Shown piece by piece: positions 1-64,000 of a stretch of 64,000 nucleotides of DNA. The notes below the pieces were generated by a model. It was given only the letters and a program-made list of their open reading frames with translations. It ran no database searches and had not been told where the DNA came from. The stretch is from Zygnema circumcarinatum SAG 698-1b (taxonomy: Eukaryota; Plantae; Zygnematophyceae). A program made the translations under genes and the position numbers. Within the stretch, counting starts at the first letter, position 1. The number at the start of each line of letters is the position of its first letter. Location: the NCBI GenBank assembly GCA_037447605.1, contig CM074819.1:2345580-2409579 (forward strand), written 5' to 3'.

Positions 1-3000
1 CGGACCTCCTCCAAGGTGGCGAATGCGGAGCACGCTGCCTCCTGCACGCGCTTGTTGGGGTCCAAAATGCGCTGCAGCAGGCCTGTGAGGACCACGTCAA
101 ACTGCACCTGCCCCTCGGGGGTCTGCACTGCCTGCAGTTCCTCCCCTCCTTTCCAAGGCCATGTCAGCAACAAACCAGATGCAGCGAGGAGTCGAACGAT
201 AGCGGGGTGATAGCGTGCATAGACCGCCGCGATTGCTTACCTCCACGAGCCACCGTCCATACCGTGAAAGGGTCCAGCATGTAATACTGCGAACAAGAGG
301 CCGCCCATCGTCCAACATTGGCAATATGAAGGAAACTATCTGCAGGTCCCTCACTAGCAGTTAAGTCAGCAAAAAAAACGTCAAATTCTGTACCGGTCGA
401 AGCATCGCCCTATTGGTGGAGTTCAAACTTGGAGTCCCATAAAGGACGCTCCGTAAGTTTTCAAAGATCTGAAAGAACTGCAATGTATCTCAGTAGTGTC
501 CAGAAAACGACTGGCAACAACTGTGTGGAGCCCGTGACAATGGGTCACTGTCAGTTCCCTTACCTGGGTCAGTGACGGCAGCAGACCATTGATGCAACCC
601 TCTGCCACTGCCCCCAAGGCCAAAATTGCTGCTTCACGCTCCTTCCATCCAGCATCTGTCTTGTCGGTCATTCGCGTCTGCAATGTCCATTCCTTTCTCA
701 TTGTTATACTGACCGAAACTAGAGTCTGTCCCTCAACTTGATGCTGCCAGCTCTGGCGATTGATGGGAAGTGGAGAGCACCGACCTGAATGAGAGGCATG
801 AGAATGGGCAGCAGCTCGTCCCCGAGATGCACGGAGAGGATGTCGAGCCCCGCCGCGCTGCACTTGCGCAGATTCCACACGCTCACCGCGTCATCGTCGT
901 CCTGCGCGTTTTTAGGGTTTTTAGGGGGTTTTTTTTTTCGCGCGCCCTCAGCAGCTTGGCCGGACGGAACTGAGCGCTGGCACATTCATAGTTGTGGCTG
1001 TAACTCACCTCGCCGTCCTCAACACCATCACTGCCATGCACCCTCATCTTGTGAAAGCGCGGTTTCAAGTCCTGCAGTCCCAATATTCCATTCCAAATAG
1101 CAGAACGTGACAATCATTAAAACTGTGATGTTTCCATGGTTGAGATGTACGAGTTTGAAAATGGAAAAGCAACGGGATAACTACAATTCTAAGTAATGGT
1201 AGTTGTGTCTGAGTCACTTTGTTAGCTCAGACTTGACTCTTAATAGTCAAATCTATCTCAGGGCCACTTCATATCGACCAGAGCTGCCGGCAATTTATCT
1301 GTGTCCAAAGGCGCCGTTGATTTTTTAGCAGTCCCTGAGTCATAACTTCGGTTGATATGCCTTACAATTACATGACCTTGAGAACACTCTTTCGGCTTCC
1401 CTACCTTCTATGGTTCATGCCATAACGAGTAAGAACCATCGACTTAGACGTAGACCTTTATAACGCAAACTCAGGTCGCCCGATGGTCGAGAGAGACCCC
1501 TCACCTTCCAAATCAACTAAGAGCACGGGTACTATTTAACACCAATTGTAAGGCAGGACATACCACCAGCCAATACTCAGGTCAGCTGACACACATTGCA
1601 CTCTCAAAATACGACACCATGGTGATAAGAAGAGGTGGCATACCTGATCCCTGTCAGGCGCATTGCTGTCCTCCTGAGGACAGCCCACTCCCAAACAGCC
1701 AACAGCCGTCAGTTGCTCCTAACGGCAATGGAAAGCATGCCGTGCTCCTGCAACCACAAAGGGTGGAGTACATGCACACACCTCAACCTCGAGCACCGCC
1801 TCATCATCATCTTCATAAACCATGTTGGAGAGGAGCACCTGCACATGCATCCCCCTCTTTTCCATCAGCTGTTGAAAGTAAAGTTGAGCAAAAAATGCTC
1901 CGTTAAAAGAAAAACTACAAGTCCGAAAAAGGTACAGGTTGCACGGTATCTCACCTCAACCAAGCGAGGCAGAATGTCTCTTAAGAGATTAGGAGGTAGT
2001 CGATTCTCACAGTATGCCGACCTGCAACGCAATTGCCTCCCACGAGTTGCTGCTAACCGAAAATCAAAGAAAAAAGCAACTTCCTATTCCTGATCCTGTT
2101 CCTGATCCTATTTCAAAAAAGAATGCAGTCAGGACATGACGATCTCAGAGGCAGCTTGCACCGGAGCATCAATGTCAAGCTACGGGTGTTGCGGAGTTTT
2201 AGTTGGAGCCTAATAAGACTCAAAAAAACCTGGATTATCATGCTAGTGAGCATTGAGAACTGAAAGTACGAAAGATCTCCATGGCCAAGCTCCTTATTAT
2301 CATCACTGTCCTAAAATGGCAAATAGAATGGGTGCACTCACCAAAACTCACAAGCCTCAAGTGCCACGTCACCATCAGCGTCCTGTGTGGCTTGAAGCAT
2401 AAATGTAATTACATTCTTCATATGTGCCTGTATCAAGATAGCCCCAGGGGAAGCAAGTAACATGAATAGCAGTGTAGCGCATCTATCGCGTCGCTTTGAT
2501 TTGACACAAAGCAGCCTCCGTTGCACATGCTTCAAAGTGCTGTTCCTGATCGCGTGATGTTGTCTACCTGCAAGTAGTCCGGGTGCACCTCCGCCAGCTG
2601 AACCAACGCTGCACAGACCTGATCCCAGCATGGCGCAGACGAGCACACGGTTGGTGGTATGCGGGTTTTACAGGCGAGTTTAGCAAGAGGATGTCTGTAG
2701 CAGAGGCAATACCAGCTTGCGAACTTCTGGTTCTTGGTCTGAGGATAGCAGGAAAAGCCCTTGGAGGTAGGTGTCCATATGCAACATCATGGCCTGCAAA
2801 TATGCCCCCCTGCGAACAAAGTTAACACTTCAAACCCAACAAAAAAAGGTCACGCTACCACCTGACGCTATAAAATTGTGCATGATGGAGTCAGAGAGCT
2901 GACCTCCCAAAGGCCACACCTACGAGGAAACATGATCCTTGACTGAAGCACAAAATGCAGGGAAGAGTTTTGCAACCACGTGCACCATACCCGAGGAAGC

Positions 3001-4451
3001 GGCACGACCAACTGGTTGACAGAGGCCAGAGAGAGCCTTCTCAAAGAAGCGTGAGGGGAATTGAAGAGCTGAGCACCCATGACCCAATCTCCCAGTCTCT
3101 ATGAGCTAGGACACTAGTGAAATAAAACCACGGCAATGTAAATGTTAAACAGCAGGTTAAATTACCAAACTAAAAGGTTAATTGCATTCTTTGGACAAAC
3201 AGCGAAGTTAAATAACCTGTATCACTTCGCCAGAGGACTCTTTGAAGAGCTGGAAGTGATTCCTAGACAACCTGCCTCTCGCACAGGCTATCAAACAATT
3301 GAAGGTATGTTAACAAATACCTTGAGAAGACGTGGCAGAAAAAGATTAACAGGACGATCCCCAAGTCCGGGAATATCCGCGTCCAGCTGATGTGAAAGAT
3401 CCTCACAGACCTGCCACACTCCCACACTCAACCGCGGTGACCGCTTGGGTACGTCTCGCCCTTACACTTCCTACTATGGAATAAGTTTCCAAGTCCTGAA
3501 TGACCTAGGACTACAAGCTAAATTCTCGATAACCTAGTTAATTATGTCCCGATGAAACTAACGGTACTGATTTTGCTTTAGACTGTGGCCTCCGTCTGCT
3601 CAACTCCTAGACGGCGAGTCCTGCAGACGAGCACAACAGCTGAAACCTGACAGGAGTTAAAGTGCCAGGTGCAACAAAGCGCGTCCGACAGCTGCCAACA
3701 CTAAGATAAGACTAGTCGATGGCAGATAGGGCCCTCCCTCCCCCAGCCCAACCAATAGCAGGACAGTCAAAACAGTGCTGACTGTGCACCTTAAAAATAG
3801 CATCCACGGCCCCCTCCATGTGATTGTAGTCGTTGCTGTCCAGGCACTGCACAAAAGCTACTATAATTTCTGGCCAGGCCTCCAGACCCCCTAAACTAAG
3901 AATTGTGCTGATGACGGTTCCGACAGTATTCCTCAGTTGTCGGTCTGCTGCTCCAATGCAGGGCAAAAGCTGACTCTTGATATATTGTTGAAATCCTACA
4001 TCCATTCTGCAGTAGCGTTTCTCCATATTCAAATTGTTCTTCAGCGCAAGCCCCGCACTTTGGCGCACTGCCACAGGCTGCCCCTGCATGTACCGTCTCA
4101 CAGAACATGCGAAAGCGCCAGCTTTGAGCAGTTTGTAAACGGAAACTTCAGGGCTCCTTACAGGTGGGATGCTCAACATAGCGTGAGCGAATTCGAATAT
4201 TCTGGCGAACGGAACATACATGCCCTTGTAGGCTTCACTTCTACTCCAACGAATGGGTGGAAGCGATAAGGATAAGCACGTACCTCTGCTCGGCAGAGAA
4301 TGAAAGCAAGGTAGTTGTTAAAGTCAGGAAACTCGTTCCAGTTCTTCAGCTGCTGCCAGATGCGGCCCTGGTCCACTCCGGGCAGCAGGTACTCGCACAG
4401 CAACGAGCAAATGTCCACCACGCCCTGCTCCATCGGCGCCCACGTCGCCAT
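1..4451 (-). CDS. TRN1: Transportin-1 (importin beta-2), multi-exon, 3'-partial (runs off the window start)
   Basis: GT-AG exons read in frame: 4451-4284 (MATWAPMEQ...[12 protein letters not shown]), 4083-3790, 3410-3321, 3068-2991, 2793-2713, 2618-2568 and 2427-2342 ([10 protein letters not shown]). Later exons encode [75 protein letters not shown] and [22 protein letters not shown], all hallmark transportin HEAT-repeat motifs. Confidence 0.96.
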
Positions 4452-4760
4452 GGCGCCTCTCGCCTGCCCCTGCCCCGCCCTAACAGCTTCCGCAGAGCCT
4501 TGCAGGAAACTATGCGGCTTCTGAAGCAGGAGATGCAGAAGCCACAGCACGGTGAGGGGCGAGGCCGGCCGGGGGGTGGCCGGGGGGTGGCCGGGGGCTG
4601 CTCGTGCCTGCCTGCCTGCCTGCCTGCCTGCTTGCCTCCCTGCCTCGTTCTCGCGGCCCTGCCTCGTTCTCGCGGCCCTGCCTTGCCCTGCCCTGCCCTG
4701 CCCTCAGGGAGGGGAGGGCGCGGGCGGCCGCCAGCACTAGCGACTACTCGTTCCATGGCA

Positions 4761-4898
4761 CAGTTCGCCCGTTCCATGCTGCGCAGCTCGCCCGTTCCAT
4801 GTTGCGCAGTTCGCCCGTTCCATGCTGCACAGTTCGCCCGTTCCATGTTGCGCAGTTCGCCCGTTCCATGCTGCGCAGTTCGCCCGTTCCATGCCGCG
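4761..4898 (+). repeat. Six tandem copies of a 23-bp unit (CAGTTCGCCCGTTCCATG[C/T]TGCG) upstream of TRN1
   Basis: Directly visible. Position 19 alternates C/T over the first five copies, giving a 46-bp dimer. Confidence 0.95.
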
Positions 4899-5063
4899 GC
4901 GATCGGTCGTAAACGGACCATTGGACCAATCGTTGGAATTGTTAGCAGCCAACCATTGCCAACGGTTTGAACAATTGGGTTTTTTTTCTTTGTCTTTTTC
5001 CCAAATGACAATGGTTGGTGACCACCACTTTCAAAAGCGGTCAGGGACTCAGCTCGGTGGTGC

Positions 5064-5650
5064 TTATTGTGTTATTGAAGTAGAGAGGATGTGGCATGGA
5101 TCTCACGATGGCGAGGCCATCAAATGTACATGGACAACATCAGCATCATGGGGAACCACGAGGAACTGGGCGCAAAGGACCTAAGCACAAAAGATAGAAG
5201 CTAGGGAGCGAAAAGCTACGCCTCGGCTCAACAACGCCAGCTCAGCGGCGGCTCAGCCCTCCCTCCAAGCACCCGCGACGGTCGCCGATCGATGTGCGGC
5301 ACTCGCATCACATCACATCGCGCGGAGGGAGGGAGGGAGGGAGCGGCGGAAGGCCACCGACACGCACGGCCACCAACAACCAAGCGCGGTTTCACGCCGA
5401 AGGAGCGGAGAAGCGAGGAGGAGGGCACCGCTGAAGGGCGGAAGACGGACATGCGCTGTCGATAAGAAAGTGGCGAGGATCGGCGGAGGAGGAGAGGAGC
5501 GCTTCCTTCCTTCCTTGCGGGGCCGTGCGCGCATCTCCACGGAGCGATCGATGGGCGCACGCACGCACTGGCGGAGGAAGGAAGGAAGGACGGCATCCAA
5601 ACGGGCGTCGAGGCAACCACATAACCTTTCCTTGGAAGGCTTCTTCAAAA
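5064..5650 (-). mobile_element. 5'-truncated copy of an RLE-type non-LTR retroelement (3' end of ORF plus 3' UTR)
   Basis: 5100-5230 aligns with 40415-40560 and 16956-17090. 5270-5620 aligns with 52578-52830. The minus-strand end reads TTCAATAACACAATAA. Confidence 0.7.
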
Positions 5651-5763
5651 AGGAAAGGTGCACTAACTCTGCAATGGCGAGGGCACTCCCTCCCTCCCTC
5701 CCTCACGGAACCCATTCGTAGCAAAAGAACAGCGATACAGAACTCCGTGTTTGTTCCAAATTA

Positions 5764-5902
5764 GAGGGTATCAGACTTAACAAAATTTGACGGAAACGGA
5801 ATGTTACGAAAGTACTCCTCTGTAGGGGGGTCGCGATGTCACCGGATACTCGTTCTGGTGTCAAACATACTGCCGGTTTGTTAAGTCTGATGCCGTACCC
5901 CC
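5764..5902. mobile_element. 139-bp MITE with TA target-site duplication
   Basis: Left end GAGGGTATCAGACTTAACAAA matches the reverse complement of the right end (GGGGGTACGGCATCAGACTTAACAAA). TA lies at 5762-63 and 5903-04. Confidence 0.7.
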
Positions 5903-6074
5903 TAATGACGAGCAGAGCTGTGCGGTACCAACCAGAGGATTCTCATTCTGAATTGGTACCGCGCGCCCATTCCAACGCGGCAAGTGGCAAAGCTAAGAAC
6001 GAGGGCCCGCTGTCGTAGGGCGAAGTGGTGGAGGCTCGAATCTTCAAACTGGCAATTGTTTCGCGGGCAATTTT

Positions 6075-6380
6075 GCTAGTGTTAACCAACCGTTGGCCGC
6101 GTTTGACAACGGTTGCAGGGATCCAATGGTTGCAGTCATTGGAGTCAATGGTCGCCAACAATTGCCAAAGTTACAAACACGGTCGGACCTAGCCAAACAT
6201 TCCCAATGTCCCGGACCATTAGTCAGCCAGTTGTTGGCATCGATGGTTGGCCAGTGGTTACAGCTTTGTACAATGGTGAAAAAATAAGGCTCGGAATAAT
6301 TGAAATGGTTGACAAGCAATGGTCGCAAACATTGGCAACGATTTTGGCTGGGCCCGACACGATTGGCTGGCAACCATTCG
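6075..6380. repeat. Degenerate palindrome-rich low-complexity repeat (CCAATGG/AACCATTG/CAATTG/AACGGTT motifs); short related patch at 4915-4980
   Basis: Recurring motifs are visible, but no clean period or termini were found. Confidence 0.5.
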
Positions 6381-7444
6381 AAAAAGCACCTTTCGCCCAT
6401 GCTACTTTTTTCGCACATAGTTGTCGTGAAATTCCATCAAATTGGCAGTGTATATGCAACAATGTTTGCCTCAGGTTCGCGGCTGCCAATCAGATGGATG
6501 CGCGGACCTGCAGGCGGCACCCCGAAATAGTTCCGTTAATGGCTCGAGAATTCGCCTGACGGGATGCCCCCTGCGCTGGTCAACCTGCTTGGTCAAAATA
6601 GTCACACGTAGAAGAACCTGAAAATAGTTATGATGTTCCGATGGCGAGTTTTTCTATAGTTTCATTTGATTTTAGAATTTAAAGTTTGAATTTTGAATTT
6701 TGAATTTTCTATCGTGTTATCAAACTCGTTAGGTACTTCACGGTATCGTCTTGGACGTCTAACACAGATGTTAAGGATCTTCTAGACGGTAACAAAAGTG
6801 AGGCGTCAACGTTAATGAAAACTTCTTTTTCAAAAAAAAAAAAAAAAAAAACCCCCGTAAAATTTGAGGCTGATGGGGACCGCCAGAAACAAGCTTGCAG
6901 TGTTACAGGCGAGCCCCCCACCAACCCAAAGCTTGCAACTGCACAAAGCTCCACCGAGTGGTGTGTGTCCGAGGCATATCGCTGCCCATCGATTTGAGCT
7001 TATATCTTCGCAAAGGGATGTCCCATCGAGTAGCTCAACATGCAAATGTTTGACAATCCAAACTCGACTTCATTCATGCGCACTTGGGGGCTGTACCATC
7101 CTTGCAAACATTGCTGCCTGCCAGGTTGGTCCGAGCCCAAGTGGTGGACATATAGATCCACAAAAATTCAAAAGGTCATTCAATCCCAGACTTTCAAGTG
7201 CCCACCGTTTCATGCTATAGACATTGTAGAGTTCGTATCCCCTAGAAATCAGGTTTCCAATATACGATACAACCCAGTTGACCCTCGTCCTTGCTATCGA
7301 TTGAAGACAAAGCCCAAAAGCTGCAGGACAGCAAATGGGCAACGGACTCAGGACTCTCTTTTGCGCCGTTCTCGCGCGCCCCTCCCTCCCTCCCTCCCTC
7401 CCTCCCTCCCTCCCTCCCTCTCGCTCGCTCGGGCGGGTCTCGGG

Positions 7445-8406
7445 TCACTCGGCGACGTAGGCCTCCCCCGCGAGGCGCAGGACGTCGAGGGCCGCGCTCG
7501 GCAGAAAGGAGGCGGCGGCGATGACGGCGAGGGAGGCGGCGGCCCGCGCGCGCACGAACATGGAGGGCGGGAGCAGCAGCGTCGTTGCCACCGCCAGCGC
7601 CGCCGCCCCGCTGGACAGCGCGAAGGCCAGGGCCACCTGCACGGGCCACCGCGCTCAGCTCTCAAACTCAATATCGGACAGCCATGGCCGCCCTCCCCGC
7701 CCGCCACATGCAGCAGCAACCCGCAGGAGGGGAGCGGGTAAGGGAGGGACCGACAAAGTCACCGATGACGAAGGCAGTGAGCCACCAGGCGGCCTGCAGC
7801 GCACCGCCCGAAAGTTCGATGCAGCTGAGCAGCAGCGTCAGCAGCGCCCAGAAAGTCGCTATGGACGTCCCTGCACCACCCAGCGCCCACACAACGGCTC
7901 AGACTCTCCACTGCACTGCCGAGCGCAAACTCGCACGGCATCCTGCAAACCACGACCAACAGCGCTTTCAAGGAGACCTATATTCGTTAGCAAAGCATGC
8001 GGCTTGAAGGCAATCTTCAAGCGGCAGAGGCTGCTTTCCCCGTACTCTCGCCCGGGCGCGAAATGCCCAAGTACAAACAAGATACTCGTTCTCAGAGCTT
8101 GAAAAAGGATGAAGATGCTCTTTTCTGCAGTGTAGAAACAGGCTCATTCCGGTAAGAAAGGTGAAATGTGGCAGTCCTGCCTGCAACGAGGAAGCTGAAG
8201 GCGTCGACGTCCTGCAGCAGCACGGTGGCGGTGCCCGACGCGAGGATGACCGCCAGCGCGCAGCACGCGAGGCAGAGCTGCAGGAAGCGCAGCAGCGGGT
8301 CCGCCACCCGCGCAGGCGCGGCCCGCCGCCGCGAGCCGGCCTTCCCCGCCCCGCGGCCCGGCCCCGCCCCTGCGGGCTGCGCAGCTCCGGCCGTCTCCAC
8401 GTCCAT
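7445..8406 (-). CDS. CASP-like (CASPL, MARVEL-related) four-TM protein, 3 exons, ~177 aa
   Basis: Exons 8406-8181, 7870-7755 and 7636-7445 join in frame. Motifs are LLRFLQLCLACCALAVI, DAFSFLVAG, FWALLTLLL, FVIGDF and ALSSGAAALAV. Intron 1 needs a GC donor. Confidence 0.8.
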
Positions 8407-8590
8407 GGCGCGCGCTAGCTCGATCGCTCTCTCGCTCGCGCTGAGGGAGAGAGGGAGGGAGGGACTGAGAGCTCGCTGCTCCTTTGCTGCGCGGGCGGGC
8501 GGGCGGGCGGGCGAGAAGGGCTGCGAGGGGAGGGAGGGAGGGAACGAGGGGAGGCCGACGGCCGCCCTCGAGGCCGCGCTGCCCTATCGC

Positions 8591-8895
8591 TGCCCGCTGC
8601 CCGCTGCCTCACTGCCCGCTGCCCACTGCCCACAGCCCGCTGCCCGCTGCCCGCTGCCCGCTGCCCACTGCCCGCTGCCCGCTGCCCGCTGCCCGCTGCC
8701 CGCTGCCCACTGCCCGCTGCCCGCTGCCGGCTGCCCGCTGTCCGCTGCCCGCTGCCCGCTGCCCACTGCCGGCTGCCCGCTGTCCGCTGCCTGCTGCCCG
8801 CTGCCCGCTGCCCGCTGGGCTGCCCGCTGCCCGCTGGGCTGCCCGCTGCCCGCTGCCCGCTGCCCGCTGCCCGCTGCCCGCTGCCCGTTGCCCGC
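8591..8895 (+). repeat. (TGCCCGC)n heptamer minisatellite, ~43 units, between the two CASPL start codons
   Basis: Directly visible, with variants TGCCCAC, TGTCCGC and TGGGC. Confidence 0.97.
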
Positions 8896-9171
8896 TAAGT
8901 CGGGCAGCTTTTAGAGAAACGTTTCACGCAGCCCGAGAGAGTCCGAGCGCCGGGAACATCGGCGCGTGCATGGCCGGCGGGCGTCTCCGCGCGGCGTAGC
9001 ATGCAGACCGCCACGTGGCGCCTCGCGCCCCTTCTCTCGCACATCTCTGCCTCTCCCCTCTCCCTTTCCCTCTCCCTCCCCGGGTCCCGTCCCATCCCTC
9101 GCGGCGGCCTCTCGAAGCGGCGGCGGCGCACGGCCAGCAGCCATATTCAGCTCGGCAAAAGCAGCAGCAGT

Positions 9172-9978
9172 ATGGACACGGCGGAGCGCAGTCCCGACCA
9201 GGCGGTGTCACTGTTCTTCAGGTGGTCTACCGCATCCGCGCGCCATGGTCGCCATGGCGATGGTCTCCCGCAGCGCTGTGGTTGCGCTGTGCGCTGAGCC
9301 GGGACTGGGCGGCGCAGGTTTTTGCAGCTGGCATGCAGCTGCGTGGCGTTCAGCGTCATGCTCACGGCGTACGCGCGCTCCTACTGGTACTGGGTGAGCA
9401 CCCCACCCGCCCGTCCGCCCTGCGCTGCATCACATGGCTGACATGGCATGACCATGATGTGCCATTTGCGGCGGCGCGTGCAGGACTATCTCCCCTTCCG
9501 CTTCCTCATCGTGAGCACCATCATCAGCGCCTTTTGGACGCTCCTCCTATTCATCTTGGAGCTCCTGCAGCTTATGACGGGGCGAAAGATCCGCTTTCTC
9601 GCACACCGACTTTTTGTTGTCATCATGGATTGGGTGCGCGGTCCATTCTCTCCTCTGCCCCGCGCCAGTCTTGGTTGAGCGGGAAATCCCTATTCAGTGT
9701 GGCTTTCTCACATCTGGAAGGGTGGGTTCTGCGGTGCATGCGTGCAGCTGTTGGCGCTGCTGCTGCTCAGCGCGGCGTCGGCTGCGGCGGCCATCACGAC
9801 CGCCTACGACCGCGGCGCGCCGTTCGCGGGCTCCCCCTGCCGCGGCACGCACCTCTACTCGCGCTTCTGCGTGCGCACCAAGGTGGCCACCGCCTTCGCG
9901 TTCCTCGCCTTCTTCTTCTTCATTCCGCACCTCATCCTTTCCACGGTGGCTGCTGCCATCCGCTATTTCGAGGGATAG
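9172..9978 (+). CDS. CASP-like (CASPL) protein, 4 exons, ~168 aa
   Basis: Exons 9172-9221, 9318-9393, 9484-9633 and 9748-9978 join in frame. Motifs are FFRFLQLACSCVAFSVM, DYLPFRFLI, FWTLLL, VIMDW, LLLSAASAAAAIT and FCVRTKVATAFAFLAFFF. Confidence 0.88.
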
Positions 9979-10723
9979 TGCTTCCATCAGCGAGCCTCTC
10001 CGGCTAGCACGCCGTATACAGATTTACCTGTGTAGACAAATAATACATATCATGGTCGGGTTGACCTTCGTGCATATAATTTGAAAGAAGTCTTGAGTCT
10101 TTGAAATAAGTTCAACATGGGCGCATCCTCTATTTTGGGATAAGAATGTTGAAGCCTTTTCGCTGTGCAGGCAGTGAGTAACTTCTCTTTTCATGCTTGT
10201 GTTTATTTATTTTGTTAGACCTGGTTAGTCACATGCGCAGCAATCTTGATGGAAATCCGTCATCGCCAGTCCGAGCTCTTAGATATTTGAGAATGGGTTT
10301 GAGCGAACCAGTTCGAACATGTAAACTCTTGCACCGCTGCTACCATACTGCACACAAGACAAGCAACACTCGCATTGCCTAAACAATTTTTTAAGTATTG
10401 GAAGAGGAGATCGACCCCAGCAGTCCTAAGATTAAGGAACTTAAAATAGAAAGAGACGTTACACTGTTCTGTAGTTCTCGCTACAAGCACTTGAAACTAG
10501 AAGCCATTGCCTATTAGGGAGATATGTATCATAAAAAAATTGTGATAAGGTAAGGAACCCAAACTCATCAGTACGTATTCTACCAGTCTAATCCTCAAGT
10601 GGCAGGGGAGTGTCTTGTTGGGAAATTTCGCGCATACATACACCGATTTCAAAACCTCCTATACAGAAGATCCACAAAGCTATCCTTTGTGAACAACCAC
10701 GTTGCAAAACTTTGGAATCCTTT

Positions 10724-11007
10724 TTAGTTGTTGTACATCATGGAGGCCTTCTCGAACCCAATGGTCGGGAACTGCTTGGCATACTCCTCGACCTGATGGC
10801 GCAGAGCCTGGACAGCCTCCAGCGTAGCGGAGTCGCTGTCCACGAATGCGCGGAAGTCCTTCAATTTGGGCCCTGCACTCAGGAAGCCACGTGTCAGGAG
10901 AGACCGCTCCTCCTGGCACTAGTTGAAAATGCCACGTCAAACCACCCTCCTCCCAACCCCACCTCCCCCCAAACCCCTACCTCTCTTCCCNNNNNNNNNN
11001 CCCCCCC

Positions 11008-11038
<31 letters not shown>

Positions 11039-14000
11039 AAAGGAATGGCAGGAACTGCAACACCACCAGCAGCAGTTCGCCAGGAGGCTCACCGGCAGCA
11101 GCCTTCACACTTGCCGCAATGCCGACAGCAGCATCGAAGAATTCTGCCACCTTCTCGAAATCCTCCTCAGTGAAGCCCCGACTTGTCAGCGCAGGAGTGC
11201 CTGCCAATCCCCTCATGACCCTTCGTCAGTCTCCCGCATTCGTAATACATCAGTTCATAGCAGCGCACAAAGTCTCTCACCCACACTTTGTCACTACTTT
11301 TAAAGTTATCACTACTTCCTCGAGTCTGACGCACCCATGCGGATGCCCCCCGGCACGAGTGCCGAGACATCCCCCGGCACCGTGTTCTTGTTCGCTGCGA
11401 TGTGCGCCAACTCCAGCACGCGCTCCACCCTCGACCCGTCCAGCCCCTGCCGCCCACTCGCCCGCCCAGCCACCAGCCACAGCTGAGCCTCGAGCAGCAA
11501 CAGCAAGGACAGTGAAGACACCTCCAGGCCTTCCAGAAGCAGAATGACTGCTCCTTGACAAGGGCTATCCGTCGCAGGATGAAGAGGTCTCCAGTTTTGC
11601 TCGGAGACTCGACGAGGCTGAATAGCTATGCACGCAAGCATGGCTACACAGGCTTCACAAACTTCTCATGGATCGTGCGTGAAGGGATCGTGAGTGAGCA
11701 ATGTTTGAGTCTCGGAGAGCCGGGCCATACCTTAGTTTTAAGATTAACAAGCACTAAGTGATTGCTTGTACCCCCGGACACCAAATCGTATCCGCGATCC
11801 ATTAAGCTCTGCAAGGCGCTTCACTTGTCATTGAGAGTTCAACAGTAAGAGAAAATAAACTAGGAACAAACACTCTATCGGTTCGCCTCCCACCCCCACA
11901 CCAGAATTCACGGAGGGTCAAAATTCGATTTCACCCCTCCTCACCTGTGCAAAACGTGCACAGTTGGCCAACACCTGCTGCTGGTACTGCTTGAACTCTG
12001 CCGACGCCGCCTGCATCCAAACCCACACTTCTAAAATCTGTGAGGCCTCTGTGCAAAAGCCACACACACACGCACACACACACACGAGGATACACATGAT
12101 GCGCAAGCACGAGCAAACACACCTGAAAGAAAGAGAGAGAGAGCGAGACACGGACACGAACACGCATAGGGACAGAGACAGGGAGAGGGGGTGGAGAGAT
12201 TAGAGATAGTGGAGAGGGGAAAGGCGGGGAGGGGAGGGGAGGGGAGAGGAGAGGAGGAGAGAGGGGAGAGGAGGGGAGAGGGGAGAGGGGAGAGGAGGGG
12301 AGAGGAGAAGAGGAGAGAGGGGAGAGGAGGGGAGAGGAGAAGAGGAGAGAGGGGAGAGGAGGGGAGAGGGGAGCGGGGAGAGGAGGGGACAGGAGAGGAG
12401 CGAGGAGCGAGGGGCAAGGGGCAAGGGGCAAGGGGCGAGGGGAGAGTGGCGGGGAAAGCCGCAAGGAATGGGAGTGGGGAGAGGGGAAAGGGGAGAGGGG
12501 AGTGGAGAGAGGAGAGGGAAGAGAGAGACAGAGAGACAGAGAGAGAGGCCTGTCGGGAATGGATGGAGACTGCTTGCCTGCTTGAGCGCCACTGCAAGCC
12601 CAGCAATAGTGTGGTTGTGAGGGCCCCCCTGGCAGCCTGGGAACACAGCCCAATTGATTTTGTCTTCCAAATCGTACAGAATCTGCGCATCCCCACAATC
12701 TCACTTCTCTCAGACTCGCTGCATGCATACCAGTCAGCCTGCACGCGCACCACATAGAAGCCTGAAAACTCGTGTGCAGCCGGAGGAACTGCACTTCCTC
12801 TGCAACACTTCGGCTTGTTGAGGCGCGGGCTCAGCCATACCTCCTTGCCCTTCTTGTCGAGGCCCTTCAGCCCTTTCCGATAGAATATCATGGCGCCTCG
12901 AGGCCCTCGCAGCGACTTATGGGTAGTGGTGGTGACCACATCCGCGTATTCGAAGGGGCATGGCACCACCCCCGCAGCGACGAGACCACTAATATGCGCC
13001 ATATCCGCAAGAAGAATAGCATTTTGCTTGTCAGCTATCTGCACATTCAAACGGCACCGTTATTCCCAGCGCTGCTGTCCTCAATCTAGTATGAGGCCTT
13101 AGAATCACTTTTTTTGTAATCTCCTGCTCCCTGCAGTTTCACCTAGATCTGAGGAGGAGAGGTGCCTGAAGGCTCTTGAGATACGGTTGAACTTTGACGA
13201 CGGAGGCACAAAATCGGAGGCCGGCAGTGGACAGTCGCCCATTCGCTCTATGCTCACCTTCCGCATGCGCGGGTAGTCGTAGTGCCGCGCGTACGCACTC
13301 GCACCTGCCACAATCAGTTTCGGCCGAAATAGCGCCGCCGTTTTTTCCATCTGCAGAACCGTGCCTCCCACAGCTGAGTACGTAGTCCAGCTTTCGACAG
13401 ATTGTCACCGTATGTTCACAATGCTTAAGAAACCCCCAGGGTTCTAAATCCATGTCAAAAAGTTCATAATGCCCACATTCTACTACATTCTTCTACTGCC
13501 TCCCCATCACCTTCCGAACTCCAAAACCCACGCTCGAGATGCGGCTATACTCTCAAGCTTACTGGTTACCTCATACCAGAAGCACATACAAATATCCGCA
13601 CTCGTGCGTGGCAAAGAATGTCAAAGAGAATTCCTATTGAGAGTGCACATATATGCAGGCAAAAACATTCCCCTTCCATTAAGTACTCAATCCAATGCCC
13701 TGTCTACGGTTAATTTATTCACACTAAATTCCCGAGTTGGTCGAGTGTAAACCTGTCCTGAGATCTGTCATCTCATATTGCAGTATGCGATTGACATCCT
13801 TTACACAGTTAATTTTATTTAAAGAAAGAAAAAACGAACTCCGACGTCCAACTAGTAACAACTTTTGTAATGCTTTAGGTCCTTACGGAACAAGATGGCA
13901 ATGACTTAAAGTTAAATCCTCCATCCATTCGGGCTTAGAACCGGACATCCCTAAATAAGGATCCCGCAATGGGGATGACAAAGAGTCTTGTGTTTGTATT

Positions 14001-16473
14001 TCATCACAAACCCAAGGTTCGCACATGAAATTCCTCCAAACATGCATGCACTCTGTCTAGCATCTCCTAGATTCGAAAAGAAAATCCTATACCAGTAACC
14101 CAGCCAGTAAGCCTACACCTCTTAGCCTTTGCCCGGTCGGAACAGCTCATGCATATCACCCTTTCCTATTCTTTTAGACAGGCCACCAGTAGTGCTTTGG
14201 CCCATTCTAATGCTCATTGCCTACTTCCTGCGAAACTATAAAACACGACTGTTTTAGCATGTGAAGCATGAATCGGATAAACCTCATTGAAAAGAGTTTA
14301 AAATGCCTTAACTTCTCCTACAAGCATTCACCCTCATCCACTTTTCCCGCAAACATACTTTCTCATACTCAACCGAACCGAAAGGCAGATACAGCCCGCG
14401 CTTTCCACATCCTCAAAAGCATTAGTGAGTCACCATTCTGCTAAAAAAACGCATGGGGCACACCATGCTCCGCAGAGGGCAAAGGGGTACCTCATGCTAA
14501 AATCGCGCGTTCCCCTACAATAAAGCCCTGAAATCTGAAATTGCATTTGAACCATCCCGACTATCGCTGGACCCAGATAGACATTTGCGCCATTCCCTTA
14601 AAGACGCTGGTCTGTTTATCGGTGCAGATACCATTGCAACAAAGCTTCTGGCAGAGTAAGGGGAGGCAAGGTGATCGAGCGCACCATGTCATAGTCGATG
14701 AGACCAGTGGTCTCGTCCAGGCGATATGGCATGGTTTCGAAGTAAACTGAGACAGCGGAAATCTTCTTTGTATCAGTCTGCTCACCCACCCCTTCCCTTG
14801 CTCGTCACATGCCACCGACATTGTGTTTTAAAGCTCTGCAATTTTCTGCTTCCCGAAAAGACCCTGCACTTCAATCGCCAGAAGTATACAGAGCAAGAGA
14901 GAGGGAGAGAGCAGGAGAGCGCGTTTGCTAATTGCAAGCAGACTAAAAACAGTCCAGTAGCCAGTTCTTAATTCTCTTGGGAAAATATGGGAGCGGTACC
15001 TGGTAGCCATGGGAGAGATGGCCTCCATGCGGTAGGTCAAGAGCCATAATACGGTCGTGCGGTTTGAGCAACGCTGTGTATACGTGGAAGTTGGCAGGCG
15101 ACCCTGAGAGAGCTTGCACGTTAACTGCATCCAAAACTCGCAACCCCATGCAAAAAAATCAGAAAGCAGGTCAAGCACACTCAAATCTCCTATTTCAGCA
15201 ACCATTCGTAGCACTCTGCTATCCTTTTTCCTGTAGCAGAGCTTGATTGTCGGGAAAGCTTGGAGAAGAAAAAACCCAAACTAGCTCTGTTTTGAACCGG
15301 AAGCAGCACTTTCGACGGACAACAACGGCAATACGACCCCTATTCCTGGGTATACATATATATATCTAGAGAGGGAGACAGAGAGGAGGGCGGGGAGGGA
15401 GTTGCCATTCCCGGACAACAACGGCAATACGACCACTGTTCCTGGGTATACATACCTATATATATATCTAGAGAGAGAGACAGAGAGACGAGGGCGGGGA
15501 GGGAGTAGCCATTCCCAAACATACCTCCCCACTTGGCGGGGTCAAGGCGGAAGGCCTCCAGCGCGCGAGTTTGGCACAGAGTTTCCGCCTGATCAATGAA
15601 CCTGCACAGATATCGCGAGGACTGCGTCTCACAAGGATCTTCCTTCGAGGCAGGTCGAACTTTCACCGAAGCAGGATACTTCAATTTAGAAGCCGGTAAA
15701 ACCAACTTCGAAAGGTACGTATGCAAGCTGCTCACTGCCTGACTTCTTGAGAACACCAGGAGTGTCCCGAGGTCGAGGATACTTACTCGTTTCCACCGTA
15801 ATAACGAGCGCCGGGATAGCCCTCGCTGTACTTGTTGGTCATCACAGACCCGACAGCTTGCATCACTGAAAGCGATGTGAAATTTTCAGACGGAATGAGC
15901 TCCAACCCCTGCAGGTGCCGCCATTGCGCCCCTTCAGAATGCGCGCACGCGCCTCTCTGCCTGCCATAGCTGCATGACCCGCCTTAAAAGCATTCCAAAC
16001 TCATGGCGGGAAAGCGCACCTTCCACTGGCGGTTTTTCTCCCACTCGATGATGCTATTGATCTCGGGGTCCACCTCTGCCAGCGGCGAGTTCAGCAGCTT
16101 TGGCCACTGCAAGCGCGCCAACAGCTCCCACAGCCCCCCTCATCCGCAGCCCTTCCAGGGTAAAGGGTTTCGCGGCCGCACGCAGGGTGGGAGAGAGGGC
16201 GCACCGAGACATGCGCCTTGTCCTTGGAGCTCTCAAAGCGCGAGTAGGCCTCATCGTTGGCCAACGCCGACTGCAGCAGCACCCAGCCCGTGCGAGAGTT
16301 AGAGCCTCAGCGGCCCGCGTCTAGCTGCTGCGCAGCGCAGAATGAAGGTGCGGAAGAGGGCGGGAGGGAGGGCGTGGTACCCCGTGCCGAACGGCGGGGG
16401 CGAGGGCGGGGGCGACGCGCAGCAGCGGCAGCCGCAGCGGAAGCGCTCTGACGCGGCGGGCAAGCAACGCCAT
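10724..16473 (-). CDS. SHM1: Serine hydroxymethyltransferase, mitochondrial type, multi-exon
   Basis: Arg-rich presequence [13 protein letters not shown]. Exons encode [74 protein letters not shown] (PLP lysine), [20 protein letters not shown] and [15 protein letters not shown] stop at 10724-26. Confidence 0.97.
15316..15516 (+). repeat. Tandem duplication of ~100 bp inside an SHMT intron
   Basis: 15316-15411 and 15412-15516 both start CGGACAACAACGGCAATACGACC and end GCCATTCCC. Confidence 0.9.
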
Positions 16474-16955
16474 GGCGGAGACGTAGGGAGGCGGAGGCAG
16501 AAGCGGAGATGGAGGCGAGCGGAGGAAGGAATGATGAGGAGGTGCGCGCAGCCTTAGAGGCGAGGCGGCCTCCCCCTCTCCCCCCCCCTGGCCTCGCGCC
16601 GCGCCCAGGGGGCCCGTGCGCACCGCCGTACGGTACCGTATGGCTTATCTTTGTCCGTACATCGCCACCCGCAGCCAGACCGTCAAATACGGGATTTACG
16701 CAGAATCCCGTATTTTATTATTTTCGGGACCATTTTGATTTTCATTTCGGGATTTACGGGACTTTTGTACTTATGGTAACTTTTTTGTACCTTTTAGGTA
16801 CTTCGTTTGTACTTTTTGACGACGTTTTTGTCCTGTAGTAGCATTCGAAGACAGTTTTTCTAGGAAAATGCTACTGATAACATTAACAACTTAACATAAC
16901 ATTGCTGATATGTCTAACTATGACGCATGACGCATAAGAGTTCGTCTCCCTTTTG

Positions 16956-17092
16956 GTAGTTTTCCGCTCCGAGCTTTTTTCTTTTGTGCTCAGGTCCTTC
17001 GCGTCCAGTAGTTCCTCGTGGTTCCCCATTATGATTTCGTCCATGTACATGTGATGGCCTCATCGCCATCGCGAGATCCATGCCACTTCCAT
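16956..17092 (+). mobile_element. 3'-UTR fragment of the same RLE-LINE family, opposite orientation
   Basis: Reverse complement aligns with 5085-5225, e.g. GATCTCGCGATGGCGA...CATGTACATGGAC...GGGGAACCACGAGGAACT...AAGGACCTGAGCACAAAAG. Confidence 0.75.
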
Positions 17093-18097
17093 TCCATTTT
17101 TTCTCGACCATCAACATCCGGAGCCATATGTTGCGCAAAATACAAATCGTAACGAAATGAATCCGACAATCCATCCATACATCTCACCACAGAAACGCAG
17201 GATTCAGCACGTGCGATAGATTTATCGCACGCGCCAAATCCTACGGAGACCGTGACCGCAAGGTTTGGCACGTGCGAAAAATCTGACGATCTCAAATCAC
17301 CCACGGATGACCTCGGCCATTTCCGTATCGCAAGGCCTTGCATTATTCTCCACGCGGGGCCGATGAAACAATGACGACGGGGCGAGTCCGCGGCGGCAGA
17401 CCACGAGAGAGCAGTCCCTTCACTCTTCCGACAATGCAAGATTGCACGGATTGGATGGCTGTCCAATCACGTCCATCCGCTACGATCCCACCTCTATTAT
17501 GGACAGCAGGCAACCCTAAAACGCTTCTTTTACTAAAGAAAGTGAACAGCTTAGTTAAATAGCCAAATCCCATAACTCTCCATGCCTTCAAATAAAGCGC
17601 TTATTCGAGCACCCTGAGCCCTCATGGGCTGCCCCATGAACCGCTCCCTGTAACGCATCCGCAGAAATCAAGTCCTAATGCTTATTTTGAGTCGCTACAC
17701 TGGAATTGGAACAAGTCCCTTCCAAAACTTCCTAAAAGGTATTCTCCTTAACAGGACACTGTTGCCGTGTCCTTTCGAGACCGACGAGTCACGCGGTGAT
17801 CTCACACGGCCCAGCTTCGCCTCCCCCCGCCGGCCCCCTCCCCCCCCTCATCCGTCCATTCCTCTCAACTAGCAAAAGCAATGGAGGCCCTCTACGTTTA
17901 TCTCCTATACATACAACGGGCTTTGCGCTCCCCTTACAAAAGGGACCGGAGGCGAATATAGCCTCTCTATCAAGCGCCATACCTCGTTCAGGGAAAGTCC
18001 AGTGCTGCATCGAGGGTCGAATTACAGAAAGTATACACAAGCGGAGAGCACCGGCGATGCCCTTCGCACAAAATGGAGCTCGAACCGCGATTACATT

Positions 18098-21000
18098 TCA
18101 GCAGGCAGCATCTCTGCCGAAGGCAACGAGCGCTTTCCGAGCGTAGTGCAGCACGGTCTCCGGAGGGTCCAGCCCCCCGTTCGCTCCCACCGCCGCCAGG
18201 GCCGCCAGAGCCTCGGCGGACCAGCACCCTTCCTTGGCGGCTGCGGCACTTGCCAGAGCAGCCTTGTTCCATGCTTCCAAGGCCGAATACATCTCCAGTG
18301 CCTGCACCCACAGAGTGTGTGTCAGGGTCTCCCGTCGAATGTGCTGATAAATTCCCAATCAGAAACTGGACATGCTCCACATTCTACACCATTTGCCTCT
18401 GTCGTTTGTCCTGTCCGTTTTCCAACCGTCTGATATAGCGGAGATTTGAAGAACATTGAATCCAACCCTGAACAAGTCCTAGACAGGCCTTAATGATCCT
18501 CACATCTTTGAGATGCCGGTGATTGGGCCGTGGCGCCTCCCCTTGAACAAGTCGATTGCCAACCAAAGCAACAAGTGAAGTACTTGTAGGCTTCACATTT
18601 ACACTGCTGCCGCACGGTTTTCCGGTCGTCTCTTGCAGAGTAGTTTTTGATAAACTATCCACTATGCCAGCGCCTCCAGGGACAACTGCTAGTGCAGCTG
18701 CCTGAGCAGTGGTCGCATTGTCAACATCAGATGCTGCCGATGATGATGGAGAGTCGCCTGCAGAGCAAAACGGCCGCCAACGTTGCTTTAGAACTACACC
18801 TTACATCTGAACTGCAACTCATGAAAGACCCCACCGCATCTTTCAAAAACAGGTCGCAAATGTCCATTCACCTTGCTGACCAGGTACAGCCGTTTGCTGT
18901 TCTCCCCCAGACCTCTGCGCATTGTTTGACCGGGGCACGTCCACAGGGAGCTGCCCATCCGCGGGTGCCGCAGCCCCCCCAACTTCCCCCCCACCCCCAC
19001 CACCCCCCGCAGCCGGCTTGCCGGCAGCAGGCCCCTGCCCCTGCCCCGGGCCCGGGCCCGGGCCCGGCGCAGAGGCGAGGAGGGTGGCGAGGCAGAGCAT
19101 CTCCTTGCGGGGCGAGCGGTGCGCCACGAGCGCGCGCGTGCGGGCGACGGCGGCACACTTCCAGGCCACGGCCGCAGCACCGGCCAGTTTCCGCCGCTCG
19201 TATTCCTTCGCACAGAATCTGAGAACCCCCCAAATCCCGATCGCCAAACCCGCCAAGTAGATCAGCAAACTAGAAATCTAGAATTTATCAAGCAGTGCAA
19301 TGTTCATCTCATTGCATGAAACCGTCATGCTGTAGGAGCAAACGAGCTGCGGAGAACCTTCACCTTAAGGTGCTCCGCTTGTATCCACCACTTGAGATAG
19401 TACCATCACTGTCGGTGTAAGAAGCACTTGTGCGTTTAACTGACTGAAGGACCTATGCAGCCGGGCACTGATTAACTTACTCAAACAGGCTGAGGACGTC
19501 CCAGGAAGCCGCCTCCATAAACTTTAGCGCAGCACGCATGTATCCATCGGGTTTTTGAGAAAGCTCCATCTGCAGAGACCCAAACCTTTCGTGAGAATGA
19601 TTTTGTCGGTGATTCTGATGTTAGAGGACCCGCGATCCCTGAACGAGATCAACAGACTGACAGCTCCGTTTTCCAGAATTGGACCTCCGCTTCACGTGCA
19701 ACTTGAGGAAATCACAAACTAGGAACTATGCTATCCGGAGCGTGGAGCCTTAGGTTTGGATTGTTCTTATCAGCTGCTGATGAAACCCCCCAGCGGTGTG
19801 GTTCACCTGATCAGCGGCGCGCTTCAACATTCTGGCCTGCGCTGCAGCATCACTTTGCCGCTCGCCCTGCTGACTTCCTTGCAAAGCGGGCGTTGTTGCC
19901 GACGCTTGGGCAGACGGCACTCGTGATGGACCCGGCCCAGCATTATCCTCAGCTGCAGGTGCAGCTGCTGAAGGTATCCCCACATCCCGAACAGATGCAT
20001 GCGGCACAACTGCACTGCTTGCGACTGTCACTTGCTGAGCAGAAGAGCTCTGATCCACTTCGGTCGGGGCTCCACCATCAGTCATTCGCCTGCTCTTGCT
20101 ACTTGGGCCAGCTTGAACTTCGTCAGGTAGGGGCTGTGCAGGTGGACTATTTTCTTCCCTATGTGGAGCTTCAGAAGGACCGAGAATAGTTTGTGCTACA
20201 TGTGGGAATTGCTCCCTAGAAGCAGGATCCTGCGATAACCCTGTTCGACCTCCAGGCTCCTCCTTTCGAGATGACCCACTTGGCAAGCTGTCACGTCCTC
20301 CACCAGTGGCACCCACTCGGTCATCCTTGGAACTCCGCTCTCGCAAGTAGCGATCGTCAAACCGGTCCCGAGCTCTATCTCGATCTCGTTCCGCAGGACG
20401 GCCATTCTCCCAGTCACTTCTGCCGTTATAATAACCATCTCTACTTCGACCATCTTTTCTCTCATACCTGCCATCACGTCCATCTCGCTCCCATTCTCTG
20501 TCACGAGGCCAAGCACTGCGATCATGGAAACCGCGTTCGTATTGTTCTCCTTCTCGATGATACGAGCTGCGACTGTCCCGCTCAGCGGCGCCGGGTCCGT
20601 GGTGCTCGTAGTCGCGAGCGCTACGCGCACGCTCATACCCGCGGTCCTCGTACCGGCGCTGCCCTCCCGGCGCCTCCCTGGAGCCTGCCCGCGAATAGCG
20701 GTCCTCCCGGGGTCGCGGCACAGCCCCCTCCGCCCCCCCGGCAGCCGCGTGGGGCCGAAATGCTCCGCCGGCTCCATCTCGAGGACGAAGAAGAGGGTCG
20801 GCTCGAACGGGCTCTTCCCACGCGCGACCTGAATGCTTGCCGAAACTGGAGGGACGATCCCTCGCGTCCTTCCTCTCTCGCAAGGTCTCTGGAGAATGGG
20901 GATGGCGCGACGTGTCCTTCGGTGACTGGCTGCGCCTATCTGCCCTGCTTCGGCTACCTTCTGCTGCCTGGCCTGCTCGAGACCGCTTGCTGCCTTGACC

Positions 21001-24000
21001 CAAGTTGTTCGTCACGTGAGCCGAGCGAGAGGGAGAAGTGGATACAGTGGACTCCGCAGGCGTGCCTCGACGCCTTGAGCTGCGCGTGCCAGAGGTGTCC
21101 GATTCAGATGGAGATGAACTAAGCTCGGAACTGTCTGATGATGTTGAAACAGAAGCGCTGCGTTTAGACTGCCTCGCTTTCTGAGAGTCTCCATTGTCAG
21201 CCTGCTGCTGTCTTGTTGCAACATTCACTTCCGATCTTGCTTCCACACAGGTTGCGTTGCCATCTGCCTTCCCAGCATTGTCAGCTGCATCCTTTTGGGC
21301 CACTCCATCGAGGACACGGCTGTCAAGAGGTTCAGTTTCGGCAGGTGACAGCCTGCCACTTTCAGGTGGTTGCACACGTCCAGGTTGTAAGGGACTTCTT
21401 TTTCCATAGCCCTCACCTTGGACCATTAAAGAGCCATTCCCGAGAGAAGCCTTTTTCTTTTCTTCTTCGGAAGGGCCGTTCCGTCTTCGACTAGCAAGGA
21501 TTTCATCTGGTGATAAACTCTGCGTTTTTTTATCATTAACAGTCGCCGGCTCTAAGCTTGGCGGCCCATCCCATCGCCCATCAGCGACGGACAATAGAAG
21601 GCCTTCTGATGGACTGGAACTACGTCGTCTCTTACGGAGAGGATCATCATCCCCCATTCCCGTTTGACAATGCAGCTGACCTACGGAGCTGTCTGCAGCA
21701 GTTTCCTTCTCAACATTAGCTGCATTTCTCTCCCGTTTCAGCGCTGCACGTTTCAGGCTGTTCGCTGATGCAGTCCTAGCACCTGCCTTCTCAGCAAACG
21801 CACTGACCTTTTGCCGATTGTTTTCTTGGATGTCATCCCCTGCACAAGGCACCTCCAGATGGGCAGAGCCACCCGACAAGCCACCCGACTCCTTAGCCCA
21901 TGACAGGCTCCTCTCTTCACTCCTTCCCCTTTCAGGAATTGTGCTTCCTGCTATCACGCGTTTGCCAGCTTCAGCTCCAGATATGAGCTTTGCACTTGCA
22001 CTTCCGTTTTTGGTCGAAATTCCCTTTGCAGAATCTTCATTTTTCAACCATTCTTCTGCACAACCAAGCAAATACACTCCCTGACAGGCTGCCAACTTTG
22101 GACAAAATGTTACACAATCATGGCGAAGAAGCTCGATTCTAGATTGACAGACACTCACTCTTTGATAGTGAACCACATTGTTAACACTAATCGATGGGAA
22201 TCAAAAGCCTTAAGTGCGACAGCTAGTCCTCGGCATGACAAGCTAGTAAACAAGAAGCTTTAGAAGCAAAACACACAAAAGAAGATGCATAGTCAAAGCT
22301 AGTAGGACACCTTTGCTGTCAGTGTCGCATTGATCCTTATCAAGTTGACGCTTCGAAGGAGTGACAGCCGAAATAATGTGACCACTCTTCATTTTGGGCG
22401 AAGAGGAGACTGCTGCAGCAGGTGCCGACTTCAACTTGCTTTTCTCTTTGACCACCCCTGACTTCTGTTTCAGAGTGGCAGACGGGAGAACAACAGCGCC
22501 ACCTTCAAGCTTTGAGGGAGCCTTTGACGCAGCCCCATTGAATGGCAACTTTCGACTGCCACCTTTCGCCAGCTTCCGCTTCTTGGATGCATCCGAGACA
22601 GAGACCGAGACCGAGACCGAGACCGAGAGGGGGGCTGCGGCCGCGCTGCTGTCCGCAGGAGGAGGAGGAGGAGGAGGAGGAGGAAGAGGAAGAGTCGCGG
22701 CGGCCTCCGCGAGGGGCACTGGGGGGGGCCACGCGCGCCCCGTGAGGAGGTAAATGGCTTCCGTTGTGCGCTCCTGCGCCACATTGCAATCTGCGAGCTC
22801 CGGCCTGCACAAGAGGCAAGGGAAGGCAAGGCACCGTAAGAGTTGTGGAAACCTTGTAACTCTCATCTTCCCCTCAGCTGGAAGGTCTTGCCAAAGCCCC
22901 TAGATGTCAGAGGACGGACACTCTACCAAGACCGATCCACCGAAAACAAAAGAAAAACCAAAAAAAAAAGGGCAGTAGCTACAGTAAATGCAGGCAGAAA
23001 GGGAATGAATTCCTCAGGAAAAGAAAGGGACAAGCGCCACGCTTTGCAGTCTACAGCAAAAATTGTAAGTGTTGTCTTTATGACACGCAGACTCCACTAG
23101 ATTCCTTCGGGAAAGTTCAATGAGGCAGCTCACGTCCAATCATTCATGTAGCAGTTCCATTCATCTGGAAGTGAGTCAATCTGGATGTATGGCGGAAGGA
23201 GACGCCACAAATTGCACTTGTCGCAACACACCCACTCATCCTTTTCTGCCTCGAATGGAACACTGCCTTCTGGCGGAGCTGGAATAGTGGAAATAGGGGC
23301 TGCGACTTCCAGGGCTTCTCCCAACTTCTGGAGTTCACTCTCCTCACCGAGCTCAATCGGCTTTTTAATAATCACGACATCCCCCAAAAGGGTATCTGAA
23401 GCGGTTTTCTTTTCCTGCACGGAACTCTTCGCCGACGATTTATCCTGCATTTCTTCACGACCTTCTTTGCGTTTTGCAGCCCCTTTCAAACTCCCTGTCC
23501 TGCTAAGCTTTACACTCTTCTCCATATTCACTCCTGAAGTGCGATCTTTGAACTTCGACTGTGAATCATGCTTGCCTCTCCCGCCGCTTGTATCTGTGCC
23601 CCCTTTTCCCCTTCCCGTTCCTGAGGCAGCCTGCAGCTCCGCCCCACCTTCTGCTGTCCCATCACGCAATCCTCCACCAACTGGTTTGTCTTCTTCACTC
23701 AAGCCGATCCTTCTCTCCCCGTTCATCATCTTTAATCTCTTACCTTCCTCTGGTGCATCCATCTTCTCGGCTTCTCGCTTGCCTGTTTTGGATGGCTTCT
23801 TGCTCGAAATTTCATTAACCAAACAAGGCACAGACTCCCCATCTTTGCGCTTCTCACCCTCTTGTTTCAACTTCAGAGCTGCCATTGCAGCTTTACCGTT
23901 TTCCATCCCTTCCATGGGCGCACATGGAGGAGTAATCTGGCCAGAAACAGCAGCTTCTGACTCCCCTAAACGAGTCGCCTTAACGGATGCAGACTTCTTC

Positions 24001-27000
24001 TGCCGGCCCACGCCCCCTTCACCAACCTTCTTTTCAGAATGTCCACCAGTGTTCCGGTCGAAGTCTTCTTCAGGCCTAACATTTCTGCTTGATGAATCTT
24101 TCTGCTCTTTCCTCTGTCGGACGTCAAATCCTCCCACTGCATCAAAGTCTGCAGCAGCCTTGTCCCCTTCAGCCTGTTTTGCTTTTTCCGCCTTTCTGGT
24201 AATACTGTGACCATCAGAAACCCCTGCCTTTCTGTCCTTCCCTGATGCTTGCGTACAAGGCGCGAGAATGTCCTTGACTTCGCCTGTCTCTACATCGTCC
24301 GTCCGCTTCTTCAACACCTGAAGATCACTGGATCCACTTGGGCGCCTCTCCCGAGTATCCGGTGCACCTGGGCTGCTCGCAGGTCTCTTGCCTGCACCTT
24401 CATCAGAACTGTTCAACTCCACCTTATCCGTGAAGCCTTTCCTTTCCCGTGAACCTGCCCGGTCTCCTCTTCTCTTCACTGAAGACTCCTCCAAACCACG
24501 CAGATCTGGAAAAGAATTTGACCTCTGATTCCCAAGAGTATTAACTGGTCTTTCTTCAGAGTCCCCTGCACTCTTTGGGAGACTCAGAAAAGCCGCTGGT
24601 TCTTGAGAATGTGGCTCTGCTCCCTGGCCTAATGCTCCAAGTTCCTCCTCATCTGAAGAGCTGCCCCAATCTATCCCAGTATCCAACATTCTCCCTTCCA
24701 CTTCTAATGATGGTTTGTAAGCCTTAGATCCCGTTACATTAAGCCTACCCACCTTTCCTGCAAGCAATTTCGTAGCATCCGGTGCTCCTTTCATCGTAAA
24801 CGATCCAAGTTCCTCCTCTCGCTTATGTTGCAGCTCTGTTGTTGTAACGGGAACCCCAACCTCATTCACTCGTGATGTCGGAGGGACTGCATTTGATGCT
24901 GCTTTGCTAACATCCTTTCCTTTACCCGGTTCTCTTCCTATGGTCTCAGTAACAGTCCATATAACTTCTTGTTCATTGCCCTTTCCAAACACTCGCACAT
25001 TCCCTGACACCACGGACGTCCTTGTTCCTAATTGCCCCTCGACAGCCTCTGACAAGTCTTCTGCTTTCCCCAGTAGTCGCGCTTTAAGGCTCCTCAAAGA
25101 GCATACCAACGAGTCCTTCAGTGGAGACAGAAGTCCTCCCTCCGGCAAAAAGCTTGAAGTCATCACCTGTATGCGAAAGGACATTAAACTTCAGAGAACA
25201 ATCTTAAGCATGGTTACGCCGGGTGACTGATTTTGTTCATTGCTTTAGGAGCCAGTCCAATCCATAGTTAGTCAGTCAGTTTGGCTGTCCTTCCAACTGG
25301 AGCTCCTTGGTGAAGGATGCGCCTTGCGGTAAAAGGTTATGGTTAAATGAAGTCGGAAGTTGAAATAAAGGTAAAAGTTGCGAAGGTGAAGGTGGTGACG
25401 GTTGAAGGTGGAGGAAATCGTCATGAGGGTTGAGGTGAGGGCCATGGAAAGGGTTCTCGTCAACTTGCCATGAAGTTGTGGTGAAGTTTAAATGGAGAAT
25501 TCAGGTGAAAACCCCTATGCAGGTGTAAATGAAGGCTGGCGTGGAGGCCAAGCAATGATGCAGGTTAATGAAAATGAAGGTGTTGACAAAAAATATGAAA
25601 AAGGTTGCGATGAACGTCAATGTATGGTTGTGCTGGAAGCGTGAATGTATCAGTGAAGGCTATTATTCCAGGCGGCTAGTTCACCATAATTCTAAGAAAA
25701 CATGGACAGTGTAAACTATCAGCTAAAGAACACAGTTGGCATTGAGAAGCAGAAGGGGAACCTGCAAAATTGTCTGTGGACTGGGTGAGCGACCACAAGA
25801 CAGAGCTGAATGCTGCATAGTTTCAGGCAGCTTCAATGCCGGCAGTCCTCCCAGGTCAGGAGTGACGCTCTGCGGCCGTCCTTTGGAGTCCTTTTGCTGC
25901 AACGCGCTGCGTCCCTTGCCCGCTCCAAAGGCATCCCTGCCGGCAGCATGCGCCCCCCCCTTGCTCGCCGTAGTTCTGGGTTGTTCTTCCGCAGAGCTGG
26001 CAGCCTCTCCCTCGCCGCTATGCTCTGGGCCTGGTGCCAGCTCTCTGGGCACACTCAGCACCTGCAATGGCATGGCAGGTCATTAAACTCACGAACACAG
26101 CCTCACCATGAAGCAACGCACTGTTTCAACATGAAAGCCGCGGGACATAACATTCCCACATGTAGTCTCACTTCAAGGGGGGCGGAATGTTTTGCTGTGG
26201 CATTGAAGTGCTTGAGACGCTGTTCCCCAGGATTAGCTGTGACGGGTGCGAGAGGAGGACTCGGCTGAGGATGAGGAGCACGCATATGTGTCGGCAAGAA
26301 GGTTCCATATGAACCATAATGTGGTCCTGGAAGCACAACGAGAACACCATAACTGAGGTACAACTCCTAACAGAACTGGAGCAAGAGGAAGGCAAAGGAA
26401 GAAAGGCAAGGCTGCTCTTCTGTACATTTGTCACACACTTGCTACAATTTCCAATTAAGCGCGGATATAATAGCTTGAATCACCAATGCAGCAACTACTG
26501 CGATTCAGATAACACAGACAGAAAACACGAACACTCCCAAGCACAATCAAGCACTTCCATATCGAATACCATTATTCCAGCAAGTCAATTGAAAATATGC
26601 ATTTTGACCAAACACACGCAACCCCAATAACAAAATTATGCAGACGGTTTTGTAAGCTTCAAAACTCTAAATCCAAAAGCGATGCGAAAAAAAGTAACCA
26701 GAAAATCCCTTGCCATGTAAGAGCTTCATGACATACTTCAAAAATGAAAAAAGGAGGCCAGGACATGCATAGTGGACACGATTTTTGCTTCTCTGAACAT
26801 CTGCCTGTATCCTTTCCAATTGCACTAACCGGCTAATTGCATAGAGCATGCTTCGCTGTACTTAACAGTTTCAGAGAAAACACCGACCTGAACTTGAGAC
26901 AGTGCCTCTAAATTCGTTTTGCTTGTCGCCAAGGAGCGAGCGAATACGCCTTGTCAAATGATCCTCGTCCTGAAGTGAGAAGAAAAGAAAGAAAGAAATC

Positions 27001-28174
27001 ACAACCCCCGCATAGTTCAGAAAATTCAGCGATGAGTGACTTCTTCTGCTTGTCCTGCGAGGTCCGCGTCACCAAATGGCGCTTCCAGTTGCTATTTAAG
27101 GTATGGGAGAAGAACAATCAGGCAACGACATGAAGAAAACAGTAAAGCTCGCAGAACAGAACGGGAAGCCCGAGAACAGTAAACTCGCAAGTGTCAGCAA
27201 GTCAGGTAGGCTTGAAGATGTGAAAGCTACTCCCAAGTTTCTTATAAATGTTTAGAACTTGAGAGGCGACTTAAGGAGCAAAATCACAAAGCGTAGAACA
27301 GCGCCTTAAAAGAAAATCTCCTCGACAAGCTCGCCTCATACTGGTAACAGCAAAAGCTAGAACAGGCAGACCTCCTTGCCTTACTTGACAGAGAACTGAT
27401 GTTTAGAACTTGAGAAGCGACTTATGAGGCAAAATCCCAAAGCGTAAAGCAGCGCCTTAAAAGAAAATCTCCTCGACAAGCCCGGCTCATACTGGTGACA
27501 GCGAAAGCTTAAACAGACAGACCTCCTTGCCTTTCTTGACAGAGAACTGATGAATCTTCTGGCAAAGTTCATCCCGTTGATTCAAACCTAGACTGAGAAG
27601 TTCAAAGGTGAATTCGAAGAGAAGCCCACCACGCGCAGGGGATAAAGGAAACAAAGGAAAAGAGGTTGTATACTGTTGAAAAGCAGCAGATAAGACGAAG
27701 ACTAAAACACAAGAAAGCGAGAGCTGCTCTGTGATGCAATGGCTGCCATGGTTAAAAGTAACGAATTTTGAAAATTTCCCGCCAGAACATAGAGTTATCT
27801 GAGACAAATTCTTGCCTCAGAATTAGGCTGACCAATGCACATGTTCCACTACTGTCAGAACCTCTGAACCAGGCGCCGCATGCCAGACGCTATACAGTGC
27901 AACTGCAGGTCGCAGACCGAGGCAAAGCACATAAGGATAGGAGTTTGTGGAAAGTTGTGAGGTCAGAAGGTTGATTATGATGCAAAAAGCACAGAGGAGA
28001 GTTGTCGGTTTGCATGCCGGGGGAGCTTACATCGTCAGCGTGTTGAAACGGAGCCGCGGGCCCTCTGGCGGCAGCGTGCGCGTTCTTTTTCGAGGAGTCT
28101 GCGGCCGCCCTGAGTCCGCCATGCGCCGAAGCGGGCGGCGCTGGCGGGGCGTAGGCGGGCAGGGGCGCGTCCAT
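18098..28174 (-). CDS. CW-type zinc-finger protein, CWZF3/5/7-like (At3g62900-type), large multi-exon gene
   Basis: Conserved N-terminal block RIRSLLGDKQNEFRGTVSSS-GPHYGSYGTFLPTH. CW domain EWVCCDKCNLWRLLPP...LPDEWNCYMNDW...CNVAQERTT. C-terminal helical domain RMLKRAADQ/YMRAALKFMEAAS/FCAKEYERRKLAGAAAVAWKCAAVAR. Start exon 28174-28031. Some internal junctions are approximate. Confidence 0.85.
27248..27549 (+). repeat. Tandem duplication of a 151-bp unit in CWZF intron 1
   Basis: 27248-27398 and 27399-27549 both run ATGTTTAGAACTTGAGA...TTGACAGAGAACTG, with scattered substitutions. Confidence 0.92.
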
Positions 28175-28312
28175 GGCGGGCGGGGCCGGGGAGCGCGCCG
28201 GCGCCTCAGGCGCGGGGGGAAGCCGGCCCCCTGTTCGCTAGGGCAAAGGTAGGTTAGGGCAGGCCCGGCCCGCCCCGCCACCCCGCCCGCGCAACCGCTC
28301 CGCTCCGCGAGC

Positions 28313-28610
28313 CATGCCATGCCATGCCATGCCATGCCATGCCATGCCATGCCATGCGACCATGCCCCTGCCGCATGCCATGGCATGCCATGTGACCATG
28401 CCCCTGCCACATGCCATGCCATGCCATGCGACCATGCCCCTGCCGCATGCCATGGCATGCCATGTGACCATGCCCCTGCCACATGCCATGCCATGCCATG
28501 CGACCATGCCCCTGCCGCATGCCATGGCATGCCATGCGACCATGCCCCTGCCACATGCCATGCCATGCCATGCGACCATGCCCCTGTCGCCATGAGAGCA
28601 TGCCATGACG
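28313..28610 (+). repeat. (CCATG)n microsatellite grading into a 36-bp/72-bp higher-order repeat upstream of CWZF
   Basis: Alternating 36-mers GCGACCATGCCCCTGCCGCATGCCATGGCATGCCAT and GTGACCATGCCCCTGCCACATGCCATGCCATGCCAT. Confidence 0.95.
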
Positions 28611-28699
28611 CCCTTCGGGCCCGTGCCAGCATGCCCTGATTCGCCGTTGAAGAGCCACCGTATAATAATATCACTGCTTAGTGCTGGCCGCTGGGGTGA

Positions 28700-28730
28700 G
28701 ATGTGGCATTCATCTCACGATGGCGATGCC
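28700..28730 (-). mobile_element. Very short remnant of the RLE-LINE 3' end
   Basis: GATGTGGCATTCATCTCACGATGGCGATG versus GATGTGGCATGGATCTCACGATGGCGAGG at 5088. Confidence 0.5.
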
Positions 28731-29364
28731 GCTACTGTACTTGCTCTGATTCCGAACCAGAAATTTGTAGCCACCGCCAAATACCTAAAGCCACATCTCT
28801 TCTCCTAAAGGGATTCTTAGCCATCACCAAATTCCATACGAGAAATTGCTAGCCATTGCCCTAGTTAGCCATGGAATAACCAGTAGTTGTGGTAGCGACA
28901 CCTTTGTCGACCTTTTTGTATGCCAAAACTATACTGTCCGTTCCGGAATGTCATCACAACATTACACCTTCCACAGTCATAGGGTTTCCCTAAAATCCCT
29001 ATCCCTAGCTAGTAACTATTTGATTAGTAATCACGTTTGGCAAGTTTTAGGTAGTTGTTTTTCGAAGTGACTACATGCAAATATATGCAGTGGGGGAAAT
29101 TGGACGTGATTGAATGCAGTATGATACTGTGCGTAGCAAGCGGACTGCGCGTAGGACGGCGGCATCACAGATGATGAGAAGAAAACCACCAGAATAACGC
29201 TCATGTTTCACCTAAACAGTCACACCGGAGTGCCATGTGTCACAGCACTTAACAAAGGCTTCTCCTGGGCAACTGGTCAAACCATTACTTACAGAGGAAA
29301 GAGCATTTAAGCCATACAGAACACGGTTCCACATTTGCGCAACCATAACTTTGTGCCATAAATG

Positions 29365-32300
29365 TCACGCCACTAAAAGAAACTGGAAAACATCTGTCAA
29401 GGAAACAACGCCCTCTACTCGCCGACTGCCCGCTTCCACGCAGATCAGACGGCGCACCCCTGCGGACCCGACCCACCCCCCCCAGGCCCACCGTGACACG
29501 GGCTCAGTGCTCGGTACGTCCCTCAGCCGCCAGCACAGTCTCAACAACTTGACGCGAAACCCACCAGGCAGGGCCAGGCGGTCAATGGCAGAGCGCAACG
29601 TGTCGGTCTGTAGGCACATGTGGCAGCGCGAGGCCGGGCCGGCGCTGCTGTTCACACTTGCGTCTTGGCGGTACCGCAGCGCCTGGATGCAATCCCGCAC
29701 AGGGTGTCAGTGGCCGAAAAGCTCTTGAAAACAACTGCAGGGAAGCGGCGCGAGATTAACCATAGCAAATCCATTGACGTGCTGGGCTTCACCTCTGCAA
29801 TTGTGATGTCGTCCAGCTGCAATCGGGCATACGCTCTTTCTCGAGCCAGAGCAGTGATGTCGCTGCATCCCCGCACATCAGCTTAATAACGAGCACAGAT
29901 AGCCTGTCTATAGATTTGGCCCACACAGACTGCGTTCAGAAAAGGATGGTACTTCTGCAGATTAGATTGCAGATAGCCTAGAAACGTTGCTTTGTATATT
30001 GCACGTGCCATGGAGGGGTCAGAGAACTCATGCGCTGCTGCAGTTAGGGGAATAACCAAGAAGCATATGGGTCACACACGCAAGTCAATAGCACAGCAAT
30101 TTGAGACAGAAAAGTCAACAACATCCGTCCACTCGAAGGAACACGCGATCTTAAGTGGCCTAGGGCCAAAGGCTGTGCTGACTTTCCAGAGTTCACCGGG
30201 TCACACCCTGCTGTTGTCCCGTCACAAAAGTTAAAATCAAAGGCGAACAAAAGCACGAAAAAGGAATCCCAGTGATCCTTTGACGGCATCAAGAGAAGCC
30301 AGCCTCTATCATCATATTGTGATTGTGAACACCAAAAGTAGCTTACGACAAGTTGACGTTGCTTAAGCAAAAATAAAAAAGATCAGGGAGCCTTAAGAGG
30401 TCAACACATTTGGAAACCCAATGGATTCCAACCGTGGAGACCCTGGAGTGGTTGTGAACAAGCCCCACATAATCTATGTACACTCTACAACCAACTTTCA
30501 AAACACAAGGCAAAACTAAAAAAAAACAATTCCCCTTCATTCCTTGCAGCATTCAAAAATAATTCCCAGGGCCAGGATCTCAAGATAATATACCCAAACG
30601 AATGATGAACACACCAAAATGCCAAGCATAACAAGCAACTGGACGCTGTTAGCGCTTTCAGAGAGTTGCAAGCAGTGTGCACCTGCGCGCATAAACATCT
30701 AGAAGAGCTCCACTTTCATCCACCACCGGCATTGAGCTCACTCCCTCTGTCTCCATCGACAACAATCCCAATGCCGCTTATCAGCTTCGGCTTGGCGCAT
30801 TTCCCACGCATCTATTGGTGCCAAATCCCGCATTCAGACAAGGCCCAGCAACCCCATACGATGAACCAGACCTGTGAGGAGCACCGACAAAGCTGCAGTG
30901 AGTGGCGCGTTTGGCCGCAGAGTGGAGAGCGACTTGCGGCCGCTGCCAGTCTTGCCGGTGCCCGGAGCCCACGTGCCCAGCGGCAGCGCTCCCAGCGGCT
31001 GCGACAGCAGGGGAAGGGACCCGGCCACATGCCGAAAATGCCGCGCCACGCCTGTACAAACCCCCGGAGACCCTCCTACTCTCATAGGAGTGGCAGACGC
31101 TTTGCTAGTTCTCCATGCCTCAGCATAGGAGCCACGACATCACTCTATTGCCCATTTTATAAACAGAAGTTGATAACGAGTCGACGAGGGCAGGAAAAAT
31201 TAACCATCCTCACATTTAAGAATGCCGGATAAGGAGGCCAGGTGAAGCAATTGGGGAGGGCTGCCAGTCGCTGCTGCATGATGAAGTACAGGCACTGAAG
31301 CAATCCCATGTTGCAGCAAAAGCTCCGTTACGCGGCGTAGGGTGTCGTCTGGTCCGATCTGCATCCTATGCCCTTGTCCTGCTATCGTCAGCAATCATTC
31401 CAGCACCATAAGTGCCTATATGTCGTGTAAATATCTATTTTTTTTTCCCAAAGAACTGTCCCAGCACACAGCTGTACCAATTTGAATCGTCAGCCCGAAC
31501 CCCCGCATATGGTGTTAATGAACAGGCGCCCTAGGATGGTCGTAGGAGTTCAACTTTGTGCAAGGCTAATGCAGCCAATAGGCAGCTACGTGCCGAGCAC
31601 AACAGCAAGCCATGTGTTTCTGTAAGCCTGAACTTTCCAGGCAGCAGCAAACCGTGACTTCCTGTCACAAGCATGCACCTCGACAGACTAACAATGAACA
31701 AGAGAGGTCATGATCGTTCACTTCCGTTTGGCACAAAACTGTTAATCCAAAAGTCTACGCTTTACGGTCGATAGAGCATGTTCACGCCGCCTGGAAGCAT
31801 TATGGGAACAGCCCGCACATGAATGAGGGGTCGCCGGGACGGAGTGTGAGGTGCATCAGTAGAGCGTGCCAAAACTTGTTTCGCTTCCTTCCATGCGGCG
31901 ATTGTGTGCGTCTCCAACTCCTCTTCGCTCAACTGCGCTCCACTGCTACGTAACTGCTCAACCCCACAAGCCCTAAAATCAACTTTGAGTGCTTTCACCT
32001 CTATTTATGCCCTGCCCATGCTGCGTCAAATACACGCGTCCCCCATCCATACGTTGGCTTATCCCATCACCTGTTGAATGATGGTGATAAAATCCGATGC
32101 GCTTAGCATCCCAACAAAGTCGCAGCGCTCTGAATCCCACAATGGCGCTGCTGGCACTCCCTGGCCCCTCATTCAGCTCACATAAAACCTCAGCCTACAC
32201 ATTTCAGATGATGCTTTGAAAGATGCAGTGACGTTTGAATAAAAGCTTGCGCCAGCCGAGCCCCACCACAATTCGCAAAGAAGGCGAACTTCAAGAATAT

Positions 32301-33873
32301 TAACACAAAGCTGCGAGCACACAAGGCCCACAATTATCTACTTTTCACCAGGTAGCTTTTCCTGATTTCTAGCAAACTTACTTCTTTTCTTTCCAGACTT
32401 CTTTATGCCGCTACCCTTATTCTGACCATTTGGGACCCTTCCCTTAATCTTCCGTTCTCACCATTACGGCTCAATGCCTCATTCGGCCATCAAATTCTCC
32501 AATTCAATATCATGAAATTCTATGGACATGCCTGCCCTGCAGGTTCTTTATGTTGCAGGCAATAGAATAAGTACGTACCTGCTCATACAGTGCATGAAAC
32601 GCCTGCTTTACTGGCAAAGTTATGTCCAATGCTACGACCTGCGTAGCAATCACAGCCATGATTGGAATGATTCAGACAAGAATAAAGTGTTTCAGTGTCC
32701 TGCGTCTGTGAGGGCCGCGACGCAGATATTTGTCTTTTCTTCCAGCTCCATACGCCACACTCTCTTTCCATGAACCACCGATGAAAGGGGTCCGAAATCT
32801 GCCTATTTCATGTAGTATGGATTCTACTACACATCCTAACACAGGTATAATGAAAGCCGGTCCAGTTTCAGCCAATGTCCAATATTTTTGAACTCTCTGA
32901 AGCAAAAAAATGACCAACCAGACATAGGCTTCATAAGCTCTCAAAGGGTTACAACATTCACCTTTCCGGATTCCGGAAGAAGCTCATGAGCATAGTGAGT
33001 GCTCAAAAAATCTGTAATTCGCTGTCGCGACGCCTCAGCATCAGCAGCAGAGACCGCTTCAGACGCCTCTGGCAACATACGGACGGGCGAGGCGAGGGCT
33101 GCTGAAGGGGCCTGAGCCTGCAGCAACTGCGAGTGTTGCCGTTGCTGTGGCTGGGAATGGGAGGGACTCTCCTGCACCAGAGGTAGCTGCAGGGGCGGCA
33201 GCGAGGCGTGCACTGGCTGAGGGACTTCTATAGGATCCACTTCCATACTGGCGCCGGCTCCGCCAGGCACCTGCTGCGTTTGAGGCGCCTCGGAAATGAC
33301 GCTGGGCAAGAGGGGCTGCGAGTCTGCGGCCATGGAACGAGCTGTGGAAGGGGCGGATGCAGGCGCAGCGAGAGGCTGAGGCTCAGGGTCGCGCACGAGG
33401 AGCCAGTTGTTAACATTGCCGAGCGGGTCCGGCATGTACGCCTGCCTCTCATCATGCCGCCATTCGCTATCCACAATAAACTTGTACTGCCCACACCCGC
33501 AGCCCTCCCAGAGCGTCCCTCTTGGCCTGCTGGCAGTGCACGCTAGCACCTTCATGCCACAGCAAAGCAGAAAAAGGGGAAATAAAGTGACGCATGTACC
33601 TGGTGGTAGCCAGGAGGAAGACTGCACACGACAGCGAAGACGTTGGCCACTCCTTCGACAGGCGCCATGGGAAGCGACTCGCGCCACCTGCATGCGGCGG
33701 TGCCGCGTCTGAATGAATAGAGTTGGCGAGGGAGAGAGAGAAGAGAAAGGGCGCTAGCGAGGCGGGGAGAGGGGCAACCTTGTGAAGGAGCCGCAGAGAT
33801 GCACGTGGCGGCCGCCGTGAGGCCACACGAAGCGCGTGGGCACCAGCGGGCCGCCGTCGCCGCCGCCCATCAT
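29365..33873 (-). CDS. SNF4: SnRK1 hybrid beta-gamma subunit (KINbetagamma/SNF4): N-terminal carbohydrate-binding module plus four CBS domains
   Basis: Exons encode [137 protein letters not shown] and [28 protein letters not shown]. Confidence 0.96.
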
Positions 33874-33957
33874 CGCTGCCTGCTCCGATACAGATACAGC
33901 TCCTCCTCCTCCGCTCTCTCTGGCGAGAAGCGGTGTCGGCTGCCTCCCTCGCACTCA

Positions 33958-34049
33958 GGGTTAGGGTTAGAGTTAGGGCCGGGGCCAGGGTTAGGGTTAG
34001 GGTTAGGGTTAGGGTTAGGGTTAGGGTTAGGGTAAGGGTTAGGATTAGG
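33958..34049 (+). repeat. Interstitial telomeric tract with 7 perfect TTAGGG (33991-34032) plus degenerate units, 85 bp upstream of the SNF4 ATG
   Basis: Directly visible. Confidence 0.95.
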
Positions 34050-34714
34050 TGCTGCTGAACGACGCGCAGTCATCATGAGCGTGTCCGCCTCCACCTCCGG
34101 TTAGGGCTAAGGGCCGCCCACCCGGTACCGTACCGCCCGCCCGCCCGCCGGGCCGTGCGGCAGCGGAACGCGGGCCGGAGCGGGGCGGGGGGGGGGGGCG
34201 AAGGTGATACGGCGAGTGCGGCCGTTGGCCGGGGAGGGAGAGAGGCCCGAGGTCCGAAGCCATCCGCCGGACGGACGGACCCCGCCTCCCCTCGGTCGCT
34301 GCCCCCTCCTCGCCTGCACCGGCCCTGCCCTCCAACCCAAACTCAAAGTTCGTTTCCGCCTTCGCATTATTGCCTACTTCTCCACTCTCTGCCTCAAATG
34401 CCTGCCGATGTTTCTCTGATGTACTTCTCCTGTCTGCTCTTTCTCCCCCCCTTTCATTTCTCTTTCCCTTTCCCACTTACTCCCTGCTTTGCGCCTCCTT
34501 AATACTATCTCCACATTCCTCCCCTCGCCTCTCTCCTCTCCTTTCTTTCTCGCTCCATGCACTAAAATGCTGTTTGCCGCTGAATTCTGAAGGATACACG
34601 GAATGAGAGATCACATTGTGGGAGGCATGCACTAATAGATGAATGCTAACGGTGAATCCTTTCCTCTTCCCTCTTTTACCCTCTCACCTTGCCTGTAGTC
34701 TTTCCTGAGCAGCC

Positions 34715-37525
34715 ATGGCGGCAGCCCAAGCTGCTGCTTTTGCAGCCATGGATTCGATACCACGCAGCTGTGCAGCGCTTCCTTCCACCTCCTCGTCACT
34801 GAGGCGAGGGCCTTCCTTACTTCATGTTTCTGCCGCCAGGAGGGTGCGAGACTAGGGTCCCTTTCCTCTTTCCCTTTCGCCCACCCCCTTGCTTTAATCT
34901 TCCTTGCCACTTTTTGAGGAACTCTCCTGCTTCTCGCACTCCCTCGTCTTAACTTAGGTTCCCAGCTTTTTCGTTTAATGTGGCTTTCATTCGCTCCCTC
35001 TTCTGGAAAGATGGAAGCGCAGCGTAACACGCAGAACGGCTCTACTGAGGGGAAGGAGTAGGATTAGGGTTTTTAGGCTTCCCGCCTTGCAGGAGCTCGG
35101 GGGGCAAGGACTGCCTCGGCGCTGTCTGCAGCGTGTGTGAAGGAGATGAGTGAGGGGAGGGGTTTATGAGGGGGCCGTGCATAGTGAACTCCTCCTTTCT
35201 GGGAGAAAACGCTGAGACGCTGCGGGTGGCGATACTGTTGCTGCAGGCGCTGCCGTCTTTGAGGATTAAGGCCGCAAACGGAAAATCTGATGAGATTACA
35301 AAGGTCAGTCAAAAGCCATTGGTTTCTTCACTTGCTGCTCCCTCTTATCCCATTACTTATTTCTTCCTCTTTTCTTCTTTTCCCTGCGAGGCACAGGAAG
35401 GTCTCAGAAACGTAAGAAACTCATGCTTTACCAGAAACGCAGAATTTCGGTTGTGTTGGACCTGGGGACAGGCGAGATGTTCTTCGTGTTGGAAAAAGTT
35501 CATGAGGAGTTACGCACTATAGAGCAGGCCATGACGAACAAAAAATGGAAACGATAAATATTTTTTCAGTTTCGGTTCTGTTAATCATTAGAGCACACTG
35601 GACTCCAGAACTGTTTCAAACGAAATGCTTGTCGCGGGCCCGAGTCCGTTAATCAACCAGACCAGATTATTGATGTTTTATGCCTGACAAGCATGGTAGG
35701 ATATAGAGACATATGGAGGCAATTGATGAGTTGATGCACCTTTGATTTCTAGTATGTTTTGCGTAACCCTAATCGTTTTGTTTCCGTACACATATCTTGC
35801 CAAGACCATTTGGGAATGCAGGATACCAGACTGCAACAGGAAAAGGGAGTTGAGACACGGCTCATGTCTGCTGCAGTTGGAATGTTGCCGCTGATGTTGG
35901 CTTTTGTGGAAGCAGAGCTTCCAAGGGCCATCCCTGTGGAGACCTTTTACAGTGATTGGACACTTTCGGAATTAGCATTGAAGTCTTTTTGTAAGTGCAT
36001 TTTGACTTCTCAATCCGCGGTAAATGTTTACTCATCTTGAACATACATCAACTAGGAAAATGTAGAACTGATGCCAATTGGGCAGAGGATGAAGTCAGAG
36101 TCTAACAGAAAAGTGTATACCAGATTTCATTCTGTCTGCTGCTAGTTAATGGCTGAGTATTTGTTTTTTTGATGCAACGGCTTCTTCTGTTGGGGGGAAT
36201 TGATGATGTTCATGTTGTTCAGCAGGGGATGGTCTTTTTTTCCTCAAATATGTAGGCATTATCTGTGAATTTTGTTTGAGTCTTATAACGACCATAATGG
36301 CTGCATGCAGTAGCCTTCACTGTTCAAATTTTCTGTTGGAAGGCACCAATGTCGAAATGATTGACGAAACCATGTGGGGCTTTAATGGAGAAACTGGGCC
36401 AAACGCAACTAGGAATGCTTCAAATGTCCTTTCATTTTCATACAAGAAAGGATACTATGTTTTGGCCTGTCGCCATGGTTTAGCCTGACTTGTCAAATGT
36501 ATGGGGGGCTGTAGATATGATATTTGTTTGTGTATTCTCATGGGGAGCCGTCGTCTTCGCTTCTATGAATGTAAGTCGGCATCCATGAATTGGCTTCTCT
36601 TTTGCACTTTGGTGTGGTAAGTTTGCCAGAAATAGCTGCGGATGCCTGTGCATGTAGCAGCCTCGCTTCGAATCATATGCTTCAAGGCCTCGTGGTGTGT
36701 TTAACCCTACAAACCCTGTAAGTAGCACAGGCATCGATTCCACAGACAGCGGGGCGGGCGGGCGGTTTTGCCGCCGATTCCATCATTCACACTTTGCCAA
36801 AAGCTTAACATACCAATCGCGCAAAACGCAGGCTGTGTGCGAATTGATTGTGCAGTTTTTGACTCGGGTCAAAGGCATGTTGATTCGTGGAAATCTAAGT
36901 TTCTGAGAAGTCGTGAAAAATTGACTGAGACTATAAACCCTAAACGGCCATATGGTGATTGTTGAACGTAGTTTTAGGCTTTTGCATTGGCTCCTGTGCG
37001 TGTATGCTTACAGTTTCAGATAGTGTGCTGCAGGATCCATACTATGAGAGTGATGAATATCGCAATGCTGGAGGAAATGGCACGCAGCATTGGATCTACA
37101 CTAGAGTGAGTCGGCATGGCATGGACATTCCCTATGGACGGGAATTGAAAATTGCGCACTGCCACAATGGGGAGGATTAGTGTGTTACAGGTCATGTTGT
37201 AGGCAGTGTGTTGTTTAGAAGTTTTAAGAATACGTTAGTGCTGAGTGAAGGCCTTGAAGCACACTTTAGGTCCATGTGTTTTGCTCTGATTGGTTTCCGT
37301 GTCTGACCCGTGTTAAAATCTGCAAATTTCATCGCAATTAATCTCCTGGACAAGTGCACACTGCGTTGATTTCCTATTTCCTCGTCATTTGTGCAGGCTG
37401 AGGAAGAGGAACAAGAAGCGCGGGAAGAGCTTTGGAGGGAGGAGCTCCGCAAGGAAATTGAGGATAAACTAGGGGAGGTGAAAGAGTTGGAGAGTGCTGA
37501 AAAAAAGGAAAAAGAGCTTGTTTGA
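34715..37525 (+). CDS. PnsB4: Photosynthetic NDH subcomplex B subunit 4 (NDF6), multi-exon, with transit peptide
   Basis: Ser/Ala-rich N-terminus MAAAQAAAFAAMDSIPRSCAALPSTSSSLRR. Exons encode LPLMLAF...WTLSELALKSF, YMIFVCVFSWGAVVFASMN (~36510-36569), DPYYESDEYRNAGGNGTQHWIYTR and EAREELWREELRKEIEDKLGEVKELE. These match the recalled Arabidopsis PnsB4 motifs DPFYDSEEYRGDGGDGT and ARAELWREELIEEIEQKVGGLRELE. 5' exons are less certain. Confidence 0.85.
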
Positions 37526-39739
37526 AAGCGTGGTCTGCGCTTATGCACGATATCCAGGGGTCCTAGCTGTTTCCCCAAGGAATTGATGCCCTGAGTGACA
37601 TCCGTCTTTATTTCTAGTTGACTCGATTGTTGTGTACCTAATGACTTGCCTTCACAAAGACTATTCCAACGCTGTTACTATTGGATGGCAGCCATCCAAC
37701 TAGGTGCAGAATAGTCAAAATGTGGTTGCAACATATGCTACTTTTGAGCAGGCAGTTTTAATCAAGGGTCGGGATTGGATATGTAAAAAAGGGAACAGCC
37801 TGGACAGTGAGCTATTGGAGAGAAGACTGCTCGATTGTCAGCAGTTGTGATTTGTTCTTGTCGGAAGGGACGTGAAGGATGAACTTGCTGCTTTGCGGCA
37901 CTTTGCCACTTTACATGGGGGCCGGCGTGCAATAAGTTTGCCAATCCTTCCTTTCTGCGGTTGGTGCTGATAGCACCCGGGAGCATAGGCCTCAGCTGGG
38001 CCTCAGGGTTTTGCTGGGGCATGTGACTTCCCTGCAGTTTTTGTGTCTGCTTTGGGTTCTTAGGGTTTTTCAGGGTTTTTAGGGGGTTTGGGGGTGTTCA
38101 GGGGTTTCCTATCCTCTGCCCTCACCCAGTGGACGGCAATGCAAGTGTTTAATCAATCCGGCTAGCTATTTTTACTGATGAGTAAAGGTTCAAGATTCCG
38201 CGAGAACTGGCTGCTGCTGTACGACAGTTACCATCTACCTGTATTCATTATTGCAATTTTCTTACAACACAGCAATAGCGAGAGTTAATTGGGTCACCTT
38301 CATTCGCAAAGTTCAGTAGGCAAAAGAAATGATGGGCTCTGATGTACATCTTCCTCTGTTCCCCTGCGGCCACTGGCTACGCAACAATTTAATCAAGTTG
38401 GCTGCAAAGAATTTGCTTTCAATAGAGATTTAGTTTAGCTCTAAGCCTCCGGGAGGATTGTCCGGTATTTTCCGAATGCTGCTTTGAAAGCTGCGAGTAC
38501 ATTTTAGGAGTAAAATGCAGCCGCATGCAGGCCAGCCAGCCAGCCTGTGTCTGATCTCCAGTTCATGCACTGCACAACTTCCACTAACAAACTTGGTCGA
38601 AAAGAGCAGCATTCCAAAGACAAAAAAAGCACCGGGTGGGCCACTTGACACCCTCCAATTACCGAAAATAAGGAAACTGACTCCGACCTGTCCACTCGAA
38701 CCTTCCGACGAGTACCCTCCTTCCACTTTGCAAAGACTTTGAAAATTTTGCTTGTTAGATAAAATTGAGGCGGCCTCGTTCATTTTTGCAAATTCATTTT
38801 GATTTTCAGGAATAATCAAAAAGCCACTTCTCTGCCAGGAGAAAAACACCTTTCAAAGAAGTTCAAATACTTCTGGATGACCTGGAAACACTGCATGAAT
38901 TTTATGAACGCTCAATAATCCTGAAAAGCAAAACTCCTTGAGTACTGCATGCATTGATGCATTACGGTGAGCAACTTAAAGATAATGTCCTGGAATTAAT
39001 GGGAAGTATTATAGCTTTCAGAAAATCTGGCCCTGCGTGGTTATTGTGTGTGCCAGGATGGAAGACGCTAAGTGACTCAAATCCACGGCCTGCAACGCCC
39101 TCATCCATCATCGCTAACTCCTATACGCTCAGGTCTAAACACTAGTCGACAAACACAGAACTACTTGGGTCAACCCGACATCCTTTTTAACTTGCAGCGA
39201 TGTTGGATCATACACGACATGCAAACACGCGTATCATGCTAGCTATGTTTGCAATTTTCGGCGCAGTGCAATGCAGTCACATAAGCAGGAAGATACATAC
39301 GCGTCAAGTGGCCCACGTATGAAAAAACACTGCAAGAAACTCAAGCGTATCAATCGACTGAGGATTTCTAATCCTCACGCCACTCAAGAAAGCTTGTTAT
39401 AAAGAAAGTTTCTGAAAATTTCGGTCCATCAGGTTATTAGAAGGAACCATTTGAGTTTTCAAGGAGATCAGGTGAGGAATGAGCTAGAGACAAAATAGAG
39501 AGAGAGAGGGCGAGGGGTTCAGGGCTAAGCTCCCGATCATCGTGAATTTATTTTGCGGGTAATTATCGATGAGAGGGCTCCAATTTACGGTCACTTGACG
39601 AGCAGCGACACACCCGCTAGGGCCGCCATTCACTGCTTAACACTTCGATGTCTACTGAATGAATGCACCTCGAAACATCCCAAAATTGACTGAGCATTCT
39701 CTCATTTGTCTCTCTCCCTCTCGCTGTCTGTGAGTGCAC

Positions 39740-40143
39740 TAGGGTTGGGGGCACGGTCCCCCTCCGACCCGTGCCCAGGGGCACGTGCCCCCCCCCCCCT
39801 TGGGGGGGGGGCATGCCCCTTTTTCGTGCCCCGTGACGTGACTGCATTGAGCAATTCAAATCGGCCCAAAAAAGAATATAATATTTTAAAAACGGTACGG
39901 ATGAAGGTACGGAAAGTACAATCGTCACCGGCCCGGGCCCGGTCGTACGAGGTAAGCGTCACGTGACAGGGGGCACGGGGGGGCACGAAATATATGGGGA
40001 AAATTTTTGGAGGCGTGCCCCGGGCACGGACGGTCAAAAATGAGGGGCATGCCGCCCCCCCGGGCATGCCCCCCCCCGGGCATGCCCCCCCCCGGGCATG
40101 CCCCCCCCCCGGGCATGCCCGTGCCCCCGTGCCCCCAACCCTA
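39740..40143. mobile_element. 404-bp hAT-type MITE
   Basis: Perfect TIR TAGGGTTGGGGGCACGG at both ends. Exact 8-bp TSD GAGTGCAC at 39732-39739 and 40144-40151. Subterminal GGGCATGCCC/CGTGCCC repeats. Confidence 0.92.
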
Positions 40144-40404
40144 GAGTGCACCCGCCCCCCCCTGCCTCTGCCACTCTGCCCGAATCCAGATACGCGACCA
40201 CTCGTACCTTCCCAACTCCCCGCGCGCGACCGAGCCAGCGAGCGGTCTGTACGGGCTCCAGCGGGAACAGCATACAGTACAGTACAGTACAGTACAGTAC
40301 AGTATTCCCGCGGCCGGACCGAAGATGCCCGGACTACAGGTCCGTATGTATCGAACGCGTATATTAACAGTATATAATACGCCGTATAATACGTAACGCA
40401 AACT

Positions 40405-40571
40405 TTCATTGAACTCGCGATGGCGAGGCCATCAAATTTACATGGATAAAGGCAAAATGTGGAACCACGAAGGACTGGTCACAAAGGACCGAAACACAAT
40501 AAAACGAAGCTAGGAGCAGAAAACTACGCCTAGGCACAACAACGCAGCCCTAGAAGCAGCCGCGAAGGTCA
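40405..40571 (-). mobile_element. 3' part (UTR) of the RLE-LINE that hosts the nest; continues at 52573
   Basis: Aligns with 5100-5285. Joining 40571 to 52578 restores colinearity with the uninterrupted copy at 5230-5370. Confidence 0.8.
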
Positions 40572-40712
40572 TGTTAGTGTTAGTGTATGATAGTTAGACA
40601 TTGTATGGCACACACTAACTTGTTGTGGTACTCAGTTTGTAGAACATGAGATCTGCTAGGCGTAGTGCTCTTAGATTTAGGAATGTCGGTGCTCTGACTC
40701 AGGTGAGTGCGC

Positions 40713-40722
40713 CNNNNNNNNN
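40713..40722. other. Assembly gap; others at 10991-11000, 53371-53470 and 59795-59804, plus single Ns at 48338-48355
   Basis: Runs of N. Confidence 1.
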
Positions 40723-42848
40723 NCAACCCTCTTGGAAGGTCATCAGGGAAGACATCCCTGAATTCATCCAACAGAGGTTGGATCTGGGATGGAACAGCCG
40801 AGAGCACATCCGTGGATGTGATCTGCCATTCCTGATCTTCGTCATGAACATCCTCAGTGGCTGTCATGACATGCACCATGAACAAGGTGCATCCCTCCTT
40901 AACTGCTTTGGCCAACTGCATAGCTGAGCACAGATAAGGAGTAGCAGGCTGCTTGACAGCAGAGGATGTGGCTCTGCCAGGGTGCAGGGTAAGCCGCCTG
41001 TCACCACTGTGCAGAATGCAATGTGGGACAGAAAAGTCCATTTGTGCCTTGACCATGGTTAACCAAGCACTCCCCAAAATAACATCAGTTCCAGGGGCCA
41101 GTTGTGTTAGAAGACACTTGACTGCCCCGGAGTAGGATTGGAGCTTGATCTTGAGTGTGACGCTACCAGAGATCTGGCCCTTGCGTCCATCCCCGAAAGT
41201 AACACTTTCTGAATGGGGATCTGTGGTCAACCCAAATCTCTGGGTGAACGCAGAACTAACAAAGTTAGCATCTGCCCGATTGCTCAGAAGCTGGCGGGTG
41301 GCCATTTTGTGACGGCAGGGTCGTAACCCGCGATGCTTGGCAAGGTGGAACATAGGTCGCACTATATCGCGAGGTTGAGGGCAGACGTCCTCCACACCAA
41401 TAATGTGAGGCCAACGGCAAGGCGGTGGATCCTTCCATCACAAGTGCACCAGCGTGTGCCCTTTCCTGGCCCCGTGTCACCAACGCCAAGTGGGGGTTTG
41501 CGGGAAGGTCTTGACGCCATGTCTTGAGGAACGGCACATACCTGGCCTGGGATATATGGGAGGTGTTTCCCATGACATACGTACAAAACATCACATGGCG
41601 TGCATGAGAACATCGCCGTAGCCCATGACATTAGCGGATAAAGACATGCCAATCACCATTCATCCACGACATCCGCCAAACCCGAGGAAGAGTCACTACG
41701 ATTGGCGAGGGGAGGAAATGGAAACGAGGGGAGTGCATCACACACAAAAGGAGATGTACACGTTTCCCAAAAGGAGCACGCCAGCAATTTCAGAATATCC
41801 GAGGTTCTAAGAAACAAATGCTCCCTAGACACATGGCCGTCTCCATCCCCTCCCCTAACTAGCATGGCCACCAGCAAGCGACCCACTAGGCTGGCGGTGG
41901 GTTGCAGAATTTCGGCCCCCTTGCCCTTCACATCCTTGGCGTTGAGGAGGGCAATCCGGACTATGTGCCCCTCACTGCGGCAGCGAGTACTTGTTCTCCC
42001 ACATTTGCATCTTCTCCATTTCCTCACGAGGTCAACCTGGCGGCCGTGCGGTGGGTGGGCGAGCTTTGCCATCTTGGCCGGGGCTGAGGGGTCCGCCTTC
42101 CACGACCCTATCCGCGTCCTTACATTTCTGCGAGGGGTAAGGGAAGGGGAGCACATACTTGAGGGGGCGGTGTCAATTTGAATATGGCTGCATCAAAGTA
42201 AATTTCGAGTCGGCCGGGGGTCCCGCGGTTTTGATCCACGTGGGTTAGTTAGGAATTTGCTTCCTTAGGTCAATGGCTTCAAGCCATTCTGAGAGTGGAA
42301 AAAGAACTCAGCTTTGTCGGGCTTGTGAGTGGTGATCGAGGCACCACTTGCGCCAGTCTCGCGGCGCGGCCATTTGCGGTTTGGACCATGTTACGAAACT
42401 TATCCGGGCCTTCCCAAGCGGGATCCAAGGCCCAAAGTGTTTGATAAGTTCATCTCTGAACTTATCCCAATCGTCCCCAATCTCATCCGAGAGGCCCTCA
42501 TACACCCTGTATGCGGCGCCTCGGAGTGCTGGGTAAGCAAAGCTTACCCACTGGAGGGGGGGACAGTTGGTCGCCAGAAGGTAACCCTTCGTTTGACCCA
42601 ACCACTGCTCGATAGAGCAGTCCGTGGCAGGACGTTCAGCCCCAAACGGAAATCGGGGCCACCTTGGCCCGGTCCGTCGGGCATCCCTCCCGTGGAATTC
42701 TTGAGGAGAAGCGATCCGAGGCCCGGGATCTCCCCGCCCCGGCCGAGTACCCCGGCGGGGGTCCCCCCACTTCTTTGGGTGGTTATACCAGTGGGGGTGA
42801 CTCCCCGTGGAAAAGCCAGGGGGTCCGGACTTCTGCCGGCTGCTTTCG

Positions 42849-45800
42849 TGTAACAGCTGAGATCTGCCTCTTCAGCCTACGCGGAATCACACACCAGCAC
42901 TCAGCAAAACAGAGTTCAGATCGGGAGGGATTCAAAGAGAGAGAGAGAGCTTCAGAGGGTCGCGCAGCCCTAGGCAGGGGTGCAACCGAATGCCGGTACG
43001 TTGGTTGGGTGACGACAGTCACCCACGCCCCTTTACGCTTCCCCCGTCGAACCTCCTACCGGCATGGAGGATTGGGCGAGAACATCCAATAGCGCCATGT
43101 GTCCCCTCTCGACCCGAGATGGGTGAGAGGTGTCTAACATCTGAGCAGCTCACCGCATTCAGCCTTGGCCCGCCGCTGCCCAGCGCGCCCGCCGTACATG
43201 GTGTGGATCCCTACAGCCTTGGCCTTGAGTTACCGGCTTGTCGGCTACCGTTCGTACCAGGTACCGTAGTATGCAGACGAGCGGCGAGAACTAAAGATCC
43301 GGGCAGCGGCCCGAATCTATCGCCCAGAGACGGTGTTGGTCCCGTGGTGCAACCAATCCCCAATCACTCCCTTAAGCGAGGAGGGGCCCTTGGAAACAGC
43401 GGGTGTGCAGAGCGCCGCCGTGACTATGTAATTACCCCCGCGTGTAGACGGTCTTAGGTTTCGAACCTAGGACCTCCGTCGTCCTATAGGGTATCCGATG
43501 CTCTAACCGTTAGGTACTGCATTGGATGGAAACATAAAGCCACGCCGGGCTCTAAGTAACCCTTCCCCCTTGGGGTGACTGTAGCGTTTCGCTACATTAC
43601 TCCCCCCCTGTGAGAATGTGAACGCCCTCGTTCACGTGTGTGGGGTAGTAAAGGCAGCTCGTAGTTTCAACGGCACGCGTCGAACTCTACGTGATAACCG
43701 GGAGGGCTCAGCGATAATCCCGGTCAAGTCCCTTTCCGAGTTTAGCGGCGAGGGCGGCTACCGAGAACCCCGTGCGCCACTACGCCCAGCTCTCTGCGGC
43801 ACAAGCCTCCCCAGGTACAAGTTGATGATGAGCTCACGGCGGTGGTTAAGTTGCCCACCGACTCCCATGTGTATGTTCAACCCCATAGCCCAACCACTTC
43901 ACGAGGTATTCGTGACGGGAAGATCGACCCTTTCTCACAAGACGGTGGGCTTGAATGGTTTCAACTTCATACTCAAGTTCACCTTCAAGTTCCACTGGTG
44001 GGGGAGGTGGTTGGATCCTCCCATCGCTACGGTAGACCTTTAACAAACCCACATGAAAGACCGGATGCACGTTCATGTGGGATGGTAAATCCAACACATG
44101 CTTGACATCATTGATTAAGCTTCCGCGACTATAAGGTCCTATGAAGCGGGGCCCGCGGCTTCGTGTTCGCCATAGCTTTGAGTCTCAAGTTAAGCGTGCC
44201 AGCAACACCTCATGCGCCCCTTAGATTGAAGGTGAGTTGGAGTCTACGATGGCGGTCGGCATACTCAAACCTTTTATGCGCTGGCTAGGCGCTAGCGAGT
44301 GCGCGTGCCCTGCGGCGCCTCCGGACATTAGTCGGACAAAAGATCTGACTGCGGGAGGTTGAGTCCCATCAGTCCCTCTCAGCTTCCAAGGATCGGGGTT
44401 TCTGTGGACGCCCATGTTCCACGGATCAGGGGGCTGATCCCTTGGTTGCAGGGGATTTAGAGGATGCTGGCCAAAGTTCAAGAAGAAAGGGGTGGTACCA
44501 ATGGACTCCTGGTAAGCATTATTGATGGCATACTCAGCCCAGCGGGGCGATTCGTCCCACCCATCGGGTAGGTCCCACATAATGCGAGGAGGGGTAATCC
44601 CTCGAGGATCTGTTCACCCGTTCCGTCACGGCCATCGGTTTGCCCGGGTGGAAATTTACATCCACTCAACGCTGCCCGGGGTCCCAACGATTTTGAGCAC
44701 TTCCAGATCCGAATGGCGGTGAATGCGTGGATCCGCGGTCGGAACTACAATTCACGGTAGAAGACCATGTTCAGCTCCACACTTTGTAACGCTACAACCG
44801 TATTGTGCAATCTCGTCGGCTGGCCGGTCTTAGTTGGTTTGTCACCATCTTCTTCGACACGTCGACAAAGGCGAAGGATGGAGTCGTAATGCCCCGAGGT
44901 GTCACCGGAAGATCGTGATCAAGTCAGCACTACAACGTCCCATTTCCGAAATGGAGGTGTGAGGGGTTGCAGCTGGCCAGGGATCCTGCCAGTGCGGGGT
45001 TTGTTTCGTTGACAAGTTGGACAAGCGAGTACATACGCTTTCACATCCCTCGAGAGTCCAGGCCACCAGAACTCTCGGAGCAGTGCCTCACGGGTTTTGG
45101 CAACTCCCATGTGACCTCGGTACGGGAGGATCATGTAGCTCACCCAGAATGAGCTGCCGTACAGTCCCGGCCTTGGGCACGACCAACTGCTGGCCGTGGT
45201 ACCAGAATCCGTCCTTAGACACCACTTTGTCCTTATAGCCATTACCTTGGCCATCCAGGAACAAAGGATCACCGATGCCACCCTCACGGATCATCACATG
45301 CGAGGTCGGCGAGAGGCGGAGGAGAAGGAGTTGGCCTCCGTCAGCAGTGGGAGGATCTATGACAAAGCTTTATCTTGGAGGCGGAGGGCTTCGGGGTTGG
45401 CTTGACCCCTCACCTCTGTCATCGTTCCACCAACACTCAGTGGCAGGCACCATCGGGCAGATGCGGCTGCGGTGGAATTACCGCTACGTGAAGCCCTTAG
45501 GGCGATAAACCCGTGGCGGTCAGAGCCCAGCAGGAGAACTTCCGAGACCCGGCGTGCACACCCTAGAGCCGAGGGGAGTACATTGGGTTGAGAGCGTCAG
45601 CCCAGCCCGGTGGTCCGGTGAGCCCATGCGTGACCATCCTTAAGCCCCTCTAAAATGGCGCATGTGTCCTCGGGGGCGTGGACCCATGGCCGGGTTCTTA
45701 CGTTGCGATTTAGCGAGGAATGAAGTTTGGCGGGGTTCATTTTCGGCTTTCATGCGGCTGGGTTGGCCATCTTGAGCAAGGCCGGCACCCAAGGCGATCG

Positions 45801-48800
45801 AGCATCACAAACCACTTCATAAGGCGGGCCGGGTCCTTCATGAGGTAAGGTCGCGGTAACAAGTGCATAGCACACCCCGAATGCATTACGGCATTGGGGG
45901 TGTAGGGAACTTAGGAGCGTATGCCAAATTAGTCAAGGGAGTAACCAACTTACTAAACCCTTGGATGAACTTACGAAAATAGTTCGCAAATCCCAAGAAG
46001 GACCTCAACTGATGCAAGTCAGTCGGGGGTGCCCAAGTTTCTACCGCTGAAACTTTGGCAGGGTCTGGCCGAAGGCCCTGATCATTGAGAATATGCCCAA
46101 GATAAAGCAACTCGCGCTGCATGAAGTGACACTTCTTCCTCTTGGCATAAAATTGGTGTTTCCTCAGGGTCTCAAACACTTTCCGAACGTGTTCAAGATG
46201 TTCCTCCTCTGTCTCACTAAAGACAAGGATATCATCGAGGTAAACCAAAACAAACTCGTCCATGCCGATGAACATTTCGTTCATCACGGCCTGGAAAGTT
46301 GCCGGAGCATTAGTCAATCCAAAGGGCAAAACCTTATATTAGAAATGACCAATCGGCGTCCGGAACGCAGTTTTTGGCACATCAGCTTCCGTGACGCGGA
46401 TCTGATGATACCCCTGAGCAAGATCAAGTGATGTAAACACTTTGGCGCCGTGAAGACGATCCAACAGATCATCAATACGTGGTAAAGCAAAACGGTTCTT
46501 TACGGTGATCTTGTTGAGTGCGCGATAATCAATGCACATCCTCAACGAGCCATCTTTCTTCCCAACAAACAAGATGGGCGCCCCAAAGGGGCTTTGACTG
46601 GGTTCTATCCAGCCCTTGTCACGTAAAGTTGCCAACTGCTTTCGCATCTCTTCGGTTTCTTTCGGGCTTAACCGATAGATCGGCCGCCAAGGCGGCTTTT
46701 GCTCAGGCTCAAGAGGGATTGTGTGCCCCACTCCTCTAGATGGTGGCAACCCTCTTGGAAGGTCGTGGGGAAAACATCCACTGAACTCATCCAACGAGGG
46801 TTAGTTGTTTAGATTGAAACGACGAGAGCACATAAAGGCAGGTGTGATCACACTTGTTCTGATCTTCAAAGTAAGCTGAACATCACATAGGTGAAACACT
46901 TTAGGCACGCACTTATGAACAAGGTGCAGCAACTTCATACTTTACTTTGGCCAATTACACTGGCTGGCAGAGATAAGGAGCCAGAGGCACGTACTTGTGA
47001 GGATGTGGCTCTGCCCGAGGGAGTGCGAGGGGTGGCGCTACATGCCCATGTACAGTAATGAGACGAGAAAAGTCCATTTGATAGCTTTTGGCCCATGGGG
47101 TTTAACCAAGCGCACTCCCAAAAAATAACATGTTGCGGGGCGTTTGTTTGAGACACTTGTGCCCCGAGGGTAGGAATAGACTTGATCTTGAGTGTGGCAG
47201 TACAGAGATCTGGCCCTTGCGTCCATCCCTGAAAGTAACACTTTCTGAATGGGGATCTGTGGTCAACCCAAATCGCTGGGTGAATGCAGAACTAACAAAG
47301 TTAGCATCTGCCCGGTATCTAGCCGGTGATAGAAGCTGCTGGGTGGCCGATAGCGATCAGGAGTGAAGGTCGTAGCCCGCGATGGGCAAGGAATGGAACA
47401 TAGATGCGCTATATGCGAGGGTTTGGGGGCGGCAATCTCCACACCAATGTGTAGGAGTAGGCCAACGGCCAAAGTACGGTGGATCCTTCCACACCAGCGT
47501 GGCGCGCCTACTCTGGCCCACCCAACGCCGAAGTAAGCGTTGGGAAAGAGTGCAAACACCATGGCGAGAACCCGGCACATACAGCTAAGACATGAAATTT
47601 CCCACTTGACATACAGCGACCAGCAGCACATTGCATGAGAACATCATCATACATGACGTGAGGATAAAGGCCGTACTTGTCACCATTCATCCGAGCATCA
47701 TAAACCCCGGAAGAAAGTCACTACCGATTGGCGGGGAGAGAGAGAAATGGAAGAAGGGAGTACATCAAACACAAAGAGATCTTGCACTTCGAGAGGCCTG
47801 TCCACCAAGTCAAAAGAATGTCCAGGGTTCAGAAGCAGGTGTCGCTTTTTGCATCCACTGAGTAGCGGCCCCATTTCCCTCCCCTAGCCTAGCATGTCCC
47901 GGCCTTAGCGACCCTAAAGGCTGGCTGAGGGTGGGTTGGGGACACCTCGGCCCCTGCCCTTCTTGTCCGCCAGGGGTGTTGGGAGGGGGCTTGATGGGGC
48001 CTGTACTCACTAGCACGACTTGTGAGAACACTTGTTTACTCCCCGTGCGTAGCTACTCCATTTCCTCACGAGTCAACTTACTGGCGGCCGTGCGGTGGGT
48101 GGGCGGGCAGCCACTTCCGGCTGCTTGCGCTTGTTCTTTCCTGCCAGTTTGGCAGGAGCTGAGGGTCCCGCCTTCCACGACCCTATCACGTCGCCCGACC
48201 TCTGCTGGGGTCGGGAAGGGCCTGCATCGCCTGCAGGGGCGGCGTCCAACTGAATGGCTGCATCAAAGTACAGCTCAGAGTCAGCGGGGTCCCACGGTTT
48301 CAGAGTCCGTGGGTTAGTTCTTAGCTGCTTCCTCAGGNNTGGNTTCAAGNCATTNCTAAAGTGGAAAAAGAACTCAGCCTGTCCAGGCTTGTGAGTGGTG
48401 ATTTGGGGCACCACTTGTCCTTGAGTCTCCTTGGCGCTTTAGCGGCGCGGTTTGGACCATGTTGCGAAACGCTCCGGGCCTCCAAGCGGGATCCAAGGCT
48501 AAAAGTGTTTGATAAGTTCATCACCAAACTTATCCCAGTAAGTGCTGAAGAAATCTCATGGGGGCTCACTACGGTATCTTTGGCTCCTCACGAGTGCTGA
48601 ATAGCCGAGAAGCTTACCCAACTGGAGGGCAGTTGGTACTTGAAGATAAGCGCCGTTTGGCCAACCCTTTGCTCAATGAGCGTACGGTCCGTGGTAGGAT
48701 GTTAAGCCCCGAGGAAGAGGGGCTACCTTGGCCGATTCATTGGGGCATCTCGTGGGACTGGGGGGCAGTCAGGGGCGGATCTCCCTCCGCCGCCCGGCTG

Positions 48801-50176
48801 ACTGCCAGGCGGGGGTCCCCCCCTTCTTCAGGTGGTTGCGCCCACCCATTGGTGACTTCCCCGTGAAACCGGGGGTCGGACTTACGCGAGCCGGGCAGCT
48901 GGCGGTAGAGGCTGCTGTCGGGGCGAGCGGCGCTACGGAAGGTGGTTTTGCTAACCCTTCCCGGGGACTGCTTTGCATCCGCACGCCTCTACGGCTGAGG
49001 GGGTTGGGCATACCTTCTTGATGGTCGAACTTTGTCGAAGAGCTCCGAACTCAGCCCAGGCGTAATCCCACCGGCAGCGGACCCGTGAGCTCCATGTCGT
49101 CCACCTTCCTTGAGCAGCTCAACGTATTCACGTTCTGCTCCCTCACGCTCTTCCCCAGATCCTCAATCCTGTTCCTCATCTTCTGGGCCGCGCCCACGGT
49201 GATGTGGGCCCCGATCATGGGGTAGGGGCCCAGTTGAGGCTTCTACCGGAGCCACGGGCTCCGGTTGGGTGGGGAGAGGGGCGGGATTCTCCGGGTGACC
49301 TTGATCACCCGTGGGCTCGAGACTTCGGCCCCTCAGGTGGCGTGATCTCGAGTTCTCCTCCATCTCCTGGTCGGGGCAGGAGGTGGGGTGGCGGCCCGAG
49401 AACTGCAGGGTCCCTCCGGCCCGGCGTAAGCGTTACCGCTGACGCGGGTTCTGACCGAGAAGGCGCCGCTCGATACCAATATGAGATGCACTCTTGAAGC
49501 TACACGGAATCACACACCAGCACTCATTAAAAGCGGGGGAGGGATTGAGAGAGAGAGAGAGCAGGAGGGTGGCGCAGCTGGCGAGGGGTGCAACCGAATG
49601 CGATGCGTTGGTTGGGTGACGTGAGTCACCACGCCTGCAGCTCCAGGTGGGGCCCTCCTACCGGCATGGAGGTTAGGCGAGCACGTCCAATGGCGGACTG
49701 CCGCGTGTCCTCTCGACCCGAGATGGGTGAGAGGTGTAACATCGAACGCTCACCCGCATTCGCGGCGCCCGCTAACAGCAGCCCAGCGCCGCCCGTACAT
49801 GGAAGTGCAGTGGATCACAGCGGCAGCCTTGGATTCGGCTTGTCGGCTACGTCGACACCAGCGGGTACCCGTAATTATGCAGCCCAGACGAGCGGCCAGG
49901 CCAAAGGGGATCCGGGCGCGGCCGAGATCCAGCGAGACGAGATTGAGATTGGTACTTATCCCAATCACTCCCGCCAAAGCGAGGGAGGGACCTTGAGCTG
50001 GCGAATTGTGTGGCGCCGTGACTTATGTGAATTGCCCCGTGGCCGAACCCGTTCTTCTGGTCACATAGGGTATCCGATGCCTAACCCGTTAGATGCGCAT
50101 TGGATAAAACATAAAACCACGCCCGGGCCCTAAACCCTTCCCCTTGAAAAATTGGCCCCGTAGCGTTTAAGCTACA
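42849..50176 (-). mobile_element. Ty3/gypsy chromovirus 'B/C' (inner, degenerate): 5' LTR 49480-50176, PBS 49468-78, gag-PR, RT 45886-46794, integrase 44200-45300, chromodomain 43846-44097, PPT 43597-43610, 3' LTR 42849-43596
   Basis: RT motifs [34 protein letters not shown] and YLDDIL. Integrase Zn finger HMG...WWPGLSRDV...CPTCQRNK. Chromodomain HPVFHV...EYEVETIQAHR...YLVKWLGY. Confidence 0.93.
43447..43523 (-). promoter_or_regulatory. tRNA-like Pol III A-box/B-box cassette in chromovirus LTR U3 (homologues 51390-51462 and 50041-50100)
   Basis: Minus strand reads TACCTAACGGTTAGAGCATCGG...GGAGGTCCTAGGTTCGAAACCTAA. B box GGTTCGAAACC (43457-67) sits inside a T-arm-like stem. The A-box-like segment is at 43503-16. 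Confidence 0.55.
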
Positions 50177-52572
50177 TTTACGGCAGCAGTTGGGGCCTCG
50201 GAACCCGAGCAGCGCTACGGGTAGATTTCACCACGCACTTTTCTACTAACGCTGAGGACTGCTTTGCATCCACTTGCCTCGGCTGAGGGGGGTTGGGCAT
50301 ACCTTCACCGATCCTCGGGAACTGTCCGAAAGGCCCGAACTCCGACACAGGCGTGTCCGCAGGCGGACCGTGAGCTCCATGTCGTCCACCTGCCTTGTAC
50401 AGGCCATGGTGGCCACGCGCTGCTGCCTTACATCCGCTCCTAGTTCGTCGATCTTCTTCTTCATCTTCAGGGACGCGCCCACCGTGATGTGGGCCCGATC
50501 ATGGGATCGGCGGATTCTGCCGGAGCCAGCGGCTCCGGTGACGCGGGGAAAGGGGCAGCAGTCACCGGATGACCTTGGTCATCCGTGGGCTCGGGACTGG
50601 GCCCCTCCATGGGGGTGGCCGCAGTCTCCGAGTTCTCCTCCATCACCTCGTCCCGAGGGACAGGTGGTGGAGGTGGCGGTCCCGAGGGCCCCGGGTCCCC
50701 TCCGGCCCGGCGAGTGGTCACCATGACCCGCAGGTTCTCTTTCAAGGAGAAGACCGCAACGCGGCTCTGATACCAATGTAACAACTGAAAAACGCCTCTT
50801 CAGTCTGCGCAGAATCACACACCAACACTCCGAGTTCAGCGAGAGAGGGCAGGAGAGAGAGAGAGAGAAGCTTCGGCGGTGGCGCAGCCGATTGAAGTGC
50901 TGGAAACGGAAATGCGGTACGTTGGTTGGGTGGCGTTCACCCCGCGCCCCTTCACGCTTCCCGTTGAACCTCCTACAGCATGGAGGATTGGAAGCGAGAA
51001 CATCCAATAACGGCTTCCTGCGTGTCCCTCCACGACCGAATGATGGAGGAGTACCACAACGTAAAACTCACGCATTCAGCGCTGGCCAGCGCGCGCGGCA
51101 TAGCGGCTTGCCCGCCGCAAATGCGTCGATTACGGTCGGATCCCTACAGCGGCGTGGCGCGGGGATTCGGCAGCCGGCCCTCGATCGTACCTGCTTGAGG
51201 TACCGTAATTATGCGGACGAGCGGCGAAATTCAAAGGGGATCGGGCGCGGCCGAGATCAACTCCAGCGGACGGCGGATTGGTCCGTGGTCTTGCGACAAT
51301 CCCCAATCCTCCCTTAAGCGAGGGGAGGGACCTTGGGCTGGCGGTGTGGTAGCACCCGTGACTATGTGGTACTTGCGTGTGAATTTCCGGTTCTTACGGT
51401 TGAACCTAGGACCTCCGTGGTCCTATAGGGTATCCGATGCCCTAACCGTTAGGTACTGCATTGGATGAAAACATAAAGCCACGCCGGGCCCTAAGTAACC
51501 CTTCCCCCTTGGGGTGACTGTAGCGTTTCGCTACAGAGACACTACTAGTGAACAGCAGATTGATTGGGCTAGGGCCCATGAGGGCCCGAGATCCCAAAGA
51601 GGGGGATTATTGGTATTGGTGTATGATAGTTAGCAGACATTGTGGCACACACTAACTTGTTGTGAATTTTCGGTTTGTAGAACATGAGATCACGCTAGGC
51701 GTGGTGCTCTTAGGAATATGATTACTTTCATTTCGGTGGAGTGCTTGTGAGTCTTGGCGTCTGGTGGCGCTGATTGAATGCATGGCCCGACACATGTCTT
51801 GTGAGGAGAGCGGTTAGCATAGCTTTGGATAATGGTCGCCCGGCGTAGCAGCGAGGCGCCAAAGGATTGGCGGCGGAAGCGACATAAGAGATATTTGGCC
51901 CGAACGAGATGCGCCCGTGGACCGCACTGCGCCAATGTGGATCACATGAGGTTGATGCTCACGGCGAAGTGTGTGGTGAGGCTGGGAAGGAAGCGGCTGG
52001 CGAAGCGGCCAGCTATGCCGGACGGTGTGCGAGCCACGACAAGAACTAGGTGCGCGTGGGTTTCTGAGGCGACTGGCGGTCGGCTGCGCTACCGGTGACC
52101 CGCTGGGACCGGTGCATGGGTTTGCAATGGCGGTGGCGGCGTGACATGTGTGTCACGTCGCGGGGCCTTTCATATTATATAGTGCATAGTTTTTATTATG
52201 GGAGTAACCCCACCCACTACTTTGTCATAGTCTGGGTCTTGATACGTGCTGCTTTCCGTCTTTGCTAGGCTGCCTACACTTATTAATGAGTGAGGTAGTG
52301 GAGTGAGAGGGACCTTGAGTAGTGGGAGAACTTCATTAATGGGAAGGCAGGTTTTATGTCTCTAGGGGTTTTAGAGCCGTGAGCTGCTCTAACACTCTCT
52401 CTGTGATTTCATTTGTGCTTGTCTTGTAGCTTCATTCTGTTGTTATGGGCGATGAGTGAAGTAAGATAGAGCTTTGAGTGTTTGAATGTCTTCATCCGTG
52501 GGAACTCAAGTTCCAATGGAGGGCGACACCCAAGGTGGCGCCGGAAGTGGGGAGCAAACCCCTACTTCAACA

Positions 52573-53370
52573 GGTCACCGATGTGAGGCACGTCGCGAGG
52601 AGGGAGCGGCGGAAGTCCACCAACACGGTCACCAACAGCTTCTGCCGACGCGCCCAGTAGCGTAGAAGCCGAGCAGCGGCGAAGGAGGCGGCGGAAATCG
52701 CGATTTACAGCCGATAAAAAGGTAGCCAAGATGCGGAGGAGGGCTTAGGGGCCGTGCATCTCGAAAGGCGATGCGGCACTGGCGAAGAAGGTATCCAAAG
52801 CGGGTGGCCGAGGCAGCCAAAAACCTCTCCAGCCAGCCATAGGAACAAACTTCGTCGGCTGCATCCGCGGTGAGCATATGCGCTCGCTAGCGAGAAGGGG
52901 CGCATGTGACAGCCGCGCCTTCATGATGTGCTGCCGCGCGTGACAATAAATTCGCGGCGGGTTGGATGCGGTAACACAATATCCCCAAAAATCGCCCGGG
53001 CACCATCCATAAGAGCCGTCGAGGCCGAACTCAGCTGCGCTGCGCGAATAGTCGGCCATTAGAAAGGGGACCTGCCCAGGTGGCTGGCTCCGTCGCTGAG
53101 TGGTTAGCTTCTTGAGCCACCGCGTGTCGCGTGCGTACAACATTATGAGCCAAAATCGTTAGCCCGATGTGCACATGAGTAGATGAACGCCACAGCATCA
53201 ATGAATCACCACAAGCACAGCGAGGGAGAACCCTGCAATGGCGGATGGGGGAGCCGAGGGAGGCAGTCGGCGGCTGCCGGCAGCCTGGGGGTCAAGCGAA
53301 GGGTGGAAAATATGGGGATGAAGCCAACCAAGCCCGGCCCGGGACCGCGCGCTGAGAAAGCGAAGCGAGC
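52573..53370 (-). mobile_element. Degenerate C-terminal ORF2 of an RLE-type (CRE/R2-group-like) non-LTR retrotransposon
   Basis: Frameshifted motifs in the expected order: CACG (53208-22), H...AHNVVRD (53124-51, after removing one 4-bp duplication), GDIVLPHP (52960-86) and KFVPMA (52833-55). Confidence 0.6.
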
Positions 53371-53498
53371 NNNNNNNNNNNNNNNNNNNNNNNNNNNNNN
53401 NNNNNNNNNNNNNNNNNNNNNNNNNNNNNNNNNNNNNNNNNNNNNNNNNNNNNNNNNNNNNNNNNNNNNNCTCTCTCAACCACCCTGTCCGTCCGTAC

Positions 53499-56400
53499 CT
53501 TTTTGTGAATTTCCAGAACAGTATCAACCGTTGCCTGCAGGTAGTCCGTACAGGGCTCCTCCAAGTAATGGAGCTGCACAGGGTGCAGCCTTCCCTGCAT
53601 AACTCCCAAATCTTCAATTCAAAAACATGAAAGAAACATTCCAAATGTTTAACAAATTTTGAAACTAACTAAAACGTACACGATCTCAGCACGTGGGCGA
53701 TGAGATTAAGGAATCTTAAAGAACAATTAGACTTTTTTTAAAACGAATGAAAAAATCTCCTGACCTCAACTGAAAGAATCGCAGGTTTCCTGCTCGGGAG
53801 GTCGGTCAAATTTTCAATTTTCTTCGCCCGCTCCATGCTGCAGTTTGCAGAAAAAAATGGAAGGAGCAAAAGGGGTTCAAAATTCTGCTCAGGAGCAATG
53901 AGAACAGGACTATAAGGGAGAGGGAGAGGGAGGGAGAGAGGGAGAGGGAGAGGGAGAGGGAGGGGAGAGGGAGAGAGGGAGAGGGAGAGAGGGGGAGAGG
54001 GGGAGGGAGAGGGAGGGAGGGAGAGGGAGAGGGAGAGGGAGGGAGAGGGAGGGAGAGGAGAGGGAGAGGGAGAGGGAGAGGGAGAGGGAGAGAGAGGGAG
54101 AGAGAGAGGGAGAGAGAGAGAGGAAGAGAGAGAGAGCGGAGAAACTCGTGCCTGGTATCAAAGAAGTGAGCCATTTCTTCTGCCGCCATTGTCGCTGAAG
54201 CGACCACAAGACGCAGGTCCGGTCGTCTTCGCTGAACCTGCACTGCTCATTAAAGTAATTCAAAAAAGAAAAAAAAATACTGAAACGATTCTTTATTCTG
54301 TATTCTCTTCTTTCTGAAGAATTTCGGAAATTTGGTCGGACCATATTCGGTCTCCCCTCCCCTACTTCGTTCCCTCCCCCTTTTTTTTTTGTTTCGAAAT
54401 TGGATACCTTCTTGAGAAGGCCAAGCACAATGTCAGTGGCGATGCTCCGCTCATGGGCTTCATCGATCATTATTACGCTGCCACGTGGGAGAGGGAGAGG
54501 AGGGAGAGGGAGGGAGGAAGGAAACAGAGAGAGAGAGAGAGAGAGAAAGAGTCGAAAAGGGAGAGGACGGGGGAGAGAAGCAAAGAGAGGCAAAGAGAGA
54601 GAGAGAGAGTATTACAATACTTCGTGAATCATTAAAATATGGGAGGAGAAAAAGTGATGCGGAAACCCTAAAAACTATGTGAAACTTTACATTCTATTAG
54701 TAGGGCCTAATAAGTTTCATGTAATCCAGTAATTTAATTAGTTTAATTTATTCATTCGCTACAGAAACCCTAAAAAGCTGAGAGTGGTAAAAACCTGTAG
54801 GAGCTAAGCAGAGGGTCCTCCATCATCTCCCTCAGCAGCACTCCGTCAGTCAAATACTTGACACGTGTCACCCCCTGATTGCAGGAAGGAAGCCATTTCC
54901 ATGAGCATCGTAACCAGTTCAGTTTTTTCGGAGCCCTAAAATCTTACCTTGCAGCCCAAATTGCAGGGCAAGTCTAGAGTCTCTCATGAGTTCAATGTTT
55001 GGAATTAGGGCAAGGGAAGGGTTGAACTTTTTAGGGTTCTTCTAGGGTTTTAGAGTTAGGGTTTTAGTGTTAAGGTTTTAGAGTTAGGGTTTTAGGGCTC
55101 ACACGTGTGGTAACATTTTCGAAGCGGATGGAGTACCCGACTTCCTCTCCGAGAGAGACTCTCATCTCTTCCGCCACACGTGCGGCCACAGTCTGAAAAA
55201 CCAGCATCAAACCGGCAACCGGTTTTCATTTTCTTGACAGCAAAAAATGTGGAAATTACCAATAAATTAAGTGCATGGAAATCGAAACTCTAATTCTGAA
55301 CCCTACAGCGAAAGAGCCCTGAACCCTGAGTCCAAGCCCTAACAAACCCTAAAGATGGAACTCTAAAGCTTGATAAGCTTCAAGTATGCAACCCTTATCT
55401 GAACCCTAGCAAACCCTAACTGTAACTGTAACTGTAACTGTACGGCATGGAACATGGAGGCAGACCTGCACTGCCACGCGGCGCGGCTGAGTGCAGCCAA
55501 TGAGCCGCCCACCTGCTGCCCAGCCTGCCTCGGCCAAATACTGAAAGAAAAGAGGGACATAGTAAAGGGGAAAAGAAAACAATGATGTGTCAGTTTTGGC
55601 ACAGAGAGGGAGAGAGAGAGAGAGAGTGAGAGAGAGGGAGAGGAGGGAGGGAGAGGGGTTGAGGGCGGGAGTGAAAAGGAGAGAGGAGAGAATAGAGGGA
55701 GAGGGCGCAGGTTGAGGAAGATTTAAAGTGAGAGAGGAGAACTGGAAGACGAGATGGGGGCGAGAGAGAGTGAGAGAGAGAGAGGGGGGGGGGGAAGAGA
55801 GATGAGAGCTCAGGAGGTCGTCAAGAATACAGAATAGAACAAGGAGAGAAAAGGAGGGTGAGGGAAAGAGCGAGAGAATAGAGAAGAGAACAAGGCAGAG
55901 AGAGAGAGAGAGAGAGAGTGGGAGAGAGAGAGAGTGGGAGAGAGTGGGAGAGTGAGAGAGTGAGAGAGTGAGAGAGGAACTTACTTGTGGTATTTGAGTA
56001 GACTTTCCGCTCCCTGTCTCTCCAACAATGACAGTTGTCGCATGCTTCTCCACGAGATATAAAACAGCGGTTCTCCGCTGAAAGATGGGCAGCCTTTCCC
56101 TCTGTTGCTGAAGGCTTAATCCGTCGGCCCTGCAAATAAAAAGAATTAAAGCAAACAAACACGTGAGAGAAAAAACAACTCCCAAAGCACAAAAGAAAAA
56201 AGAGTTTACAGAAATTTGTTGGACTGGAGAATAAGAACCTTTCAATGTGACTTTATTAAACGTGATTTTAATATTTTTTTTTTGAGATTTTGATCGTCTT
56301 GACAAATGGACACATCGTCAGGTTTTAACGCTTCAATCATCGCCGAATTTCAGTTTCAGTTTAAGTTTTAGGGTTAATAATCAACACCGTTGCAATCAAT

Positions 56401-56645
56401 CAGGTTTCAAACTTGTGCGAATTTGTGTCTTGATGTGTGCAGAAGGTAAAAATTAGGGCGGAAGGGATTGAGGGATTAAGGTTAGGGTTCAGGTTCAAAA
56501 TTAGGGTTTGAGAAATTCAGGGTCTGCAGCTTCACCTTCCTCTGACGGCCATGGCTGCCGCAGCGCCATCTCCTTCATCTCTGTCCACTTCCGCAGACGG
56601 AGGAAGCTCCGGAGCAGAGGCTCCGGGCTTCCAGAAACCGGCCAT
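53499..56645 (-). CDS. DHX35: DEAH-box RNA helicase DHX35-like (plant DEAH9), 5' nine exons only; truncated by the 53371-53470 gap
   Basis: N-terminus MAGFWKPG. Motifs GETGSGKSTQIPQ, TQPRRVAV, VGYSIRFE, KYLTDGVLLRE, IDEAHER, ASAT and GRLHPVQLHYLEEP. Exons 56645-56536, 56129-55985, 55540-55466 and following join in phase. Confidence 0.9.
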
Positions 56646-57010
56646 AGAGAGAGAGGGAGAGGGAGAGAGGGAGGGAGAGGGAGAGGGAGAGGGAGAGAGG
56701 GAGGGAGAGGGAGAGGGAGAGAGTGGGAGAGAGACGAAGCTTTCGTAAAGTAAAATATGATCGTTAGAACTTTGTTTCTCCGCCTTTCCCGGGGGCGAAA
56801 ATTCATGACATTATCGAGGCGCTACCGTACGATTTCGTTCATATCCGTGTTCGTACCTTGTAATAAGTGCCTTTATCGAGAGTGTGGTGTCCAGAGCGGT
56901 CGCTCATTGGCTCACCGACATTTTTTTTTACTTTGGCCCGTACATTTGTCATTACTGCTTAACTTTATCGAGGAAATCCATACAAGGGGTGATGGTCGGC
57001 CAATGAGACA

Positions 57011-57949
57011 CAGTAGGGGGTCCTCATATTTTCCACCCTGGTTTTGGCCAATATGAGGCGAAAATATTGATTTTGCATATATAAGGGGGAGTCAGACCTT
57101 GTCCATCGTCAAACCAATTCCGCGAGCCGGTCGGGCCAATTCCGCGTTGTACGGCAGGCCTTTTTCGCCAAAAGTGGACGTTCGACAGGCTCGGGCGCCG
57201 AGCCTGTATCTCATTTTTGTAACATATTTCGAAGTACGGACGGGACAGACAGGTTCGGGGGGAGCCGCGGTTTCCGACCCGAATTCTGCAATCGAAATCA
57301 ATACCTTTTCGCAGAGGGAATCTTTGAATTCCGCAGGCGATGGTCAAGGTCTGACTCCCCCTATAAGGTTCGTGTTACCAATAGACGGGCGGTATTATGT
57401 TTAGAGTTCATGTTAAATCGTACGTATCGTATCGTATCATATCGCACCGTGTCGTACTGTACGTTTAGCGTCGTATCGTATCGTGCCATATCGTAACGCA
57501 TAGACGTAGTTTTCCGCTCTTTGTTCGTCTCAGCTCGTACGGCTAGTACCGTATCGAGGCGTTTCGTATCGTACCGTACCATATCGTACCGTATCGAACT
57601 GTAACGGCTACAGTACTACAGCTCATACGGATAGTACGGATAGTACCGTATCGGGGCGTTTCGTATCGTGTCGTATCGTTACGTATCGTACCGTATCGTA
57701 TTGAACCCAGGATAAAGAGGGAGAAGAGCGAGAGCCTCTTACGGCGGGACGTGCGGGGAGATTAGGTGACTTTTGCGTAAGCCCGTAACGGCTAGTACAG
57801 CTAGTACGGCTAGTACGAACAGTACGAATAGTACGAATAGTACGGCTAACATACACCGTACAAAAAGGTGGTTTCAGCAAAATCTTCAAAATCGGCGAAT
57901 TTCTTGAGGACGCACTCCTTAGGGCGGTAAATACGAGGACCCCCTACTG
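57011..57949. mobile_element. Non-autonomous DNA transposon with CAGT-starting TIRs (Tc1/pogo-like) containing a (CGTAT)n/GTAC mosaic
   Basis: CAGTAGGGGGTCCTCATATTT versus the reverse-complemented right end CAGTAGGGGGTCCTCGTATTT. CA flanks both sides. Confidence 0.85.
57085..57361. mobile_element. 277-bp inner MITE
   Basis: GGGGGAGTCAGACCTTG[T/A]CCATCG TIRs. TATAA lies directly outside both ends (57080-84, 57362-66). Confidence 0.85.
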
Positions 57950-58141
57950 CACTGCCATGATAGATCCTCCGTACGCCCTTGAACCCTCGATAAAGCTAAA
58001 AGGTGCCTGCTAATGTGACCACACGATTGTACTTTATCAAGGTCATGTTGTTGTACGAGGAAACAACAATGAAACTCGTTGTGAAAAAGTTGAATTTAAC
58101 AAGGACAAGGAATGCGCATGAGGAAAACATGGAACCAAACA

Positions 58142-58239
58142 CATGCATGTATGCATGCATGCACTGAACCCTAAACCCTGAATCGTAAACCCTGAACTCC
58201 GAACCCTGAACCCTAAACCCTGCATGCATGCATGCATGC
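58142..58239. repeat. Degenerate CCCTAAA/CCCTGAA telomere-like tract flanked by (ATGC)n arms
   Basis: Directly visible. Confidence 0.8.
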
Positions 58240-58640
58240 CCAACAGTTCGTTGTACAAATTCGATTCAAATTCCTTGTTCATTGTTGAAAAACTTTGTTA
58301 GACAAGATGTGGGTCCCTTCAGTCCATTGCAGCCCAAAAAGAATGAAACCTTTGGATCATACCATAGAGCCATAACTTACCAAACTCCTACAAAACTTGC
58401 CAACATAGAACCGCAGTTCCGTCTGAACACAGAACCTCCTTCCCTAGACCAATGATAAATATCCTCCCTTCTCCCACAAAGCACCACCCCTCCCTCCAGC
58501 ATACAGTACAGACCCCCACAGAATGCCCCCTAAAACCCACCACCCTACGCCCCTGAACCCTTCTAAAAAAAACCCTAAAACCCCCACATCAAAACCCCCA
58601 CTTTCTCTACCTCCTCTCTCCCTCCTCTCTCCCTCCTCTC

Positions 58641-59162
58641 TCACTCTGCTCTCAACTTCTGCCTGAACCTATTCCTCGCTCTCCTCCGAGAACTCATAGA
58701 ACTTCCTTTCCTTGTATGGTCCTGATGCTCTTGAGCCTTCGTCTCCTGCGAGATGGGAGGAGTGAGCTCTCTCTCTCTCTTCCTTGAATGCTCCTCCTCA
58801 CTCTCAATGACAGGCCTCCCCTCTCTCACTCTCCGAGCCTCCTCTCTGAGGTCAGCCACCATAGAGCGAGTAGCACTCGCACTGATCCCTCTCACATAGC
58901 CACTAATGGGGGGGGGCAGCATTACTACAGGTTGGAGTCTCTGTCGAAGAGTTACCTTGGAAGCAATTCTTAAGGGTTTGGCTGATACCTCCTCTGAGGG
59001 TTCAGAGAGTAGTCCCGGAGGAGGAGGAGGAGATGCAACTGAGGATATAGGTTCTCCGTTTACCGTTGCGTTTTTCGGTTGGCTGTCTAATGGCAACGGC
59101 TGAATTTCCCATTGACCTTCAAATCGTTTCATGAAGCCGCCCTCTGCGAGCCGGTACCCGAT
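58641..59162 (-). CDS. Last exon of an SRPBCC/START (polyketide cyclase/dehydrase-like) protein; upstream exons lie beyond the window
   Basis: CAG acceptor at 59163-65. Protein reads GFMKRFEGQWEIQPL...VTLRQRLQPVVMLPPPISGYVRGISASATRSMVADL. Confidence 0.78.
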   Translation of the reverse strand: MGYRLAEGGFMKRFEGQWEIQPLPLDSQPKNATVNGEPISSVASPPPPPGLLSEPSEEVSAKPLRIASKVTLRQRLQPVVMLPPPISGYVRGISASATRSMVADLREEARRVREGRPVIESEEEHSRKRERELTPPISQETKAQEHQDHTRKGSSMSSRRRARNRFRQKLRAE

Positions 59163-59383
59163 CTGCAGGAAAATCATGCTAGTGAGGAAAATGAGTAATT
59201 TAAGGGGGGATTTTCAGTTTTGACTTTTCAGTTTTCAGCTCACAGTTTCCAGTTTCCAGTAAAATTGGAGAGGGGAAGTATCGGAGTTATTTTTCCTTTG
59301 TCCGCCTCCTACGTGCGATGGAGACGAGGAGAGGGAGGAATAGGAAGAAAGGGGAGGGCGGGAGGGAAGCAGGGAGGGGCTTG

Positions 59384-62300
59384 TGTTGGAAACTAGAGCC
59401 TGGTCTCTCTCACTTGCTGCACTCTCAGACATGCTTGTAATTCAGCGAACACACCCACCCCCAATGCACACACCGGAAAGAGAATGAAAGCTGAAAAGAA
59501 AAGAACACCGAGAAGTGAAGTAAGAGGAGAAAGCCCCACCGGCTCAAAACTCCTTAAAATAGATGAGAAGGGTTACACAAAGAAATTCAGCCCTCAGGCG
59601 ATTCCTACTGCTCTGCCCTACACTCCTATCTACTGCTGCCCATACAGCAGGCCTCTACACTCAGCACCACGAGCCGAGATGCAAGGTTCTAAGGGTTACT
59701 AACACTATGCACTAAGCACACTAAATACTAGCCGCTGAAGCACCTCCACGTTCCACCGCGTGTCACCGCGTTCCACCTCCATGTCGTCGAGGTCNNNNNN
59801 NNNNCAGAAGGATGTCCTTCGCATATTTCTCCTGAGAGAGAAATAAGCTCCCCTCCTGCCCCCTCTTGAGCTGGATCCCTAATAGATACTCTGCCTCTCC
59901 TAAGTCTGACATCTGGAAGTTAGACTTGAGGAGGTCCTTGAGGTTCTGAATTCCGGCCATGGAGGGGCTGATGATGATGAGGTCGTCCACGTATATCCCC
60001 ACATACAGCAGCTCGTCCCCCTCTCCCTTGCGGTAAACTGAATGGTCTGTCCGAAACCTGGTGAAGCCATTCTCCTGCAAGAGCTGGTCAATTTTCTCGT
60101 ACCAAATGCGAGGGGCTTGCTTAAGCCCATACAAGCTTTTAACCAGCCTGCAAACCAAGTGTTCCTCGCCTTCTTTCACCGTGCCCTCTGGCTGGTCCAT
60201 GTAGATCTCTTCCTCTAGGTCACCATAGAGAAACGCAGTTTTGATGTCAAGCTGGTGCACGTGCATTTTCTCAGCAGCAGCTATGGAGATTAAGGACCTG
60301 AGGGAGTTAAATTTCACGACAGGGGCAAAGGTTTCAGAGTAGTCCAGGCCGTATTTCTGGCTGAACCCCTTTGCGACCAGTCTGGCCTTATACCTATCGA
60401 TGCTCCCATCAGATTTTCGTTTCACCTTAAAGACCCACTTGCAGCCTATAGCTCTCCTACCCGCTGGCAGGGCCTCCAGCCGCCATGTCTGATTCTCCAT
60501 TAGACTACCTAGCTCGCTCTCAATGGCTGTCTCCCACTTCTCAGCATCTGCCCCCTCTAAAGCTTCAGAGAGAGTTTGGGGCTCGGCTATATTCACCATC
60601 ATGGCCTCAGCCATTCCCACGAAGTCTGAGGAGTCGTTGGGTACTCTCCTCCTCGAGCCTCTTGGTCCGCTCACGTCGTACACGGAGGAGCTGTAGCGGT
60701 TGGACGGCCTCCGGTGCCGTGCTCCCCGAGTTCCTCCCTGTACGGCTACAGCGGGTAGAGGCACATCATTCTGTTCGAACTCAGAAGGTGATGATTCAGA
60801 ATGTACGGACGGTTGATCCGGAAGTGGTCGGTTAAGAGACGCGAAAATTTCGCGTAATGATCTCTCGCGTCGCGCCACCGCTTCGTGACCGGGACCTGTC
60901 CGGCGGACAGTTGTCGGTAGATCTTGTCCTGTCGGTGAATCAATCTCAACCGTTGGTGAGGCGCCGACCGGCGCATCTCCATCGTCCTCTTCATCGCGGA
61001 CTGGTGACGCGACGCCTACTGGCGCATCTCCACCGTTCGTTCCTTCTCGCGCCGCCGAATCTTCGCCGTCCAAATCATAAAAGATCTTGAAAGAATCTTT
61101 TGGCGCGCCTTCTCCACTAGAATTCACGGGAACTTGATCTGGGTGATCCTCTTGGAACTGAAGGTCTCGGCTCCGCTCCACTTGCCTCGTTGCCGGATTC
61201 CACACTCGATACGTGGGGCTGTCCTCATTGTAACCTATCAAATAACCTGGAGTGGATCGCTTCTCGAACTTTGAGTTTCTCCTGGCCTTGAGTACGGTCA
61301 CGTAGCACCGGGCGCCCCAGACTCTGAAATACGCCACCGAGGGCTTTCTCCCGCTCCAGACCTCCTCCGGCACCTTGTCTTGGAGGACTCTGGACGGGCA
61401 CCTGTTTCTGATATGGGCAGCAGCCATCACTGCCTCACCCCAGAATGACAGGGGGAGTGTAGACTCACTCAACATCGTCCTTGCCACATCCCCTAGCGTG
61501 CGGTTCACGCGCTCCGCTGCTCCATTACTCTGAGGGGAGTAAGGGGCAGCAAACTGGTGCTTCATACCAGTTTCCTCGAAGTGGTCCTTGAAGGTCTTCG
61601 AGATGTACTCGCCTCCATTGTCAGACCGAAGTGTCTTGACCTTGAGGCCGGTCTCCCTCTCCACCTCAAGCTGCCACTTCTTGAATGCATCAAAAGCCTC
61701 ACTTTTGCTCTCTAGCATCCGCACCCAAACCTTCCGAGAAAAGTCATCCAAGAATGTAATGAAGTACCTCGAGCCTCCATTGCTTGTGGGAGTAATCGGT
61801 CCACACAAGTCACTATGGATGAGCTCGAGCTTCTCCTTGGCTCGGCTCTCCTCGGTACTCCGGTGGCTGAAAGGCTGGAGGTGAGCCTTTCCAGCGAGGC
61901 AGTCTTCGCAGACTCCTTCCTTCGCTCCCTTCATCCGCATCCTGATGCCTCGTACAAGGCGCTTGTTCACCAGCGTCTTCAAGCTTTGAAAGCCTAAGTG
62001 GCCCATTCTCCGGTGCCACAAAGCTGCCGCTGGATTTTCAGAGATAGTGTTCACTTGGATGGTGGGGGGTCTTACTCCGTTCAGGAGGTAAAGACCATTT
62101 TCTTCTGTTCCCTTCAGAACCACCTTCCCGGTTAGTGTGTCAAAAACCTCACACTCCTCTCCATTGAACCACGATACATACCCCTTCTTTCCTAGCTGGC
62201 TCACTGAAACAAAGTTATTCTGGAGTCCTGGGGTATGGAGGACTTCGCCCATTACGACGATCCTCTTTGTCTCTCCTTCGTGGGTCTCAAACGCCACGGA

Positions 62301-64000
62301 TCCACCTTGAGTGACCTGCACTCCTTCTCCCGTTGCAGCGTAGACGGAACGTGCAGTTCCCAGTGTCTTCAGATCTGCAAAGGAGGACGCTTCCGAGCAC
62401 ATATGCTTGGAAGCTCCCGAGTCAATCAGCCATGGAACAGCGGGTTTCTTGTCACGTACCCTTCCCACGAATTCTGCCCTCTCAACGGCAGCACGTGGGC
62501 CTTCCTTCATCATCAGGACTGTCTCCTTGGCTTCACTTCGGCAAACTGCCGACTTGTGGCCTTTCTTACCACACTTGAAACAAGTTCCACCGAAAGTGGT
62601 CTGTTTCTTGCTCGGTTCTCCACTGGGTGCCTCGTCCTTCTTCACGGGTCTTCCCTTGTTCCGAAAGCATTCCGTCGAGAGATGGCCGGGCTTCCCACAG
62701 GTGAAGCATGTGAGAGCCTTCTTGTCTCCCCGGTCACTCTTCCCCTTGTTCCTCCCAGAAGATGCCGACCGAATTAGAAGGACGTTATCAGGGCCTAGCT
62801 TCTCCCTTTCAAACAGCAACTCACATTCTCTGATTCTCCCCTTTACTTGCTCCAACGTCATAGGCAGACAAGTTAGTTGGGTCCTCAAAGATTCTATTGC
62901 ATGAGAATATTTGCCTGTTAGTCCTACCAGAAACTGATGAATCTGACTAGGTAAGGGAATGGGCTGTTTCGACACTACGCACTTCTGCATAAGGCTGTCG
63001 AATTTGACCATGTAGTTAGTCAGGGTCTCACCCTTCTCCATTTTGAGTGCACCCAATTCAGCATACAGATTAACGGGCAGCCCCCCCTCTGCAACTTCAT
63101 ACACCGCCTGAAGACTCTTCCACATTTCAGCAGCAGAAGTCAGGTCTACCAGCATGGCTGAAGGTGCATTGCCTACGCTCATGGCAATGTAGCCTGCGGC
63201 TTTGTAGTTCTTCTCTCGCCACAGCTCGTATGCCTTCTTGACCGCCGCCCCCTCAGAGTCGGCCGGGAGAGGTGGTTCTTGGATGGTGCCGTCAACGTAC
63301 TTGAGCAGTCCCTTGCTCTCAAGCAGATACCTCATCCTCCACCTCCATGTTCTGAAGTCTGTCCCCTCGAAGATTGGGACCTTATACCTGGGCTCCTCCT
63401 CTGAGGATGCTCTGATACCACTGTTGGAAACTAGAGCCTGGTCTCTCTCACTTGCTGCACTCTCAGACATGCTTGTAATTCAGCGAACACACCCACCCCC
63501 AATGCACACACCGGAAAGAGAATGAAAGCTGAAAAGAAAAGAACACCGAGAAGTGAAGTAAGAGGAGAAAGCCCCACCGGCTCAAAACTCCTTAAAATAG
63601 ATGAGAAGGGTTACACAAAGAAATTCAGCCCTCAGGCGATTCCTACTGCTCTGCCCTACACTCCTATCTACTGCTGCCCATACAGCAGGCCTCTACACTC
63701 AGCACCACGAGCCGAGATGCAAGGTTCTAAGGGTTACTAACACTATGCACTAAGCACACTAAATACTAGCCGCTGAAGCACCTCCACGTTCCACCGCGTG
63801 TCACCGCGTTCCACCTCCATGTCGTCGAGGTCGCTCCGCGCCTTCTGGAGTTCGCTCCGCGCCGCGCGGGAGCTCAGCTCGGGAGGCCGCCATGGGGAGG
63901 GGAGCGTCCGTACCGAAACTCCCTTCCGAAAGCTCCTCTGTCGCTCCGAACCTTCCGCGCTCCTTCGCGTCTCCAATAATCCGTACTAAGCTAACTCGAA
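59384..64000 (-). mobile_element. Young Ty1/copia LTR retrotransposon: 5' LTR from 63422 to at least 63832 (may run past the window), PBS-Met 63409-20, 3' LTR 59384-59794 cut by gap
   Basis: The LTR copies appear identical over 411 bp at offset 4038 and end in ...CCAACA. PBS TGGTATCAGAGC. Confidence 0.96.
59805..63470 (-). CDS. Copia gag-pol polyprotein (gag, two CCHC knuckles, protease, GAG-pre-integrase, integrase, RT; RNase H lost in gap)
   Basis: Stop-free ORF of >1200 aa. Motifs CFTCGKPGHLSTEC, CFKCGKKGHKSAVC, WLIDSGAS, WHRRMGH, LIHSDLCGP, LRSDNGGEY, RYKARLVAKGFSQ and YVDDLI. Confidence 0.96.

What the first reader, a model, noticed from the sequence alone, without database searches (positions are those of the whole stretch)
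43447..43596. tRNA-like Pol III cassette built into chromovirus LTRs, in their best-conserved segment
About 70-150 bp into each LTR, on the element's sense strand, is an A-box-like TACCTAACGGTTAGAGCA followed ~35 nt later by GGAGGTC-CTAGG-TTCGAAA-CCTA. That is a canonical B box in a T-arm stem, laid out like positions 8-65 of a tRNA (resembling the Ile-type GGTTAGAGCGTCG...AGGTCGCAGGTTCGAGACCT), but without an acceptor stem. All three LTRs keep an exact 16-mer ATAGGGTATCCGATGC here while diverging heavily elsewhere. The first 17 nt of the LTR also form a perfect hairpin, TGTAGCG-AAA-CGCTACA. Established: Cassandra TRIMs carry 5S-derived Pol III promoters in their LTRs, and TFIIIC-bound B boxes act as insulators. 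Inference: this family may use a captured tRNA/SINE head as a Pol III promoter or chromatin boundary, a tRNA-type analogue of Cassandra. I do not know of a described case.
Basis: partly seen in the sequence, partly recalled or inferred. Interest (0 to 1): 0.8.

Follow-up and report, generated by a model that had tools for sequence, protein, structure and literature searches.

The report
tRNA-like motifs in algal retrotransposon LTR
The first 145 bases of an abundant algal jumping gene's end-repeat carry a weak look-alike of two tRNA arms, complete in only one of the three copies here; it is likely a decayed captured tRNA piece inside a conserved, predicted hairpin rather than the element's promoter, and tRNA-like end-repeats are already described (Helenus elements).

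Summary
The motifs are real in LTR A (43596-42849, minus strand): a D-loop-like A box at 43516-43499 and a B box in a T-arm hairpin at 43467-43457. They are not in 'each LTR'. LTR C's B box is broken and LTR B has none. The resemblance is modest. A split-box tRNA profile scores it 20-25.5 bits, best in the window (chance about 1e-4 to 1e-3 per LTR). A cloverleaf model gives 10.7 bits, E 0.61, against 10.0 for the next site. ARAGORN and Rfam find no tRNA. What all three LTRs keep is the 16-mer between the boxes, which completes a predicted helix with sequence upstream of the A box (8 of 8 pairs invariant, no covariation). The B-box half is the least conserved stretch between A and B. Public contigs show the head, including the B box, is shared by many copies, so a functional TFIIIC site is not excluded (about 20%). 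Pol III is unlikely to drive the coding element, whose 5.9-kb interior has 13 T4+ runs. The 'tRNA analogue of Cassandra' is published (Helenus, PMC10886601); only its presence in a coding chromovirus would be new.

The parts
42849..43596 (-). LTR A (748 nt, TG...CA), 3' LTR of the inner Gypsy/chromovirus element
   Evidence: PPT directly upstream
43580..43596 (-). terminal 7-bp hairpin with 3-nt loop (LTR positions 1-17); perfect in A and C, imperfect in B
43488..43563 (-). predicted three-way junction: P1 (34-38 with 105-109), P2 (43-49 with 56-62), P3 (70-78 with 96-104)
   Evidence: 96.6% of 59 cells paired in three LTRs, P3 8 of 8 pairs invariant, no two-sided change
43499..43516 (-). A-box / D-loop-like motif (weak: 5.3 bits); lies inside the loop of P3
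43486..43501 (-). 16-mer identical in all three LTRs; 3' strands of P3 and P1; falls where a tRNA anticodon arm would be and does not fold as one
43454..43475 (-). variable-loop plus T-arm-like stretch with B box GGTTCGAAACC (43467-43457), part of a longer hairpin 43474-43450; intact only in LTR A
43600..43609 (-). polypurine tract
   Evidence: sequence
43849..46800 (-). broken pol: RT (45886-46800, one stop), integrase H2C2 (44922-45290), Tf2-like SH3 and chromodomain (43849-44184)
   Evidence: Pfam; frames
49480..50176 (-). LTR B, 5' LTR of the inner element, followed by a Met-type PBS; no B box
50777..51535 (-). LTR C, 5' LTR of the outer element; first 134 nt 97% identical to A; B box broken
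50763..50775 (-). primer-binding site TGGTATCAGAGCC (plant-type initiator Met; assignment recalled)
40724..42848 (-). continuation of the outer element's gag/protease region, interrupted by the B-A element

Best explanation
This is the hairpin-rich head of the LTR of an abundant algal chromovirus, and one common LTR type carries in it a look-alike of a tRNA's D loop and T arm that is likely a decayed, captured tRNA or SINE head rather than the element's promoter. Shown: the LTRs, PBS, PPT, RT, integrase and chromodomain; the motifs in LTR A; their loss in B and C; sharing of the head by many public contigs. Predicted: the head folds into three helices, and the helix that encloses the A box is what all three LTRs keep. 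Inferred: the head is held constant as a replication or Pol II cis-element at the start of U3; related LTR types exchange it by template switching, which would explain A and C being 97% alike for 134 nt and about 75% beyond; the tRNA-like piece rides along in it; the 5.9-kb coding element is transcribed by Pol II.
For: Boxes intact in 1 of 3 LTRs. A-B identity lowest across the B-box half. The invariant 16-mer lies between the boxes and pairs with sequence upstream of the A box (probabilities 0.9-1.0; 8 of 8 pairs invariant), a pairing foreign to a cloverleaf. First 120 nt of A fold at z -3.8; 0 of 32 background windows go below -2.5. For a tRNA origin: best site of the window under three models; split-box score 20.0/25.5 bits against 11.4/11.7 for the next site; null 11 and 1 of 12 million positions. 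Against use by Pol III for the element: 13 T4+ runs in the 5,881-nt interior; Kojima argues that autonomous partners must use Pol II.
Against: No covariation supports the helices (0 of 20 pairs with a two-sided change, three sequences only); B and C fold only at z -1.5 and -1.9 on the sense strand. GGTTCR stands at the aligned place in all three LTRs, the core that Helenus keeps. Several divergent contigs (10, 14 and 25 other letters) align up to exactly 43460, inside the B box, and none of the 15 listed variants lies in 43452-43489, as a kept B box would give. No donor tRNA was identified, and the resemblance may be chance.
Confidence: 0.4

Rival explanations
1. Chance mimic: the LTR head is rich in short inverted repeats with 3-nt loops, and a GGTT-NNN-AACC hairpin reads as a B box by itself; nothing came from a tRNA.
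For: A strict B box is expected 1.30 times per shuffled window. Covariance model E 0.61, next site 10.0 bits. The A box scores only 5.3 bits. The spacer is 31 nt against 25 in type I tRNAs, with no anticodon or acceptor stem. Three perfect hairpins with 3-nt loops lie in the first 142 nt of A or C. 3 of 100 shuffled windows reach the HMM score, which a scan of very many windows will meet often.
Against: Joint score reached by only 1-11 of 12 million null positions. The variable-loop motif AGGTC precedes the T stem. Real tRNA genes carry the same D-loop and T-arm words (found with a pattern made from this LTR, so biased).
Confidence: 0.33
2. Functional type-2 Pol III element: TFIIIC binds the B box in the main subfamily, acting as a chromatin boundary for the Pol II promoter or driving a roughly 600-nt LTR-internal RNA that would end at the T4 at 42909.
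For: Contigs in 4 of 4 runs carry LTR A's sequence through the whole B box and stem to 43452; divergent contigs align up to the B-box core. YGG and GGTTC, the Helenus cores, are in all three LTRs. LTR A scores within the low range of real tRNAs on the split-box profile (5th percentile about 18, median 35-38).
Against: TRGCY of box A is absent in all three LTRs; the B box is broken in 2 of 3; no standalone SINE-like copy in the window; alignment ends may be clipping effects; no expression or binding data.
Confidence: 0.2
3. Primer-tRNA contact: U3 at the RNA's 3' end pairs with the initiator tRNA, as in Ty3's bipartite PBS; LTR positions 35-50 are complementary to the initiator anticodon arm.
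For: With the anticodon core of one fetched initiator-type tRNA, the best duplex of the whole LTR lies at positions 31-33 onward in A, B and C (0, 3 and 1 of 150 shuffles as good). With the other core variant B and C pass (0 and 2 of 150) and A does not (40 of 150). Ty3 precedent read in passages of PMC5371799.
Against: Noticed first, tested after. The host's initiator tRNA is unknown; viral proxies were used. T-arm and D-arm probes show nothing (20-144 of 150 shuffles as good), yet those are the arms Ty3 uses. The same AGGGTTA word occurs in the Copia repeats in the other orientation and is the TTAGGG-repeat word. It does not explain the A/B boxes, which are in tRNA sense.
Confidence: 0.07

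Closest known systems
Helenus / TRIMp3 (Kojima 2024, PMC10886601; read parts 1-4 of 6 and passages; supplements not seen)
   Same: tRNA-like sequence inside an LTR, in element sense, with YGG and GGTTC cores, no functional tRNA; PBS and PPT present.
   Different: Helenus are non-coding TRIMs of 311-1263 bp with TRGCY in most box A copies; the only plant case is Selaginella. Here the element is about 7.3 kb with gag/pol remnants, TRGCY is absent and the B box is broken in 2 of 3 LTRs.
Cassandra (5S promoter in TRIM LTRs; passages of 10.1101/2023.07.14.548913 and PMC10886601)
   Same: Idea of a captured small-RNA-gene segment in an LTR; Met PBS.
   Different: 5S (type 1) rather than tRNA (type 2) boxes, non-autonomous, Pol III transcription shown. 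None of that is shown here.
Chlamyvir-clade chromoviruses (Neumann et al. 2019, PMC6317226; passages)
   Same: Algal host, tRNA-primed, chromodomain with aromatic residues at the cage positions (read by eye) after the integrase.
   Different: No tree was built against reference elements, so the clade is inferred. The passages read say nothing on tRNA-like LTR sequence.
Ty3 bipartite PBS (PMC5371799; passages)
   Same: Ty3/gypsy element primed by initiator tRNA; a U3 sequence that could pair with it.
   Different: Ty3's U3 pairs with the T and D arms; here only an anticodon-arm complement is seen, and the T-arm look-alike is in tRNA sense.

Membership tests
Helenus / TRIMp3 | short non-coding TRIM (311-1263 bp) | tested here: not met
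   5,881-nt interior with RT, integrase and chromodomain remnants
Helenus / TRIMp3 | box A with TRGCY and YGG | tested here: inconclusive
   CGG in 3 of 3 LTRs, TRGCY in 0 of 3; A-box score 5.3 bits
Helenus / TRIMp3 | box B with GGTTC | tested here: met
   GGTTC aligned in 3 of 3; full GTTCRANNC in 1 of 3
Helenus / TRIMp3 | PBS and PPT | tested here: met
Helenus / TRIMp3 | 4-5 bp target-site duplication | tested here: inconclusive
   flanks of the B-A element match at 3 of 5
Helenus / TRIMp3 | Pol III transcription from the LTR | not testable with these tools
   only contigs were served, no raw RNA reads
Cassandra | 5S-derived boxes in the LTR | tested here: not met
   no 5S match in Rfam at E<=10
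tRNA gene / pseudogene | cloverleaf, covariance-model score above background | tested here: not met
   ARAGORN 0; 10.7 bits, E 0.61 against 26-72 bits for 10 real tRNAs
Chromovirus (Ty3/gypsy) | RT before integrase, chromodomain at the integrase C-terminus, LTRs, PBS, PPT | tested here: met
Chlamyvir clade | placement on an RT/RH/INT tree with reference elements | not tested
   no named reference set fetched; inferred from host, PBS and chromodomain
Retrozyme (ribozyme in LTR) | hammerhead, twister or pistol fold | tested here: not met
   no ribozyme family in Rfam at E<=10

The most novel reading that the evidence does not exclude
A protein-coding algal chromovirus whose dominant subfamily keeps a captured tRNA head in U3 as a working TFIIIC site, insulating its Pol II promoter from heterochromatin or making a roughly 600-nt Pol III RNA from each LTR: a coding counterpart and possible source of Helenus-type elements.
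Probability: 0.2. Interest if true: 0.6.

Novelty: new variant of a known kind. Interest (0 to 1): 0.3.

Why it matters
tRNA-like LTRs are known from miniature non-coding elements, where a Pol III promoter can transcribe the whole element. In a 7-kb coding element it cannot, so a kept B box would need another role (boundary, or short LTR RNA), spread over many copies in an algal relative of land plants. On present evidence it is a borderline resemblance in one LTR type, and the better-kept feature is a predicted helix of unknown role.

Tried and rejected
No whole genome is held for this window, so no genome-wide LTR alignment was possible. Pattern scans for the LTR head gave only unrelated loci: 1 in metagenomes (bacterial RHS region), 17 in viral contigs, 1 in prokaryote genomes; blastn of the 21 loci then held against the window found nothing at E 1e-3. 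The RT found no relative in viral contigs. Rfam: no tRNA, 5S or ribozyme at E<=10 in 40000-53000 or 43420-43600. ARAGORN with lowered thresholds calls LTR A only at 85%, on both strands and with folds other than the proposed one; at 75% all three LTRs give 3-6 calls each. Initiator-tRNA origin of the T arm: 14-20 of 22 identities to 72 fetched initiator-type tRNAs (mode 17, but they were found with a T-loop pattern) against 6-19 for the tRNAs (mode 14); the D-arm side does not match, so no donor is assigned. A scan for a plant-type initiator gene found none. Sequencing runs: no RNA holder listed, best share of words 0.32; X20's RNA status is a guess and contigs cannot show starts. 'Landing pad' lead from earlier findings: the one nested insertion here lies in gag about 600 nt past LTR C, not just upstream of the boxes, and no joints were listed (39 loose ends not shown). 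Twister, pistol and hammerhead resemblances considered by eye (motifs recalled) and dropped after Rfam. Literature searches for a tRNA-like LTR in an autonomous element (listings only unless stated) showed none in the open library; the Helenus supplements, not seen, may list such Repbase LTRs.

Full report
Setting. The finding covers the first 150 nt of LTR A (43596-42849, minus strand). Two more homologous LTRs lie at about 49480-50176 (B) and 50777-51535 (C). B and C are each followed by a TGGTATC-type primer-binding site, and A is preceded by a polypurine tract. Between B and A lie broken RT, integrase, SH3 and chromodomain frames, so this is a chromovirus. The B-A element interrupts the gag region of the C element: the piece before B and the piece after A align end to end on B's own interior. 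The flanks match at 3 of 5 bases, and A and B are only 75% alike, so the B-A element is a recombinant, very old, or an assembly mosaic. The host is inferred to be a streptophyte alga: the SNF4-like gene's best hits are labelled Mesen1 and SM scaffolds (read as Mesotaenium and Spirogloea, recalled), with short exon matches of about 60-85%. No genome is held.

Observation. In LTR A the motifs are as described: A-box-like 81-98, B box 130-140 in a TAGG/CCTA stem, terminal hairpin 1-17. The 16-mer is in all three LTRs. The B-box consensus matches only A (1 of 3). C keeps GGAGGTCCTAGGTTCAA and then breaks; B keeps GGTTCG in a shorter, different context. A and C are 96-98% alike over the first 125 nt. 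A and B are 0.78-0.86 alike there, as in other parts of the LTR, and 0.54-0.56 across the B-box half, the lowest of the LTR. The 16-mer is the longest three-way run, followed by 13, 13 and 12.

How tRNA-like is it? ARAGORN finds nothing and Rfam no tRNA at E<=10. I built models from tRNA genes in fetched viral contigs, leaving out those that matched the search pattern. A sequence HMM from 152 of 344 unique tRNAs ranks 43508-43456 first in the window at 10.4 bits; 1 of 3000 LTR shuffles and 3 of 100 window shuffles reach that. Held-out type I tRNAs score 24-40 bits, two long-arm ones 8-10. A covariance model from 60 tRNAs gives 10.7 bits, E 0.61, on the T arm only, with the next site at 10.0; 10 real tRNAs score 26-72. 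A split A-box/B-box profile gives A 20.0 bits (core) or 25.5 (with variable loop), of which the A box gives 5.3. The next window sites are 11.4 and 11.7, the latter being LTR C; B shows nothing on the sense strand. The null rate is 11 and 1 of 12 million positions, about 1.4e-3 and 1.2e-4 per LTR. A strict B box alone is expected 1.30 times per shuffled window. The spacer is 6 nt longer than in type I tRNAs, and neither anticodon nor acceptor stem forms. The training tRNAs are viral, not the host's. My estimate, an inference, is about even odds for a tRNA origin. No donor could be assigned.

What is conserved. The invariant 16-mer lies between the boxes, where Helenus shows no noted conservation. 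It forms the 3' strands of two predicted helices: P3 (70-78 with 96-104; probabilities 0.9-1.0), which encloses the A box, and P1 (34-38 with 105-109). With P2 these give 20 pairs, 96.6% of 59 cells paired in three LTRs, P3 8 of 8 invariant, and no two-sided change. The structure is therefore compatible with the data but not proven. The first 120 nt fold at z -3.8 in A, -1.5 in B and -1.9 in C; 0 of 32 background windows go below -2.5.

Family-wide evidence. Contigs of coded organism A lie on 43452-43596 in the hundreds (471, 262, 61 and 5 laid in four runs). Fifteen variants at 1% or more are listed, all in 43490-43566; at 43502 most depth carries LTR C's base. In 4 of 4 runs some contigs follow LTR A through the whole B box and stem to 43452 and then continue differently, so the B box is not private to this copy. 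Contigs with 10, 14 and 25 other letters align up to 43460, inside the B box, and some run on unaligned. That fits a kept GGTTCGAA core, or a recombination breakpoint at a strong hairpin, or alignment clipping; the tool does not give the letters to decide.

Mechanism. Most likely the head of U3 is a structured cis-element shared among LTR types by template switching (recombination during reverse transcription is reviewed in PMC6894440; abstract start and one reference seen), and a decayed tRNA or SINE head sits in it in one common type. Pol III is unlikely to copy the element: the 5,881-nt interior has 13 T4+ runs, and Kojima argues that autonomous partners need Pol II. If the box works, its product would be an LTR-internal RNA ending at the T4 at LTR position 688, or it is a TFIIIC boundary. 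Rivals: chance mimic by a hairpin with a 3-nt loop (0.33), functional TFIIIC site (0.2), pairing of positions 35-50 with the primer tRNA's anticodon arm (0.07, post hoc).

Known cases. The tRNA analogue of Cassandra is published as Helenus, in fungi, animals and Selaginella, and the paper notes that 'not a few' Repbase LTRs hold tRNA-like parts (PMC10886601; parts 1-4 of 6 and passages read, supplements not seen). This element fails Helenus membership on size and coding capacity. Six searches of the open library listed no autonomous chromovirus with such an LTR; most subscription papers are not covered. Earlier AI notes describe similar claims in other genomes; they are leads only.

Verdict. 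Observation partly confirmed, interpretation partly supported, concept known. New variant of a known kind; interest 0.3.

Noticed in passing
window 33957-34047: Interstitial (TTAGGG)n array just upstream of the first matched exon (33846) of the SNF4-like gene on the minus strand; 10 of the 24 AGGGTTA matches in the window (5.2 expected in all). Possibly a telo-box array.
   Followed up: partly
window 59384-63721: Copia element with an open 1238-aa frame, a Met-type PBS and 100% identical 300-nt LTRs; the identity runs on for 411 nt (59384-59794 = 63422-63832) next to an N gap, so a tandem copy or an assembly artefact is possible.
   Followed up: no
window 43547-43562 (also LTRs B and C): LTR positions 35-50 are complementary to the anticodon arm of initiator-type tRNAs; also contain the AGGGTTA word found in the Copia repeats.
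   Followed up: partly
window 42950-43078: Second conserved LTR block with CCAAT-like words in both orientations and predicted hairpins, covered by many public contigs; a (TC)n tract follows near LTR position 650. Candidate Pol II promoter region.
   Followed up: no
window 43573-43596 and 43545-43596: Public contigs share only the first 24-30 or 52 nt of the LTR and then diverge, suggesting other families or non-autonomous partners with the same terminal hairpin.
   Followed up: no
window 40574-40674 and 51610-51713: A 100-nt direct repeat (85%) brackets the whole nested element cluster on both sides.
   Followed up: no
window 5087-5237, 16956-17090, 40407-40545: Three copies of a 130-150-nt interspersed repeat, 76-83% alike, in both orientations.
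   Followed up: no
window 19750-25190: Large exons of a CW-type zinc-finger protein gene on the minus strand.
   Followed up: no
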